From: Candidatus Nealsonbacteria bacterium
Lineage (GTDB): Bacteria > Patescibacteriota > Minisyncoccia > Minisyncoccales > GWA2-38-27
Assembly (NCBI GenBank): GCA_043819385.1
Contig: JBDREW010000023.1
Span: 1-49,959 of the forward strand
DNA length: 49,959 nucleotides
Direction: 5' to 3'
Shown: positions 1 through 49,959 of the stretch, in pieces
Position numbering within the stretch: position 1 is the stretch's first letter
How the letters are laid out: the number at the start of each line of letters is the position of its first letter
Position numbers and translations under genes: made by a program
Notes under the pieces: model-generated
The model's input: only the letters and a program-made list of their open reading frames with translations
What the model was told of the DNA's origin: nothing
The model's database searches: none

Positions 1-23
1 TTATTTTTAAATTATAAGTTTAT

Positions 24-797
24 TTAATTTCTATCACGAAATTCTTCTTTTTTGGGAAGACACTGATTATCAAGACATATACATTCACTTATTGAAGTGC
101 TAATATCTTTTACAGTTGCTGTTGGAATATCACAATCCTGATAAAATTTATAATTTTTATTCCTGCATACTGATTTTTTAGCACATCCATCTATAGCAAG
201 ACCACAATCAGAGTCATTATCACATTGCCTACCACAACTTGAATTAAAATTACAAAATTCATTATCTTTATTAGCGCAATACAAAGCAAGAGAAGATGTT
301 TCATTAAGATTATTAATTTTCTTCAACTCACAAACAATTTTTTCATTACCATATTTTTTAATACTTTTCTTTCCTTCCATTATATCTGGATTATAATCAT
401 TACTTTCTAATCCTATTTCTTTTAAAAACATCTCCCAATCTTCAAATGTTTTTGCAATTTTCTCTGATTTCAATAAATCTGTATAATATATACCCTTACC
501 CGAAAAAGCTACTTCTCCCGATTCTACTTTCCATTCAACTGCCTGGTTAGGCATTACATTTAAATCTAATCCAATTATTTTATTTGCTTCTTTTAAAATC
601 CAATCCTCTGTTAAATCACAACTTTCTCCTTGTTTAATACATTTATTTTTAAAACCACACCAAGATTCTTGTTCTGATATAATACATCCATTTTCATCTA
701 TTTCTTGTTCTATTTCTTTAGGAGTCAAAAAATAAATTACTCCTACTAATATAACCAATATAATAATAACTAATACAATTATAATTTTTTTATTCAT
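24..797 (-). CDS. Cys-rich membrane-anchored/secreted hypothetical protein
   Basis: 257-aa ORF. N-terminal hydrophobic helix (IIIVLVIIILVILVGVIYFL) followed by a soluble part with 16 Cys. No catalytic motif recognised. Confidence 0.55.
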   Translation of the reverse strand: MNKKIIIVLVIIILVILVGVIYFLTPKEIEQEIDENGCIISEQESWCGFKNKCIKQGESCDLTEDWILKEANKIIGLDLNVMPNQAVEWKVESGEVAFSGKGIYYTDLLKSEKIAKTFEDWEMFLKEIGLESNDYNPDIMEGKKSIKKYGNEKIVCELKKINNLNETSSLALYCANKDNEFCNFNSSCGRQCDNDSDCGLAIDGCAKKSVCRNKNYKFYQDCDIPTATVKDISTSISECICLDNQCLPKKEEFRDRN

Positions 798-893
798 AAT
801 TTTTAAAAATTAAAAATGAAAAACGAAAAGCTACAATTTAAAACTTAAAACACTCTTAAAATCATATTTAGTTTTTAATTCCCTCTCTCTGGT

Positions 894-937
894 GTCGGGT
901 CTTTCCCAACTTTTTTCCTCTCCCTTAAAGACCCGAC
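894..937. repeat. Variant copy of the GC-rich palindromic intergenic repeat family
   Basis: GTCGGGTCTTT (894-904) and AAAGACCCGAC (927-937) form an 11-bp inverted repeat around a CT-rich loop. It shares the CCCGACCTCT core with the copies at 18264, 24674 and elsewhere. Confidence 0.6.
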
Positions 938-1152
938 CTCTTTTTAACTTTCCTTTCTCTTTTTCAAATTTTAAATTATGATTTTACACTTTTCACTTTT
1001 AATTTTTCACTTTCATAATATCATTTACCAAATAAAAAATCAAATTTATTTTAATATAAAACTTGCTCAAAATGCTTAACTATTTTATATTATACTAACA
1101 AATAAAATTTTACTAATAAATTAATAATATAAATATAATAATACGAATAATC

Positions 1153-1178
1153 AAAAAACCCGCAAAAGCGGGTTTTTT
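1153..1178 (-). terminator. Rho-independent (bidirectional) terminator downstream of the 1200..3311 gene
   Basis: AAAAAA-CCCGC-AAAA-GCGGG-TTTTTT, a GC stem flanked by A and T runs, about 20 nt past the stop codon. Confidence 0.85.
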
Positions 1179-1199
1179 GATTCATACAATCAAACAAGA

Positions 1200-3311
1200 T
1201 TATTTTGGTATATACACTATGTCGGTTGCCCAACTATCAAGCCAATTTCCTGAAGTAGCACCTGCCAAACTGGCACCTTTACCATGACAATTTAATGTTG
1301 AAGCAACATCATAACAGATATCTTCTACATTAAATTGAACATTACCACCAAAAGAACCAACTCCATCAGCAGTATGAACAGTCATTTGAGCTGTTACTGT
1401 AACTGATTCACCATCATTAATATTCTGACCTATTCCTTTGCTTGATGTAACACTTTCAGCAACTGCTAATTGTGTACCACTAGCATAAATAGCATCACTT
1501 CCTGAACCTAACCAATAACCTTCAATTCTGACAAGCATACCACTAGTTACTATACCAGCAGCTGCACTTGTTCCATGACTAGCATAAGCTGGTTCCTGTA
1601 AGGTTCCACCAAATGGTTTTACTGTAAAGGTAATAGTTCCTGTTGCAGTACCAACACCTGATGTTTGACCTGATTGACTCCAAGAAGCTTTTCCGCTAAC
1701 AAATGTAAGCTCCAATCCTTCTTCTGCAATAAACACCATATTAGAAGCAATAGCAGCAGATGTTACAACACCAACTTGCTGACCATTTGCTCTTTGATGA
1801 ATACCACCTGCAACGTTTGCAGCTGTTGAAGCAGGATTAGTAAGAGTGAAAGCACCTCCAGCTGCAAAAACAGCATCTGATGCGGCCCAATCTGCTTTAA
1901 TCTTTAAATTCCTTGTCTGATTCGCATTAAAAGGAAAAATAAAGTTCTCAAATGTAGCAGCTCCATTTTCAGTTGCATTAGGAGTAGCTGATGTAATCAT
2001 TGTATCAGTATCTCCATCATATAAATAAAGAACTGATGGGGTTCTAGCAGCACTAGTATTTGATGCATAAGTAACTTCTAATCTTACTAAAGTAGTAGAT
2101 CCAGCTGTTGCTTTAGCATTCAAAGAAAGAAGGGTTTCTTTTGTTTGAACACCATTATTAGCATCTGCCTGAATATATCTTGTATTAGGATTATCAGTAG
2201 CAGCTGAAATTGTTAAAGTAGCAACACCTGGTTGCTGAACAGTCCAAACACGAGTAGTAGCTATAGAAGTATAAGAATTAATACCTGCACAATCAGTTCC
2301 TCTTACACCATTTGCTGCACTATAAAGACGTACAGTTGTTGTTCTGTTCTGATCAATAGTAGTAGTTGTATCCATTACTATAATAAGTTTTTCTTTTTCA
2401 CCATCAGCAACTTTGAAATCCAAACCAACTAATTGAGTGTACCAAACTGCGGCAGCATCCTGAGTAAATACAGGATTTGAGAATTTTTTTACAAGATTCT
2501 CATCTGAAACAGATCCTTTATAAATATAAAGTGCTGTTATAAAGTTTCCTGGATTTTCAGCTACAGCTGTAGTTGCATTAACTACTGCTACTTGAAAATC
2601 AACTCTACCAATATTTACGATAGAATTAACAGCTGTAACATCAAAACCATAAGCTGGAAGTCCAAGACCAGCATTAACAGTTCCTCCGGCTGGAGTTCCA
2701 GAAAGAGTTACTGTATATGAACCTTCTTCTCCATTACATGAAGATGATGCTGGGTCTGATTCACTACCACTATCAGTATCAGTATCAGTATCAGTATCAA
2801 CAATAACTGCTCTAAGAGTATTTAATGCTGAGTTCATTGCAGCCATAGTTGATGGGCCGAAATATCCTGTTCCTGCTACTAAGCCCAATGGGGCTAATAC
2901 TGTAGCAGCATGTTTTACTTGAAACTTAGAAACACCTCCTGCGGTTAAACCACCGTAGTACATTGTTTCCATTCCAGTAGAACCTACTCCTGACATAGCT
3001 ACTTGTGTAGCTGGATCAGTATTAAGCATTGCTTGAAGACACTGAACGTCAGCTCCTGTTGACCCACTAGATAAACTTCTTGTAAAAGCAGATACTGCTG
3101 CACATGCAGCTGGTACTGATCCACCAACAGAAACAGATCCTGTGCTTCCTCCAAGAGCAGTTAATTGAGCCAAAGCAGATGTTAATTGTGCTTGTAATGA
3201 CTGAATTTGAGCTTGAAGCTCTTCCATTGTTGCACCTTGAGCTGGACCAGGTCCTGCTATCATAGTTGCAACAGTTAATATTGTCGCGATTGAAATTATT
3301 TTTTTAATCAT
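1200..3311 (-). CDS. Secreted Ala/Gly/Thr/Ser-rich surface protein with a peptidoglycan-binding-like domain
   Basis: 703-aa ORF. Signal peptide MIKKIISIATILTVATMIAGPGPAQG, then a coiled-coil (QAQIQSLQAQLTSALAQL). The segment GADVQCLQAMLN...GYFGPSTMAAMNSAL resembles the PG_binding_1 pattern. A (TD)4 linker precedes a long beta-rich C-terminal part. G+C is visibly higher than in neighbouring genes. Confidence 0.75.
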   Translation of the reverse strand: MIKKIISIATILTVATMIAGPGPAQGATMEELQAQIQSLQAQLTSALAQLTALGGSTGSVSVGGSVPAACAAVSAFTRSLSSGSTGADVQCLQAMLNTDPATQVAMSGVGSTGMETMYYGGLTAGGVSKFQVKHAATVLAPLGLVAGTGYFGPSTMAAMNSALNTLRAVIVDTDTDTDTDSGSESDPASSSCNGEEGSYTVTLSGTPAGGTVNAGLGLPAYGFDVTAVNSIVNIGRVDFQVAVVNATTAVAENPGNFITALYIYKGSVSDENLVKKFSNPVFTQDAAAVWYTQLVGLDFKVADGEKEKLIIVMDTTTTIDQNRTTTVRLYSAANGVRGTDCAGINSYTSIATTRVWTVQQPGVATLTISAATDNPNTRYIQADANNGVQTKETLLSLNAKATAGSTTLVRLEVTYASNTSAARTPSVLYLYDGDTDTMITSATPNATENGAATFENFIFPFNANQTRNLKIKADWAASDAVFAAGGAFTLTNPASTAANVAGGIHQRANGQQVGVVTSAAIASNMVFIAEEGLELTFVSGKASWSQSGQTSGVGTATGTITFTVKPFGGTLQEPAYASHGTSAAAGIVTSGMLVRIEGYWLGSGSDAIYASGTQLAVAESVTSSKGIGQNINDGESVTVTAQMTVHTADGVGSFGGNVQFNVEDICYDVASTLNCHGKGASLAGATSGNWLDSWATDIVYIPK

Positions 3312-3431
3312 ATTTTTTAATAAATTTATTATTGTTATCTTTATAATTCATCTAGCCGTTGTCGACCAATTTCCCTTAATTTATATTTTAAGAAAAATTT
3401 TGAACTTTTAAATAATAAAATTTTTGCGTTA

Positions 3432-3447
3432 TCTGACAATTGTCAGA
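3432..3447. promoter_or_regulatory. Perfect 16-bp palindrome, candidate operator overlapping a -35-like TTGTCA upstream of the surface-protein gene
   Basis: TCTGACAATTGTCAGA. On the minus strand, TTGTCA is followed 16 nt later by TATTAT. The site lies about 120 nt upstream of the ATG at 3311. Confidence 0.35.
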
Positions 3448-3563
3448 ATCGGCGCCATTATTTAAAAAATCAAAATAAACGACCAATCAAATATTTTATT
3501 AATTAATTTTTATAATTATAGTTAAATTAAATATAATGTCAAGCTAAATAAACTAAATTATTT

Positions 3564-4295
3564 TTAAAATTGCTCTTCAACAGAATTTATTTCTAAGCTT
3601 TTCATTAAAGCTGATTCAAAATCTCCTTCTTTAACAAATTCATTTACTTTAACTAATAATTCAACTTGCGTTTCTGTTAAACTTTTTGTTTCTAAATCAT
3701 TAATATTATCTATAATTGTTTTTACTAAAACATAATCCAAATCTACATTTCTATCAATTTCTACTGCTAATGATTTTACTTTTTTCTCCTCTTCTACTAA
3801 TTTTTGGACTTCTTGAACAATTTCTTTAACTTTTTCATTATTTTCTTCTTTTGACAAACTACTAGCAACATCTGACATACTTTCCTTATATGCATTCATT
3901 GCTGGAGCAAGTTTTTTTGTTTTATTGCTTTCAGCTACTTTTGTTAAATCATCTAAACGTTTTTTTGCTTGTTCAAGTTTAAAATTTGTTTTTCCTTCTT
4001 TTGAAACAAAAATTCCCTTACTTTCTTCAATCGTTCTTTTAATAAAAAAAAGCTTATCTCCTGGTACAGATTGTTGAGCAAAACTAATAGTTCCAATAAA
4101 AACCAAACAGACAGCAAGAGTAAAAAAAACAAATTTATGGCTAAAAATAAATCTTATTGAATCAATAAATGTAGAAGAGGATTCTTTTTCATTAAAAGAA
4201 TCTAAAACCTTTGCTTTAGTAAAAACAACCCAATCTTTTCTGGGTGTTATTTTTTGAATCTCCTTAATTTTTGTGATAAGCTCATTTTCAGTCAT
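3564..4295 (-). CDS. Single-pass membrane protein, possible sigma-factor-associated (anti-sigma-like) partner
   Basis: 243-aa ORF. Short cytoplasmic N-terminus, one TM helix (FVFFTLAVCLVFIGTISFA), then a coiled-coil extracytoplasmic part. It lies last in the apparent sigma/HNH gene string. From memory it resembles the DUF5667-type proteins found next to sigma genes in CPR genomes. Confidence 0.5.
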   Translation of the reverse strand: MTENELITKIKEIQKITPRKDWVVFTKAKVLDSFNEKESSSTFIDSIRFIFSHKFVFFTLAVCLVFIGTISFAQQSVPGDKLFFIKRTIEESKGIFVSKEGKTNFKLEQAKKRLDDLTKVAESNKTKKLAPAMNAYKESMSDVASSLSKEENNEKVKEIVQEVQKLVEEEKKVKSLAVEIDRNVDLDYVLVKTIIDNINDLETKSLTETQVELLVKVNEFVKEGDFESALMKSLEINSVEEQF

Positions 4296-4383
4296 GTTTT
4301 TTAAAATTTAAAAATTAATAATTTTAATACTCCTTTTATATTAAGACGCAAAAAACCTTATCGTGTTACAGTTCTATCTTAAT

Positions 4384-5187
4384 CTATCCTATAAATTTAT
4401 TATTTTTTATAAAATTTGCGTGTTTTTCTAACGGCTGTAAATTTTCCAAAGCCCAACATTTTTTAAATTCTAAGTCATCTAGAAAAGTATATTTAAATAA
4501 ACTTCTTGGCTTAATATGATCGATATGCCAATAACTTCCATAATTATTCCAATTCATTTTTTCGTCAAACTTTCTTTCTATGTGTTTTATCAAATCAGCA
4601 AGAACATAGTCAACAAGAAGCTCCCAACGAAGACCTTTTTTATTCTTTTTTAAAGATTGATAAATAAGATTCCCCATATTGCAATCAAGACGATATTTAG
4701 GATTTTCCTTTCTCAATCGTTTATAATATTGATTCATATATTCTGAATTTTCTTTAATCCATCGTTTTTTCCTTTTCCTTCCGCTTTCTGGATTATTATT
4801 CTCCCATTGTTTTTTTACGCACTTTATACAAAATCCTTCTTTATTATATTTACTTCTAAATTTTATAAGAAACTTTATTCTACAATTTTTACAAATTTCT
4901 TTATATTCTTTTTTCTTTAATCTTAATTTCGTAGCCATAGATATAATAGATTTTTTTGCCCTATTGGGAAATTCTTTTAATAATTCTTTATTAGATCTGA
5001 TAGGATAGAATTCTTTCAATTTTTCTTTTTCCCTTTCTGTCCAAAAACACAACCCAGTATTAATTTCTTTTCTTTTCAATTCCCTAAGAACAGCATTATA
5101 ACTACATCCCTCATTTTTACTTATTTGACGAGAACTCTCTCCTTTCTCATACCTTTCTATTATATTTGTTTTAAATTGAGTTTTCAT
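4384..5187 (-). CDS. HNH endonuclease with N-terminal HTH and zinc-ribbon-like CxxC pairs
   Basis: 267-aa ORF. HNH core WHIDHIKPRSLF...ENLQPLEKHANFIKNNK. CKNC and CIKC pairs. N-terminal HTH-like segment SSRQISKNEGCSYNAVLREL. Confidence 0.75.
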   Translation of the reverse strand: MKTQFKTNIIERYEKGESSRQISKNEGCSYNAVLRELKRKEINTGLCFWTEREKEKLKEFYPIRSNKELLKEFPNRAKKSIISMATKLRLKKKEYKEICKNCRIKFLIKFRSKYNKEGFCIKCVKKQWENNNPESGRKRKKRWIKENSEYMNQYYKRLRKENPKYRLDCNMGNLIYQSLKKNKKGLRWELLVDYVLADLIKHIERKFDEKMNWNNYGSYWHIDHIKPRSLFKYTFLDDLEFKKCWALENLQPLEKHANFIKNNKFIG

Positions 5188-5197
5188 TTTATTGTAA

Positions 5198-5701
5198 TCA
5201 CACTATATTTATCTTTTCCTTAAGAGAACTTAATGCCCTATGAATCGTTACTCTTACAGCTCCTTCTGATTTTTTTGTCATATTAGCTATTTCAGAAATA
5301 GGTAAATCATCAATATAATACCAAGAAATCACATCTTGATAATCCTCTTTTAAATCAGCTAAAGCATTTTTAATCATGTTCATATCTGAACTAATTTCTG
5401 TATCCTGCTTTAAATCTACATTAGGATCAATAATTGAAACAGAATCAGCTGAAACAATTTGTACTTTCCCCTTTTCCCTATAATGATCAATTACTAAATT
5501 ACGAGCAATTCTATACAAAAATGCTTGAATATTTTCAATTTTATTCTGATCTTTCTTAAAAATCTCCCAACACTTCAAAAATGTTTCTGAACATAAATCC
5601 TCTGTAACATCTTGAGAGTTTACTTTTACATAAATAAACCTATAGATCTTATCTATATGCTCATCATATATTTTACTAAATTTTTTCTTTGGAGGTCTCA
5701 T
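5198..5701 (-). CDS. RNA polymerase sigma-70 family (ECF-type) sigma factor
   Basis: 167-aa ORF. Region-2-like YRFIYVKVNSQDVTEDLCSETFLKCW and region-4 HTH LPISEIANMTKKSEGAVRVTIHRALSSLKE. Confidence 0.85.
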   Translation of the reverse strand: MRPPKKKFSKIYDEHIDKIYRFIYVKVNSQDVTEDLCSETFLKCWEIFKKDQNKIENIQAFLYRIARNLVIDHYREKGKVQIVSADSVSIIDPNVDLKQDTEISSDMNMIKNALADLKEDYQDVISWYYIDDLPISEIANMTKKSEGAVRVTIHRALSSLKEKINIV

Positions 5702-5836
5702 TTTTTAAAATTCTTATTGTTTTTTGTTATTCTTATTATTTCTCGTTAAAACCCTTATTTTATACAATATACACTATATTTGTCCTAATATACACTATAT
5801 ACATAATATACATATATATGTATGTCCTACATAGAA

Positions 5837-5901
5837 TATAGAGGCAAGGCCTCTATACTGGTTTAAAACTTAGAATAGAATATAGAGGCCTTGCCTCTAT
5901 A
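5837..5901. repeat. Twin 9-bp-stem hairpins of the AGAATATAGAG..CTCTATACTG family
   Basis: TATAGAGGC-aag-GCCTCTATA (5837-5857) and TATAGAGGC-ctt-GCCTCTATA (5881-5901). The flanks are identical (AGAA..CTG) and the loops are complementary. A third family member lies inside comEC at 29468-29496. Confidence 0.8.
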
Positions 5902-5920
5902 CTGCTTTATTTATACTAAT

Positions 5921-6646
5921 TTATTGTATTAATTGATAAAAAGTATCATTCTTCTCCCCTATTCTCTTAATTAGACCTTGTTCTAATAATTGAACAAAAT
6001 CTCTTCTAATAGTTCGTTTAGAGACATTTGGAAAAATTTCACTTATTTGTCCTACCTGCATTTTTCCATTTTCTCCTAATATTTTTAAAATCTTTGATTT
6101 TCTATCATCTATTTCTTTCGGAATGTTTTTCTCTTTTTCTTTATCATCTTCTCTACCTTGATTATTTAATTTTTCTTTATTAAAAAAATTTTCAGCTTCA
6201 TATACAACAGAAATAGATTTACTTTCAATTTCTTCTATTTCTTCTATTTCTTCTATTGTTTCTATTATTTCTTTTTCTTCCTCCTCTTTATTTTCTTTTA
6301 ATTTCTCTTCTATCTCAACAAAATTTATTAGTTTATTATGAATCTTATCATATTCTGCTTCAATTTCCAATATATCAAAGAAACTTACCCAATTTTGCCA
6401 TTTAATTACTTGAAAATAGCTATTAATAACTTCTAAATTCTTTCTTATCTTAAAAACCAAATCTTTTTTATCATTATCTTTATCTTTATTATAATCAGAA
6501 CAAACTTCAAATATAATCAAATCTGTTAAAATATTGCTTGATATTTCTCTTGTTTTATACCTTAATGGCTCTTTTTTAGGAAATAACAAAGTCAATCTAT
6601 AAAGTTTATTAGTAAGTCCAATTATATCATTTTTTTGTATATCCAT
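5921..6646 (-). CDS. Putative transcriptional regulator with a C-terminal DeoR-like winged HTH
   Basis: 241-aa ORF. C-terminus GQISEIFPNVSKRTIRRDFVQLLEQGLIKRIG. The N-terminal helical part (LFPKKEPLRYKTREISSNILTDLI) looks four-helix-bundle-like. Acidic EIEEIEEIEEIE linker. Confidence 0.55.
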   Translation of the reverse strand: MDIQKNDIIGLTNKLYRLTLLFPKKEPLRYKTREISSNILTDLIIFEVCSDYNKDKDNDKKDLVFKIRKNLEVINSYFQVIKWQNWVSFFDILEIEAEYDKIHNKLINFVEIEEKLKENKEEEEKEIIETIEEIEEIEEIESKSISVVYEAENFFNKEKLNNQGREDDKEKEKNIPKEIDDRKSKILKILGENGKMQVGQISEIFPNVSKRTIRRDFVQLLEQGLIKRIGEKNDTFYQLIQ

Positions 6647-6753
6647 AATATATAATATATTATTTTAACATATTTACAATCTTTTTATATAGTAAATACT
6701 AAATATTAAAAAAGAGAGTAAATTAAAACCCTCCTTTAATAAATATTATTGCC

Positions 6754-7347
6754 TTAAGCGGGCTCAACAACTTCTTGATTAGTTTCTTCAACTATATTGT
6801 CTGAATCTATTTGTTCCTCATTTGAAACTTTCAATTCTTTTACATTATTACCTATTTCTTTAAGTTCTTGAACAATAAGGATAATTTCCTGCTTAACTTG
6901 CTCCAAAACCACTAATTTGTCTATTTCTTGCTCTATTTGTTTAGTTTTTTGAGCAATTACATTAATTGTTTGTTCTATCTCAGGTAAAGTTATCTCTTTT
7001 ACAGGTAGGACATCAACTTGATTTGTACTTATTACAGGTGTATTTTCTTTACTAACACCATTGATTTCTAAAGAAAGATTATCTAACTGATCAACTTGAT
7101 TAATTTCATCTTGTTCATCATTTAATTCATCTAAATTAACGTCAGTATAATTTAATTTTGATTCTTCAGTAATTGGACTATTTAATGTAATTCCAGCTTT
7201 TAATGGATTTAAATTAGATAAAACTGATTTTACCCAACCAAAATAATCTTTACCAATGTCAGACCTATTTAATAACGTACCAGTTCCAATAATAACTAAA
7301 AGAAGTCCGAAAATAAGAATTATTTTATTCACTGTTTTAAAATCCAT
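6754..7347 (-). CDS. Membrane-anchored acidic coiled-coil hypothetical protein
   Basis: 197-aa ORF. N-terminal TM helix (IILIFGLLLVIIGTGTLL) and an E/Q-rich helical remainder. Confidence 0.5.
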   Translation of the reverse strand: MDFKTVNKIILIFGLLLVIIGTGTLLNRSDIGKDYFGWVKSVLSNLNPLKAGITLNSPITEESKLNYTDVNLDELNDEQDEINQVDQLDNLSLEINGVSKENTPVISTNQVDVLPVKEITLPEIEQTINVIAQKTKQIEQEIDKLVVLEQVKQEIILIVQELKEIGNNVKELKVSNEEQIDSDNIVEETNQEVVEPA

Positions 7348-7512
7348 AATTATTTATTTTATTTAATTTAATATTAATATCTAATACCTAATTTTCTCAA
7401 ATATCAAAATATCAAAATATTAATCTATATTATAAAAACAAAGACCTAGTGTCAAGCCCTACATTTTTTATTTTTTCCTACTTAAAAATGTCCTAATTTA
7501 TAATAAAAATAT

Positions 7513-7528
7513 AAATCTGTGGAAAACT
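7513..7528 (-). promoter_or_regulatory. DnaA-box-like 16-mer (TTTTCCACA on the minus strand)
   Basis: AAATCTGTGGAAAACT. It fits the relaxed DnaA-box consensus TTWTNCACA. It is one of four near-identical sites (7513, 7890, 12835, 36801), all intergenic and in the same orientation. Confidence 0.45.
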
Positions 7529-7552
7529 ATTTAAAAATCTAAAAATAAATTA

Positions 7553-7584
7553 AAAAGAAGGGAGTAGTTTTATTACTCCCTTTT
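7553..7584 (-). terminator. Rho-independent terminator of the 61-aa gene
   Basis: On the minus strand, GGGAGTA-ataaaac-TACTCCC is followed by TTCTTTTT, 14 nt after the stop codon. Confidence 0.75.
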
Positions 7585-7597
7585 GATTTGACCGAAA

Positions 7598-7783
7598 CTA
7601 AGGAATATATTGATACTCATATTCAACAATTTGAGTATTAACATTCCATGCTATGCGACCATTGTTCCCATCTTCAAAAACAAAAACACCTGGCAAGAGA
7701 TGTCTTGAAATTGGAACAGGAAACCATCCATGTTCACTCAACTCAACTCTACTAATTTTTTTTCCTTGCATTCCGCGCTCCAT
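7598..7783 (-). CDS. Small (61 aa) hypothetical protein in its own transcription unit
   Basis: The ORF is bracketed by a TTGACA-17-TAAGAT promoter and an intrinsic terminator. No homology recognised. Confidence 0.45.
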   Translation of the reverse strand: MERGMQGKKISRVELSEHGWFPVPISRHLLPGVFVFEDGNNGRIAWNVNTQIVEYEYQYIP

Positions 7784-7853
7784 TTCTTTTCTTTTCCCTA
7801 TTGTTAAAGAACTATAATCTTGCCCTACAATGAGTAATTATCTCTATATTTAT

Positions 7854-7882
7854 ATCTTAATAGACATTTATTAATCTGTCAA
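7854..7882 (-). promoter_or_regulatory. Sigma-70-type promoter (TTGACA-17 nt-TAAGAT) for 7598..7783
   Basis: The reverse complement of 7877-7882 is TTGACA and of 7854-7859 is TAAGAT. The DnaA-box-like motif lies 12 nt upstream of the -35. Confidence 0.6.
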
Positions 7883-7889
7883 ACTTATC

Positions 7890-7905
7890 AAACCTGTGGA
7901 AAACT
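7890..7905 (-). promoter_or_regulatory. DnaA-box-like 16-mer
   Basis: AAACCTGTGGAAAACT (TTTTCCACA on the minus strand), directly upstream of the -35 of the 7598..7783 promoter. Confidence 0.45.
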
Positions 7906-7928
7906 TTTTTAAAATATTAAAATCAAAG

Positions 7929-7970
7929 GTATAAAATTAAAAGTATAAAATTAAAAGTATAAAATTAAAA
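7929..7970. repeat. Three tandem copies of an AT-rich 14-mer (GTATAAAATTAAAA)
   Basis: Three perfect tandem units read directly from the sequence. Confidence 0.9.
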
Positions 7971-7993
7971 AATAAAAAAATTATAGAATTCTA

Positions 7994-8033
7994 TTATGAC
8001 CAAAATCTCGCGATCGCGAGATTTTGGTCATAA
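7994..8033. repeat. Perfect 40-bp palindrome with a GC-rich centre
   Basis: TTATGACCAAAATCTCGCGA|TCGCGAGATTTTGGTCATAA, checked base by base. It lies downstream of the 8171..11878 gene and could act as a terminator or a protein-binding site. Confidence 0.9.
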
Positions 8034-8070
8034 CTGAAAGTAAAAAAGTTGAAAAAGAGATTGGAAAAGG

Positions 8071-8165
8071 GACGCTCCTCTTTTAAGACTAAAAAAACGT
8101 TCCTCTTTTAAGACTATAAAAAACGCTCCTCTTTTAAAACTAAAAAAACGCTTCTCTTTTAGCTA
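8071..8165. repeat. Four tandem ~26-bp repeats (ACGYTCCTCTTTTAAGACTAAAAAA)
   Basis: Copies at about 8071, 8097, 8123 and 8148, immediately 3' of the stop of the large secreted protein gene. On the minus strand each unit reads AAAAGAGGAGCGTTTTTT. Confidence 0.8.
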
Positions 8166-8170
8166 GGATT

Positions 8171-11100
8171 TTAGTCATTTTCATTATTTTCCAGCTCAAT
8201 TTCAATAATATCTTCCATTCTGTCCTCTTTATCCTCTTCTTTTATTTCTTCTACCTCTTCAATAATATCTTCTGTTTTACACTCTTTATCCTCTTTTTTT
8301 ATTTCCTTACTTACTTCAACTTCCACTATAAGCGGAGTTTGAATAAATTCAGATTCAATTTCTATTTCATCTACTTTTTCAACTTTTTCAATCTCTTTTA
8401 TTTTCTCAACATCAATTTGATCCCCTTGTTCACTTTGTTCAACTTCTACCTCTTCAATAATATCTTCTGTTTTATTTTCTTCTTCTACTCCTTCAATCTC
8501 TTTTATTTTTTCAACATCAATTTGATCCTCCTGTTTTTCTTCCTTAACTTCTACCTCCTTATTTTCTTTTCCTTCTATACTCACTTCAATCTCTTTTATT
8601 TCCTCAATATCTTCTTGCTCAATTTCTTTAATTTCTACTCTCTTAATCTCCTCAATTTCTTTTTCAATTTCATTTTTTAATAAATCCTGTTGTTGTTCTG
8701 TTTCTAAATCTATCTCCTGTTCTTGTCCTGCTTCTTCTTTGTCCTCTTTATCTTCCACAAGATTTTCTTCAAGAAAATCTTGTGGAAATTCCTTTTCTTC
8801 AAAATCCTGTTCTAATTCTAACAACTCGGATTCAATAAAAACTGGCTTAATAACTGGTAGGGCAAAATTATAAGAATATAATTTTATTATTCTTTGATTG
8901 CTGTCTTCATCAACTTTTTCTGAAACTACTACATACAAATTTCCATTCTCCCCTATTGAAAATGATGATAAAATACTTCCATTAACATCTACATTCCACC
9001 TTATAATTCCATTAAAATCAACACTTTGTATTTGTTGTCCTGTTGCGCGAAATCCCCTATTATATTCCTCATAAACACTTGTTCCAACAAAAATATTACT
9101 ATTTCCATCTAAAATCGGCTGAGTATCTATACTTGAACTCTCATTAGGTCCTAATTCCCATAATACTAGCCCAGTAGGACTGAATGCTTTAATTCTTGAC
9201 ATTGGTTCCCATACATAATCTCTAATTCGTTCTGACCATTTATCAACTACAATAATTTTATTATTAGAAGAAATTATTGGGCTATAAACACTGCCATATT
9301 CTGAACCACTTTGCCATAAAACATCTCCATTAGAATCAAAAGCAAAAACTTGTCTTCTTGTGCCGAAATAACCAGAAGTCCCAGCAGTAACATAAATTAT
9401 ATTGTCTTGTCCTACAACAGGAGAGCTTGCTCTTCCACGCAATAAAGGTTTATTCCATATAATATCACCATTCTCTGGATTATAGGCATATAAAGCGCCT
9501 TGTTTTCCGTCTGTAAGAGTTTGAAATCCTGGCCAAGAGACATATATTATTCCATTTGAATCAATTGCTGGTCCATTTCCTGCTGAACCCCCACGAGACA
9601 CTCCTGTTTGTCTCCAATTTAAATTCCCATCAGAATCAATATTATAAAGATATAAATTATCAGTAAAATAAATATTATTATCTTGTCCTATTGTTATTGA
9701 TGAAACATAGCTTAAATCCTCTGCATTAAAAATCCATTTTTCTGTTCCATCTACACTATTTATAGCATAAACTCCTTTATTAGAAATTGGAGCATATATT
9801 GTTTCTCCGTCTTTTGAAATTGCTAAATTATTAGAAGAAGATTCTAAATCAAAAATCCATTTTTCTGTTCCATCTGGATTTAAGGCATAAACTTTTCCAA
9901 ATGAATTATCCCCTACTTTACCAATTATTAAATAAATAATCCCATCTTTTCCAATAATCGGCTGAGAAATTATAACTCCTAAATCTGTTTCAACATCAAC
10001 TAATTTATAAGACCATTTTAAACCAATTGTTTCTGGAACGCTATAATTGCTTCTACCTGTATGTTGAGCATTTTGTTGAAACATTGGCCAAGAAAATTCA
10101 GGATAAAAAATTGGCAATTCTGGTTCTTGGCTATTTTCTGCTTTTGGAGTTCCCATTATCCCATTTTCTCCATTGCCTAAATAAGTATGCCAATCTAAAT
10201 CATTATTATTTCTTTCCATTGTTCTTTTTTCTTGTTTATCACCTGCTAACCAATCAGAATCTGCTATTACTTCATCTTCAAGTTCACAATTATTATTAAA
10301 AAGATAAAGTGCCTCATTAGTATCATTTAAAGACCCTTTATAAATATTATCAGCAGAGATATTCGGAACTGAATCATCATCAGTTCTCTCTAATAAATAA
10401 AATTCTTTTGCAGGAATTATATCATTATTCCCAAAAACTATTTTAATTTGTTTTGTTTTATCTAAAATTTGCCAACCACTTATATTTATTTCATTATTTG
10501 AAATATTTTTTAATTCTATCCACTCATCACTTGACGAAATATCTGTCCCAAACCAAGCTATTTCATTAATAATAACTTTATCTCTAAATGCTTCTTGTCC
10601 TATTGTTTTTTCACAATAATTCGGCTCTATTGAGCTATTTCCATTACTTTGACTGGCAAATGATATTTCAGGATTATTTATTTGCTCATTTCCAAAATTT
10701 TCATCTACTAATTCTTGTTCATCTTGATTATCTAATTCATCTTGGTCTTGTTCTTCTTCTAAAACAAAATCATCTTTTAGTTTAGAATTTCCAACTAATT
10801 TAAGTATTTCTTGATTCAAAATATCTATTCTTTCTGCAATATCATCTAATATATCTTGTAAATTATTTAAATTATTTTCTTGATTTTGTTTTTCAGGTAT
10901 AATAATTTGCTCTATTTGTTTTATTTCTTGTTGTTTTTCAATTATTTCTTCTGTTATTGATTCTGTTTGTCCTATCTCTTCAAAATCAGAATTATTATTG
11001 AAAATATTTAAATTAGTAACTTCTGGACCTATGGCTGCTTGAAAAGGATTTAAATCAGAAAAAAATTGCTTTACATTTTCCCAATTTGCTATTATCTTTT

Positions 11101-11878
11101 CCCAAAAACTTAATTCTTCAATTTCAATTTTAGGAACTTCTTCATCAAAAACAACTTCAATATCTGGCTGTCCTACCCACTTGTATGTTGACCAATTTTT
11201 TTCTACTTTTCCTTTAACTTTTACTATAAATGGAGAAATGTTGTCTATTCCCCCTTCCCATTTATATCTTTCTGATGCAAGTGGTGACGCAATAATAAAA
11301 GGAGAATAAATTTCTATTGCAACATCTCCTTGTTTATATGAGACAATATATGGAAAATTAATTTTATATATTTTTTTATTATTATCAAAATACGAAATTT
11401 TTAAATTTCCTTTATTTACTTGAATTTTATTTTGAAGCAACCAATTCTCTAAATATTCTTTTGCTTCATTTAAAATTCTTTTATCAATCTCTTTTAAAAC
11501 TTCTACAGGGTCCTGTCCTACTAATAAAGAACCTATTTTAATTGAATTTTTAAGAATTGTTTTACCTGATTCTTTTAAAAAATAATTAGAAGCATCTGTT
11601 GTAATTGTTTGTTTTAAAATAACTAAAACAGCTTGTTCTTCTAAATTAAAATCATCTGAAACAGTTAAATCCATCCATTTATTACTAATATCTTGAACTA
11701 AAGAGCTTAATATCTTTTTTGCTTCTTTTTCTTTAAGCTCAGCTTGATTATCGTCATTTAATAAATTACCTAAATCAATTTTTGAAAAGCTATTTTTAGG
11801 CAAAAACAAAAATCCCACTATAAAAATAAGCAGGAAAATATTAAAAAAGTTTATTTTATTTAACTTTATATTATCCAA
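8171..11878 (-). CDS. Large secreted protein with a lamin-tail (LTD) domain, PQQ-like beta-propeller repeats and an acidic repetitive C-terminus
   Basis: 1235-aa ORF. N-terminal anchor/signal FFNIFLLIFIVGFLFL. LTD signature VIINEIAWFGT...DEWIELKNISNNEINISGWQI. Repeated DG.IY....G..YA....DG...W blades. E/K-rich C-terminal 230 aa with the duplicated block QIDVEKIKEIE. Confidence 0.8.
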   Translation of the reverse strand: MDNIKLNKINFFNIFLLIFIVGFLFLPKNSFSKIDLGNLLNDDNQAELKEKEAKKILSSLVQDISNKWMDLTVSDDFNLEEQAVLVILKQTITTDASNYFLKESGKTILKNSIKIGSLLVGQDPVEVLKEIDKRILNEAKEYLENWLLQNKIQVNKGNLKISYFDNNKKIYKINFPYIVSYKQGDVAIEIYSPFIIASPLASERYKWEGGIDNISPFIVKVKGKVEKNWSTYKWVGQPDIEVVFDEEVPKIEIEELSFWEKIIANWENVKQFFSDLNPFQAAIGPEVTNLNIFNNNSDFEEIGQTESITEEIIEKQQEIKQIEQIIIPEKQNQENNLNNLQDILDDIAERIDILNQEILKLVGNSKLKDDFVLEEEQDQDELDNQDEQELVDENFGNEQINNPEISFASQSNGNSSIEPNYCEKTIGQEAFRDKVIINEIAWFGTDISSSDEWIELKNISNNEINISGWQILDKTKQIKIVFGNNDIIPAKEFYLLERTDDDSVPNISADNIYKGSLNDTNEALYLFNNNCELEDEVIADSDWLAGDKQEKRTMERNNNDLDWHTYLGNGENGIMGTPKAENSQEPELPIFYPEFSWPMFQQNAQHTGRSNYSVPETIGLKWSYKLVDVETDLGVIISQPIIGKDGIIYLIIGKVGDNSFGKVYALNPDGTEKWIFDLESSSNNLAISKDGETIYAPISNKGVYAINSVDGTEKWIFNAEDLSYVSSITIGQDNNIYFTDNLYLYNIDSDGNLNWRQTGVSRGGSAGNGPAIDSNGIIYVSWPGFQTLTDGKQGALYAYNPENGDIIWNKPLLRGRASSPVVGQDNIIYVTAGTSGYFGTRRQVFAFDSNGDVLWQSGSEYGSVYSPIISSNNKIIVVDKWSERIRDYVWEPMSRIKAFSPTGLVLWELGPNESSSIDTQPILDGNSNIFVGTSVYEEYNRGFRATGQQIQSVDFNGIIRWNVDVNGSILSSFSIGENGNLYVVVSEKVDEDSNQRIIKLYSYNFALPVIKPVFIESELLELEQDFEEKEFPQDFLEENLVEDKEDKEEAGQEQEIDLETEQQQDLLKNEIEKEIEEIKRVEIKEIEQEDIEEIKEIEVSIEGKENKEVEVKEEKQEDQIDVEKIKEIEGVEEENKTEDIIEEVEVEQSEQGDQIDVEKIKEIEKVEKVDEIEIESEFIQTPLIVEVEVSKEIKKEDKECKTEDIIEEVEEIKEEDKEDRMEDIIEIELENNEND

Positions 11879-11993
11879 ATTAATTTTAAATATTAACTAT
11901 TTAATTAAATATTTATCATTAAATTCAATTTTAAATAATAATGATTTTTAAAAGAACTATTCCAAAAAGAGCTACATTAAAAAGAATTACAAA

Positions 11994-12665
11994 TTATTTA
12001 TCTATTAAAATTGTTTTTATAAATTGATTAAACTCATCAATACATTTTTCAGAAAAAACAACTCCTGTATCAAAAGAATATACTATATCATTTATTGGAA
12101 TTTCTACTGAAACTCTACTAGCACTTTTATCCTTATTTTCTAAATATCTCTTAACAAACTTTTTTCCGTCTATTACTATTATTTCATAACCATCTTCTTT
12201 TGCTTGTTCTGCTCTTTCGGTATCTTGCTCAATTCCTGAAATAAGTTCTTTTAAATCTTCTGCAGAAGTTGTAAGGTCATCATCTACTTTTATAGATTTT
12301 ATAATCATAATACTCATTCCACAAGCGCCTTTTTTAAAACTATCTAAAGAAATTCCACCATTTTCGTTAAATTCTACTTCTGGGCTTAAAATATCTATTT
12401 CATCTCCAAAATATTCTACAATCCAATTCTCTGGAACCTCAACTTTCAACCCATATTCTTTATTCTCAACAAACTTTTGTCCTAAGTCATTTTCTGTAAT
12501 TTGATAAGTTTCCCCTTTAATCCGTTCAATCTGCCAAAGAGTATGTGTTCCTACCTCTTGATCATAATCTCTCAACAAAGTCCATAAAAAAAATCCTCCA
12601 ATCAAGAGGAGTAGTATAATCACGAAAGAAAAAATAATTTTTTTCATTGAAATTCTAAATCCCAT
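11994..12665 (-). CDS. Membrane-anchored hypothetical protein
   Basis: 223-aa ORF with an N-terminal TM helix (IIFSFVIILLLLIGGFFLW). No motif recognised. Confidence 0.5.
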   Translation of the reverse strand: MGFRISMKKIIFSFVIILLLLIGGFFLWTLLRDYDQEVGTHTLWQIERIKGETYQITENDLGQKFVENKEYGLKVEVPENWIVEYFGDEIDILSPEVEFNENGGISLDSFKKGACGMSIMIIKSIKVDDDLTTSAEDLKELISGIEQDTERAEQAKEDGYEIIVIDGKKFVKRYLENKDKSASRVSVEIPINDIVYSFDTGVVFSEKCIDEFNQFIKTILIDK

Positions 12666-12834
12666 AGTATTTTTTAAATATTTAATAATAATATTTTAAT
12701 TCTACAATTTAATTAACTTTATTGTCAAATTTAAAAATCCCAAATGGGGACTTTTAAAACATATTTATTATTTAATTATTGTGGCTATGTCGCATAAGTT
12801 AATACTACAATTATTATAAAAATCAACAAAACTC

Positions 12835-12850
12835 AAATCTGTGGAAAACT
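12835..12850 (-). promoter_or_regulatory. DnaA-box-like 16-mer
   Basis: AAATCTGTGGAAAACT, overlapping the stop codon of 12849..13601. A TTGATT-16-TATTAA promoter-like pair follows 13 nt downstream on the minus strand. Confidence 0.4.
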
Positions 12851-13601
12851 AAAACTCTTCTTTATAATCTGATGGCATAATAAATAATATTATAAGAAAA
12901 ATTAAAGAAATAACTATTACATATTTTGAATATTTATAAAAAAGAGGAAAAATAGAATCTGTTTTCTTTAAAATTTGAAAATCAGTTACATAAACAACTT
13001 CGCAAGCTCCATTTCCTGTATCATTTCTTGTTATACTTGTTGTTCTTCTTAATTCTCCTTGTTGAGTTATCACAGCATAATCAGCTAAATAACCCTTAAA
13101 ATATACTTGGTCTCCAACTTGAGATTCTTTAATTTTTTGATAAACTTGGTCATTAGCAGGTAGTAAATGACTATTAGAAATTTCTGATGGAGAAAAAGTT
13201 CCATCTGATTTTTTAAATCTCCAAAAACAAGTAAATTCTCCATGACTAAATTTTGCTTCTTGATAAATTCCTGTTTTTAAATTATTTCCCCAAACAGCGC
13301 AAATATCTTTAGTATTTAATGGGTCTTCTTTATGACTAATATCAAGCCAATTTTCACTATTATATTGAGTAACTATTAATCCATAAAATTGATAATCGTA
13401 TTTAGGATAAATTTTATAACTAACACCATCTTTACTTACTTCAAACCAAGGTTCTTTTATTTCTTCCTGTAATGGTTTTTGATATAAAGAATCAAGTATT
13501 TGTTCTTTTTGAGGTAAAGTATCACGTTTAAAATATCCAACTCCAAAAACAATAATACTAACCAAAAGAATTAATTGAACAAATGTTTTTAAAATTCTCA
13601 T
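12849..13601 (-). CDS. Hypothetical protein with N- and C-terminal TM helices
   Basis: 250-aa ORF. TM helices at both ends (LILLVSIIVFGVGYF and YVIVISLIFLIILFI). Confidence 0.5.
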   Translation of the reverse strand: MRILKTFVQLILLVSIIVFGVGYFKRDTLPQKEQILDSLYQKPLQEEIKEPWFEVSKDGVSYKIYPKYDYQFYGLIVTQYNSENWLDISHKEDPLNTKDICAVWGNNLKTGIYQEAKFSHGEFTCFWRFKKSDGTFSPSEISNSHLLPANDQVYQKIKESQVGDQVYFKGYLADYAVITQQGELRRTTSITRNDTGNGACEVVYVTDFQILKKTDSIFPLFYKYSKYVIVISLIFLIILFIMPSDYKEEF

Positions 13602-13655
13602 TGAAATAATATTTTAGCTATTACTTATATTATAATACATAAACGAATTAAAAGA

Positions 13656-13682
13656 AAAAAACCTAATTAACAGGTTTTTTAA
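13656..13682 (-). terminator. Rho-independent terminator
   Basis: AAAAAAACCT-aattaac-AGGTTTTTT, about 45 nt downstream of the 13728..14069 stop codon. Confidence 0.6.
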
Positions 13683-13727
13683 AATAGGATAAAATCTACT
13701 ATATAAATTTAAAAAATTATACAAAAT

Positions 13728-14069
13728 CTACTTCACAGCTAAAAGCCCTCTAATTTCTTTCATTTCATATTCTAATTTTTCTATTCTACGATTTTGTTCA
13801 GCAATAAGAATCTTTTCAATTGTCTCTAACCTATCTTCTACTCTATCAAATCTTTTATCTATTTGCTCAAATCTTTTATCTATTTGCTCAAATCTTTTAT
13901 CTATTTGCTCAAATCTTTTATCTATTTGCTCAAATCTTTTATCTATTTGCTCAAATCTTTTATCTATTTGCTCAAATCTTTGATTCATTTCATCTTTTCT
14001 AGCTGTTTCATCAAATCCTTTTTTAATCATTATTGCTAAATCTTCAATTGTAATATTTTTTTCTTCCAT
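13728..14069 (-). CDS. Small coiled-coil protein with seven copies of the heptad RFEQIDK
   Basis: 113-aa ORF. The central part is encoded by perfect 21-bp tandem repeats. Confidence 0.6.
   Translation of the reverse strand: MEEKNITIEDLAIMIKKGFDETARKDEMNQRFEQIDKRFEQIDKRFEQIDKRFEQIDKRFEQIDKRFEQIDKRFDRVEDRLETIEKILIAEQNRRIEKLEYEMKEIRGLLAVK
13847..13983. repeat. Six perfect copies plus one partial copy of a 21-bp in-frame tandem repeat (CAAATCTTTTATCTATTTGCT)
   Basis: Read directly from the sequence, with units starting at 13847, 13868, 13889, 13910, 13931 and 13952. Confidence 0.95.
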
Positions 14070-14164
14070 AATATCATATTATATTAAATTACAAATATAT
14101 TTGTCAAATAAATTTAAAAATCTAAAAATCTATTATAAATCTATAAATCTAATTCACTAATTTC

Positions 14165-14890
14165 TTAAAATCCAATAAACTCTCTAATTTTACTAATAGG
14201 AATAGCTGAAACTTGTCCTTTTTCGTCAATAACACTTAGCCCTATTAATTTACCTTCAATATCAAATAAAGGACTTGCTTTAAGATTCTCTTGCTCAATA
14301 ATATTTGTCTGAATTATTTCATCACTATAATTTCTTATAATCCCCTGATTAACAACTTTTTCTAATTTTCCATTTAATATAACTCCTAATAAAAAAACTC
14401 TTTTACCTAATTTTAAATTTTCAATTTCAACAAAACTAATAGTTGATAAATTTGTTTGTTCTATTTTTATTAAAGCTAAATTACTCTCTTCATCTTTCTT
14501 AATCACTGTATAATCAGGAATAATATCATTCATAAAAATAATTGTTTTTTCATTTTTAGGTAAAAGCTCTGCTAAAGTCAAAACAAGCCCATCAGAAGTA
14601 ATAATAATTCCAGAACCTTGTATTTCCTCTTTTTTAGCAGTAATAGTTTTTATTCCAACAATTGCTTTTTCAATTTTTTTAATTGTTTCTTCTAATGCAG
14701 AGTTCTCTTGAATAAAAATTTCTTGTTTTTCTACTACATTAACAGGAGCTTGCTCAAGACGATATTGATAAAAAAGAGGTCTTTCTATAAAATAAGGCCA
14801 TAAAATTTGGTCAGCAAAAATACCTCCTATTGTTCCAATAACAAAAATAATAATAATTTGACAAACTTTTTTAGTGGTAAGTATTGACAT
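14165..14890 (-). CDS. Membrane-anchored trypsin-like (HtrA-type) fold protein, probably catalytically inactive
   Basis: 241-aa ORF. GSGIIITSDGLVLT, NLALIKIE and IEGKLIGLS align by eye with GTGFIISEDGIILTNKHVV, DLAIIKIE and LEGEVIGIN of the HtrA paralogue at 20841..22133. The His, Asp and Ser positions read E, N and K. Confidence 0.55.
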   Translation of the reverse strand: MSILTTKKVCQIIIIFVIGTIGGIFADQILWPYFIERPLFYQYRLEQAPVNVVEKQEIFIQENSALEETIKKIEKAIVGIKTITAKKEEIQGSGIIITSDGLVLTLAELLPKNEKTIIFMNDIIPDYTVIKKDEESNLALIKIEQTNLSTISFVEIENLKLGKRVFLLGVILNGKLEKVVNQGIIRNYSDEIIQTNIIEQENLKASPLFDIEGKLIGLSVIDEKGQVSAIPISKIREFIGF

Positions 14891-14913
14891 TTTTTGATAT
14901 TATATGGTATAAT
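14884..14913 (+). promoter_or_regulatory. Strong sigma-70 promoter with extended -10 (TTGACA-18-TGGTATAAT), cassette 1
   Basis: TTGACA at 14884-14889 and TATAAT at 14908-14913, preceded by TGG. The stretch TGGTATAATATaGGcAGTAAATTA is nearly identical to 28145-28168. Confidence 0.7.
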
Positions 14914-14968
14914 ATAGGCAGTAAATTAAAAAATAGCTTCTCTAAACCCAATAAAAAGGATATTTCAG

Positions 14969-15226
14969 ATGCATGGTCAACAATGTCGTGACTACCCTGC
15001 CTGTCAGCTCTGTGGATGTCTTGATTGTGAAACTCCTGATTCTCATGATGAGCAGGCTGAGTTTCAAAAAGAACAAGAAATACTCATGACTGACGATGCC
15101 TTATTATGTGAAGAATTTGCACGTTTGATGGAGTTAGGTTATCCAGAAGATGAAGAAGATTTCGATGATTCTGAACTTGATTGGACTTTAATTCCAAGTC
15201 CTTTTGTCAAGAATCCTAATCAATGA
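14969..15226 (+). CDS. Small (85 aa) acidic protein with a Cys-rich N-terminus, opposite-strand cassette 1
   Basis: AAGGA lies 8 nt before the ATG. Six Cys fall in the first 21 aa (CRDYPACQLCGCLDC), followed by a D/E-rich tail. My hand count gives about 39% G+C, clearly above the flanks. The ORF has its own promoter and terminator. Confidence 0.5.
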   Translation: MHGQQCRDYPACQLCGCLDCETPDSHDEQAEFQKEQEILMTDDALLCEEFARLMELGYPEDEEDFDDSELDWTLIPSPFVKNPNQ

Positions 15227-15275
15227 AACCCCTTTGATCTTGACAACTAATCATCAATATCAAGTTATTTCACCC

Positions 15276-15310
15276 AAAGCCCTACGATATTATCAAAGGG
15301 CTTTTTTTAT
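15276..15310 (+). terminator. Conserved terminator, cassette 1
   Basis: AAAGCCCTACGATATTATCAAAGGGCTTTTTTT. It belongs to the same sequence family as 28482-28514 and 31888-31918. Confidence 0.7.
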
Positions 15311-15312
15311 TT

Positions 15313-18009
15313 CTATGCCATTACTTTTTCTTGTTTTCTATTTTTCATCAATTCAAAAGGAGTAGCTATTACAATTTTATCTTTATCTGCATCAATTATA
15401 ACCTGATCTCCTTTTTTTACCAAGCCAGAAACAATTTTTAATGACAAAGGATCAAGTACTTCTCTTTGGATTACTCTTTTTAATGGCCTTGCTCCTAAGT
15501 TTTGATCAAATCCTTGATTTGCTAAAATTATTTTTGCTTTTTCAGATGTTTTTATCCCTATGTTTTTATTCTTTAATCTCTGAACAACTTTTTCCAATTC
15601 TAAATCAACTATTTTTTTAATTTCTGGCTTACCAAGATAATTAAAAATAATAATTTCATCTATTCTATTTAAAAGCTCTGGTCTAAATCCATCTTTCAAA
15701 GAATCCATTACTTTCTCTTTTAATGATTGTTTCTCACCATTTACCTGTTCCCCAAAAAATCCTAAAGAACCCATTTGAGCAATATATTCTGAACCAATAT
15801 TTGAAGTCATTATAAATATTGCATTTTTAAATGATGCTGTTCTCCCCTTAGCATCAGTTAATCTACCATCTTCTAATATTTGAAGTAAAATATTAAAGAC
15901 ATCGGGATTTGCTTTTTCAATTTCATCAAGCAAGATCACACTATAAGGTCTTCTCCTTATTTTTTCAGTTAATTGACCTCCTTCATCATATCCAACATAA
16001 CCAGGAGGAGAACCAATCATTTTAGAAACAGTATGTTTCTCCATATACTCTGACATATCAAGACGAATCAAAGCATTTTCATCATTAAATAAAAATTCAG
16101 CCAAAGCCCGAGCTGTTTCTGTTTTTCCAACCCCAGTAGGACCTAAAAACATAAATGACCCTAATGGCTTATTTTCCTCTGAAATACCAGCTCTTGAACG
16201 TCGAATAGCATTCGAAATTGCTATAATTGCCTCTTTTTGACCAATTACTCTCCGATTCATAATATCTTCTGCTTTTTCTAATTTCTTTGCTTCTTCTTCT
16301 ATCAATCTTGTCAAAGGAATTCCTGTCCAACGCGACACAATTTTTGCAATATCATCTTGGTTTATTTCCTCTTTTAAAATCTGGCTATTTACTTGAATTT
16401 TTGCTAAATCTTTTTCTGTTTGCCTTACTTCTTTAAAAAGTTCTGGTATTTTAGAATATTTAATTTCAGCTACTTTTGCTAAATCTGCTTCTCTTTGAGC
16501 AATTTCAGATTGATATCCAAGAGCATCAATCTCTTTCTTATAATTCCTTATTTTCTGAATTAATTCTTTTTCTGCTTTCCATTTCAATTCAAAAGCTCTT
16601 ACTTTTTCATTTAAATCAGCCAAAGAGCGACCTATAACTATAAGTCGTTTTTTATCATTTTCTTCTTTTTTAATTGCTTGTTTTTCTATTTCAAGTTTCT
16701 GAATTTCTCTTTTTAATTCATCCAACTCAGCTGGTTCTGATTCAATCTCTAAACGTAGAGCAGACATTGCTTCATCCATTAAATCAACTGCCTTGTCTGG
16801 TAAAAATCTATCAGTAATATATCTTGAAGCAAGTTCAGAAGCAGCTATCAACGCAGAATCTTTTATTCTCAATCCATGATGAACTTCATATTTTTCTTTA
16901 ATTCCACGTAAAATTGCAATAGTATCATCAACTGACGACTCTTTTACATAAATTGGTTGAAATCTTCTTTCTAGGGCACCATCTCTTTCAATATATTTTT
17001 GATATTCTTTTAAAGTAGTTGCTCCAACAGCTCTTAACTCCCCTCTTGCTAATGCCGGCTTTAAAAGATTTGAAGCATCAATCGCACCTTCTGCTGCCCC
17101 AGCTCCAATAATAGTATGAAGCTCATCAATAAAAAGAATATATTTTGCTTCATTTCTATTTATTTCTTTTAAAAGGGCTTTTATTCTATCTTCAAACTCT
17201 CCTCTATATTTTGTACCAGCAATTAAAGCACCCAAATCTAAACTAATAAGTTCTTTTTCTTTTAAGCTTTCTGGTGCATCTCCTCTAATAATTCTCTGAG
17301 CTAATCCTTCAATAATAGCTGTTTTACCAACTCCTGCCTCCCCAATTAAAACAGGATTATTTTTTGTTCTTCTTGAAAGAACTTGCATTAAACGACGAAT
17401 TTCATCTTCTCTACCAATTACTGGATCTAATTTCCCTTGTTCTGCCAAAGAAGTTAAATTGCGAGTATATTTTTCAATAACTTGATATTTTGTTTCAGGA
17501 TGAGGATCAGTAATTTTATGGTCTCCTCTAATTTGAGCTAAAGTTTTAAAAACTGTTTCATAATCAAGTTTGCCAACTTCTAAAGAAGAATCTGTTTTTC
17601 CAGTTCTTAAAAAACTTGCTCTATCTAAAATATCTTTTGCTTTAATGTCTGAGCTTATAAGGCCAAGAAACAAATGTTCTATTGAGATAAACTCATCTCC
17701 CATTTTCATTGCTTCTTGCCTTGCTTTATCAAGAACTTTTGCCATATCTTGTGTTAAATAAAATTGACCAAACATCTGAGAAGTTGCTACTGTTGGAATT
17801 ATATTTAAAGCTGTTTCAGTTTTTTCAACTAATCTTTTTATATCAACTCCTAATTTTCTAAGCAAAGTCAAAACAATACTTTCATCTTGAGAAAGCAAAG
17901 ATAAAAGTAAATGCAAGGCATCTATTTGTTGTTGCCCTTTATTTTGAGCAATTGATTGCGCATTTATAATAGATTCTTGCGCCTTATGTGTAAAATTTGC
18001 TCCATTCAT
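15313..18009 (-). CDS. clpB: ATP-dependent chaperone/disaggregase ClpB
   Basis: 898-aa ORF. Clp N-domain, two AAA+ modules (GEAGVGKT and GPTGVGKT Walker A motifs), a long coiled-coil middle domain and a conserved C-terminal domain. Confidence 0.95.
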
Positions 18010-18029
18010 AATTATATATTATGTATTTA

Positions 18030-18115
18030 ATATTAAGTATTAGATATTAAATATTAGGTATTAAATATTAGGTATTAAATATTAGGTATTAAATATTAGG
18101 TATTAGGTATTAAAT
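18030..18115. repeat. AT-rich 14-bp tandem repeat (ATTAGGTATTAAAT, about 5 copies) directly upstream of the clpB start
   Basis: Read directly. Similar TAAGTATTAAGTATT-type runs precede nrdG (31474-31500) and follow fusA (43486-43514). Confidence 0.85.
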
Positions 18116-18138
18116 TTTGCAGAGATTTTACCGAGAGC

Positions 18139-18184
18139 TTACGGAGAGGTACTCTCCGGAGCTCCGGAGAGCACCTCTCCGTAA
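18139..18184. repeat. 46-bp near-perfect palindrome built from two ACGGAGAG-NNN-CTCTCCG hairpins
   Basis: TTACGGAGAGGTACTCTCCGGAG|CTCCGGAGAGCACCTCTCCGTAA, with one mismatch between the arms. Confidence 0.9.
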
Positions 18185-18263
18185 ACTATTCCATGTTATA
18201 TATTATATGTTTTATTAACATATTTTTTGCTAAAAATCAAGTTTAAATTAAAAATAATCTCTT

Positions 18264-18316
18264 GAGACCCGACCTCTAAAAAACTTCCCCTCCCTCTCGA
18301 AGAGAGGTCGGGGCTC
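18264..18316. repeat. GC-rich palindromic intergenic repeat (family copy)
   Basis: GAGACCCGACCTCT-aaaaaacttcccctccctctcga-AGAGAGGTCGGGGCTC. Confidence 0.85.
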
Positions 18317-18410
18317 TTTTTAGCTTTTCCTCTTCCTTATTTTTAATTTAAATAAAAAAAACGGAGAATTATTTCTCCGTTTACTTTGTTTGTTTGGTTA
18401 TTTATTATTT

Positions 18411-18761
18411 TTATTGTGATTTATCATTTCTTTTTGCAAATGCTTCAGTCAAAACTACTAAAAATGAATGGCCTAATTCTGAAAAATTAATCATCCTATC
18501 AGCTCCAGGTGTTTCAAATAATTTTTCTAATTGATGAAAATATCTTGAAATTAATAATAAGAGAGCTTTTTTTCTAATACCATGAGGACAAATAAATTCA
18601 CTATCTTTTATAGTACAGATAATATGAATAAGCCCATCAGTAATTCCAAATTTTTTAAAAACAGGAAAATTCCTTAAAATATTGTCTAATCCAGCTCCTT
18701 CTTTTAGTGCTGTTGCTAAAGATGATTCAAGTTTTTCAAAATCTCCAAAATATTCAGGCAT
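18411..18761 (-). CDS. Hypothetical protein (116 aa) flanked by hairpin repeats
   Basis: ORF from the track with no motif recognised. ACGGAGAG-type hairpins lie on both sides. Confidence 0.4.
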   Translation of the reverse strand: MPEYFGDFEKLESSLATALKEGAGLDNILRNFPVFKKFGITDGLIHIICTIKDSEFICPHGIRKKALLLLISRYFHQLEKLFETPGADRMINFSELGHSFLVVLTEAFAKRNDKSQ

Positions 18762-18856
18762 TTTTTCAATCCTTTATTTTAAGGTGCTTATGTTACTACA
18801 GAATATATCTTTCTTAACATAAATAAATATAAAAGCAAAATATATATCAAATAAAA

Positions 18857-18953
18857 CTTACGGAGAGGTGCTCTCCGTAAGCTCAAATCCCCTTTAACTA
18901 AACTTACGGAGAGCATCTCTCCGTAGCTCTAACGGAGAGGTGCTCTCCGTAAG
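18857..18953. repeat. Three further ACGGAGAG-NNN(N)-CTCTCCGT hairpins
   Basis: CTTACGGAGAGGTGCTCTCCGTAAG (18857-18881), CTTACGGAGAGCATCTCTCCGTAG (18903-18926) and AACGGAGAGGTGCTCTCCGTAAG (18931-18953). Confidence 0.9.
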
Positions 18954-19028
18954 CTCATGGTCTTCAAATTAAAGTTGCGGGGAATAAATAGTTGCGGGGG
19001 ACTGTTCCCCGCAACTTTATTACATACA

Positions 19029-19082
19029 TTGTAAGAAATGATAGTGTTGTTTACAGTTCTTTGGGATAAAAATAATTAATTA
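19029..19082. repeat. 54-bp dispersed repeat, copy 1 (the partner is at 49859-49912)
   Basis: TTGTAAGAAATGATAGTGTTGTTTACAGTTCTTTGGGATAAAAATAATTAATTA, with 3 mismatches against copy 2 in direct orientation. Confidence 0.9.
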
Positions 19083-19097
19083 TATTATATAAAAAAA

Positions 19098-19140
19098 TAA
19101 AAAGCGGACTGAAAAATAATCAGACCGCTATTGTTTTTTT
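19098..19140 (-). terminator. Bidirectional terminator downstream of 19151..19438
   Basis: GCGGACTGA-aaaataa-TCAGACCGC, flanked by A runs on the left and T runs on the right. Confidence 0.65.
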
Positions 19141-19150
19141 ATTTTTTTAA

Positions 19151-19438
19151 TCAATTGACTGCTACATTACCATCTGAATTAATATAAAAAAATATTCTAT
19201 CTTCATTAAATCCAAAATCAAATCCTTTAAAAACATTCCTTTTGACTTTTGGTTTACCATTTTGCATAATTCCAATTGCTATTCTCTCTTTCTCTATTTC
19301 GCCCGTTATACTATCTATCACTCTTGACGTTACACATGGTTTACTTTTTCGCCTGCAATCTAATTTCATAGATTTTACAATCCTTTCTGCTTGAACAAAA
19401 TGTTTTTCTTCAGCTTCTCGTGGTAATATGACAATCAT
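19151..19438 (-). CDS. Small hypothetical protein (95 aa)
   Basis: ORF from the track, 11 nt downstream of the preceding ORF and so likely co-transcribed with it. Confidence 0.4.
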   Translation of the reverse strand: MIVILPREAEEKHFVQAERIVKSMKLDCRRKSKPCVTSRVIDSITGEIEKERIAIGIMQNGKPKVKRNVFKGFDFGFNEDRIFFYINSDGNVAVN

Positions 19439-19449
19439 TTTCTTACTCC

Positions 19450-19743
19450 TTATTCTGTTTCAAAAGGAAGAAATGACCTAGCTAAATCTCGTTTTGATGA
19501 TTCTCCAATCCTTTTAAAATTACTTTCTAAATTAATTTCAATAACACTTTTTACTCCAGAAAACTGACTAAAAATATTTATTGCTCCATCAGTAATTTGA
19601 GCACAACCTAGAAAAGCAACAAATATTAATCCATTTTCATCTATTAAAAAACAAAACCCTTCTCTTTTTAATTTTATTCTCAAATTTTCAATTTCTTGTT
19701 CTGTTCTTTCTTCATCCATTAAAATAACCATTCCATTCTTCAT
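19450..19743 (-). CDS. Small ferredoxin-like/ACT-like domain protein (97 aa)
   Basis: The pattern MVILMDEERTEQEIENLRIKLKREGF...GLIFVAFLG...FSGVKSVIEI resembles, from memory, the stand-alone beta-alpha-beta regulatory domain found at the N-terminus of some DAHP synthases. Weak call. Confidence 0.35.
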   Translation of the reverse strand: MKNGMVILMDEERTEQEIENLRIKLKREGFCFLIDENGLIFVAFLGCAQITDGAINIFSQFSGVKSVIEINLESNFKRIGESSKRDLARSFLPFETE

Positions 19744-19781
19744 TTTTCTTCCTTTTCCTATCTAATTGTTAAAGTACAACC

Positions 19782-19862
19782 CCATCACAACCAGTCCCGC
19801 CTTCTAAGCATATGAATTAACATTTAGCATAGAAGGCGGGATGATGTAAGGGCAAGAAAAAA
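19782..19862. repeat. ~80-bp hairpin-containing repeat, copy 1 (the partner is at 27212-27292, inverted)
   Basis: The 12-bp stem TCCCGCCTTCTA / TAGAAGGCGGGA (19795-19806 / 19830-19841) has a 23-nt loop. The flanks CCATCACAAC and GATGTAAGGGCAAGAAAAAA are also conserved. Confidence 0.85.
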
Positions 19863-19970
19863 CCTCTTCTTAAAAAGAGGTTGGTTTGAATAATCTTATT
19901 TTATATTTTTATTTTTTTATACTTTTGTTAACAAGACGAACCAAACCAACCTCTCTTCCAAAGAAGAGAT
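19861..19970. repeat. MITE-like unit with ~30-bp imperfect terminal inverted repeats around an AT-rich spacer
   Basis: The left arm is AACCTCTTCTTAAAAAGAGGTTGGTTTG. The reverse complement of the right arm reads ATCTCTTCTTTGGAAGAGAGGTTGGTTTGGTTCG. AGAGGTTGGTTTG / CAAACCAACCTCT pair over 13 bp. Confidence 0.5.
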
Positions 19971-20150
19971 AAAAAAAGAAAAACCATTTTTTAAATATAT
20001 TAGTTTGTTTCATAATTATATCTTTCTTTTTATCATTATTTAAAATACCTTGTCAAGAGAGACATTGATTTATACGGATATTAAAGGATCGTTGAGTTTA
20101 AACCAGTTTTTTAATTGCACAACTTCTAACTTTTTTATTCCAAATAATAT

Positions 20151-20387
20151 TCATTTTCTTAAAATTTTTAAAAATTCTTCTATTGTTATTCCAATATCTT
20201 CTTCAATAATCTTTTTTAAGAGTGATTTTTTAATGTCTTTTCCTTTATGAACAGGAACAACTGCTCTTTTTTGATTTAATGGATTATATAAAATAAGATG
20301 ACTACCACGAGAACGATCTTTTCTAAATCCTAATTTTAACAATACAAAAATAACATCTTTTGATTTTAAGCTAGGGAGTTTTTTCAT
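20151..20387 (-). CDS. hicA: HicA-family mRNA interferase toxin
   Basis: 78-aa ORF. LKSKDVIFVLLKLGFRKDRSRGSHLILYN matches the HicA/YcfA pattern (G-F....GSH). It lies immediately downstream of the hicB-like gene. Confidence 0.85.
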   Translation of the reverse strand: MKKLPSLKSKDVIFVLLKLGFRKDRSRGSHLILYNPLNQKRAVVPVHKGKDIKKSLLKKIIEEDIGITIEEFLKILRK

Positions 20388-20421
20388 AAAAATTAATCCA
20401 CTAACAAATAGAATAATATCG

Positions 20422-20667
20422 TTAAACTGTAACTTCTATTTTACCTTGAAGAATACGCATCTCTTCTGGTATTTTTTCTCTATGTTGGTCTAAACTTTCT
20501 AAATATAATTGAATTGCTTCTTTAATATTTTTCTCTGCTTCCTCTAAGGTATCCCCTTGAGTATGACAACCTGATAAACTTGGCACAAAAGCAATGTATC
20601 CGCCACCAAAAACTGCTTGATAAATTACAGTATATGAAAATATTTTTTTCTTAATTTCTTGAATCAT
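20422..20667 (-). CDS. hicB: HicB-family antitoxin (UPF0150 fold)
   Basis: 81-aa ORF. GGGYIAFVPSLSGCHTQGDTLEEAEKNIKEAIQLYLESL is the typical HicB N-domain signature. Confidence 0.85.
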   Translation of the reverse strand: MIQEIKKKIFSYTVIYQAVFGGGYIAFVPSLSGCHTQGDTLEEAEKNIKEAIQLYLESLDQHREKIPEEMRILQGKIEVTV

Positions 20668-20840
20668 ATTAAAATATTAATTTAACTAATTATAATATAT
20701 CACAATTTTAAATTGATGTATATGAATATATTGAACTTTTGGGTAAGGTATTAAAAAATGTATTTAATACATACATTTACTTCTTTCTCCTCCACTATAA
20801 AATGTATGCTTTTTACATTATTTGCGAAATTAATACCTAT

Positions 20841-22133
20841 TTATTCTTTTCTTTCTCCTAATTCAACTTCAACATTTTTTTCTTCTCCATCTCTTAAATA
20901 TTTTAAATTGACTTTATCATTTGGTCCATATTTTGAAATAAGTTTTGCTAAACTATTGTCTTGATTAATTTTTTCTCCTCCAAACTCTAAAATTACATCC
21001 ATTTCTTTTAATCCAGCTTTTTGAGCAGAAGAATCAGGCCAAATAGCTGATTTTCCTTTATCTCCAATAACTAAAGCTCCATAGTCCACTGATAAATCAT
21101 ATTCTTCTTGAACTGATTCATTAACTAAAACATAAGTAACACCTAAAAAAGGATATACAATTTTCCCAATTGTTTTAATTTGCTCAATATCTCTTTTTGC
21201 TTTATTTATTAAAATAGCAAAACCAATACTTTGAGCATCTTGAACCATTGCAGTATTTATTCCAATTACTTCCCCTTCCAAATTTACTAAAGGACCTCCT
21301 GAATTTCCTCTATTTATTGCTGCATCTGTTTGAATAGCACTTTCTAATGTTTCTATAAATCCCTCACCCCCAGAAGCTGTAATAGTTCTACCCAATCCAG
21401 AAATAACTCCAACTGAAACAGTATTATTAAACTCTCCTAAAGCATTTCCAATAGTAATTACTGTTTGACCAATTTGAAGATTATCTGAATCCCCTAATTT
21501 AGCAAATGGAAATGACTCTAAAATTAACTCACCATTTTCGTTTTCTATTTTTTCTTGTTCAATTTTAATAATAGCTAAATCTTCAACAGGATCTTTATCT
21601 AAAACTTTTGCTGTAAATTTTCTACCATCATTCATATAGACCGTATATTCAGCAGTATCTTCTAAAACAACATGTTTATTAGTTAAAATTATTCCATCCT
21701 CAGAAATAATAAATCCTGTTCCACTCCCAACTTCTTTTTTCTCTGTCCCATTTTGACGATATTGTGGAATCATATATCCAAAAGGACTTGGTCCAAATTC
21801 CTGAAAAGGATTATAATAATATTGTTCAAAAATTGGTACATCTTTAGAAATAACAATACTTACAACAGCAGGAGAAACATCTTTTATTGCTTTTATTGTT
21901 TTCTCTTCTTGATTTATTTGAGAAATATATTTTTGCTCTTGGTCAGAAAGATTTTGAGATAATCTATCGTTTAAATATGTTTTAAATTGAAAATAGAATG
22001 AAACACTTATTATACTTCCTGCTAAAAATCCAAAAACAGAAGAAATAATAATTATTGTCAAAATGTTTTTCTTATTATTATCAATAAAATTATTTTTTTT
22101 ATTATTAGATTGAATATTATTATTTAAATCCAT
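20841..22133 (-). CDS. htrA: HtrA/DegP-family serine protease with a C-terminal PDZ domain
   Basis: 430-aa ORF. TM anchor and catalytic motifs TNKHVV, DLAIIKIE and GNSGGPLVN. PDZ-like C-terminus (GLKEMDVILEFGGEKI). Confidence 0.9.
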   Translation of the reverse strand: MDLNNNIQSNNKKNNFIDNNKKNILTIIIISSVFGFLAGSIISVSFYFQFKTYLNDRLSQNLSDQEQKYISQINQEEKTIKAIKDVSPAVVSIVISKDVPIFEQYYYNPFQEFGPSPFGYMIPQYRQNGTEKKEVGSGTGFIISEDGIILTNKHVVLEDTAEYTVYMNDGRKFTAKVLDKDPVEDLAIIKIEQEKIENENGELILESFPFAKLGDSDNLQIGQTVITIGNALGEFNNTVSVGVISGLGRTITASGGEGFIETLESAIQTDAAINRGNSGGPLVNLEGEVIGINTAMVQDAQSIGFAILINKAKRDIEQIKTIGKIVYPFLGVTYVLVNESVQEEYDLSVDYGALVIGDKGKSAIWPDSSAQKAGLKEMDVILEFGGEKINQDNSLAKLISKYGPNDKVNLKYLRDGEEKNVEVELGERKE

Positions 22134-22197
22134 ATTATTTTAAAAAAAATAGAGCTAGCTCTGTTTTTTAATTTCCAATTTTTAATTTTTCTATCTT

Positions 22198-22250
22198 GAG
22201 GTCGGACCTCTAAAAAAACTTCCTCTCCCTCTCGAGAGAGGTCGGGGCTC
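22198..22250. repeat. GC-rich palindromic intergenic repeat (family copy)
   Basis: GAGGTCGGACCTCT-aaaaaaacttcctctccctctcg-AGAGAGGTCGGGGCTC, followed by the TACCAGCTTTCCCC tail shared with other copies. Confidence 0.85.
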
Positions 22251-22284
22251 TACCAGCTTTCCCCTACTTTCCCATTTTAATTTT

Positions 22285-22701
22285 CTATCTCTTAATTTTA
22301 TAAATCAACATTTCTAACAAATTTTTAACTTCTTTTTCAGCTTGATTTTCTGATTTGCTTTGAACAAATTTTTGCCACTGATTTAATATCTCTTCATCAT
22401 CTAAATCTCTTACTAAATTTTCTATTTCTAATCTATCTTCAAAATCTACTTCTCCTTCTGCTTTTAAAACTTTACCAATAAATACAGCTGTAAAATTTAA
22501 AACTTTTTCATTAATTTTACATGATTCATCTTTACTTTTCACTTTCTCTAAATTATCTCTTGTATAAAAATACCCAGCTCCAAAAAATATATTTCCAAAT
22601 AATAATATCATAACTATAATAACCCAAAATAACATTACTGGACTCTTTGGTTTTTGAATTGTTTTATCTACTTTCAAACTCTTAAAATCTGGCAATTTCA
22701 T
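22285..22701 (-). CDS. Membrane-anchored hypothetical protein (138 aa)
   Basis: One TM helix (VMLFWVIIVMILLFGNIFFGAGYFY) and a helical acidic C-terminus. Confidence 0.5.
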   Translation of the reverse strand: MKLPDFKSLKVDKTIQKPKSPVMLFWVIIVMILLFGNIFFGAGYFYTRDNLEKVKSKDESCKINEKVLNFTAVFIGKVLKAEGEVDFEDRLEIENLVRDLDDEEILNQWQKFVQSKSENQAEKEVKNLLEMLIYKIKR

Positions 22702-22841
22702 ATATTTATTTTTTTATTTGCTACTTTATCATTTTCAAGTGAGCGAGAGGATAATAAATGAGTTTATTCATTTATTATCCCGAGCGAGCAATGAAAATGT
22801 ATGTATTTAATATGTTTTTTAATATATTCATTTTATCACAA

Positions 22842-23558
22842 TCAATTTTTTTTGTCTTGTGAATAATGATCAAACTTATATTTAAAAATATCTTTTTTGA
22901 CTGGACCAATAAAAATCATATGAAATTCACAAAGAATAAATTTAAAATAAGTTTTAAACCAGCCATCAGTTTGAAATCTTCTAGTTGATATAAATATCTT
23001 TGAAGATTTAATTATTCCAAATTTTCCTAATCTTTTTGCTCGTCTTATTAAGTCATGGTCTTCAGATAATTTAATCTTTTCATCAAAACCTTTAATACTA
23101 TTAAAAATATCTTTATCTATTAAAATACCCATTGCTCCATGAGCAATTACTTGTTGGAAAAAAAAAACAGGCCAATTATAGAAAAAATTGAAAAAAAATC
23201 TTGTTATTTTATTTTTTTCTTGTGGAATTAAAAAAAAACTCGCAATTTTTAGCTTTCTTTTGTCAAATTCTTTTAAAGTTTTTTTAATAAAATCTTTTGG
23301 TAAAATAACATCTGCATCTAAAAATAAAAGCAAATCCCCTTTTGCAATTTTTGCCCCATTGTTTCTTCCTTTTGATGGTAATCCTCCAGCCGTAATTTTA
23401 CAATTATATTTTTTAACTATTGATATTGTTTTATCTTTTGAATTAGCATCAGCAACAATAATTTCATAATCATTAAAATTCTGCTTTTTAATTGATTCAA
23501 GCAATAAAGGAACTTGCTTTTCTTCATTAAGAGTTGGAATAATAATACTTAATTTCAT
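22842..23558 (-). CDS. Family 2 glycosyltransferase
   Basis: 238-aa ORF. LSIIIPTLNEE...EIIVADANSKD...LLFLDADV (DxD) is the typical GT-A/GT2 pattern. Confidence 0.85.
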   Translation of the reverse strand: MKLSIIIPTLNEEKQVPLLLESIKKQNFNDYEIIVADANSKDKTISIVKKYNCKITAGGLPSKGRNNGAKIAKGDLLLFLDADVILPKDFIKKTLKEFDKRKLKIASFFLIPQEKNKITRFFFNFFYNWPVFFFQQVIAHGAMGILIDKDIFNSIKGFDEKIKLSEDHDLIRRAKRLGKFGIIKSSKIFISTRRFQTDGWFKTYFKFILCEFHMIFIGPVKKDIFKYKFDHYSQDKKN

Positions 23559-23576
23559 TTTTCTTTATTTTTGTTT

Positions 23577-24632
23577 TTAATCAAATAATTTCTTGGCTTC
23601 ATTCCAAATTTCTGAATCATTTTGCTTTACTTTCAACCAATACCACCATTCTGACCCCCATAAATAAAATTCATTTAAACCCATTCTCTTGGCAAAATCA
23701 ACATTTTTTTTAAATTGTTTCAAATCCATTGTTTTTTTCTGTTCTTCTATTGAACAATCATAAAGTAAGCTTGGACACCATGGCTCTGTTTGTAATTCAA
23801 CTCCAAGAACTTGTTTGTTAAAAAACCTTTCAATAATTTGAGCCCTACGCCAATAAAAAAATGCAGGATAAGGCAAAGGAATATATGACTTAAACTCTGG
23901 AGAATAAACTTTTTTGTATGTTGTTATCCCAACTATATCCCCTAATTCAGCAACCTTAAACCAAAGCGACAATTCTCCAGTATCTGTGATTATAACTGGT
24001 TTTTCAGGATTTATTGATTTCACTAATTCAATTTCTTTTTTAAGAAGATTCTCATCTGTTTCAGGGCATTCTCCAAAAGGAAAAAAGGGTTCATTTTCAA
24101 CTTGCCATGCCCAAATAATATCTTTATCTTTATATCTTGAAACAATTTTTTCAATTAATTCTAAAACTTCTTCTTCTCTTTCTTCTTTACTAATATTTTT
24201 TGCCCATTCTGGAATATGACATTCTGGCCAACGCAAAGTTTTTAATCCTATTACTAAAAAAATCTTTGCTTGATATTTTTCAGCTGTATCAATTTGCCAA
24301 TCTAAATCATCAAAACTATATTTTTCTTGTTCTTGCTCAATTATATCCCAATGAGTAGATATTTTTATATTCTTAACTCCTAAATCATCTAATAATGCTA
24401 AATAATTTTCTCGCCAATCCAAACCTAATTGCTGACTATGCTTTTGAGAAAAATTAACTCCCCATTTAATATTATCTTGTTGAGGTGCTTTTCCAACAAA
24501 GAAAAAATAAAAAATAACCAAAATCAAAAACAAAAAAACTATTATTGAAATTTTTAAAATCTTTTTTATCCCTGCCCGCCTCAATATTTCCCACAAAGAA
24601 ATTTTGGGCGAGGTTTTTTTATTTAATTTCAT
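23577..24632 (-). CDS. Membrane-anchored clan GH-A (TIM-barrel, GH5-like) glycoside hydrolase
   Basis: 351-aa ORF. TM anchor, then GVKNIKISTHWDIIEQEQEKYSFDDLDWQID and the WQVENEP acid/base motif. The family assignment is uncertain. Confidence 0.55.
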   Translation of the reverse strand: MKLNKKTSPKISLWEILRRAGIKKILKISIIVFLFLILVIFYFFFVGKAPQQDNIKWGVNFSQKHSQQLGLDWRENYLALLDDLGVKNIKISTHWDIIEQEQEKYSFDDLDWQIDTAEKYQAKIFLVIGLKTLRWPECHIPEWAKNISKEEREEEVLELIEKIVSRYKDKDIIWAWQVENEPFFPFGECPETDENLLKKEIELVKSINPEKPVIITDTGELSLWFKVAELGDIVGITTYKKVYSPEFKSYIPLPYPAFFYWRRAQIIERFFNKQVLGVELQTEPWCPSLLYDCSIEEQKKTMDLKQFKKNVDFAKRMGLNEFYLWGSEWWYWLKVKQNDSEIWNEAKKLFD

Positions 24633-24673
24633 TTTAATTTTTGATTTTTGATTTTTCTCTCCCTCTCCTCCCC

Positions 24674-24726
24674 GAGACCCGACCTCTACAAAACCTCTCT
24701 TCCCTCTCGAAGAGAGGTCGGGGCTC
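24674..24726. repeat. GC-rich palindromic intergenic repeat (family copy)
   Basis: GAGACCCGACCTCT-acaaaacctctcttccctctcga-AGAGAGGTCGGGGCTC, with flanks CTCCCTCTCCTCCCC and TACCAGCTTTCCCCC. Confidence 0.9.
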
Positions 24727-24786
24727 TACCAGCTTTCCCCCTCTCTTTTAATTTCATTTTTATGTTTTTTATTTTTTATTACTTTT

Positions 24787-25908
24787 TTATTTAACATTTT
24801 TCAATCCAATAATTTTTAAAACTGATTTATCGATTTGTGTTTCTGAAACTTGATTATTTTCTAAGGCCTTTTTTAACGCTAAAAATCCTTTCTCTGCCTC
24901 TATTCTCCAACCAGAAAAAATTAATATATCTACTCCTGCTTTAACAGGCAAAGAAACAATTTCATTTAAAGTAAACTCATCTAATAAAGAATTCTGGGAC
25001 AAATCATCAGAAATTATTAAATAATTACCTTTAATTTTTTCTTTTAAAAATTGAATTCCTTTTTTTGAAAGGGTAAAAGGTAAACTCTCATCTATTTCTT
25101 TATAAATAACATTTGAAGTCATTACCATTTCAGGCAAAATTTCTAAATCTTGAAATTGTGATATTTCAGGAATTGTTTCTTTTATTGCTAATTTCTCCTC
25201 TGGATTAAAAGAAATTCCTGTATATCCTGGAAAATGTTTTATTGAAGTAAAAATACCAGCATCTTTTTGTCCTTTAATTATATTTTCAGCTAATACTTTT
25301 ATTGTCTCTATATCTTTATGGAAAGCTCGCTCATAAATAAAATCATTTTTCTCACTAATATCTAATAATGGAGTTAAATTAAGATTAATTCCTAATTTTT
25401 TTAATTCCTCTCCCCTATCTTTTCCAATCTGATATGCTTCGTTTTTATTTCTAATTTCTGATTGAGGAACACTATAAAGCCAATCAACCCTAGAAACTAA
25501 TCCTCCTTCTTGGTCAACAGCAATAAATAAAGCTAATCCAGTATCATTTAAAGCTATTTCTTGCAAAGAACTTATTAACTTTTTTAATTGTGCTTCATCT
25601 TCAACATTTCTTTTTAATAAAAGTATTCCTCCGGGATGAATTTCTTTAACTAATTTTTCTATTTCAGGAGTTATTTCTGTTCCATCAAAACCAATTATAA
25701 ACATCTGTCCAATTTTTTGGTCTAAACTCAAACCATCTAATAATTTCTCATTTTCACTTAGCCCTGATTTGTTTTTTTCTTCTTTTTCTTCTTCTGTGCT
25801 TCCAAAATAAAAAACCTTGCTTTTTCCTGTTTTCGGTATTTTATAAACAACAAATAAAGCAATTAAGATTAAAAGAAATAAAAAGAAAACTATTTTAATA
25901 TGTTTCAT
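24787..25908 (-). CDS. nagZ: GH3 beta-N-acetylhexosaminidase (NagZ-like), membrane anchored
   Basis: 373-aa ORF. GQMFIIGFDG, VDQEGGLVSR and KHFPGYTG are GH3 N-domain signatures. Confidence 0.8.
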   Translation of the reverse strand: MKHIKIVFFLFLLILIALFVVYKIPKTGKSKVFYFGSTEEEKEEKNKSGLSENEKLLDGLSLDQKIGQMFIIGFDGTEITPEIEKLVKEIHPGGILLLKRNVEDEAQLKKLISSLQEIALNDTGLALFIAVDQEGGLVSRVDWLYSVPQSEIRNKNEAYQIGKDRGEELKKLGINLNLTPLLDISEKNDFIYERAFHKDIETIKVLAENIIKGQKDAGIFTSIKHFPGYTGISFNPEEKLAIKETIPEISQFQDLEILPEMVMTSNVIYKEIDESLPFTLSKKGIQFLKEKIKGNYLIISDDLSQNSLLDEFTLNEIVSLPVKAGVDILIFSGWRIEAEKGFLALKKALENNQVSETQIDKSVLKIIGLKNVK

Positions 25909-27211
25909 TTGATATTATCTTTTCAATATTATAAACGCCCTTTTTTTCTATTTTGATAAATCCTTCCATCGCTGCTTCGGCAAATCTTCCACCATTTATA
26001 CAATCAAAAAGCCATTGATCAACATAATTCGGATTGCCTTGTGCTATTCCTGACCCAACTCTTAAAAGCCATTTTCTATTTAAATCTTCTTGCGAACCGA
26101 TTGATGGAGCAATCATAATAGGCACACCTAATCCAGAATAAAAAGAAAGTTCACTTGGTTTTGTCCATAAAATATCTGTTTTTCGAAGTTTTTGATTAAA
26201 TTTATCAAAATATTTATAAATATCTTTGTCATATAATATTTCAATATTTTTATCTAAAACTGGTTTTAAACCAAGATGTTGAATTTCTTCCCAAAAATAA
26301 TCTCTTACTTTTTCTCTAATTCCTGCTGATAAAATTATTTTTATTTCTCCCTTTTTAATTCTTTCAGATAAATTTTTAACAAATCTAATTGCCATTTCTT
26401 TTTGTGCTCCAGCTCCTCCAATAGAAAATAATATTGTCAAAGGATGATCTGCCACTTTTGGTAATGGCCCTAAATTTATTTCAATCAATTTATTATATTT
26501 TTTACTATATTCTTTTTTAGGATCTAAATTGAAAAGACGATATCTTAAATCATTTTTTAAAATTTCCATTTCTTCTGTTCCAATGTTTTCTATTGGTAAT
26601 GGAAAACCAGTTAAAAAAATGTTTTTTGGTTTTACCCCATAAAGCTTTAATCTATCTCTTGTCCAAGAATTAGGAGCAAAATACTTAATTCTACTTTTCT
26701 TCGGATATAATGGGGCCCAAGCCCTAGCGATGTCAGCATCACAAATAACACAATAAATATCTCTGGGATAATCAAAAATTTCTGCCATAAAAGCTGATGT
26801 AAAAAATGTCGTTATAAACGGCACTTTCTTTTTTTTAAGTTTTTCAATCAAATGCTTGCCCCATTCTTTTTTGATAATAATAGAAAACATTTTCCTAAGA
26901 AGAAGACTTGACTTTGATAGATCTCTCCTTGGATAAAAATTAGGAATTTCTTGAATTTTATTGTAAAGATAAAAAATAAAATCACCTATAAAAGGAATTT
27001 TCTTAAATCTGGAAATAAATTCGTAAAAATTTCTGCTTGATTTCCAAATTTTCTTATCTTTTTCAGGAATTCCTTTATAGCTATTAGCATTTATAATCTT
27101 ATTGTCAAAAGCAACTTTTTTTAATGGATAAGCGGTTCTTTGATGACCATAACCCATATTAACTGCAACAACCCATGCTTTATTGTTTTTAATTGTATTT
27201 TTTTCTTCCAT
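25895..27211 (-). CDS. GT-B glycosyltransferase (GT28/MGDG-synthase-like)
   Basis: 438-aa ORF. N-terminal VAVNMGYGHQRTAYPL and the C-terminal half FSIGGAGAQKE...PSELSFYSGLGVPI resemble MurG/MGDG-synthase-type enzymes. It overlaps the nagZ-like gene by 14 nt. Confidence 0.6.
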   Translation of the reverse strand: MEEKNTIKNNKAWVVAVNMGYGHQRTAYPLKKVAFDNKIINANSYKGIPEKDKKIWKSSRNFYEFISRFKKIPFIGDFIFYLYNKIQEIPNFYPRRDLSKSSLLLRKMFSIIIKKEWGKHLIEKLKKKKVPFITTFFTSAFMAEIFDYPRDIYCVICDADIARAWAPLYPKKSRIKYFAPNSWTRDRLKLYGVKPKNIFLTGFPLPIENIGTEEMEILKNDLRYRLFNLDPKKEYSKKYNKLIEINLGPLPKVADHPLTILFSIGGAGAQKEMAIRFVKNLSERIKKGEIKIILSAGIREKVRDYFWEEIQHLGLKPVLDKNIEILYDKDIYKYFDKFNQKLRKTDILWTKPSELSFYSGLGVPIMIAPSIGSQEDLNRKWLLRVGSGIAQGNPNYVDQWLFDCINGGRFAEAAMEGFIKIEKKGVYNIEKIISNETY

Positions 27212-27292
27212 TTTTTCTTGTCCTTACATTATCCCGCCTTCTATGCTAAATGTTAATTCATACGCTTAGAAGGCGGGACTAGTTGTGATGGA
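27212..27292. repeat. ~80-bp hairpin-containing repeat, copy 2, abutting the start codon of the GT28-like gene
   Basis: Stem TCCCGCCTTCTA (27232-27243) / TAGAAGGCGGGA (27267-27278). The reverse complement matches 19782-19862 at about 90% by eye. Confidence 0.85.
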
Positions 27293-27322
27293 TTAATTTT
27301 CAAATTTTTAATTTTTCTATTT

Positions 27323-27343
27323 CTCTCCCGAGACCCGACCTCT
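27323..27343. repeat. Half copy (5' arm only) of the GC-rich palindromic repeat
   Basis: CTCTCCCGAGACCCGACCTCT without the 3' arm. Confidence 0.7.
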
Positions 27344-27424
27344 ATTATTAAAACTCATAAATTAAAACTCATAACTTTTTAAAATCTAAATTTCCCTAGC
27401 TTTCTCTTTTCTTCTCCCTCCCCC

Positions 27425-27476
27425 GAGCCCCGACCCCTAAAAAACTTCCTCTCCCTCTCGAGAGAGGTCAGGGCTC
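27425..27476. repeat. GC-rich palindromic intergenic repeat (family copy)
   Basis: GAGCCCCGACCCCT-aaaaaacttcctctccctctcg-AGAGAGGTCAGGGCTC. Confidence 0.85.
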
Positions 27477-27593
27477 TTTCCAGCTTTCACTCTTACTTTT
27501 TTTTAATTTTTTAAGTTTTTAAGTTTTTATTATTATATTTTAACCTTTTCAAAACCAAAATACAAGAAAAAAATGTTGAAAAGTTATAATAAT

Positions 27594-27622
27594 TTGACAT
27601 TATTTTAAAATTAAATTATTAT
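27594..27622 (+). promoter_or_regulatory. Sigma-70-type promoter TTGACA-17-TATTAT for the plus-strand RNA array
   Basis: TTGACA at 27594-27599 and TATTAT at 27617-27622. Confidence 0.55.
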
Positions 27623-27629
27623 TAAAAAT

Positions 27630-27745
27630 AGTTCTCTTCCCTGAAAGCAAGATAAGGGCTTGAAAAACAACAGAGAAATTAGCCCATCGGAAAAGCTTAC
27701 TAATGCTGTAAGAAAAACACCAGTCCCTTATCTTGCTTTTTATCC
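27630..27745 (+). ncRNA. Candidate small RNA M1 (12-bp closing helix, ~66-nt interior, U-tail)
   Basis: GCAAGATAAGGG (27648-27659) pairs perfectly with CCCTTATCTTGC (27726-27737), followed by TTTTTAT. There is an internal hairpin CTTAC-taatgct-GTAAG. No ORF. Confidence 0.4.
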
Positions 27746-27794
27746 TTATTGCGAAATATTTTTCGCAAAAAATTATAGTTCTTTCTATCTATAA

Positions 27795-27840
27795 AAGCTC
27801 TTGACAGAAACCTTCCCAGGTGCTCTCGTTTAGAGCTTTT
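27795..27840 (+). ncRNA. Module M2, a hairpin enclosing CTCTTGACA and CCCAGGTGCT, paralogous to 45683-45803
   Basis: AAAGCTCT (27795-27802) pairs with AGAGCTTT (27833-27840), then TTT. It shares the blocks AAAAGCTCTTGACA, CCCAGGTGCT and AGAGCTTTTTG with the rpsG-fusA spacer. Confidence 0.35.
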
Positions 27841-27842
27841 TG

Positions 27843-27933
27843 GGGGCTTAAGGTATGTCTGCATGAACGCTTATGCCAAAAGCTAACTCACGCAAGACAA
27901 AGGTATAACATCCCTTCCTTAAGTCCCCTTTTA
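27843..27933 (+). ncRNA. Candidate small RNA M3 (12-bp closing helix plus U-tail)
   Basis: GGGGGCTTAAGG (27843-27854) pairs with CCTTAAGTCCCC (27918-27929) with one mismatch, followed by TTTT. The interior is about 63 nt and has GTCTGC / GCAAGAC pairing. Confidence 0.4.
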
Positions 27934-27946
27934 AAAAAGTAGCAAG

Positions 27947-28037
27947 GGGGAAAGAGAGTTTTAAGAGAAAAAAATCGTAACTCTTTTTAGAGAACTTGTA
28001 GTTCTCAAACTCTTTAATTCTCTCTTTCCCTTTTTTC
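27947..28037 (+). ncRNA. Candidate small RNA M4 (11-bp closing helix plus U-tail)
   Basis: GGGAAAGAGAG (27949-27959) pairs with CTCTCTTTCCC (28021-28031), followed by TTTTTT. There is an internal hairpin GAGAAC-ttgta-GTTCTC. Confidence 0.4.
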
Positions 28038-28123
28038 TATAATTCTCATTTCCTTTAATATTTATAGTTCTTTATTTCTATCAAAAGACCTTGTAAAATA
28101 CTTGATCTTTTTTCTTTCAGATA

Positions 28124-28153
28124 TTGACAAATTATAGTTTATTGTGGTATAAT
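28124..28153 (+). promoter_or_regulatory. Strong promoter with extended -10 (TTGACA-18-TGGTATAAT), cassette 2
   Basis: TTGACA at 28124-28129 and TATAAT at 28148-28153. TGGTATAATATgGAtAGTAAATTA is nearly identical to 14905-14928. Confidence 0.7.
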
Positions 28154-28200
28154 ATGGATAGTAAATTAGCCCTTTCACTTCACTTTTGAGGAGATATGTA

Positions 28201-28461
28201 ATGACTACCAAAGAGTTTGCTTTCTTCGTCGCCGATTTGTGTATAGGCATAAAAAACTCTGCGCAATTCGAAGGAGGTTGTATTCGTTGTTGCAGTCAAA
28301 ATCCATTGTCCTTCGCCGAGATGGTTGCTAATCATCTTGATGATGAGAAACTCTATGATCTTACCCAAAAATTAGGTGGTGGAGATTTCCATCGCCTATG
28401 CCCTACGCCGAGAGAGTTTCTCACTGCCCTGTCGGAGGTTGTTTCTCCACTTGAGCCGTGA
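28201..28461 (+). CDS. Small (86 aa) acidic protein, opposite-strand cassette 2
   Basis: The ATG at 28201 is preceded by GAGGAG 7 nt upstream. The track ORF starts at a TTG at 28186. My hand count gives about 45% G+C. No homology recognised (contains CIGIK...GGCIRCC). Confidence 0.45.
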   Translation: MTTKEFAFFVADLCIGIKNSAQFEGGCIRCCSQNPLSFAEMVANHLDDEKLYDLTQKLGGGDFHRLCPTPREFLTALSEVVSPLEP

Positions 28462-28481
28462 ATTCTATCCATCTATTCTCC

Positions 28482-28514
28482 AAAACCCTGCGATACAATA
28501 TCAAGGGGTTTTTT
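28482..28514 (+). terminator. Conserved terminator, cassette 2
   Basis: AAAACCCTGCGATACAATATCAAGGGGTTTTTT. It ends 4 nt before the convergent comEC stop codon. Confidence 0.7.
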
Positions 28515-28517
28515 CTT

Positions 28518-30119
28518 TTAATAATTTAAAAATTTTAATTTTTGTTTTTTATTTAAATAATAAACTAATAAAGTTAAAATTAAATAATAAACTACAATCC
28601 AAAACCAATTAAAATTATCAATTGACTTTACTGCCCAATTTTTAGAGAAAAAATCTGTTATTTTCAATAAATAAAAAAGTAAAAACCAAACAGGAATAGA
28701 AAATATTAATCCTAAAAAACTCCAAATCATTCCGAGAAAAACAAAAATAAATCCAAAAATCATAATTAAAGGAACAATCGGCAAAATCAAGATATTAGTT
28801 AAAGGAGAAACTAATGAGACCTGCCCAAAATTATAAATTAAAATAGGAAAAGTAAAAATATATGCAGAAAATGTCATTATTAAGATATTATTGATATTAA
28901 TAATTATTTTATTTTTTCTTAAAAAATTTGGATATAGTTTTTGAAATAAATTTTTTAAAATAGGTCCAAAATTAATTATTCCAATTACAGCTAAAAAAGA
29001 AAGTTGAAATCCAACATCTCCCAACAAAAGTAAAGGATTAAAAAATAACATTACTGATCCAACAATTACTATTGTTCTTGAACTAATTGATTTTCTGCCT
29101 ACTTTTTGAGCCAAAAGAAAAAGCATACCCATTATTCCAGCTCTAATAGCTGAAACTTGCAAGCCAGTCATAACCACAAAAAGAAAAATAAGTATCACTG
29201 AAAAATAAAATGCTTGCCCGCGCCAAAATCCTAAACCAATCAACAAAGACATTAAAATACTTGATAAAATCACGATATGCATTCCAGAAACAGCCGTAAT
29301 ATGACGAATACCAGCAATATTTAATTTTTCTTTCATTTCTTGAGGAATTCTATTTTTATCACCTAAAATCATAGCTCCTAAAATAAATGCTTGTGAATAT
29401 TCAAGATTTTGATAAATATTCTTTCTTAATACTTCCTTAAACCCCAAAACCCTCCTATAAAACCTAGAGAATATAGAGACCCGATCTCTATACTGGCTAT
29501 TTTGGGTTTTAATTTCTGGATAATAAATTACTGAATATATTCCTGTTTTAGACAAATAATCCTTATAATTAAAATCATCAAAAATAATAGGAGTTTGTAA
29601 CTTTCCTTTAACTTTTAATCTATCTCCATGTTTATATTTCGGATATTTTCCAACAGTAATTAAAACTTTTTCTTTTTCAAAATTATTATACTCTAAAACA
29701 TCATATTCATTGCAAGATTCATTGCTAGGCCCGTCCTCGCAAACTTGCGAGGACGGGCCTAGCAATGTTTTTAAGCTCTCAACTCTAATAGTTAATTTTT
29801 GATTATTTTCTCTAATATCTGGTTCATCAATAATTATACCTGTTAAAATAACATCTCTTTCTAAATCATTATATTTCTCTAATTGATTATTTTTAATTTT
29901 TAATTCTGCTTTTTGATGTTGAAAAACTCCAAAATTTAAAAAAATTAAGCAAAAACTAAAAATAACTATTTTTTTAAATTTCCAGAAACCAATGATTAAA
30001 ATTATACTTGAAAATAAAATCAGTAATATTAAAAAATAAGGAATTACAAAAATAGAACTTAAAAAAATGCCTATTATAAAAAAGAGGCAAAAAATAAAAA
30101 AAATTCTTGACTTTGTCAT
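28518..30119 (-). CDS. comEC: ComEC/Rec2-family DNA internalisation channel (no metallo-beta-lactamase domain)
   Basis: 533-aa polytopic ORF. The N-terminal TM pair plus soluble OB-like segment and the Competence domain (AGIRHITAVSGMHI) are conserved. Confidence 0.85.
   Translation of the reverse strand: MTKSRIFFIFCLFFIIGIFLSSIFVIPYFLILLILFSSIILIIGFWKFKKIVIFSFCLIFLNFGVFQHQKAELKIKNNQLEKYNDLERDVILTGIIIDEPDIRENNQKLTIRVESLKTLLGPSSQVCEDGPSNESCNEYDVLEYNNFEKEKVLITVGKYPKYKHGDRLKVKGKLQTPIIFDDFNYKDYLSKTGIYSVIYYPEIKTQNSQYRDRVSIFSRFYRRVLGFKEVLRKNIYQNLEYSQAFILGAMILGDKNRIPQEMKEKLNIAGIRHITAVSGMHIVILSSILMSLLIGLGFWRGQAFYFSVILIFLFVVMTGLQVSAIRAGIMGMLFLLAQKVGRKSISSRTIVIVGSVMLFFNPLLLLGDVGFQLSFLAVIGIINFGPILKNLFQKLYPNFLRKNKIIININNILIMTFSAYIFTFPILIYNFGQVSLVSPLTNILILPIVPLIMIFGFIFVFLGMIWSFLGLIFSIPVWFLLFYLLKITDFFSKNWAVKSIDNFNWFWIVVYYLILTLLVYYLNKKQKLKFLNY
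29468..29496. repeat. AGAATATAGAG..CTCTATACTGG hairpin repeat located in frame inside comEC
   Basis: Stem TATAGAGA (29472-29479) / TCTCTATA (29485-29492). It shares its flanks with the 5837 and 5881 copies and encodes QYRDRVSIF. Confidence 0.8.
29720..29767. repeat. GC-rich 48-bp palindrome (23-bp perfect arms) in frame inside comEC
   Basis: CATTGCTAGGCCCGTCCTCGCAA-ac-TTGCGAGGACGGGCCTAGCAATG. It encodes LLGPSSQVCEDGPSN. Confidence 0.9.
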
Positions 30120-30141
30120 TTCTTTATATTATCATAAAATA

Positions 30142-30401
30142 TGCAAAGCATTCTCTTGTGTAACGAGGGGAAAGGAGAGATTCAAGCATTGCTCATCAAA
30201 GACAGAAAGCCTCGGAACCCGCTAGGAACCAATCCGACCATCTCACTTTGTTGGAAAAATTCTTAATCCTTCTTTCCCCTCTATTTTAGTTCTTTTCTTG
30301 AAGTTCTTTCGCTCAACTCAGGAACAAAATTTTACCACTACTGAGTAAACCCGCTCTTTTGTTCCCACCTTAAAGGCCTATATTCATAGGCCTATTTTTT
30401 T
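30142..30401 (+). ncRNA. Candidate structured plus-strand RNA(s) between comEC and nrdG
   Basis: Possible promoter TTGACT (30107-30112)-17-TATCAT. GAGGGGAAAG (30165-30174) pairs with CTTTCCCCTC (30272-30281) around a ~97-nt interior that is more G+C-rich than the background. Next come the competing helices ACTCAG / CTGAGT and GGAACAAAA / TTTTGTTCC. It ends in the strong terminator AGGCCTAT-attc-ATAGGCCT-ATTTTTTT (30374-30401). No ORF. Confidence 0.4.
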
Positions 30402-30492
30402 ATTATAAATGACAAATTATTTTTCTGCCCTTGACCAATTATTTATATATATTAAAATAAATAAAAGAACATTATTAATTTAAAATAAAAAT

Positions 30493-30582
30493 ATGGATGA
30501 CAAAGTTTCAGTTACAATAGCTATAATAGCATCACTTGTTGTTAGTTATTTACTTGGTTTTTTATCTGTAAATATTTTTTAA
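30493..30582 (+). CDS. Possible 29-aa hydrophobic micropeptide
   Basis: ATG..TAA encodes MDDKVSVTIAIIASLVVSYLLGFLSVNIF (one TM helix), followed by a hairpin terminator. There is no clear SD, so this is speculative. Confidence 0.2.
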   Translation: MDDKVSVTIAIIASLVVSYLLGFLSVNIF

Positions 30583-30596
30583 GAATTAAATACAAT

Positions 30597-30637
30597 AAAA
30601 AAACAACAAAAATATGTTTGTTTTTGTTGTTTTTTTA
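30597..30637. terminator. AT-rich bidirectional hairpin terminator
   Basis: AAACAACAAAAA-tatgtttg-TTTTTGTTGTTT, flanked by A and T runs. It lies downstream of both the micropeptide ORF (+) and nrdG (-). Confidence 0.5.
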
Positions 30638-30677
30638 TATTTGATTTTTCTATCTTTATATTATTTTGACATTTAAT

Positions 30678-30745
30678 AATTTTAATTTTTAATTTGTCAT
30701 TTTAATTTTTAATTTGTCATTTTAATTTTTAATTTTTGATTTTTG
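30678..30745. repeat. AT-rich ~20-bp tandem repeat (ATTTTAATTTTTAATTTGTC, 2 copies plus a partial copy)
   Basis: Read directly. It lies just 3' of the nrdG stop codon. Confidence 0.7.
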
Positions 30746-30751
30746 ATTTTT

Positions 30752-31471
30752 CTATCTTATTTCGCAAACTTCAAAAAAAGGAGAAATTGCTTTTTTAATA
30801 TTTAAAATATATTCATCAGAATATGGTTTCATTTTTTCAAATACTAAATCAATAGTTTTTTCAGGCCTAAAATTTTGAAGATAATATTTTTTAGCTCCTG
30901 ATATTTCTTTAACAATAGAAATAATATCTTTTTTTGTATGAATACCAGGCACAATAGTTGTTCTAAATTCATAATCAATCCCAGAATTCTTAATAATATC
31001 AATACTATTTTTTATTTTATCTAAATCTATTTTTACGCCTATTATTTTTTCATATTTTGAATTTATATTAGATTCTGATTTTTCTAAAGGTCCTTTGATG
31101 TCCATTGCAACATAATCAATCATTTTCTTATTTATTAAATCTTTTAACATCTCAGGATTTGAACCATTAGTATCTAATTTAACTACATATCCCATATCCT
31201 TAATTTTTTGAATAAACTTTGGTAATTCTTCGTTAACGGTTGGTTCTCCCCCACAAATAACAACACCCTCTAATAATTCTTTTCTTATTTCTAAAAAATC
31301 AAAAAAATCATTTTCTGATATTTTGGGTTGATTTTTTATTTTTTCCGGTAAAACAAGTTCTGATGAATAACAAAAACCACATCTAAAATTACAACTGCTT
31401 AAAAAAACCGTAGTTGCTAATTTGCTTGGATAATCAATTAAAGTAAGATGTTGTATTCCGCCTATGTTCAT
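30752..31471 (-). CDS. nrdG: Anaerobic ribonucleotide reductase activating protein (radical SAM)
   Basis: 239-aa ORF. CNFRCGFC is the CxxxCxxC cluster motif, GGEPT is present, and it neighbours nrdD. Confidence 0.9.
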   Translation of the reverse strand: MNIGGIQHLTLIDYPSKLATTVFLSSCNFRCGFCYSSELVLPEKIKNQPKISENDFFDFLEIRKELLEGVVICGGEPTVNEELPKFIQKIKDMGYVVKLDTNGSNPEMLKDLINKKMIDYVAMDIKGPLEKSESNINSKYEKIIGVKIDLDKIKNSIDIIKNSGIDYEFRTTIVPGIHTKKDIISIVKEISGAKKYYLQNFRPEKTIDLVFEKMKPYSDEYILNIKKAISPFFEVCEIR

Positions 31472-31582
31472 AAGTATTAAGTATTAAGTATTAAAATTAT
31501 TGACTATTTTGTATTTCATTGACATTTATTAAGATATAATGTATAAATTAGTTAGTTAACTTGTTCTTTTTACAAAAAGGAG

Positions 31583-31867
31583 ATGATTATGAGCTTTATA
31601 AGTGGTCTTGGTAGTTCTTCTTATTCAGATCCAGATGATTGGGAAGATAAAGATGAAGAATATAGCAAAGAAGATATAGAAAAGCTTTGTGAAGAGGCGG
31701 AAGAAGAATGGCAAAAGAAAAAAGAAAGACGGGAAGAAGGAATAAAAGATATGGAATCTTTTCATAGATTTATGGAAAAGCCGTTAGTCCAATTAATAAC
31801 AATTTTTCTAACGATAGGTTTCTTTGCTTCGATAATAATATACTGGTTTAGATCTTTGATCTTTTAA
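31583..31867 (+). CDS. Small acidic protein with a C-terminal TM anchor, opposite-strand cassette 3
   Basis: 94-aa ORF. AAGGAG abuts the first ATG, so the ATG at 31589 is the more likely start. The middle is D/E/K-rich and the C-terminus (LITIFLTIGFFASIIIYWF) is hydrophobic. It is followed by the family terminator. Confidence 0.5.
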   Translation: MIMSFISGLGSSSYSDPDDWEDKDEEYSKEDIEKLCEEAEEEWQKKKERREEGIKDMESFHRFMEKPLVQLITIFLTIGFFASIIIYWFRSLIF

Positions 31868-31887
31868 TCACAAACAATAATTTCATT

Positions 31888-31918
31888 TAAACCCTGCGAC
31901 TATATCAAAGGGTTTTTT
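31888..31918 (+). terminator. Conserved terminator, cassette 3
   Basis: TAAACCCTGCGACTATATCAAAGGGTTTTTT. Confidence 0.7.
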
Positions 31919-31971
31919 CTTTATTATAAATTTAAAATTACAAATTAAAAAAGAGAGAAGAAAGCTGGGAA

Positions 31972-32025
31972 GAGACCCGACCTCTCTTAGAGAGGGAGAG
32001 GAAGTTTTTTTAGAGGTCGGGTCTC
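31972..32025. repeat. GC-rich palindromic intergenic repeat, the only inverted-orientation copy
   Basis: GAGACCCGACCTCT-cttagagagggagaggaagttttttt-AGAGGTCGGGTCTC, with perfect 14-bp arms. The loop is the reverse complement of the loop in the other copies. Confidence 0.9.
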
Positions 32026-32109
32026 GGGAGAGGAATAGAAAAATTAAAAATTAAATTAAATAACCCTTTACAGGGTTATTATATCTTATTTCTAAAAAAT
32101 ACAAAAGAG

Positions 32110-35100
32110 TTAATTTTTTAAAACAAATTCTTTTCGTTCTTTGAATTCTTGCTTTTTACCAATATGCCATTGACCAACAGGACGTATGTATCCAACTATC
32201 CTTGAATAAACCTCACATGGCTGTTCAATAGCACATTTAGGACAATTAAAATGCTCACCTGACAAATACCCATGAGCAGGGCATATTGAAAATGTTGGAG
32301 TTAAAGTAATATACGGCAAATGATAATTTTCAAATACTTTTTTAACTAATGCTTTAGCCATTTGAGGATCATTTATTTTTTCCCCTAAAAACAAGTGGAG
32401 AACCGTACCACCACTATATTTACACTGAATATCGTCTTGAAGATCCAATGCTTTAAAAACATCATCAGTAAAACCAACCGGTAACTGAGACGAATTTGTA
32501 TAATAAGGGAATTCTTTTGTTCCAGCTGTAATAATATCTGGATATTTATCTTGATCAGCTTTTGCCTGCCTATAACTTGTTCCCTCTCCAGGGGTTGCTT
32601 CAAGATTATATAAATTACCAGTTTCTTCTTGATATTTTATTAATCTATCTCTCATAAATTCCAAAACTTCAATTGCAAACTTCTTTCCTTTTGGAGTTGT
32701 AGTTTGTTCTCCTAAAAAGTTTAAAAGTGCTTCATTCATTCCCATTAAACCAATTGTTGAAAAATGATTTCCAATATATGAACCTCTCATTTTTTTAACT
32801 GACTCTAAATAATATCTTGAATATGGATACAAACCCTTTTCCATAAAGTTGTCTAACGCCTTTCTTTTAATTTCTAAACTTTCTTTTGCTAAATCCATCA
32901 AACGTTCTAATCTGTCAAAAAATTCTTGTTTAGTTTTTGAGAGATAACCAATCCGAGGTAAATTTATTGTCACTACACCAATTGAGCCAGTCAAAGGTTG
33001 TGATCCAAAAAGTCCTCCTCCTCTCATGTATAATTCTTTATTGCTCAATCTCAATCTGCAACAATTAAAAGAAATCTGACCCAAAGAATGCAAAAATAAA
33101 TGATTTTTATTTAATTCTAAATCATAAAATTCTTTTAGTTTTTTAGAAATTTTCTTTTTAATTGACTTAACTCTAAGAATATAAATATCGCTATTCTTTA
33201 TTTTCAAACTTTCATTAGTATGAGCATTATATTTATCTATAGTATCAAAACCAATTGTTCGTGATTTTGAAAAACCAGGAATTTTTCTTCCATTTGTCAC
33301 AAAAGCAGGTGTTCTTTCTGAAATAATCGGATTATTAAGCCATCCATTATTTTCTTTTATTTTTGATTTGGCGTGTTGTATATAAATTCTCTGGCTATTT
33401 TTTCTTAATTTATAAGTAACTGGTTGTCCAATTAAAGAATAAAGCAAAACTAAATCCCTTGATAGCTCTAAATCATTTATATGAATTTCTTTTCTTTTAT
33501 CATAACCATCGCCCTTAAAATGAAATTCTAAAAAACTTTTAATAACTGATACTGGAGAATTAAATAAAATTTGGGGTTGTCTTCCATACTTTTTAAAACC
33601 GCTATTATATAATTTCCTTGATAGTTTTGTATTGTAAATATAAAGATAATAAGTATTATAACGAGGATCTTGTTTTTCTTTTCCCTCTAATCCAAAAACT
33701 TTTTTTATTAAAGATTTAACTAATTCTAAATTTTCAAAATCTCCTGTCCTAAAAGTAAATTGAAGACCTCTTGGTTCTCCATAATGAGTATAACCTTTTC
33801 TATTTTCAAAAAGATAATTTCCGTCAGCAACAAAATATCCTAAAATCTTTGCTAAATCTTCATTTAAAATAATATCATCATCTAATTCTTGATAAGTTTT
33901 TGACAAACTATTTTGAGCATTTTTGATAGAAAGAAGATAATCTCCTTTTTCAATATCCTTTGACCATTTCATTATAATTCCTTTTTCTGTAAAAACAGGA
34001 ATCGGATGTTTTGCTGAAAAAGTTGCTATTTTTCCATCTTCAGTAGTAATCTCTATTGTTTTTCTGTCAAAAACTCTTAAAAATCTTTTTACTGATGACC
34101 ATTCTGTTTTAAAAGTTTTAGGATTTAATGACAAAACTTCTAAACCTCCCTCTTTTTTACAATTTGTCCAGCCATACCTATCAAATTCTTTTGATTTATA
34201 CTTTTCAGCTACCTCTTTAATTGATAATCTTTTAATATTTTTAGAATTTCTAATTAAAACTTCTTCGTTTTTATCTAAACACATTGAACGAAAATCATCT
34301 GGATCCATATCTGATTTTACAAAATTTTGAAAATAATTAACTCCATATTTTGCAGTTGCTTCCCATAATGGCTCTAAATATGGATTATTCCAATCAAAAT
34401 CTTTTGTAATAGAAACTGTTGGGATAGGAAAAGTAAAAGGTCTTCCTTTTGCATCTCCTTCCATCAAAACCTCATAAAATACTTTATTAAAAATATTCAT
34501 TTCTTCCTGAAATTCATTATATGTTTCTTTCTGAGTTTTTCCTCCGATAATTACTGGCTGTTTACCTAAAGATGTAGGGGGTTTAATGTCTATGGTTGTA
34601 TTAAGGAAAGGAGTTTGAAAGCCGACCCTAGTCGGTACCATACAATTAAATAAAAATTCTTGCATTGCTTGTTTTACCTGAGCATAATTCAAATTATCGT
34701 ATCTAATATATGGAGCTAAAAGAGTATCAAAATTTGAAACAGCCTGAGCCCCTGCTGAATTTCCACACCAAGTAGCTTTACCTTTTCGTCTTACATAAAG
34801 AGTATGATTCGGCACCTCTAAACAATAAACTTTATCATTATATGCTATTTTTTTAATATTATCTTCTTCATTTTTAAATCTAAAATGCTTTGCTCTTGAA
34901 ATGCCAATATCAAACCAATGAAATTTTTCCTTTGTTCTTTTATAGATATTAGCACTCCATCCTAATTTTAAAACTATTTCCTGAACATCATCAGCTAATC
35001 TTTTACTTTTAGTAGAATATTCAATATTTCCATTACCTATGTATCCATCGCCTTTCATCATCCAATTAAATAAAATCTTTAATTGATTTTTAGACAAATT

Positions 35101-36570
35101 TTTAATTTCTTCTGGAATAAATTTATCTCCTGCTTTGCCAAATTGTTTTAAATATAGATATAATTGTTTATTGCTAATGTAAAATTCTAATTGTTTGCCT
35201 TGATCTTTTTTATTGTAATTAAAAGGTAATCTTTTTAAAATTTGTTCAAATTCATCTGCTGTTTTACCTTTATTCTGAGATATTCTTACTGCATATTCAT
35301 AATATGGATTTTTCCAACCCTCTCTATTCCTCTCTCTTAAATAAGTACATCCTTCAGCCACCCAAAAACCAAAAAAAGCTAACCAATCATTCATTTTTAT
35401 TTTCTTAGCTTTTATTTTTACATTTTCATAAACACTGTATCTACATTGTTTAATTCCAATCTCTGGCAATAGAAAACTTTCTTGTTTAACTGGAACCAAT
35501 TCATCAGCTGGAGATAATTCAAAAATACTTTCCAAAGAAGAAATAAATTGAATTTCCTGTTCTTCTCCTTGCCAAATTTTACTACCCTTAGGGATAAAAT
35601 GTTCGCTCACCTTGAAATCCTTAGCTTTAATAAATTTTCTTTTGTATAACCCCTCTTTACAGCGAGGACAATATTGATCAACCACCATATTATGATTTGG
35701 GGTTACCAATAAATCTAATTTCTTAGATTTAAAATTGTAAAGTTCGCCATTATAATTAAATTCATAAAAGTTACTTGGCTTTTGCAATTCAATCTCATCT
35801 GTTTCATTATTTAAAGTAAAAATCTCATCATCTTTTCTGACACTATAAAAATATTTCCATCCCTGTTTTGTTAAAACTTGAGTATCCTTACTATAACATT
35901 CACCTTGAACAGTATAAAAGAAATTTACTAATTGCCCTAAAGCAGTTCTGAAATGTTTTGCTGGTTTACATTCTAATTTTCCAGAAACACCTCCAAAACC
36001 ACGCTTTAATAAATCATAAAGATCCCAACCCATACAATAACAAGCTAAAATATCTAAATCATGAATATGAAAATCTTCGTTAGCGCCTGCTTCTCTCACT
36101 TCTTTAGGATAAATTTTATTCAACCAATATTTCTTAGAAATATGTGAAATTGTATGTTGATTTAATCCTTGTAAAGAAAAAGTCATATTAGCATTTTCAT
36201 ATATCTGCCAATCAAGTTCTTTCAAATAGCTATCTATTTTTTGGCTTGATTCGTCTAAAATTGAACCTGTTTCCCTTATTCTTCTTCTTTGCTCTCTATA
36301 TAAAATATATGATTTAGCTGTTTCAACTAAATCTTCTAAAATTAAAACCTCTTCAACAATATCTTGAATCTGCTCTACTTCAGGAATTTCATCTGTTTTA
36401 AATCTTCTGTTTATAAATAAAACTACTTTTTCAGTTGCTTTTTTTGTTTTTTCACCATCCCCTTCTCCAGCCGCTGTGATTGCTTTAAAAATAGCATCTG
36501 AAATTCTTTTTTCATCAAAAACTGTTAATTCTCCATTTCTTTTTTTAATTTTAGTAATATGATTTTCCAT
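32110..36570 (-). CDS. nrdD: Anaerobic (class III) ribonucleoside-triphosphate reductase interrupted by two inteins
   Basis: 1486-aa ORF. N-terminal ATP-cone (ITKIKKRNGELTVFDEKRISDAIFKAI), conserved GAQAVSNFDT and CCRLRL motifs, a C-terminal Zn-ribbon (CPAHG...CPKC) and the glycyl-radical motif SRIVGYIRP. The exteins sum to about 700 aa. Confidence 0.95.
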   Translation of the reverse strand: MENHITKIKKRNGELTVFDEKRISDAIFKAITAAGEGDGEKTKKATEKVVLFINRRFKTDEIPEVEQIQDIVEEVLILEDLVETAKSYILYREQRRRIRETGSILDESSQKIDSYLKELDWQIYENANMTFSLQGLNQHTISHISKKYWLNKIYPKEVREAGANEDFHIHDLDILACYCMGWDLYDLLKRGFGGVSGKLECKPAKHFRTALGQLVNFFYTVQGECYSKDTQVLTKQGWKYFYSVRKDDEIFTLNNETDEIELQKPSNFYEFNYNGELYNFKSKKLDLLVTPNHNMVVDQYCPRCKEGLYKRKFIKAKDFKVSEHFIPKGSKIWQGEEQEIQFISSLESIFELSPADELVPVKQESFLLPEIGIKQCRYSVYENVKIKAKKIKMNDWLAFFGFWVAEGCTYLRERNREGWKNPYYEYAVRISQNKGKTADEFEQILKRLPFNYNKKDQGKQLEFYISNKQLYLYLKQFGKAGDKFIPEEIKNLSKNQLKILFNWMMKGDGYIGNGNIEYSTKSKRLADDVQEIVLKLGWSANIYKRTKEKFHWFDIGISRAKHFRFKNEEDNIKKIAYNDKVYCLEVPNHTLYVRRKGKATWCGNSAGAQAVSNFDTLLAPYIRYDNLNYAQVKQAMQEFLFNCMVPTRVGFQTPFLNTTIDIKPPTSLGKQPVIIGGKTQKETYNEFQEEMNIFNKVFYEVLMEGDAKGRPFTFPIPTVSITKDFDWNNPYLEPLWEATAKYGVNYFQNFVKSDMDPDDFRSMCLDKNEEVLIRNSKNIKRLSIKEVAEKYKSKEFDRYGWTNCKKEGGLEVLSLNPKTFKTEWSSVKRFLRVFDRKTIEITTEDGKIATFSAKHPIPVFTEKGIIMKWSKDIEKGDYLLSIKNAQNSLSKTYQELDDDIILNEDLAKILGYFVADGNYLFENRKGYTHYGEPRGLQFTFRTGDFENLELVKSLIKKVFGLEGKEKQDPRYNTYYLYIYNTKLSRKLYNSGFKKYGRQPQILFNSPVSVIKSFLEFHFKGDGYDKRKEIHINDLELSRDLVLLYSLIGQPVTYKLRKNSQRIYIQHAKSKIKENNGWLNNPIISERTPAFVTNGRKIPGFSKSRTIGFDTIDKYNAHTNESLKIKNSDIYILRVKSIKKKISKKLKEFYDLELNKNHLFLHSLGQISFNCCRLRLSNKELYMRGGGLFGSQPLTGSIGVVTINLPRIGYLSKTKQEFFDRLERLMDLAKESLEIKRKALDNFMEKGLYPYSRYYLESVKKMRGSYIGNHFSTIGLMGMNEALLNFLGEQTTTPKGKKFAIEVLEFMRDRLIKYQEETGNLYNLEATPGEGTSYRQAKADQDKYPDIITAGTKEFPYYTNSSQLPVGFTDDVFKALDLQDDIQCKYSGGTVLHLFLGEKINDPQMAKALVKKVFENYHLPYITLTPTFSICPAHGYLSGEHFNCPKCAIEQPCEVYSRIVGYIRPVGQWHIGKKQEFKERKEFVLKN
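33064..34281 (-). mobile_element. Intein 2 (406 aa) with a LAGLIDADG homing endonuclease, inserted before the CCRL motif
   Basis: It starts FRSM|CLDKNEEVLI and ends FYDLELNKNHLFLHSLGQISFN|CCRL. LAGLIDADG motifs are ILGYFVADGNY and FLEFHFKGDGY. Coordinates were derived by residue counting (aa 764-1169) and checked against codons. Confidence 0.85.
34759..35898 (-). mobile_element. Intein 1 (380 aa) with a LAGLIDADG homing endonuclease
   Basis: It starts VQGE|CYSKDTQVLT and ends VYCLEVPNHTLYVRRKGKATWCGN|SAGAQA. LAGLIDADG motifs are LAFFGFWVAEGC and LFNWMMKGDGY. It spans aa 225-604, and the codons TGT at 35896-35898 and AAT at 34759-34761 were verified. Confidence 0.85.
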
Positions 36571-36610
36571 TATTATTTATACAAATGATAAAAAATTATT
36601 TAGACAAGAA

Positions 36611-36669
36611 TGAGAATATTTTTCAATCTCGGGTTGGCTGTGGGTTTGACGAATTGAAAAATATTCTTA
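36611..36669 (-). promoter_or_regulatory. Long hairpin in the nrdD 5' UTR
   Basis: GAATATTTTTCAAT (36614-36627) pairs perfectly with ATTGAAAAATATTC (36654-36667), and the stem is extended by flanking pairs. The 18-nt loop is GC-rich. It lies 40 nt upstream of the nrdD ATG. Confidence 0.5.
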
Positions 36670-36766
36670 TCCCTGTCCTTATTTTATGTTTAAAAAATAT
36701 ACATCACTTATAATTTATATATTCCAGCGACAAAAAAAAGGCGTTAACCTATTTATATATTACTTC

Positions 36767-36794
36767 ATTTTAACTATTAAAAAATGTAGGTCAA
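36767..36794 (-). promoter_or_regulatory. nrdD promoter (TTGACC-16-TAAAAT)
   Basis: The reverse complement of 36789-36794 is TTGACC and of 36767-36772 is TAAAAT. Confidence 0.55.
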
Positions 36795-36800
36795 GCACCT

Positions 36801-36816
36801 AAATCTGTGGATAAGT
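36801..36816 (-). promoter_or_regulatory. Perfect DnaA-box consensus (TTATCCACA) 11 nt upstream of the nrdD -35
   Basis: The plus strand reads AAATCTGTGGATAAGT and the minus strand ACTTATCCACAGATTT. It is a member of the 16-mer family also found at 7513, 7890 and 12835. Confidence 0.5.
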
Positions 36817-36944
36817 CATTAAAATATCAAAAATCAAAAATTAAAAATCAAAATGACAAATCAAAATGTAAAAATAAAAATAAATAATCTCTATGCTGTA
36901 AACAACAATATATTACAAAAAATATAAAATCTTTCTAAAATTTA

Positions 36945-37018
36945 AATTCAAGAATATATATTTATATATTAACAAATCTTGGTTTTAACGAACAAAGTGA
37001 GTTAGGTTCTTAATAATT
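36945..37018. repeat. ~70-bp repeat, copy 1, downstream of ftsZ (inverted relative to 39363-39436)
   Basis: The reverse complement aligns without gaps to 39366-39432, with 53 of 67 positions identical by my hand alignment. Shared blocks are AAGAAC, ACTTTGTT, TTAAAACC and TATATATTCTTGAATT. Confidence 0.6.
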
Positions 37019-37050
37019 TTGATATTTGATTTTTAATTTTTGATTTTATT

Positions 37051-37980
37051 TTAGAACCCTGTTGCCACAACTGTTACTTTTATCTCTCCTTTTTGTAGTT
37101 TTTCATCTTGTATTGCTCCAAAAATTACTTTTGCTTGTGAAGAAACTTCTTCTGTAATAATTTTGGCTATTTCATCTACTTCAGACAAACTAATATCGCT
37201 ATCACCCGAAACATTAAATAACACACCTTTTGCTCCTTTGTATGATATATCTAACAAAGGAGAGTTAAGAGCTTTACGAGCGGCCTCTTTCGCTCTTTCA
37301 GGACCCCTTGCTTTGCCTATTCCAAAAAGAGCAGATCCAGAATCTTTCATAATTGATTTAACATCAGCAAAATCAATATTTATTATTCCTGGAAGAACAA
37401 TTAAATCAGAAATACCTTGAACTGCTTGTCTCAAAATCTCATCACAAATCCAAAAAGCATTAGAAACTGTTGTTTTTGGCTCTAAAATTGACAATAATTT
37501 ATCATTAGAAATTGTGATTAAAGTATCTACTTTATTTTTTAATTGTTTTAAAACATTTTCAGCAATTTCCATACGTTTAATTCCCTCAAAAGAAAAAGGC
37601 CTAGTAACTATAGCAATAGTCAAAGACCCTTGTTTTTTAGCAATATCAGATACAATTGAGATAGCCCCACTACCTGTTCCTCCACCAAGTCCACAAGTAA
37701 CAAAAACAATATCTGCTCCTCTTAAAAGATCTTCAATTTCTTCTCGTTGTTCTTCTGCTCCTCGTTGTCCTACATCAGGATTCATACCTGCTCCTAATCC
37801 TTTTGTTATTTCCCTACCTATTCTTAATCTTTTATGACAATAAGCTCTTTGAAGATCTTGAGCATCAGTATTTATAGAAATCAGTTCTACTCCTTTAATC
37901 TTACATTTCATCATACGAGAAACAGCATTTGAACCAGATCCCCCAATTCCAACTACTTTAATTTTTGTGTTTGACTGCAT
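37051..37980 (-). CDS. ftsZ: Cell division GTPase FtsZ (core only, no C-terminal linker or tail)
   Basis: 309-aa ORF. GGTGSGA tubulin signature and NTDAQ. It ends at KVTVVATGF-stop. The start overlaps the ftsA stop (TAATG). Confidence 0.95.
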   Translation of the reverse strand: MQSNTKIKVVGIGGSGSNAVSRMMKCKIKGVELISINTDAQDLQRAYCHKRLRIGREITKGLGAGMNPDVGQRGAEEQREEIEDLLRGADIVFVTCGLGGGTGSGAISIVSDIAKKQGSLTIAIVTRPFSFEGIKRMEIAENVLKQLKNKVDTLITISNDKLLSILEPKTTVSNAFWICDEILRQAVQGISDLIVLPGIINIDFADVKSIMKDSGSALFGIGKARGPERAKEAARKALNSPLLDISYKGAKGVLFNVSGDSDISLSEVDEIAKIITEEVSSQAKVIFGAIQDEKLQKGEIKVTVVATGF

Positions 37981-39233
37981 TATGGTATGAAACTCTTAAA
38001 CATTTTTTTAAACAAAAACCAAACTTTTTTTATAATATTAGGAGAAGAATATGAAGTTAGAAGAGGATCTTCTCCTAAATCTGCTCCTTCTAAAATTAAA
38101 CCATAAAGTGCTGATAAGCTTGGATCTTGCTCAAAAGAAGAAATTCCCATAGGGGCACCAATCCGACAAAATAATTTTAATTCTTTTTTAGCTAATCCTT
38201 TAATGCCTGGTATTCTTGCCCCTCCGCCAGTTAAAACTATTCCACATGGAAGTTGAGATTGTTTTGAAATTTTCTTTAATTCTTTATTAACTAAATTAAA
38301 AATTTCAGAAACCCTTGCTTCAATAATCTGAGATAACATTTTTTGAGAAAAAACAAGCGGTTCCTCTCCTTGAATTTCTATCTTTTTTTCAACTTTATTA
38401 CTTTTACCACAAGAAGCAAAGTTTTTGCAAGTACCAAACTCTAATTTTATTTTTTCGGCAGTATCAATGTCCGTCTTAAGACAAACAGCAATGTCATTAG
38501 TAATATGTCCGGAACCAATTGGAAAGATAATTGTATGAATTAAACTCCCATCATCAAAGACACTCATTCCTGTTGTCCCAGCTCCTATATCTAAAATACA
38601 AACACCTAATTCTTTTTCACGAGCTGTTAACACTGCTCTTGCACTAGCCAAAGGGCTTGGAGTTAATCCATTAATTTGAAGTCCTGAATTTAAAATAGCA
38701 TTACTTGAATTTTTAATATATGGAGAAAATCCTCTAAGTAATAATACATCAGTTTCTAATCTTCCTCCCTGCATATCTGTTGGATCTTTTATCCCTCCTT
38801 CTCCATCAACAATAAATTCCTTTGGAAATGTTTCAATAATTTCTTTATTTTTATCAGATAAAGGAAGTGTTTGAGCTTCTTGAATAACTCTATTAATATC
38901 TTCTTCTGAAATCTTTTGGTCAGCTCGAGAAACAGAAATCAATCCACGAGAAAACATACTTGATATATGACCGCCTCCAAGAGTAGCATAAACATCTTCT
39001 ATTTTTTTCCCTGAATCTTCTTCAATCTTTCCTATCAAAGAAGATATCACTCTTGATACTTTCAAAACATCAATTATAACTCCTCTTTTAACTCCTGAAG
39101 AAGTTTGCTGTCCTTGACCTAAAATCTCAAAATTTGATTCTTTTGGTTTTTTCAAAACCGAAATAACCTTTACAGAACCAGACCCAATATCTAACGCAGT
39201 AATAATATATGGCTTTGACATTAAAATTTTCAA
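37980..39233 (-). CDS. ftsA: Cell division protein FtsA
   Basis: 417-aa actin-fold ORF (DIGSGSVKV, ILDIGAGTT, VLTGGGARIPG) with a C-terminal amphipathic helix KKVWFLFKKMFKSF. Confidence 0.9.
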   Translation of the reverse strand: MKILMSKPYIITALDIGSGSVKVISVLKKPKESNFEILGQGQQTSSGVKRGVIIDVLKVSRVISSLIGKIEEDSGKKIEDVYATLGGGHISSMFSRGLISVSRADQKISEEDINRVIQEAQTLPLSDKNKEIIETFPKEFIVDGEGGIKDPTDMQGGRLETDVLLLRGFSPYIKNSSNAILNSGLQINGLTPSPLASARAVLTAREKELGVCILDIGAGTTGMSVFDDGSLIHTIIFPIGSGHITNDIAVCLKTDIDTAEKIKLEFGTCKNFASCGKSNKVEKKIEIQGEEPLVFSQKMLSQIIEARVSEIFNLVNKELKKISKQSQLPCGIVLTGGGARIPGIKGLAKKELKLFCRIGAPMGISSFEQDPSLSALYGLILEGADLGEDPLLTSYSSPNIIKKVWFLFKKMFKSFIP

Positions 39234-39362
39234 TTTTCAATTTACAATTTTCAATCAATGATTTAATTTTCAATTTTCAAACAATCTGAAAATTAAATCA
39301 TTGCCACAATTTTATCAAAAATTATCAATAAAATCAGGGAAATATTATAAATTAAAAAAGTT

Positions 39363-39436
39363 ATAAGAACTTAATTTACTTTGTTTATTAAAACCTTAAT
39401 TCACTAATGTAAAATTATATATTCTTGAATTAAAAA
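39363..39436. repeat. ~70-bp repeat, copy 2, upstream of ftsA
   Basis: See 36945-37018. It abuts the ybeY stop codon. Confidence 0.6.
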
Positions 39437-39859
39437 TTAAACTTTTAATAAATATTTCTCTTGTTTTCCAAACATTTTTTTGGCTTCTTTCTCTGTGTTC
39501 TCATGTTCATATCCTAAAATATGTAAAACCCCATGAACTAAAACACGGTTCAATTCTTTATTATACTCTATATTGAATTTTTTTGCATTCTTTTTTACTA
39601 TCTGTGGGCAAATCACTATTTCTCCAAGTTCTAATTCAGGAATATCAGGAAACTTTTCAACAGCTGAAAAAGATAAAACATCTGTTGGTTTATCTTTTTT
39701 CCTATATTTTTTATTTAATTCTCTTATTCTTTTCGCTCCAACAAAAACAATTGATAAATTTTCTTTTTCTTGATTTTCCCCTTTTAAAACATTTTCTATA
39801 ATTCCCTTTAAAAGCTTCTTATTAACAGAACTTTTTGTTAAATTATTTATCTCTATCAT
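39437..39859 (-). CDS. ybeY: rRNA maturation endoribonuclease YbeY
   Basis: 140-aa ORF with the zinc motif HGVLHILGYEH. Confidence 0.9.
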   Translation of the reverse strand: MIEINNLTKSSVNKKLLKGIIENVLKGENQEKENLSIVFVGAKRIRELNKKYRKKDKPTDVLSFSAVEKFPDIPELELGEIVICPQIVKKNAKKFNIEYNKELNRVLVHGVLHILGYEHENTEKEAKKMFGKQEKYLLKV

Positions 39860-39881
39860 GAATACAAAACTAATATCTACA

Positions 39882-40382
39882 TTATTTATTCAATAATTCC
39901 CTAACTATTCTATTTACTTTATTTCCATCTGCTTTTCCTTTTATTTTTGGCATTATCTCTGCCATTACTTTTCCCATATCTTTTATTTCAGAGGCCCCAA
40001 CTTTTTCAACTGCTATTTTAACAATTTGCTCAATCTCATCAGATGACATTTGTTTTGGCAAATATCTTTGTAAAATCTCTAAATCTTTTTTTTCTTTCTC
40101 AACAAGATCATTCCTCCCTCCTTTTTCAAATTCTAAAATTGATTCCTTTACTTTCTTTGCTTCAGAAAAAATAATTTCTAATACTTCTTCATCTGTTAAA
40201 TTGGACTTTTTCACAATTTCTTGCTCGTTTAATTCTGCTTCTTCTTGACTAATTTTATATATTTTTTCTTTTTCTTTATTTAAAATAGCCGATAAAACTA
40301 AACGCAAAACAGAACGAGTTAATTCGTCCTTATTTTTAAGAGATTCTGAAAGATTATCTTTAATCTTTTGTTTTAACATCAT
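39882..40382 (-). CDS. GatB/YqeY domain protein
   Basis: 166-aa ORF. LKNKDELTRSVLRLVLSAI...YLPKQMS..EI...V is the typical YqeY pattern. Confidence 0.75.
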   Translation of the reverse strand: MMLKQKIKDNLSESLKNKDELTRSVLRLVLSAILNKEKEKIYKISQEEAELNEQEIVKKSNLTDEEVLEIIFSEAKKVKESILEFEKGGRNDLVEKEKKDLEILQRYLPKQMSSDEIEQIVKIAVEKVGASEIKDMGKVMAEIMPKIKGKADGNKVNRIVRELLNK

Positions 40383-40447
40383 AAAATATCAAGATATAAC
40401 GAGTTGGTTATTTATTGATATCACTATTATTAGTTAACTCTTATTTT

Positions 40448-40690
40448 TTATCTTTTCCAGCCTCTTATTTTTGGCACAATTAGACCCATCTTTTCCTTTT
40501 TTTCATACTCTTTTTTTGATTCTACTTTTCGTAAAGCAGATCTTTTTTTCATTTGAGTACTTTTTTCTTTTTGTTTGAAGCGAGATTTTCTTGCTCCAAT
40601 CAAAATTCCGCTTCTTTTAATTCTTTTTGAAAAGCGACGAACCAAACTTTGAGATGTTTCTCTCTCTTGTTTTTTTATTTCTAATGGCAT
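40448..40690 (-). CDS. rpsU: 30S ribosomal protein S21
   Basis: 80-aa basic ORF. ETSQSLVRRFSKRIKRSGILIGARKSRF fits bS21. Confidence 0.8.
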   Translation of the reverse strand: MPLEIKKQERETSQSLVRRFSKRIKRSGILIGARKSRFKQKEKSTQMKKRSALRKVESKKEYEKKEKMGLIVPKIRGWKR

Positions 40691-40886
40691 AATAATTTAA
40701 AATTAAAAATCAAAATAACATATTATCTATCACAACTAGAAATTTCTTTGAAATTTTAGTGTAAAGACAAGAAAATTAAAATTATTGAAAAATATATTTT
40801 ATCGTGCGAAGCACGATACATAAATTTTGATATTTAAATTTAAGAATATATAATTTTACCTTAACGAATCAAGGTTCTGTTCTATT

Positions 40887-49959: not shown

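Follow-up and report, generated by a model that had tools for sequence, protein, structure and literature searches.

The closest described counterparts of the units reported here come from phages. Promoter-early stem-loops (PeSLs) are mobile regulatory cassettes of the T4-type phages RB49 and phi1, and recombination between units was proposed to insert or delete ORFans along with the signals for their expression (Arbiol et al. 2010, PMC2839356). Phage morons, after Juhala and Hendrix, are the second related class, and their definition has been reviewed (PMC3594210).

In this work, we analyzed 49,959 nucleotides from the chromosome of an uncultured Parcubacteria (CPR) bacterium (hereafter, the window), with ≈27% G+C and nearly all genes carried by the minus strand. 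CPR/Patescibacteria genomes are tiny and streamlined, and the way in which they acquire and express genes is poorly understood. Three short plus-strand units lie in this window: C1 (14884–15308), C2 (28124–28514) and C3 (31519–31918). They share one layout, composed of a sigma-70 promoter, a Shine-Dalgarno site, an acidic ORF of 85–92 aa and the hairpin CCCU-RC-GA..UC-AA-RGGG-U6, and probably represent moron-like or PeSL-like cassettes in a cellular genome.

Results

The proteins encoded in the window are those of a host chromosome (ClpB, FtsZ, FtsA, EF-G, S7, S12, HisRS and NrdDG), and a tRNA-Leu at 45826–45899 is the sole ARAGORN prediction. Look-ups of window proteins by exact sequence led to no public contig. 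Neither phage nor integrase domains were found among the window ORFs, the 50 kb contain no transposase, and neither a recombinase nor an excision product was found. All three units are antisense to the co-oriented core genes between which they lie: C1 at the clpB|S1-protease junction, C2 at comEC|glycosyltransferase and C3 at nrdD|nrdG. A preliminary description of this DNA had placed three opposite-strand units at these sites, and our reading of the sequence bears it out.

The C1 promoter and conserved transcript start (14884–14928, plus strand, as are all features below) consist of a −35 TTGACA at 14884–14889, TGG at 14905–14907, a −10 TATAAT at 14908–14913 and ATAGGCAGTAAATTA at 14914–14928. 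The protease gene is divergent, and its ATG (14890–14888) overlaps the −35. A Shine-Dalgarno AAGGA (14956–14960) stands 8 nt upstream of the ATG of an 85-aa orphan ORF (14969–15226), whose product has cysteines at positions 6, 12, 15, 17, 20 and 47, i.e., five within residues 6–20. The terminator is AAAG-CCCT-AC-GAT-ATT-ATC-AA-AGGG-C-T7 at 15276–15308, and its T-tract ends 4 nt before the clpB stop codon (15313–15315). An alternative 5′ arm, CCCTTTGAT at 15230–15238, is a perfect complement of the 3′ arm of this terminator; the hairpin of locus L072 is formed with the same perfect arm.

C2 is built alike. Its promoter and transcript start (28124–28168) comprise a −35 at 28124–28129, TGG at 28145–28147, a −10 at 28148–28153 and ATGGATAGTAAATTA at 28154–28168. 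They are followed by a Shine-Dalgarno GAGGAG (28188–28193), an 86-aa orphan ORF (28201–28461) with five cysteines (14, 27, 30, 31 and 67) and the terminator AAAA-CCCT-GC-GATA-CAA-TATC-AA-GGGG-T6 (28482–28514), 4 nt away from the comEC stop (28518).

In C3, the promoter TTGACA-17-TATAAA (31519–31547) matches the consensus at 11/12 positions and is followed by TTAGTTAGTT, similar to the ATAGATAGTT of the promoter family. The Shine-Dalgarno is AAGGAG (31577–31582), and its spacing leads us to place the start at the second ATG, so that the ORF spans 31589–31867 and encodes 92 aa instead of the 94 aa counted from 31583 in the preliminary description, whose sizes for the other two proteins stand. 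The N-terminal part of the protein is acidic and a transmembrane helix lies at the C-terminus. The terminator is AAA-CCCT-GC-GA-CTATA-TC-AA-AGGG-T6 (31889–31918). The cargo of another locus, L022, has the same architecture, with an acidic N-terminus, a C-terminal transmembrane helix and a similar leader; BLASTP gives no alignment between the two proteins and we do not claim homology.

C1 and C2 have in common TTGACA-18-TGGTATAATAT..AGTAAATTA, the near-identical promoter and start already noticed in the preliminary description. The 24-nt promoter/leader pattern occurs in the window only at 14905–14928 and 28145–28168, with a chance expectation of 0. Against a profile of the promoter family, C1 scores E 7.9e-6 and C2 E 1.5e-7 (nhmmer; both sequences are part of the training set). 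The profile did not detect C3, whose promoter is therefore at most a weaker relative of the family. The clade-wide consensus, TTGACAAAT..GGTGTATAAT-ATAGATAGT, also drives small ORFs that have no hairpin, so the shared promoter is a general consensus of the clade and not private to these cassettes. A hairpin lies 100–700 nt downstream in 8 of the 14 profile hits and, when hits outside the training set are considered, in 3/8 against 3.3% expected. In the 13 of 14 hits with a callable downstream ORF, every such ORF measures 38–185 aa.

The hairpin pattern CCCTRCGA-N(1-10)-ATCAARGGG occurs exactly three times in the window (15280, 28486 and 31892), always on the plus strand, with 0 expected, and a profile built from 50 external copies retrieves only the same three. 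On folding, each forms an outer stem, a 2x2 internal loop, an inner stem of 2–4 bp and a loop of 3–5 nt (5 nt for C3, 3 nt for the other two), with stabilities of −8.2 to −11.6 kcal/mol and 6–7 U residues directly after. This succession of A-tract, hairpin and U-tract matches, as far as sequence can tell, the anatomy of an intrinsic (Rho-independent) terminator. The consensus is CCCU-RC-GAU-NRY-AUC-AA-RGGG-U6, and the flanking pair covaries (57/64 copies paired). An unusual terminator shared by the three units, with conservation reaching into its loop and internal loop, had been reported for this window; the conserved unpaired bases extend well beyond this genome.

We gathered ≈70 public loci with the hairpin, mainly on CPR chromosomes of several lineages and also in some phages, including phages of Proteobacteria such as a Shewanella phage. 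It is preceded by ≈45 unrelated, mostly orphan cargo genes (36/44 cargo proteins have no Pfam hit), many of them encoding small proteins with a transmembrane helix. There is usually one copy per contig, even on contigs of 92–585 kb, and most copies follow co-oriented genes; the opposite-strand arrangement, first taken as typical of the family, holds for the window and its close relatives and not for the hairpin family as a whole. Such a single-copy, co-oriented pattern suits a selected RNA element as well as a mobile one. A viral scan with a relaxed internal loop returned 7 distinct hairpins in 9 loci, 2 of them with GC/AA, a sample too small to gauge GC/AA dominance. Rfam gave no match at the gathering threshold over the whole window and, when an E-value threshold was applied, only weak hits over the cassettes, well below the gathering score; a full-text literature search with the hairpin sequence found nothing. 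Several identities were tried and abandoned: a K-turn (the pairing register does not fit), an embedded extended −10, TGCGATAAT (half of the copies have C as its final base), a dif/Xer site or attC, a DNA-uptake sequence (each genome has far too few copies) and pairing of the loop with the conserved leader, to which it is not convincingly complementary.

None of the three proteins is similar to another, and all are acidic (pI 4.05, 4.77 and 4.50 for C1, C2 and C3), in keeping with earlier remarks on this DNA that also pointed out the cysteine clusters and raised G+C of C1 and C2. ORF G+C is 39.1%, 45.2% and 31.5%, respectively, against 27.9 ± 3.3% in host genes, and GC3 is 0.235, 0.407 and 0.239 against 0.139 ± 0.029; in codon composition, the cargo is foreign. 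C1 has no homologue among 5.8e9 proteins. Among 1.84e9 representatives, C2 gave just three hits, which we regard as artefacts because they are short matches multiplied across repeat proteins, and C3 matches none of the compared loci or other cargo proteins. C1 and C2 are predicted to be soluble and strongly acidic. The AlphaFold single-sequence models are helical and of low confidence (pLDDT 57 and 61), and searches of the cassette proteins against Pfam, PHROGs, PADLOC and PDB sequences were empty or insignificant; the earlier suggestion of anti-defence or DNA-mimic functions finds no support in these data.

Many members of the lineage have been reported to be devoid of an anti-Shine-Dalgarno motif (PMC9297842). 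In the window, Shine-Dalgarno sites precede 3/3 cassette ORFs and 1/17 large ORFs, and 8/62 ORFs when window and relatives are pooled. Core genes of the lineage hardly ever carry such a site, while cassette genes do. This sharp contrast is a by-product that can be tested.

The same junctions are tight elsewhere. The clpB–protease spacer is 422 nt in the window and 11, 0 and 139 nt in three relatives (L071, L072 and L073); the nrdD–nrdG spacer is 640 nt here and 98 nt in L070, and in L069 nrdD, nrdG and comEC are contiguous with 3-nt spacers. Because these junctions are only 0–139 nt in every relative examined, C1 and C3 are evidently lineage-specific insertions, i.e., DNA was added; the comparison of synteny suggested in the preliminary description shows these two cassettes absent from their sites in relatives. 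Reading of the junction sequences revealed no target-site duplications at the borders of C1 or C3. Since the closest available relatives are distant (≈55–80% protein identity), they give no date for the gain, and loss from all the others is formally conceivable. Between the window and L070, a gene for a 29-aa peptide, also on the opposite strand, has kept its position.

Syntenic relatives (L016, L037 and L044; identities to the window of 81% for ClpB, 53–55% for ComEC and 65% for GT438) have the same promoter/leader and the same hairpin on either side of small, unrelated ORFs, which lie at other junctions within the nrdD–nrdG–comEC neighborhood. Cassette L016-B encodes a membrane protein of 95–101 aa and its hairpin adjoins the comEC stop; the first cassette of L037 encodes 96 aa, with the hairpin; in L044, a 57-aa ORF and a hairpin lie between comEC and nrdG. 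At the syntenic comEC site, the cargo architectures differ, being soluble four-helix proteins in some cases and membrane proteins with two transmembrane segments in others. In L046, a block composed of hairpin, promoter, leader, Shine-Dalgarno and ATG is directly duplicated, flanking an 81-aa ORFan. Promoter and stem-loop stand at opposite ORF ends in the solitary cassettes of the window and are contiguous in the tandem cassettes of L046, L016 and L037; the ≈120-nt inter-cassette spacer of L016/L037 is not recognizable upstream of C2.

Discussion

We consider it probable, with a chance somewhat better than even, that C1, C2 and C3 are moron-like or PeSL-like portable expression cassettes residing in a cellular CPR genome. 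The three self-contained units, predicted to be monocistronic, sit antisense between conserved core genes. Each combines the parts of a kit common to a Parcubacteria clade: a strong sigma-70 promoter whose −10 is TG-extended, the conserved first ≈15 nt of the transcript, a canonical Shine-Dalgarno, one small ORF as cargo and a hairpin terminator with a fixed sequence. From genome to genome and junction to junction, the kit stays constant and the cargo differs. The cassettes are presumably transcribed and translated; the hairpin may both end cassette transcription and shield the convergent clpB and comEC from antisense read-through, and the proteins may serve accessory functions. New cassettes could form when conserved ends recombine, a route that has been proposed for PeSLs and phage morons. 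The indirect evidence for such exchanges is the duplicated block of L046 and the differing positions of cassettes among relatives. Identical runs between the ends of C1 and C2 reach at most 11 nt, a length insufficient for ordinary homologous recombination. The preliminary description had already seen a portable module in these units. The insertions, the kit around unrelated small ORFs and the foreign GC3 uphold this on the level of sequence; privacy of the promoter has to be given up, given that it is clade-wide, and actual mobility is inferred.

The first alternative to be weighed, which we find unlikely, is that the kit is kept as one regulon or expression class, by the same sigma factor or regulator and the same RNA 3′-end binding factor. 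The ORFs would then be vertically inherited and fast-evolving, or would have arisen de novo in stable transcription units, with similarity lost. As the promoter is a general clade consensus found also ahead of small ORFs without hairpin, sharing it could reflect common regulation and not common descent. L041 and L061 have homologous proteins with just 30% identity but an identical hairpin behind them, a sign that the element itself is under selection, and the 29-aa peptide gene noted above offers an opposite-strand gene that has stayed in place. However, the junctions of C1 and C3 require that DNA was added, the composition of C2 (45% G+C, GC3 0.41 versus 0.14 for the genome) argues against a local origin under AT-biased mutation, and different cargo architectures occupy the syntenic comEC site.

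We are more doubtful still about a bolder idea, in which CPR bacteria and their phages would have a dedicated system for exchanging gene cassettes, with hairpin and promoter/leader as its handle and the fixed loop being read either by a recombinase acting on folded DNA or by an RNA 3′-end factor. Such a system would be the cellular equivalent of PeSL mini-circles or of integrons. If this were true, a large pool of small orphan genes would circulate through minimal CPR genomes, and the Shine-Dalgarno would let the cargo be translated differently from core genes.

It seems to us improbable that the hairpin acts at the level of DNA, as a site of recombination or recognition like attC or the subterminal hairpin of IS200/IS605-type elements, and that a dedicated enzyme encoded elsewhere captures or mobilizes the cassettes. 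Conservation does include unpaired bases, the hairpin accompanies many small ORFans, unrelated to one another, in both CPR genomes and phages, and the element is duplicated around an ORFan in L046. However, A-tract, hairpin and U-tract make a classic intrinsic terminator whose flanking pair covaries as an RNA stem, the R''/R' boxes of attC are missing, the 50-kb window encodes no integrase or transposase, and the cassettes are dispersed, each with its own promoter and one hairpin.

It is very improbable that the units are non-coding RNA genes with fortuitous ORFs. G+C-rich islands of AT-rich genomes are often structured RNAs, and the fold of the C2 transcript is slightly more stable than those of shuffled versions (z = −2.2); but the z-scores of C1, C2 and C3 (−1.3, −2.2 and +1.4) are unremarkable taken together, Rfam is silent at its gathering threshold, C1 shows GC1>GC2>GC3, and all three units place a strong Shine-Dalgarno 6–9 nt before the ATG of an ORF that fills the transcript. 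Type I toxin–antitoxin-like loci, which encode small toxic membrane peptides between conserved untranslated regions, are scarcely credible here. Several intergenic copies with conserved ends do exist, and C3, like many cargo ORFs at other loci, encodes a small protein with a transmembrane helix. But type I toxins are hydrophobic, have under ≈60 aa and come with an overlapping antisense RNA, whereas C1 and C2 encode soluble, strongly acidic products of ≈85 aa; neither a gene for an antisense RNA nor an overlapping promoter was identified, and the cargo is far too heterogeneous.

If portable cassettes are what the window holds, core operon junctions (clpB–protease and nrdD–nrdG) would have been split by antisense, self-expressing orphan genes made from reusable parts. 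Were this general, it would show concretely how CPR bacteria can gain genes and how ORFans can originate or spread in them, like morons and PeSLs but in cellular genomes. A second testable by-product is the ≈30-nt terminator hairpin with conserved unpaired bases, present from Parcubacteria to a Shewanella phage and absent from Rfam.

Among known systems, REP/BIME elements are likewise short, conserved, imperfect palindromes at gene 3′ ends, but REPs are species-specific with hundreds of copies, whereas the hairpin numbers a few per genome across CPR lineages and phages of Proteobacteria. Bidirectional intrinsic terminators between convergent genes were reportedly described by Ju, Li and Liu in 2019. 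The hairpins of C1 and C2, 4 nt from the convergent clpB and comEC stops and flanked by an A-tract and a T-tract, resemble them; however, the reverse direction offers only 3–4 U residues after the hairpin, and generic terminators have no conserved loop sequence. Integron cassettes share with ours the small, mostly orphan ORFs, an imperfect hairpin after each and exchangeable cargo. They differ in their R''(RYYYAAC)/R'(GTTRRRY) boxes and in their tandem promoterless arrays served by IntI and attI, none of which was found here, where each cassette has a promoter of its own and a U-tract comes after the hairpin.

The likeness to morons is greater: at the sequence level, these are independent transcription units that bring a promoter and a terminator of their own, interrupt an otherwise conserved array between two of its genes, differ in G+C from their surroundings and are absent from related genomes. 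Morons, on the other hand, are defined in (pro)phage genomes and the window has no phage genes; one shared promoter and terminator kit would also be unusual for them. PeSLs, in turn, lie in phage hyperplastic regions and not among core genes of a cellular CPR chromosome; their promoter and stem-loop form a contiguous intergenic unit of ≈100 bp, whereas those of the window stand at opposite cassette ends, antisense to neighbors; their stem is a variable polyG/polyC, whereas here a fixed stem-loop sequence is shared across phyla; and mini-circles and recombination belong to PeSLs, the present cassettes being known from sequence. In both cases, however, a repeated sigma-70-consensus promoter, a stem-loop terminator and a Shine-Dalgarno stand next to small ORFans, the flanked ORFans fall in variable regions and are present or absent between relatives, and in L046, L016 and L037 the terminator and promoter unit is repeated on both sides of the ORFan, just as in PeSLs.

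Anatomy and coding status of the cassettes

Three plus-strand units, here called C1 (14884-15308), C2 (28124-28514) and C3 (31519-31918), do interrupt the minus-strand gene array at the positions claimed for them. The promoters of C1 and C2 are TG-extended, match TTGACA-18-TATAAT perfectly and are followed by AGTAAATTA, and the 24-nt promoter/leader pattern said to unite them occurs in the window only at these two sites (0 expected by chance). The terminator attributed to all three, CCCTRCGA-N-ATCAARGGG plus a T-tract, has exactly three window matches (0 expected), and a profile trained on 50 copies of this hairpin from outside the window recovers only the C1–C3 terminators there. Folded as RNA, it has an outer stem and an inner stem of 2-4 bp, separated by a 2x2 internal loop in which RC faces AA; the terminal loop is 3-5 nt long, with 3 nt in C1 and C2.

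The preliminary description was also accurate on the cargo: the proteins are acidic (pI 4.05, 4.77 and 4.50 for C1, C2 and C3) and mutually unrelated, both Cys clusters of C1 and C2 were found, and its G+C estimates of about 39% and 45% hold (39%, 45% and 31.5%). ORF sizes of 85 and 86 aa stand for C1 and C2; that of C3 becomes 92 aa instead of 94, from ATG 31589, which is favoured by its Shine–Dalgarno spacing. GC3 is 0.235, 0.407 and 0.239 against 0.139 +/- 0.029 in host genes; the composition of the cassettes is therefore foreign.

Rfam gave no family for the units, even at permissive thresholds, the transcript fold z-scores are modest (-1.3, -2.2 and +1.4), and each unit has a strong Shine–Dalgarno site 6-9 nt 5′ of an ATG whose ORF fills the transcript. 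On these grounds we treat C1–C3 as putative protein genes, and judging from their sequence they are probably expressed. A search of 5.8 billion clustered proteins gave no homologue of C1, matches to C2 in an exhaustive HMMER search were limited to artefacts on internally repetitive proteins, and Pfam, PHROGs, PADLOC and PDB returned nothing significant. AlphaFold single-sequence models are helical and of low confidence.

Host context and insertion sites

The window is a complete contig of 49,959 bp and ~27% G+C, with nearly all genes on the minus strand. It encodes ClpB, FtsZ, FtsA, NrdD with an intein, NrdG, ComEC, EF-G, S7, S12, HisRS and a signal peptidase. The closest homologues of NrdG and the protease are from Parcubacteria (53-74% identity), with Nealsonbacteria among the named matches, and no phage, integrase or transposase domain was present among the window ORFs scanned. 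NrdD (32110-36570, minus) has 1486 aa against 715 aa in the relative L069. Its Pfam matches include intein splicing and LAGLIDADG domains; the gene therefore holds at least one intein.

In three relatives (L071, L072 and L073), clpB is followed by a co-oriented S1-type protease gene, with spacers of 11, 0 and 139 nt. The window gap is 422 nt and antisense C1 fills it exactly, from a -35 that overlaps the ATG of the protease gene to a T-tract ending 4 nt short of the clpB stop. Similarly, L069 has spacers of 3 nt between nrdD and nrdG and between nrdG and comEC, and the relative L070 has 98 nt between nrdD and nrdG; the nrdD–nrdG gap of the window is 640 nt, taken up by C3 plus a repeat element. 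C1 and C3 have thus been inserted into otherwise tight junctions. Fixation of the cassettes in all relatives, a possibility raised earlier, is not what these junctions display. C2 is convergent with comEC and lies 4 nt from its stop. The hairpin would insulate clpB and comEC.

Other small units and repeats were noticed in the window. A fourth opposite-strand micro-unit (30431-30640), in the nrdG–comEC spacer, has a promoter-like TTGACC-16-TAAAAT, a terminator different from that of C1–C3 and an ORF (30493-30582, plus) for a 29-aa hydrophobic peptide, MDDKVSVTIAIIASLVVSYLLGFLSVNIF. With a 29-aa counterpart of 59% identity in L070, at the equivalent position and on the same strand (3551-3465, minus), this seems to be a small membrane peptide that is conserved. 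The tRNA-Leu gene (45826-45899, plus), the only tRNA gene in the window, is a further plus-strand unit within the minus-strand array; it has a perfect TG-extended consensus promoter upstream (45690-45717) and overlaps a spurious 74-aa minus-strand ORF. Two G+C-rich stretches (0.39-0.41) without ORFs, at 30133-30390 and 27594-27940 (plus), may be unannotated small RNAs, and neither matched Rfam. At 27594, a promoter TTGACA-17-TATTAT precedes a ~105-nt hairpin RNA (AAGCAAGATAAGGG...CCCTTATCTTGCTTTTT), with a second structured stretch at ~27845-27935 (GGGGCTTAAGG...CCTTAAGTCCCCTTTT).

A REP-like intergenic family (GAGACCCGACCTCT...CTCTCGAGAGAGGTCGGGGCTC) has at least 6-8 window copies, often nested hairpins at gene 3′ ends (928, 18264, 22198, 24674, 27303-27478, 31949-32052, 42585 and 43352); its core GACCCGACC is common to related Parcubacteria (L022 ~9830-9880; clpB–protease spacer of L073). 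An 81-nt element containing the hairpin CCCGCCTTCTA..TAGAAGGCGGG occurs twice, inverted and 95% identical: one copy (19782-19862) is immediately upstream of ORF 19450-19743, the other (27211-27291) adjoins the 438-aa gene (27211) at its start. A 67-nt direct repeat, 88% identical, is intergenic at both of its sites, 31 kb apart (19016-19082 and 49846-49912). The 113-aa ORF at 13728-14069 (minus) contains seven tandem 21-nt repeats (13792-14001) encoding a perfect FEQIDKR heptad coiled-coil, downstream of a 12/12 consensus promoter (14107-14078).

The kit in relatives

By tBLASTn, three loci (L016, L037 and L044) show synteny with the window (ClpB 81%, ComEC 53-55%, and 65% for GT438, the 438-aa glycosyltransferase beside comEC). 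Each has small-ORF cassettes on the opposite strand that bear the window's hairpin but lie at other junctions and hold unrelated cargo: the kit of promoter and leader, Shine–Dalgarno site and terminator is conserved while its content is not. In L016, the space between GT438 and comEC is occupied by two cassettes, of which cassette B encodes a membrane protein (95-101 aa by start codon) and has its hairpin adjoining the comEC stop, the position of C2. L037 has two after comEC, with the hairpin on one. In L044, where the comEC–GT438 and nrdD–nrdG junctions are tight, a 57-aa cassette with its hairpin lies between comEC and nrdG.

Promoters and first transcribed bases of these cassettes align with C1 and C2 (TTGACA(A)AT..GGTG-TATRRT-RTRGRATAGT..). 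A promoter/leader profile has 14 matches in the window and comparison loci, eight of them 100-700 nt upstream of a hairpin (3/8 outside the training set, against 3.3% expected). None precedes a core gene, and 13 of the 14 have a callable downstream ORF, always of 38-185 aa. Perfect TTGACA-18-TGGTATAAT promoters also serve other opposite-strand orphans in L069, with different terminators. The promoter is thus not exclusive to the window but a type common to the clade and linked to stand-alone small genes.

A GGAG-type motif precedes only 1/17 large window ORFs (8/62 over window and relatives); the Shine–Dalgarno motif is present in 3/3 window cassettes and in those of L016, L037 and L044. Core-gene leaders are A/T-rich and lack it; some, including those of clpB and nrdG, have (TACTTAA)n-like repeats. 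Three further small orphan ORFs have AGGA or AGGAG (18411-18761, 19151-19438 and 19450-19743). A published survey (PMC9297842) did not detect the anti-Shine–Dalgarno motif in roughly half of Parcubacteria; no 16S gene lies in the window. Five copies of a second repeated hairpin, CTTACGGAGAGGTGCTCTCCGTAAG (18130-18190 and 18850-18960), cluster around small Shine–Dalgarno-bearing orphans between clpB and hicAB, an apparent HicA/HicB-type toxin–antitoxin pair (20151-20667, minus; 78 and 81 aa).

The terminator hairpin outside the window

The terminator recurs elsewhere behind unrelated small genes. A strict-pattern scan of GTDB species genomes, IMG/VR and metagenomes gave 10, 2 and 56 loci, respectively, with ~1 expected by chance; those in GTDB are mostly Saccharibacteria, Staskawiczbacteria and Parcubacteria. 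Locus neighbours are typical CPR housekeeping genes, and most hairpin loci are therefore cellular. A single copy per 92-585 kb contig is usual, against three in the 50-kb window. In the cultured Shewanella phage 3/49, TCCCCTACGATAATATCAAAGGGGATTTTTT lies immediately 3′ of the major head gene, and the hairpin of two related loci (L009 and L011) sits at the equivalent place.

Among 64 distinct copies, an unconstrained flanking pair covaries (G-C 29, A-T 23, G.T 5), and the triloop follows N-R-Y (position 2 purine in 51/52, position 3 pyrimidine in 52/52). Because the internal-loop bases were set in the scan pattern, their dominance reflects ascertainment, not measurement; a relaxed viral scan found the GC/AA loop in 2/7 distinct hairpins. 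No conservation extends beyond the ~30-nt element. L041 and L061 have hairpins identical at 28/28 bases, upstream proteins just 30% identical and otherwise unalignable DNA. The gene 5′ of the hairpin is usually small (median ~100 aa). Cargo lacks a Pfam match in 36/44 cases, the remaining eight belonging to eight different families, and all-against-all BLAST pairs only obvious orthologues.

A 23-nt motif, AAACAGGTTCTAACATCGTTCAG, has several copies per locus, often directly 3′ of the hairpin (L036 1798-5642; also just downstream of hairpins in L049, L057, L064 and L065), and may represent a second conserved type of promoter or operator, used by a different group of these organisms.

Comparison with known systems

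Readings as integron, REP or type I toxin each fail on defining features. Closer are two kinds of phage unit. Morons have by definition their own promoter and terminator, deviant G+C and no counterpart in relatives (PMC3594210), and the anatomy of C1–C3 matches this. The promoter-early stem-loop (PeSL) cassettes of T4-type phages, which flank ORFans, unite a promoter of the sigma-70 consensus with a stem-loop terminator and a Shine–Dalgarno site, and were proposed to shuffle ORFans by recombination (PMC2839356); the C1–C3 kit displays the matching combination beside ORFans. The cassettes may likewise have spread by recombination at their conserved ends. In one locus (L046), hairpin, promoter, leader, Shine–Dalgarno and ATG are duplicated as one unit flanking an 81-aa ORFan, and a ~120-nt spacer is repeated between the cassettes of L016 and L037. 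However, C1–C3 reside in a cellular CPR chromosome, antisense and inside core gene pairs, and their stem-loop is of fixed sequence and common to several phyla. Because the defining phage context is missing, we file them as a variant of moron/PeSL-type units and as members of neither family.

Follow-up and report, generated by a model that had tools for sequence, protein, structure and literature searches.

What is the row of long hairpins that occupies part of a 1.3-kb intergenic gap in a Candidatus Nealsonbacteria genome: an RNA gene, a set of transcription terminators, or palindromic DNA without an RNA function of its own? The gap lies between the gene of a DUF6938 protein (25895-27211, minus strand) and comEC (28518-30119, minus strand), in a stretch of 49,959 nt (GCA_043819385.1 JBDREW010000023.1:1-49959), which was analyzed as a whole and is called the window below. 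It has a G+C content of 28%, and almost all of its genes are on the minus strand. The gene content (rpsL-rpsG-fusA, ftsA/ftsZ, nrdD/nrdG, hisS, and clpB) indicates that the window belongs to the chromosome of a CPR/Patescibacteria bacterium. Its closest relatives are Patescibacteria MAGs, and exact-protein look-ups of the window proteins gave no record. On balance, we read the locus as probably an independently transcribed, lineage-restricted, and fast-evolving noncoding RNA gene, made up of tandem modules that are hairpin-closed and U-tailed. It has no match among known RNA families and is probably a previously undescribed RNA locus.

Genomic setting

The DUF6938 protein (438 aa) matched a GT28 enzyme in a profile search, and its AlphaFold model (pLDDT 74.5, pTM 0.75) produced Foldseek matches to WaaG, MGD1, and other GT-B structures. 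As judged from this predicted fold, the constant neighbor of the array is a GT-B glycosyltransferase. The gap opens with 350 nt (27212-27560) of a different kind from the array, namely copies of repeats that are dispersed in the genome. On the other side, downstream of the last module (M4), a second, consensus promoter (28124-28153) is followed by an 86-codon ORF and then by a bidirectional terminator. We considered whether the array could be the leader of this ORF (at 28201). This was ruled out by the ORF's own promoter, its absence from the related lineages described below, its orphan status (it has no homologue), and its foreign codon G+C (GC3 of 0.40 vs 0.12-0.16 in the genes of this genome).

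Promoter, modules, and linkers of the array

The features of the array, together with elements related to it, are listed in Table 1.

Table 1. Features of the hairpin array in the window, the elements related to it, and the equivalent promoters in two related lineages
Feature	Coordinates	Strand	Description	Folding z
Promoter P1	27594..27622	+	TTGACA-17-TATTAT, 11/12 consensus positions; divergent from the DUF6938 gene
UAGUUCU leader copy	27629..27635	+	at approximately the transcription start
Module M1	27644..27739	+	perfect 15-bp closing helix (27644-27658 / 27725-27739), 66-nt interior, then U5 (TTTTT)	-4.2
Small linker hairpin	27749..27768	+	8 bp, UUGCGAAA/UUUCGCAA	-3.7 (27740-27800)
Linker direct repeat, copy 1	27768..27796	+	AAAAATTATAGTTCTTTCTATCTATAAAA; 83% identical to 28057-28085
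M2	27793..27840	+	short hairpin (27793-27838); inner part plus U5 is a canonical intrinsic terminator (predicted at 27822-27836 plus TTTTT)	-4.4
Module M3	27842..27928	+	12-bp closing helix with one G.U, GGGGGCTTAAGG (27842-27853) with CCTTAAGTCCCC (27917-27928); 63-nt branched interior, then U4 (TTTT)	-4.4
Module M4	27944..28034	+	13-15-bp purine/pyrimidine closing helix, GGGGGAAAGAGAG (27946-27958) with CTCTCTTTCCC (28020-28030), full 3' arm CUCUCUUUCCC; 61-nt interior, then U6 (TTTTTT)	-4.3
Linker direct repeat, copy 2, with decayed counterpart of the terminal terminator	28057..28112	+	AAAAGACCU...	+0.7 (terminator copy)
Separate M5 unit beyond comEC	30107..30400	+	promoter 30107-30135; M5 (30165-30281), a 117-nt rod with arms GAGGGGAAAGGAG/CUUCUUUCCCCUC, then UAUUUUAGUUCUUU; another hairpin; terminator 30374-30393 plus U7	-4.35 (M5)
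tRNA promoter and leader	45682..45803	+	three ordered blocks common to M2; not an array module
Promoter in L041	9933..9905		TTGACT-17-TAAAAT, position and strand equivalent to P1
Promoter in L044	3256..3227		TTGACA-18-TAGGAT with upstream TG, position and strand equivalent to P1

The initial annotation had described a TTGACA-17-TATTAT promoter followed by four modules of one design, each with a U-run behind it. The promoter is present, as are the U-runs behind all four modules, and the 12-bp helix proposed for M1 (27648-27659 / 27726-27737) turned out to be the core of a longer perfect repeat. The proposed helices of M3 (12 bp) and M4 (extendable to 15 bp) also exist, but their coordinates had been off by one nucleotide. 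A shorter hairpin between M1 and M3 (M2) and a direct repeat in the linkers had been noted as well, and both were found again. What did not hold is the single design. The true module type is that of M1, M3, and M4, while M2 is of another kind: it appears to be a short terminator that came from a copy of a tRNA leader, and the relatives have no equivalent. The interior of M1 is A-rich and mostly unstructured (z +0.4, G+C 0.36). The arms of M5, in the separate unit, can cross-pair over 11 bp with those of M4. The small hairpin in the linker behind M1 is additional to the modules first listed.

The stability of the array exceeds the expectation from its composition. When the whole stretch (27625-28045) was folded, none of 100 shuffles was as stable (z -6.7), and the single modules M1-M4 gave folding z of about -4.2 to -4.4. 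We also counted closing helices of at least 11 bp, with at most one G.U pair and a loop of 30-115 nt, in 1000 dinucleotide shuffles. Three such helices were observed vs a shuffle mean of 0.03; 971 shuffles had none, 28 had one, and a single shuffle had three. Moreover, the modules are richer in G+C than the flanking spacer (0.40-0.50 vs 0.08-0.25), in agreement with the initial annotation. Comparison of array with locus gave 36.5 vs 28.2%, 44.3 vs 33.0%, and 45.8 vs 32.3%, i.e., 8-13 points higher in the array. The module interiors have 36-52% G+C, with the exception of M4, and the other intergenic gaps of the window are mostly at 15-32%, with three at 35-38%.

Origin of M2

Three blocks of M2 recur in the same order near rpsG-fusA, as had been claimed, at 45682-45695, 45761-45770, and about 45790-45803. 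They belong to the promoter and leader of a tRNA gene positioned between rpsG and fusA in antisense orientation. The initial annotation had further proposed that an outer helix changes in a compensatory manner between M2 and this locus, and this claim had to be abandoned. At the tRNA locus, the first block coincides with the promoter's -35 region (TTGACA, 45690-45695) and is upstream of the transcript, and the last block makes up the 3' side of a local hairpin resembling a terminator. The proposed outer helix therefore cannot form in the tRNA-leader RNA, and thus the compensatory change is no evidence. M2 is absent from the arrays of both L041 and L044 (see below). The most plausible reading of M2 is that part of the tRNA leader was copied in this lineage alone and happens to form a canonical terminator, which may stop many P1 transcripts after M1, ahead of M3 and M4.

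Array units in related lineages

A protein search with DUF6938 yielded two closer lineages, P0003 (77% identity) and P0002 (78%). Among the related lineages, only two have a gap beside the DUF6938 gene, namely L041/L042 (L041 from TARA SAMEA2619974 / ERZ2773065, L042 from ERZ11848503) and L043-L046 (ERZ27251120 and JGI 3300009788, 3300028610, and 3300024265). Both of them carry the array unit on the same relative strand, i.e., divergent from the DUF6938 gene. The unit comprises a promoter, three hairpin-closed modules, U-tracts, and a strong terminator (AAAAGACCU...AGGUCUUUU). L041/L042 retain the ComEC-gap-DUF6938 order, and L043-L046 have a different left-hand neighbor. The terminator core AAAAGACCT, part of the form AAAAGACCT...AGGUCUUUU, does not vary among the window, L041, L043, and L044. 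The terminal terminators of L041 and L044 are strong, and that of the window is decayed and folds weakly (-4.1 kcal/mol). Whole-array folding gave z -7.5 for L041 and z -3.9 for L044, beside the value given above for the window.

The check on close relatives proposed in the initial annotation thus had a positive outcome: these lineages carry the modules, whose arms vary yet remain complementary. The 5' arms are purine-rich and the 3' arms pyrimidine-rich, with the latter running into the U-tract. Examples from the relatives are GGGAAAGAGGG/CCCUCUUUCUC, GGGAAGAGAG/CUCUCUUCCC, GGGAAGGGGG/CCCCCUUCC, and GAGAAAGGGG/CCCCUUUCUC, and M4 of the window has the same pattern; its 5' end is like those of L044-A and L041-a (GGGAA(A)GAG.GUUU). 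Array lengths are 350-490 nt and module interiors 46-97 nt across the lineages. The number of modules (three in L041, three in L044, and 4-5 in the window), their size, and their internal topology differ.

Outside these lineages, no array was detected. In relatives at 67-71% protein identity, the junction is occupied by a gap of 16-106 nt, by a gene for a small membrane peptide, or by an unrelated gene of 82 aa, which means that the locus is dispensable and situated in a variable hot spot. Look-ups of P0004, P0005, P0006, P0008, P0009, and P0012 gave no array, and a scan of genome contigs found only relatives at ~60% identity, without a gap. A metagenome scan with ComEC reached relatives at ≤54% identity and nothing similar to the array, and an IMG/VR pattern scan and a phage BLAST search returned unrelated single hairpins or nothing. 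When 52 sources (the window plus 51 loci) were scanned by pattern and helix, comparable purine-arm modules were found only at the DUF6938 junction and in M5. The array is confined to a small group of lineages.

One explanation, also raised in the initial annotation, is that the hairpin-plus-U modules are serial terminators or insulators whose only role is to block transcription from passing between comEC, the divergent promoter pair, and the glycosyltransferase gene. Indeed, every module ends in a U-tract on the plus strand, and comEC converges on the array in both L041 and the window, so that antisense read-through would need to be blocked. M2 and the terminal hairpins of L041 and L044 score as terminators and have the canonical intrinsic form, with a short G+C-rich stem, a 3-8-nt loop, and a U-tract. 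However, the U-tracts of M1, M3, M4, and M5 follow stems that enclose 61-91 nt, unlike that form, and stems closing interiors of 46-97 nt across the lineages are probably poor terminators. The strand of both flanking genes, minus, bears no module U-tracts. In the relatives, only the array's own promoter needs stopping, for which one 25-nt terminator suffices, and a conserved, dedicated promoter that drives nothing else there is left unexplained. In addition, 350-490 nt of G+C-rich sequence would be costly in a genome whose intergenic gaps elsewhere are ~100 nt. We consider it unlikely that the modules only terminate transcription.

Change within the helices and the predicted transcribed strand

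The DUF6938 protein is only 72-78% identical among the array-bearing lineages, a divergence at which neutral intergenic DNA is expected to be scrambled. When the three arrays were aligned globally, only their ends could be matched, and the interiors were unalignable; an alignment of the modules by MAFFT was out of register. Interior k-mers common to the modules did not exceed chance and revealed no conserved interior motif, and therefore there is no recognisable ligand-, protein-, or target-binding site. The arms behave as pairs, with each 5' arm finding its best partner in the 3' arm of its own module: helices between the two arms of one module average 12.4 bp vs 7.1 bp for arms of different modules. 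Paired arm changes are seen in GAGAG/CUCUC (M4 of the window and L044-A), GAGGG/CCCUC (L041-a), and GGGGG/CCCCC (L044-B), and a paired indel in AAA/UUU vs AA/UU, although such covariation of unalignable paralogues is weaker than column-wise covariation because the closing helices were found within each sequence.

Read on the promoter strand, the closing helices contain 17 G.U and 2 A.C appositions. Since purine arms face pyrimidine arms, transitions should yield both equally, and the excess of G.U points to pairing in RNA of the promoter strand. The L043 and L044 haplotypes differ by a single SNP in an arm, which replaces a G-C pair with G.U. Neither total folding energy (-382 vs -384 kcal/mol) nor the G.U counts of whole modules favored either strand. 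The plus strand is supported as the putative RNA strand by the conserved promoter, the U-tracts, the terminal terminator of the relatives, and the G.U excess in the closing helices.

Coding capacity was examined in the same arrays. The absence of a credible ORF reported by the initial annotation was confirmed, in that the ORFs of 25 aa or more found in the three arrays bear no relation to one another, lack good starts, and are not conserved between lineages. Moreover, the SNPs in module A of L043/L044 would all be nonsynonymous. A protein-coding, small-peptide, or type I toxin locus was rejected, as no conserved ORF with a ribosome-binding site was found. We also rejected a CsrA-type sponge: GGA motifs are present but mostly within stems, and the interiors have no k-mers in common beyond chance.

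The G.U excess also bears on a different origin, namely selfish or neutral palindromic DNA (MITE-, REP-, or ERIC-like) that accumulated in a permissive, variable intergenic hot spot, its hairpins lacking any RNA function of their own. The variable ComEC/DUF6938 junction would suit such an origin. So would the dispersed hairpin repeats that are plentiful in the genome, several of which adjoin the array at 27212-27560, as well as the strand symmetry of whole-module folding and the L044 modules, which resemble recent tandem duplicates with near-identical linkers. REP/BIME, ERIC, Correia/NEMIS, and RUP elements are transcribed intergenic imperfect palindromes of 70-130 nt, with many dispersed conserved copies that may form clusters (BIMEs). 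They resemble the modules in being RNA hairpins that can carry or abut promoters and terminators. Nevertheless, the modules are mutually different and belong to one locus. A blastn search of 27212-28518 against the window (50 kb of the genome) matched 27212-27560 only, so that M1, M3, and M4 have no dispersed copies there; M5 is likewise single-copy in the 50 kb, whereas true dispersed repeats have 2-6 copies. The module termini differ, target-site duplications are lacking, and G+C is far above the intergenic level. The G.U asymmetry on one strand is unexpected for DNA palindromes, and promoter, U-tracts, and terminator are conserved around the modules in three lineages. Promoter, helices, and terminator were kept while the neighboring protein diverged to ~75% identity, and thus the 0.4-0.5-kb G+C-rich unit is unlikely to be junk. 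Overall, palindromic DNA seems a rather unlikely explanation. If it were correct, the locus would document a recombination hot spot beside comEC and illustrate how, in AT-rich genomes, hairpin elements may be mistaken for RNA genes.

Comparison with known RNA and repeat systems

An Rfam scan, another of the checks proposed in the initial annotation, gave no match at the gathering threshold of Rfam 15 in the window, both gaps, L041, or L044. The models included 6S, SRP, RNase P, tmRNA, Y RNA/YrlA, OLE, ROOL, GOLLD, raiA, HEARO, self-cleaving ribozymes, and riboswitches. At E values up to 10, the weak sub-threshold matches were models of plant or animal miRNA precursors and a few unrelated sRNA or cis-regulatory models, and the best of them (nse_sRNA) reached 23.7 bits vs a gathering score of 75.

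Like OLE, ROOL, GOLLD, and raiA, the locus is long, G+C-enriched, highly structured, and noncoding, lies in an AT-rich genome, and has a promoter and a terminator of its own. It could accordingly be asked whether the modules are parts of one large multi-domain RNA that folds as a single particle, as the initial annotation had also suggested ("ornate" RNA). The length of 350-490 nt and the high structure content resemble those of OLE-, ROOL-, or raiA-sized RNAs, and L041 and L044 each have a single promoter and a single strong terminal terminator. However, the locus matches none of the large-RNA models, and it is modular and variable and not of a fixed conserved architecture: the modules vary in number, size, topology, and interior, no conserved inter-module pairing or loop motif was found that would link them, and M5 stands alone as a single-module unit. 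A single ornate particle is very unlikely.

RNAIII of Staphylococcus aureus is a multi-hairpin regulatory RNA transcribed divergently from a neighboring operon. The predicted transcript would resemble it as a stand-alone RNA of several hundred nucleotides with multiple stem-loops and pyrimidine-rich tracts, whose promoter is back-to-back with that of its neighbor. The two are homologous in neither sequence nor structure, Rfam gave no match, and the present locus lacks an embedded peptide ORF. In addition, its C/U-rich tracts are mostly paired in the closing helices, not displayed in loops. As for CRISPR, no identical 25-36-nt direct repeats at regular spacing occur in 27594-28125.

The closest architecture described in these bacteria is that of TIGR stem-loop arrays, tandem stem-bracketed units with a rho-independent terminator that are found in Patescibacteria/CPR (Faure et al. 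2025, PMC12045711; bioRxiv 10.64898/2026.09.09.750476). The present arrays are likewise terminator-ended tandem units bracketed by variable palindromic (self-complementary) stems, with variable interiors, in one transcription unit. This likeness would be accounted for by a TIGR-type guide-RNA array whose Tas (Nop-domain) partner is encoded elsewhere. Several differences make this extremely improbable. No Nop/Tas gene is adjacent to the array in any of the three lineages, and the constant neighbor has the predicted GT-B glycosyltransferase fold. Among the window ORFs of at least 90 aa (excluding short ORFs that overlap longer genes), there was no Pfam or NCBIfam match to Nop, IS110, or RuvC, and the genes called near L041 and L043/L044 have housekeeping functions, with no Tas among them. 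The interiors, many of them base-paired rods, measure 46-97 nt vs ≤43 nt permitted by the published definition, and the locus has only 3-5 units, unlike TIGR arrays. We re-implemented the published unit rule for both strands. It returned no unit (two boxC-N8-10-boxD pairs with a flanking stem) in the window array, the M5 unit, the L041 array, or the L044 array, and over the whole window it gave one isolated candidate (1195-1228) at chance level.

Proposed mode of expression and processing

Read as a noncoding RNA gene of tandem modules, the locus would be expressed as follows. A sigma-70-type promoter, back-to-back with that of the putative glycosyltransferase gene, would fire away from that gene and produce a primary transcript of ~0.35-0.5 kb. 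Each module, on emerging, would form a domain of 65-120 nt, either branched or a long hairpin, closed by a helix of 10-15 bp, in which a purine-rich 5' arm (GGGAAAGAG-like) pairs with a pyrimidine-rich 3' arm (CUCUUUCCC-like) that leads straight into the U-tract. These helix-plus-U-tract ends may serve as leaky terminators and/or protectors of 3' ends. The pyrimidine-rich linkers, with UAGUUCU(UU) or CAGCUCUUU, are candidate cleavage or protein-binding sites. Partial termination at the leaky ends or processing at the linkers would yield a set of stable hairpin RNAs (~70-120 nt), nested or processed, that might act in trans. Selection would act on the helices and transcription signals, not on the interior sequence.

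A more far-reaching version of this proposal is a new class of polycistronic hairpin RNA in CPR bacteria. The transcript would be cut at the UAGUUCU-type linkers into units of ~70-120 nt, the closing helix and U-tail would be the handle for a dedicated protein encoded elsewhere, and the fast-changing interiors would confer specificity as guide, decoy, or sponge. Such a class would parallel TIGR or CRISPR arrays in logic and be unrelated to them; we regard it as decidedly improbable.

CPR/Patescibacteria genomes are tiny and densely packed, and regulatory RNAs are scarcely known in them. If the array is expressed, it would represent a new RNA family in a phylum with almost no described noncoding RNAs. 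Its modular build, in which a conserved helix closes a free interior, would also offer a simple scaffold for which a partner protein or nuclease could be sought.

The linker motif itself clusters at the arrays. TAGTTCT occurs in 10 copies in the window, of which five, all on the plus strand, are in or beside the arrays. These are located at the transcript start (27629), after M1 (27776), inside M4 (27999), after M4 (28065), and after M5 (30287). L044 has AAAATAGTTGT at the position of the window's leader copy and CAGCUCUUU in both of its linkers, and AAUAGUUCUUUC precedes the terminator of L041.

Dispersed repeats and hairpin elements

Two families of intergenic repeats are dispersed in the window. 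The first is built around a hairpin core, GAGACCCGACCUCU...AGAGGUCGGGGCUC, and is present in six copies that share 77-87% identity. The second, 80 nt long, features the hairpin UCCCGCCUUCUA... and has a promoter-like site inside it; this element lies upstream of two different genes, inverted and at 95% identity. In addition, the gene for a 116-aa protein is flanked by hairpins, comprising clustered and near-identical copies of CUUACGGAGAGG...CUCUCCGUAAG together with one GUUGCGGGG hairpin. Two of the other collected loci, L004 (2001-2221) and L055 (2940-3000), which lie on other CPR contigs, have a long hairpin element, CCCGUAGUGAAUUU..., in common, suggesting that REP-like families cross lineages.

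Just 3' of the stop codon of a 1235-aa surface-protein gene, a 25-28-nt unit (ACGCTCCTCTTTTAAGACTAAAAAA) is repeated four times in tandem. One such unit matches the interior of M4, the last module of the array, at 27 of 33 positions (27959-27991).

Repeats, small ORFs and other loci in the window
Feature	Position	Strand
Dispersed intergenic repeats (both families)	27212-27560, 18264-18349, 22205-22287, 24653-24809, 31922-32042, 42571-42684, 19782-19861	
Hairpins flanking the 116-aa gene	18139-18183, 18857-19019	
ACGCTCCTCTTTTAAGACTAAAAAA tandem repeat	8050-8165	
Promoter, RBS, 86-codon ORF and terminator	28124-28512	+
11-bp closing helix in the 86-codon ORF	28344-28354 / 28413-28423	
Promoter-like site, then 29-codon hydrophobic ORF, directly after the M5 unit	30431-30582	+
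tRNA gene and its promoter, between rpsG and fusA	45690-45898	+
Leader segment complementary to the tRNA 5' half	45740-45768	
Gap upstream of clpB	14891-15312	
NrdD with intein	32110-36570	-

Small ORFs near the modules

The 86-codon ORF that follows the array has a consensus promoter (TTGACA-18-TATAAT, with TG upstream) and the ribosome-binding site GAGGAG. Its GC3 is 0.40, compared with 0.12-0.16 in the genes of this genome, and no homologue was found in any search. Internal repeats of ~88 nt and a closing helix lie within it. The ORF is either an orphan gene of recent acquisition or no gene at all.

The 29-codon ORF (MDDKVSVTIAIIASLVVSYLLGFLSVNIF) follows M5, a separate promoter-module-terminator unit on the other side of comEC, and has no ribosome-binding site. 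Comparable junctions in relatives bear small membrane-peptide genes (7700-8000 in L041, a related-lineage locus with an array beside the DUF6938 gene, and 3779-3877 in locus L051).

A tRNA gene and other loci

A 72-nt tRNA gene (class I size) with the anticodon UAG (Leu) lies antisense between rpsG and fusA and has a consensus promoter of its own. It was not picked up by the whole-window Rfam run at the gathering threshold, and it scored 35.1 bits in a local run. The anticodon stem of the tRNA contains a C.C mismatch, and its T-loop, UGCUAAU, is atypical. Its 5' half is complementary to its ~100-nt leader, which encloses a terminator-like hairpin (z -6.6).

Upstream of clpB, a gap of 422 nt has 35% G+C, which is high for intergenic DNA here; it gave no Rfam match. 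Finally, an intein bearing a LAGLIDADG endonuclease domain interrupts NrdD, the anaerobic ribonucleotide reductase.

What the first reader, a model, noticed from the sequence alone, without database searches (positions are those of the whole stretch)
29468..29767. Two palindromic repeat elements sit in frame inside comEC (RPE-like coding insertions)
Within the soluble N-terminal segment of ComEC there is a 48-bp palindrome with perfect 23-bp arms (29720-29767). It is far more GC-rich than the rest of the gene and translates to LLGPSSQVCEDGPSN. About 230 bp away is a hairpin of the AGAATATAGAG..CTCTATACTGG family (29468-29496). That family is otherwise seen only in intergenic DNA at 5837-5901, and this copy translates to QYRDRVSIF. 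Both preserve the reading frame of the 533-aa ORF. Palindromic mobile elements that insert in frame into protein genes are known from the Rickettsia palindromic elements. Finding this in a CPR-like comEC suggests the same process operates here, or that DNA- or RNA-level structures are tolerated or used inside this gene.
Basis: partly seen in the sequence, partly recalled or inferred. Interest (0 to 1): 0.65.

Follow-up and report, generated by a model that had tools for sequence, protein, structure and literature searches.

The report
Hairpin repeat elements translated inside comEC
The DNA-uptake gene comEC of this ultra-small (CPR/Patescibacteria) bacterium carries, in frame, one single and one double copy of a small hairpin-forming repeat. 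Related copies sit inside many other essential genes of related bacteria, so this is a new example of "selfish" palindromic DNA that ends up translated into protein loops.

Summary
Both features are real. Window 29720-29767 is a perfect 48-bp palindrome with 60% GC, inside a comEC gene of 24% GC. It encodes LLGPSSQVCEDGPSN in a low-confidence loop of the OB domain. All 29 aligned orthologues lack it, including the sister protein.

Window 29468-29496 is an exact third copy of a hairpin otherwise found only between genes, at 5833-5905. It lies in the linker between the OB and membrane domains.

Both belong to one superfamily of units: an 8-bp stem ending in GAG(G/A), a 5-nt loop (CCCGT/ACGGG/TCGGG), then (C/T)CTC. 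The 48-bp palindrome is an inverted dimer of such a unit.

The core AGGCCCGTCCTCG…CGAGGACGGGCCT recurs in low-GC contigs, three of them named Saccharibacteria or Nealsonbacteria. There it lies in frame inside ThrRS, TsaD, DprA, a ComF-like protein, PheT, enolase and others. Other ComEC orthologues carry units at the same two sites, with compensatory stem changes.

The best reading is a REP/REPIN- or RPE-like palindromic repeat family that persists, translated, in permissive loops. This is a new member of a known kind. I found no transposase, no empty-site polymorphism and no reads spanning the palindrome.

The parts
28518..30119 (-). comEC ORF, 533 aa: N-terminal transmembrane helices, OB/DUF4131 domain, and Competence membrane domain. 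There is no beta-lactamase-like domain. This is the host gene of both elements.
   Evidence: ORF. Pfam PF13567 at 27-204 (1.5e-20) and PF03772 at 250-524 (4.7e-53). NCBIfam ComEC models. 3481 homologues, with named ones from Parcubacteria, Nealsonbacteria and Minisyncoccales. Solved ComEC structures match (30bt, 9vc6).
29720..29767 (.). 48-bp perfect palindrome, an inverted homodimer of a 23-nt hairpin unit. On the coding strand it reads TTGCTAGG-CCCGT-CCTCGCAA / GT / TTGCGAGG-ACGGG-CCTAGCAA. It is translated as residues about 118-133, LLGPSSQVCEDGPSN ('site 1').
   Evidence: -46 kcal/mol, z = -12. Absent from 29 orthologues. Lies in a pLDDT<50 coil at 120-140 between strands 106-119 and 141-144. 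Covariance-model hits at 29720-29744 and 29743-29767, E about 6e-4; these two units were among the sequences the model was built from, so this is not independent.
29720..29742 (.). Left arm of the palindrome (first unit).
   Evidence: pair I4.
29745..29767 (.). Right arm of the palindrome (second unit, inverted).
   Evidence: pair I4.
29703..29726 (.). 12-bp tandem direct repeat, ATATTCATTGCA / AGATTCATTGCT (10 of 12 identical; peptides CNEY / SNES). It overlaps the outer 7 nt of the left arm. This suggests the outermost arm bases are native flank mirrored onto the other arm.
Evidence: Read directly from the sequence.
29468..29496 (.). Single hairpin unit with conserved flanks: AGAA-TATAGAGA-CCCGA-TCTCTATA-CTGG (8-bp stem, 5-nt loop). 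Translated as QYRDRVSIF, residues about 208-216, in the linker between the OB and membrane domains ('site 2').
   Evidence: Best covariance-model hit in the window, 29.5 bits, E 6e-6; this unit was part of the model's seed alignment, so it matches by construction. In the AF2 model it is a short helix at 208-213 with pLDDT about 71-76.
5833..5861 (.). Intergenic copy A of the same unit: AGAA-TATAGAGG-CAAGG-CCTCTATA-CTGG.
5877..5905 (.). Intergenic copy B, with the same stem and flanks and the loop inverted (CCTTG). Together with copy A it forms an inverted dimer with a 19-23-nt spacer.
   Evidence: (pair I7). The region 5825-5910 folds at -40.7 kcal/mol, z = -7.3.

Best explanation
Both features are copies of a REP/REPIN-like family of small hairpin repeats, and both are translated as part of ComEC.

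The unit is about 21-25 nt. It has an 8-bp stem whose loop-proximal half is GAG(G/A)…(C/T)CTC, a 5-nt loop (CCCGT/ACGGG/TCGGG/CCCGA), and a variable distal stem. Units occur singly or as inverted dimers that fold into one long hairpin.

- At site 1, a turn between two OB-fold strands, this genome carries a perfect inverted dimer: the 48-bp palindrome.
- At site 2, the linker between the OB and membrane domains, it carries a monomer. Its stem and flanks are identical to this genome's own intergenic dimer at 5833-5905.

The elements persist inside the gene for three reasons. They sit in structurally permissive loops or linkers. The GC-rich 13-nt core has no stop codon in any of the six frames. 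Selection keeps only copies whose length and frame leave the ORF open; in the window palindrome the frame in use is the only open one.

Steps shown here:
- family membership and the shared core across named Saccharibacteria and Nealsonbacteria genomes and other low-GC contigs;
- in-frame location in many conserved genes;
- recurrence at the same two ComEC sites;
- compensatory stem changes.

Steps inferred:
- Spread is by a trans-acting enzyme that recognises single-stranded hairpins (HUH/Y1, RAYT- or IS200/IS605-type), or by recombination between copies.
- Perfect symmetry, and growth of the palindrome into the flanks, arise in place by quasipalindrome template switching or arm-to-arm conversion.
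- The encoded peptides are neutral passengers.
For: 1. Anatomy. The palindrome is a dimer of TTGC(T/G)AGG-CCCGT/ACGGG-CCT(C/A)GCAA. The window holds 8 units of the form GAGR-N5-YCTC with a stem of at least 6 bp, against 0.05 expected.

2. Family, genome scan. A scan of 185,579 species genomes for the inner 11+11 nt gave 105 loci. 102 come from loci of at least 52% GC with unrelated flanks. The 3 low-GC hits are CPR (Saccharibacteria twice, Nealsonbacteria once). All three share the extra flank (G)AG, extend as palindromes, and lie in frame in TsaD, DprA and ThrRS.

3. Family, metagenome scan. The 13+13-nt core gave 23 loci, 21 of them at 34-48% GC. These include 4 copies on one 121-kb contig and 1 on a sister contig.

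4. Host genes. Pfam confirms in-frame hosts: enolase, DUF72, TsaD, a ComF-like PRTase, ThrRS (two lineages), PheT, an FAD oxidoreductase and DprA. All three reading frames of the core are used.

5. Site 1 in ComEC orthologues. Units are present in P0011 (GGGTAGAGG-ACGGG-CCTCTACCC), P0058, P0005 (decayed) and P0020. They are absent in P0002, P0003, P0024 and P0120. The carriers are scattered on the tree.

6. Site 2 in ComEC orthologues. Units are present in 8 of the 10 genes for which I held DNA, including a full -50.7 kcal/mol dimer in P0020. The same 19-nt unit, ACAGAGGTCGGGCCTCTGT, is at site 1 in P0058 and at site 2 in P0017.

7. Covariation over 16 units. 93% of cells are paired against 71% in shuffles. 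There are 28 double-change cells against 9.2. The covariation score is 0.597 against 0.187. None of 500 shuffles reached these values.

8. Structure. Site 1 is a coil with pLDDT below 50 between strands.

9. In-place symmetrisation. In three TsaD genes of 67-70% protein identity and 42-43% third-position identity, the palindrome is at the same codon position. The flanking codons at matching positions differ between genes but are mirror images within each gene.

10. Precedent. Intragenic REPs and REP dimers encoding 20-30 aa are documented, including Rickettsia RPE-4 and RPE-6 (PMC3733652).
Against: - No transposase of any kind appears among the 31 of 38 window ORFs of at least 100 aa that I scanned. 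The rest of the genome is not available.
- No empty-site polymorphism was found. Members of clusters at 90% identity or above, for six unit-bearing ComEC/TsaD proteins, all keep their elements. Recent mobility is therefore not demonstrated.
- The exact 48-bp palindrome has only one copy in the 50-kb window. It was not found in the species-genome collection.
- There are no target-site duplications and no conserved GTAG or CGTC tag.
- Persistence at orthologous sites with compensatory changes could equally reflect selection on a nucleic-acid structure.
- The units in the covariation set were partly chosen because they are hairpins, and the collection scans demanded a perfect core. Both introduce ascertainment bias.
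- No sequencing reads spanning the palindrome were available.
Confidence: 0.7

Rival explanations
1. The hairpins are selected nucleic-acid signals rather than selfish passengers. They could be mRNA structures that pause translation at domain boundaries, RNase processing or stabilising sites, or DNA-level signals such as an uptake or recombination signal in these naturally competent bacteria. Selection would then maintain them at fixed positions in comEC and other genes.
For: - Units occupy the same two ComEC positions in many orthologues, and stem pairing is kept through compensatory changes.
- The 26-nt core is identical in TsaD genes whose third codon positions are saturated.
- The elements are fixed within strain clusters of 96-100% identity.
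- The sites are domain linkers: between OB and membrane domains in ComEC, between N and C domains in enolase, and between the DprA domain and its winged helix.
- Three of the host genes are competence genes: comEC, dprA and a comF-like gene.
Against: - The same core occurs in unrelated genes, in all three frames and both orientations, and between genes.
- Many orthologues lack the unit at either site, and decayed copies exist.
- At the TsaD site the alternative occupant is a heptanucleotide tandem repeat. This points to a permissive, repeat-prone loop rather than a specific signal.
- Density of the GC-rich core (5 copies on about 170 kb) is far below that of known uptake sequences, about 1 per kb from my own knowledge.
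- Core conservation is inflated because the scans required exact cores.
Confidence: 0.13
2. The palindrome arose locally, with no mobile family involved. A replication template switch or snap-back repair event would have produced an inverted duplication of pre-existing comEC sequence.
For: - The arms are perfect, 23 of 23, with a 2-nt centre. This is the signature of quasipalindrome template switching (Ripley 1982; Dutra & Lovett 2006; my own knowledge).
- The outermost arm bases overlap a native-looking 12-bp tandem duplication (sequence).
- Flanks are mirror-symmetric in the TsaD genes.
Against: - The inner 13+13 nt are shared exactly with elements in other genes and other CPR classes. A purely local origin cannot explain that.
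- The arm is 60% GC in a gene of 24% GC, and no orthologue has a homologous single arm in the sister lineage.
- Template switching is best seen as a contributing step that perfects and extends the palindrome, not as its origin.
Confidence: 0.08
3. The inserted peptides are selected at the protein level, as a functional loop in the OB domain. The DNA palindromy would then be incidental.
For: The ORF is intact and the loop is surface-exposed. Gly/Pro/Ser/Arg-rich loops can be functional.
Against: - The same DNA core is translated in three different frames in different hosts: EARPR/RGRAS, RPVL/EDGP and GPSS/RTGL.
- Most orthologues lack the segment.
- A perfect 23-bp symmetry is not explained by selection on a peptide.
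Confidence: 0.03
4. The palindrome is an assembly or amplification artefact.
For: Only one assembly holds this window. No public DNA run with matching reads was found. The only identical RNA contig (29489-29680) stops short of the palindrome.
Against: - The palindrome is internal to the contig, exactly 48 bp, and in the only open frame, with the gene continuing on both sides.
- Palindromes of the same family were assembled independently in many samples, with identical copies in different data sets: L037/L112/L130, L111/L118 and L121/L123.
- P0024 was recovered from both JGI and Logan assemblies.
Confidence: 0.02

Closest known systems
REP elements and REPINs (inverted REP doublets), including the intragenic REPs and REP dimers of Opitutus terrae, Thauera and Rickettsia conorii (Di Nocera et al. 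2013, PMC3733652; Bertels & Rainey 2011, from my own knowledge)
   Same: - Short hairpin units with an 8-9-bp stem and 4-5-nt loop, as in the CGTC class.
- Frequent inverted homodimers that can fold into one long hairpin.
- Several sub-families in one genome.
- Copies both between and inside genes. Intragenic dimers encode about 15-30 aa, often in DNA-metabolism genes.
- The CGTC class has no dedicated transposase nearby.
   Different: - There is no conserved unpaired GTAG or CGTC tag and no CCA tail. GTAG is adjacent in only some copies.
- The conserved part is the loop plus the loop-proximal stem.
- The core is shared across CPR classes, whereas REP families are usually specific to a species or genus.
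- A high share of the sampled copies is intragenic (12 of 16 classifiable low-GC loci).
- Units persist at orthologous sites.
- RAYT association was not tested at genome scale.
Rickettsia palindromic elements (RPE; Ogata et al. 2000, from my own knowledge; RPE-4 and RPE-6 are CGTC REPs according to PMC3733652)
   Same: Palindromic repeats inserted in frame into functional housekeeping genes of a reduced, AT-rich, host-dependent bacterium. They are translated and located in surface loops.
   Different: - The classic RPE-1 is about 100-150 bp, against 48 and 29 bp here.
- The lineage is different (Alphaproteobacteria), and there is no known sequence relationship.
- The present elements are GC-rich islands in AT-rich genes.
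Organellar mobile hairpins: yeast mitochondrial GC clusters, Allomyces double-hairpin elements (both from my own knowledge), and the coding palindromes in Nematomorpha mitochondrial genes (PMC6649704; abstract as listed)
   Same: GC-rich or perfect hairpin or double-hairpin elements in AT-rich compact genomes. They also sit, translated, inside protein-coding genes.
   Different: - These are organellar, not bacterial.
- The Nematomorpha palindromes are much longer (up to 284 bp) and are not a dispersed family with a common core.
Bacterial MITEs (Correia/NEMIS, RUP, ERIC; review PMC10969869)
   Same: Small non-autonomous repeats that can land in frame in genes.
   Different: MITEs are 70-300 bp, with terminal inverted repeats around a non-palindromic interior and with target-site duplications. 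None of this is seen here.
DNA uptake sequences (DUS/USS) of Neisseria and Pasteurellaceae (from my own knowledge)
   Same: Short conserved motifs that often occur as inverted pairs, are tolerated in coding regions and are enriched in genome-maintenance genes. The bacteria are naturally competent.
   Different: Uptake sequences occur about once per kb and are 9-12 nt long. The GC-rich core here is roughly 30 times rarer. No functional evidence exists.

Membership tests
ComEC/Rec2 (host gene) | Competence (PF03772) membrane domain preceded by the DUF4131/OB domain | tested here: met
   PF03772 at 250-524 with E 4.7e-53, and PF13567 at 27-204 with E 1.5e-20. TIGR00360 scored 83.5 bits against a cut-off of 36.5. 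Solved ComEC chains match.
REP / REPIN | The unit is a short (20-40 bp) imperfect palindrome forming a stem-loop | tested here: met
   Units of 21-25 nt with an 8-bp stem and 5-nt loop. 93% of stem cells are paired across 16 units.
REP / REPIN | Units frequently paired in inverted orientation, forming a larger hairpin (REPIN or head-to-head dimer) | tested here: met
   The window palindrome at 29720-29767 and the intergenic dimer at 5833-5905. Also the dimers in P0020 and P0120 and in loci L111-L133.
REP / REPIN | Many dispersed copies within one genome | tested here: inconclusive
   Only 50 kb of this genome is held. It has 3 copies of the TATAGAG sub-family, 2 units of the GC-rich sub-family, and 13 units of a possibly related intergenic CCCGACC family. 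Two contigs of one metagenome hold 5 copies of the GC-rich core. A whole-genome census was not possible.
REP / REPIN | Conserved unpaired GTAG or CGTC tetranucleotide at one end (PMC3733652) | tested here: not met
   The window units are flanked by AGAA/CTGG, or have no conserved flank. GTAG adjoins the stem in only some copies (L111/L118, L128, L059, P0011, P0024, P0005). CGTC occurs only inside the loop-stem junction.
REP / REPIN | Predominantly extragenic location | tested here: not met
   12 of 16 distinct classifiable low-GC loci lie inside ORFs of at least 245 aa. 11 of those ORFs are confirmed as conserved genes, by Pfam or, for the L037/L112/L130 ORF, by alignment with the Pfam-confirmed TsaD genes. 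Intragenic REPs are a documented minority elsewhere.
REP / REPIN | Association with a RAYT (Y1 HUH) transposase gene in the genome | not testable with these tools
   No transposase domain in 31 of the 38 window ORFs of at least 100 aa. The remainder of the genome and of the related genomes is not held.
Rickettsia palindromic elements (RPE) | In-frame insertion in otherwise intact, conserved protein genes | tested here: met
Rickettsia palindromic elements (RPE) | The inserted peptide lies on the protein surface or in a loop | tested here: met
   AF2 model with mean pLDDT 80.4. Residues 120-140 are coil, with 123-129 and 134-138 below pLDDT 50, between OB strands. The low confidence in the loop itself limits this test.
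Rickettsia palindromic elements (RPE) | Membership of the described RPE sequence families (about 100-150 bp for RPE-1; Rickettsia lineage) | tested here: not met
   The lengths here are 48 and 29 bp, and the organism is CPR/Patescibacteria. I did not compare sequences with RPE consensus sequences, because none were held.
MITE | 70-300 bp, terminal inverted repeats around an unrelated interior, target-site duplication | tested here: not met
   The whole element is the palindrome. No direct repeats flank it; the only nearby direct repeat is tandem and on one side.
DNA uptake sequence (DUS/USS) | Very high genomic density (about 1 per kb) of one short motif | tested here: not met
   There are 2 core copies in 50 kb of the window, and 5 on about 170 kb of contigs Ga0111214_104 and _105.
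Known structured RNA families (Rfam 15) | A match at or near a family's gathering score | tested here: not met
   No hit at gathering score anywhere in the window. In E-value mode only generic hairpin (miRNA-precursor) matches appeared, far below threshold.

The most novel reading that the evidence does not exclude
CPR/Patescibacteria may maintain a hairpin element spanning several CPR classes (core GAGG-CCCGT/ACGGG-CCTC) inside essential and competence genes because the nucleic-acid structure itself is used. It could be a co-translational pause or RNA-processing signal at domain boundaries, or a DNA-level recognition signal linked to their obligate DNA uptake. Orthologous positions would then be conserved by selection, through compensatory evolution within coding sequence.
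Probability: 0.12. Interest if true: 0.85.

Novelty: new member of a known kind. Interest (0 to 1): 0.55.

Why it matters
Small palindromic repeats translated inside genes are known from Rickettsia and a few other bacteria. Five full-text searches of the held library found no report of them in the Candidate Phyla Radiation.

Here the same GC-rich core turns up in frame in ThrRS, TsaD, PheT, enolase, DprA, a ComF-like protein and ComEC. The carriers are low-GC contigs, and the three with names are Saccharibacteria and Nealsonbacteria.

This matters in three ways.

1. It explains many of the lineage-specific 'insertions' that make CPR proteins longer and harder to align or model.
2. It gives a marker for tracing DNA exchange between ultra-small bacteria.
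3. It offers a natural data set on how very stable hairpins (-46 to -51 kcal/mol) are tolerated within coding DNA and mRNA of minimal genomes.

If the hairpins proved to be functional rather than selfish, this would be a new layer of regulation in these organisms.

Tried and rejected
1. Read-level validation failed. No public DNA run holds this window; the best run shares 6% of words. The one identical RNA contig covers 29489-29680 only. Laying contigs at 80% likeness gave only fragments of distant relatives. These results are uninformative, not negative.

2. The viral contig collection gave 0 hits for the family core.

3. Rfam gave nothing meaningful, either at gathering score or in E-value mode, for the palindrome, the intergenic repeats and the ORF-poor regions.

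4. The hairpin-2 pattern TATAGAG-N7-CTCTATA is absent from all 139 fetched loci. That exact sub-family looks genome-specific.

5. I looked for presence/absence polymorphism within protein clusters at 90% identity or above. None was found; length differences were alternative start calls.

6. A transposase search among the window ORFs found none.

7. Filing under CGTC- or GTAG-tagged REPs was rejected, because the tag is not conserved.

8. The idea that the TsaD site is a conserved functional palindrome was weakened. Most CPR TsaD genes carry a heptanucleotide tandem repeat there instead.

9. The covariance model of the unit has little power at 25 positions. In the window it recovers significantly only the five units it was built from. 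The intergenic CCCGACC family scores only E 0.1-1, so its relationship to the comEC elements remains suggestive.
Full report
**1. The observation**

Window 29720-29767 reads CATTGCTAGGCCCGTCCTCGCAA-AC-TTGCGAGGACGGGCCTAGCAATG. Its arms are 23 nt, perfectly complementary, and 2 nt apart. The 18-nt arm core occurs nowhere else in the window, against 0.01 expected. GC is 0.60, against 0.24 for the gene and 0.24-0.33 for the window. As RNA it folds at -46 kcal/mol, z = -12.

It lies inside the 533-aa ORF 28518-30119 on the minus strand. That ORF is ComEC, with DUF4131/OB at 27-204 and Competence at 250-524. The palindrome encodes LLGPSSQVCEDGPSN. Read from the sequence, the two other frames on the coding strand each hit a TAG in the outer CTAG, so the frame in use is the only open one.

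The second feature, AGAATATAGAG-N7-CTCTATACTGG at 29468-29496, is one of exactly three matches in the window. The others are intergenic, at 5833-5861 and 5877-5905, and shuffles give 0.00 expected. It encodes QYRDRVSIF. By itself it is a weak hairpin, -12.1 kcal/mol and z = -1.9. Both observations are confirmed.

**2. Organism and context**

The closest ComEC homologues are 63-68% identical. Those that carry a name come from Parcubacteria, Nealsonbacteria, Minisyncoccales or 'Patescibacteria group'. Gene order matches related contigs: NrdD, its radical-SAM activase, comEC, DUF6938, GH3 and so on. This is a low-GC CPR genome. None of the 31 ORFs scanned is a transposase.

**3. Is the palindrome an insertion?**

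In an alignment of 30 orthologues, the 16 residues fall in a variable turn seven residues after the conserved KLTI strand. None of the other 29 proteins has them, including the sister protein P0002.

An AlphaFold2 model (mean pLDDT 80.4) places residues 120-140 in a coil between OB strands 106-119 and 141-144. Residues 123-129 and 134-138 have pLDDT below 50. The hairpin-2 peptide (208-216) is a short helix in the linker between the last OB strand and the first long helix of the membrane domain. That linker is only 2-6 residues longer than in orthologues.

**4. One unit, two arrangements**

Each arm of the 48-bp palindrome is itself a hairpin: TTGC(T/G)AGG-CCCGT/ACGGG-CCT(C/A)GCAA. Hairpin 2 is TATAGAGA-CCCGA-TCTCTATA, and its intergenic relatives are TATAGAGG-CAAGG/CCTTG-CCTCTATA. 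All have an 8-bp stem ending in GAG(G/A), a 5-nt loop, then (C/T)CTC.

The window holds 8 such units with a stem of at least 6 bp, against 0.05 expected. The palindrome is therefore an inverted homodimer, hairpin 2 a monomer, and 5833-5905 an inverted dimer with a spacer (-40.7 kcal/mol, z = -7.3).

An abundant intergenic repeat also has a similar core, GAG(A/C)CCCGACCTCT, with 13 units. A covariance model of the unit scores these only at E 0.1-1, so that relationship is suggestive, not proven.

**5. The family outside the window**

A scan of one genome for each of 185,579 species, using GCCCGTCCTCG-N0-12-CGAGGACGGGC, returned 105 loci. Of these, 102 are loci of at least 52% GC with unrelated flanks, mostly above 60% GC. 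They look like chance or terminator hairpins.

The three low-GC hits are CPR: two Saccharibacteria and one Nealsonbacteria. All three share the additional flank and extend as long palindromes. All three lie in frame, in TsaD, DprA and ThrRS.

A metagenome scan with the 13+13-nt core returned 23 loci, 21 of them at 34-48% GC. These include four copies on one 121-kb contig and one on a sister contig. Pfam confirms the hosts: enolase (in the linker between N and C domains), DUF72, TsaD, a ComF-like PRTase, ThrRS, PheT (B5 region), an FAD oxidoreductase and DprA (in the linker between domains). One copy lies upstream of folD and four are in short ORFs or intergenic DNA.

All three frames of the core are used (EARPR/RGRAS, RPVL/EDGP, GPSS/RTGL), and the 13-nt core has no stop in any frame. 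Viral contigs gave nothing.

**6. ComEC orthologues carry units at the same two sites**

I obtained the DNA of nine orthologues.

- *Site 1.* P0011 has GGGTAGAGG-ACGGG-CCTCTACCC. P0058 has ACAGAGG-TCGGG-CCTCTGT. P0005 has a decayed CGAGA-CCCGT-CCTCG. P0020 has CAGGGCGAGG-TCGGG-CCTAGCCCTG. P0003, P0024 and P0120 have a short, unit-free turn, and the longer P0069 loop holds no family unit. The carriers are scattered on a neighbour-joining tree.
- *Site 2.* Eight of the ten genes, counting the window, carry a unit. P0020 has a full dimer (YRGPSSVTDRGRASV, -50.7 kcal/mol) and P0120 a dimer. P0017, P0024, P0005, P0069 and the window have monomers. The P0069 unit, TATCGAGG-TTTAA-CCTCGATA, encodes the YRGLTS motif common in this protein family. 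P0011 and P0058 have a short, unit-free linker.

The identical 19-nt unit ACAGAGGTCGGGCCTCTGT sits at site 1 in P0058 and at site 2 in P0017. Thirteen of the 120 listed ComEC homologues contain a family-type peptide motif, nearly all at one of the two sites.

Over 16 units, 93% of stem cells pair, against 71% in shuffles. There are 28 double-change cells against 9.2, and no shuffle of 500 reaches the observed covariation. The caveat is that units were partly picked as hairpins.

**7. How the palindromes behave over time**

Three TsaD genes of 67-70% protein identity, with third-position identity of 0.42-0.43 (saturated), carry the palindrome at the same codon position and in the same frame. 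The outer, variable parts of their palindromes overlap flanking codons that differ between genes but are mirror images within each gene. This argues that the arms are symmetrised or extended in place.

In the window, the outer CATTGC of one arm belongs to a 12-bp tandem duplication of native-looking sequence, ATATTCATTGCA/AGATTCATTGCT. This is consistent with the same process.

Two ThrRS genes carry the element at the same site but with different lengths and different second-arm frames. That is more easily explained by separate events or turnover.

In 120 CPR TsaD homologues, this loop holds either remnants of the GC-rich element or a peptide repeat. The repeat is a heptanucleotide tandem array, (AAATTCG) or (AAATTAC) about 4.6 times. 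The loop is therefore simply permissive and repeat-prone.

Within clusters of 96-100% identity the elements are fixed, and no empty sites were found.

**8. Interpretation**

The best-supported reading is a REP/REPIN-like (functionally RPE-like) family of hairpin repeats. Its members reach intergenic DNA and genes alike, and survive in genes only in permissive loops or linkers and in an open frame.

- *Shown:* the unit architecture, family membership, in-frame hosts, recurrent sites, compensatory stem changes and loop location.
- *Inferred:* mobilisation in trans by an enzyme that recognises hairpins (by analogy with RAYT and IS200/IS605 enzymes), perfection and extension by template switching, and neutrality of the peptide.

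The main rival is selection on the structure itself. It is kept at about 0.13 because of the orthologous persistence and covariation. Against it stand the variety of hosts, frames and orientations, the many unit-free orthologues and the decayed copies. Purely local origin, protein-level selection and artefact are each unlikely.

**9. Comparison with the known**

Di Nocera et al. 2013 (PMC3733652) describe REP super-families with 8-9-bp stems and 4-5-nt loops. Inverted dimers predominate, and there are intragenic units and dimers encoding 20-30 aa, many in replication and repair genes. Rickettsia RPE-4 and RPE-6 are among them.

The present elements work like these but fail the tag criterion: they have no conserved GTAG or CGTC. 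They are not RPEs by length or lineage, and they are not MITEs, having no TIR/TSD architecture. No Rfam family matches. Five full-text searches found nothing on such elements in CPR/Patescibacteria.

**10. Verdict**

Novelty: a new member of a known kind, namely REP/RPE-like translated palindromic repeats, here in the CPR and with a core shared across classes. Interest is moderate, at 0.55.

The main gaps are read-level confirmation, a whole-genome census, the mobilising enzyme, and proof of translation.

Noticed in passing
window 932, 18268, 18306, 22240, 24678, 24716, 27334, 27429, 31976, 32015, 42588, 42627, 43356 (start of each 7-nt core): Abundant GC-rich intergenic repeat with the core GAG(A/C)CCCGACCTCT. 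It often forms inverted pairs around CCTCTC-GA(A)G-AGAGG, followed by purine-rich GGGAGAGGAAG tracts just upstream of genes. All 13 units are intergenic. CCCGNCC occurs 15 times, against my rough estimate of about 0.75 by chance. It may be related to the comEC units.
   Followed up: partly
window 18130-18187 and 18857-18962 (within the ORF-poor stretch 18009-20841): A cluster of five hairpin units, (CT)TACGGAGAG-N3-5-CTCTCCGTA(AG), including a 52-bp near-perfect palindrome. The surrounding 2.8 kb holds only one ORF of at least 100 aa (18411-18761, no Pfam match). Rfam gave no match.
   Followed up: partly
window 7994-8033 and 43293-43332: Two 40-bp perfect palindromes with no spacer, both in intergenic DNA: TTATGACCAAAATCTCGCGA|TCGCGAGATTTTGGTCATAA and AAAAGAAACAGGTTTGATAT|ATATCAAACCTGTTTCTTTT. 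Their sequences are unrelated to the comEC elements.
   Followed up: no
window 8753-8787, inside ORF 8171-11878 (-): A further coding palindrome: 35 bp with perfect 17-bp arms, AT-rich. It is translated as FPQDFLEENLVE in an acidic region of a 1235-aa protein with PQQ-like beta-propeller and LTD domains.
   Followed up: partly
window 32110-36570 (-): The anaerobic ribonucleotide reductase NrdD is 1486 aa, about twice the usual length. It contains an intein splicing domain and a LAGLIDADG endonuclease domain.
   Followed up: no
window 27211-28518: A 1.3-kb stretch downstream of comEC has no ORF of at least 100 aa. It includes GC-rich segments (28381-28438) and two of the intergenic repeat units. 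Rfam gave no match. Orthologous loci hold small unannotated ORFs at this position.
   Followed up: partly
L138:1001-2062 and L139:1001-2086 (CPR TsaD genes): The TsaD loop between GGP and LPRPM is encoded by a heptanucleotide tandem repeat, (AAATTAC) about 4.7 times or (AAATTCG) about 4.6 times. This gives 7-aa peptide repeats such as KFEIRNSKFEI. The feature is common among 120 CPR TsaD homologues.
   Followed up: partly
L001:10091-10118 (ComEC P0024), and L004 gene positions 454-525, 583-642 and 1168-1251 (ComEC P0120): Other lineage-specific ComEC insertions are also hairpins of unrelated sequence. One is ACCCCCCACTTATATATAAGTGGGGGGT, in the N-terminal membrane region (TPHLYISGGL; the same insertion type occurs in several orthologues). 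Others are double hairpins encoding DPKSLRATGSPATEGGVG, and AATCCCGCC…GGCGGGATT in a membrane-domain loop.
   Followed up: partly
L131:472-496 (-), within TsaD: A second in-frame unit, TCTATAGAGG-TCCGA-CCCCTATAGA (IYRGRTSID), lies at a different position in a TsaD gene that also carries the palindrome.
   Followed up: no
window 45826-45899 (+): ARAGORN calls a tRNA-Leu (anticodon TAG), but the Rfam gathering-score scan of the whole window reported no tRNA hit.
   Followed up: no
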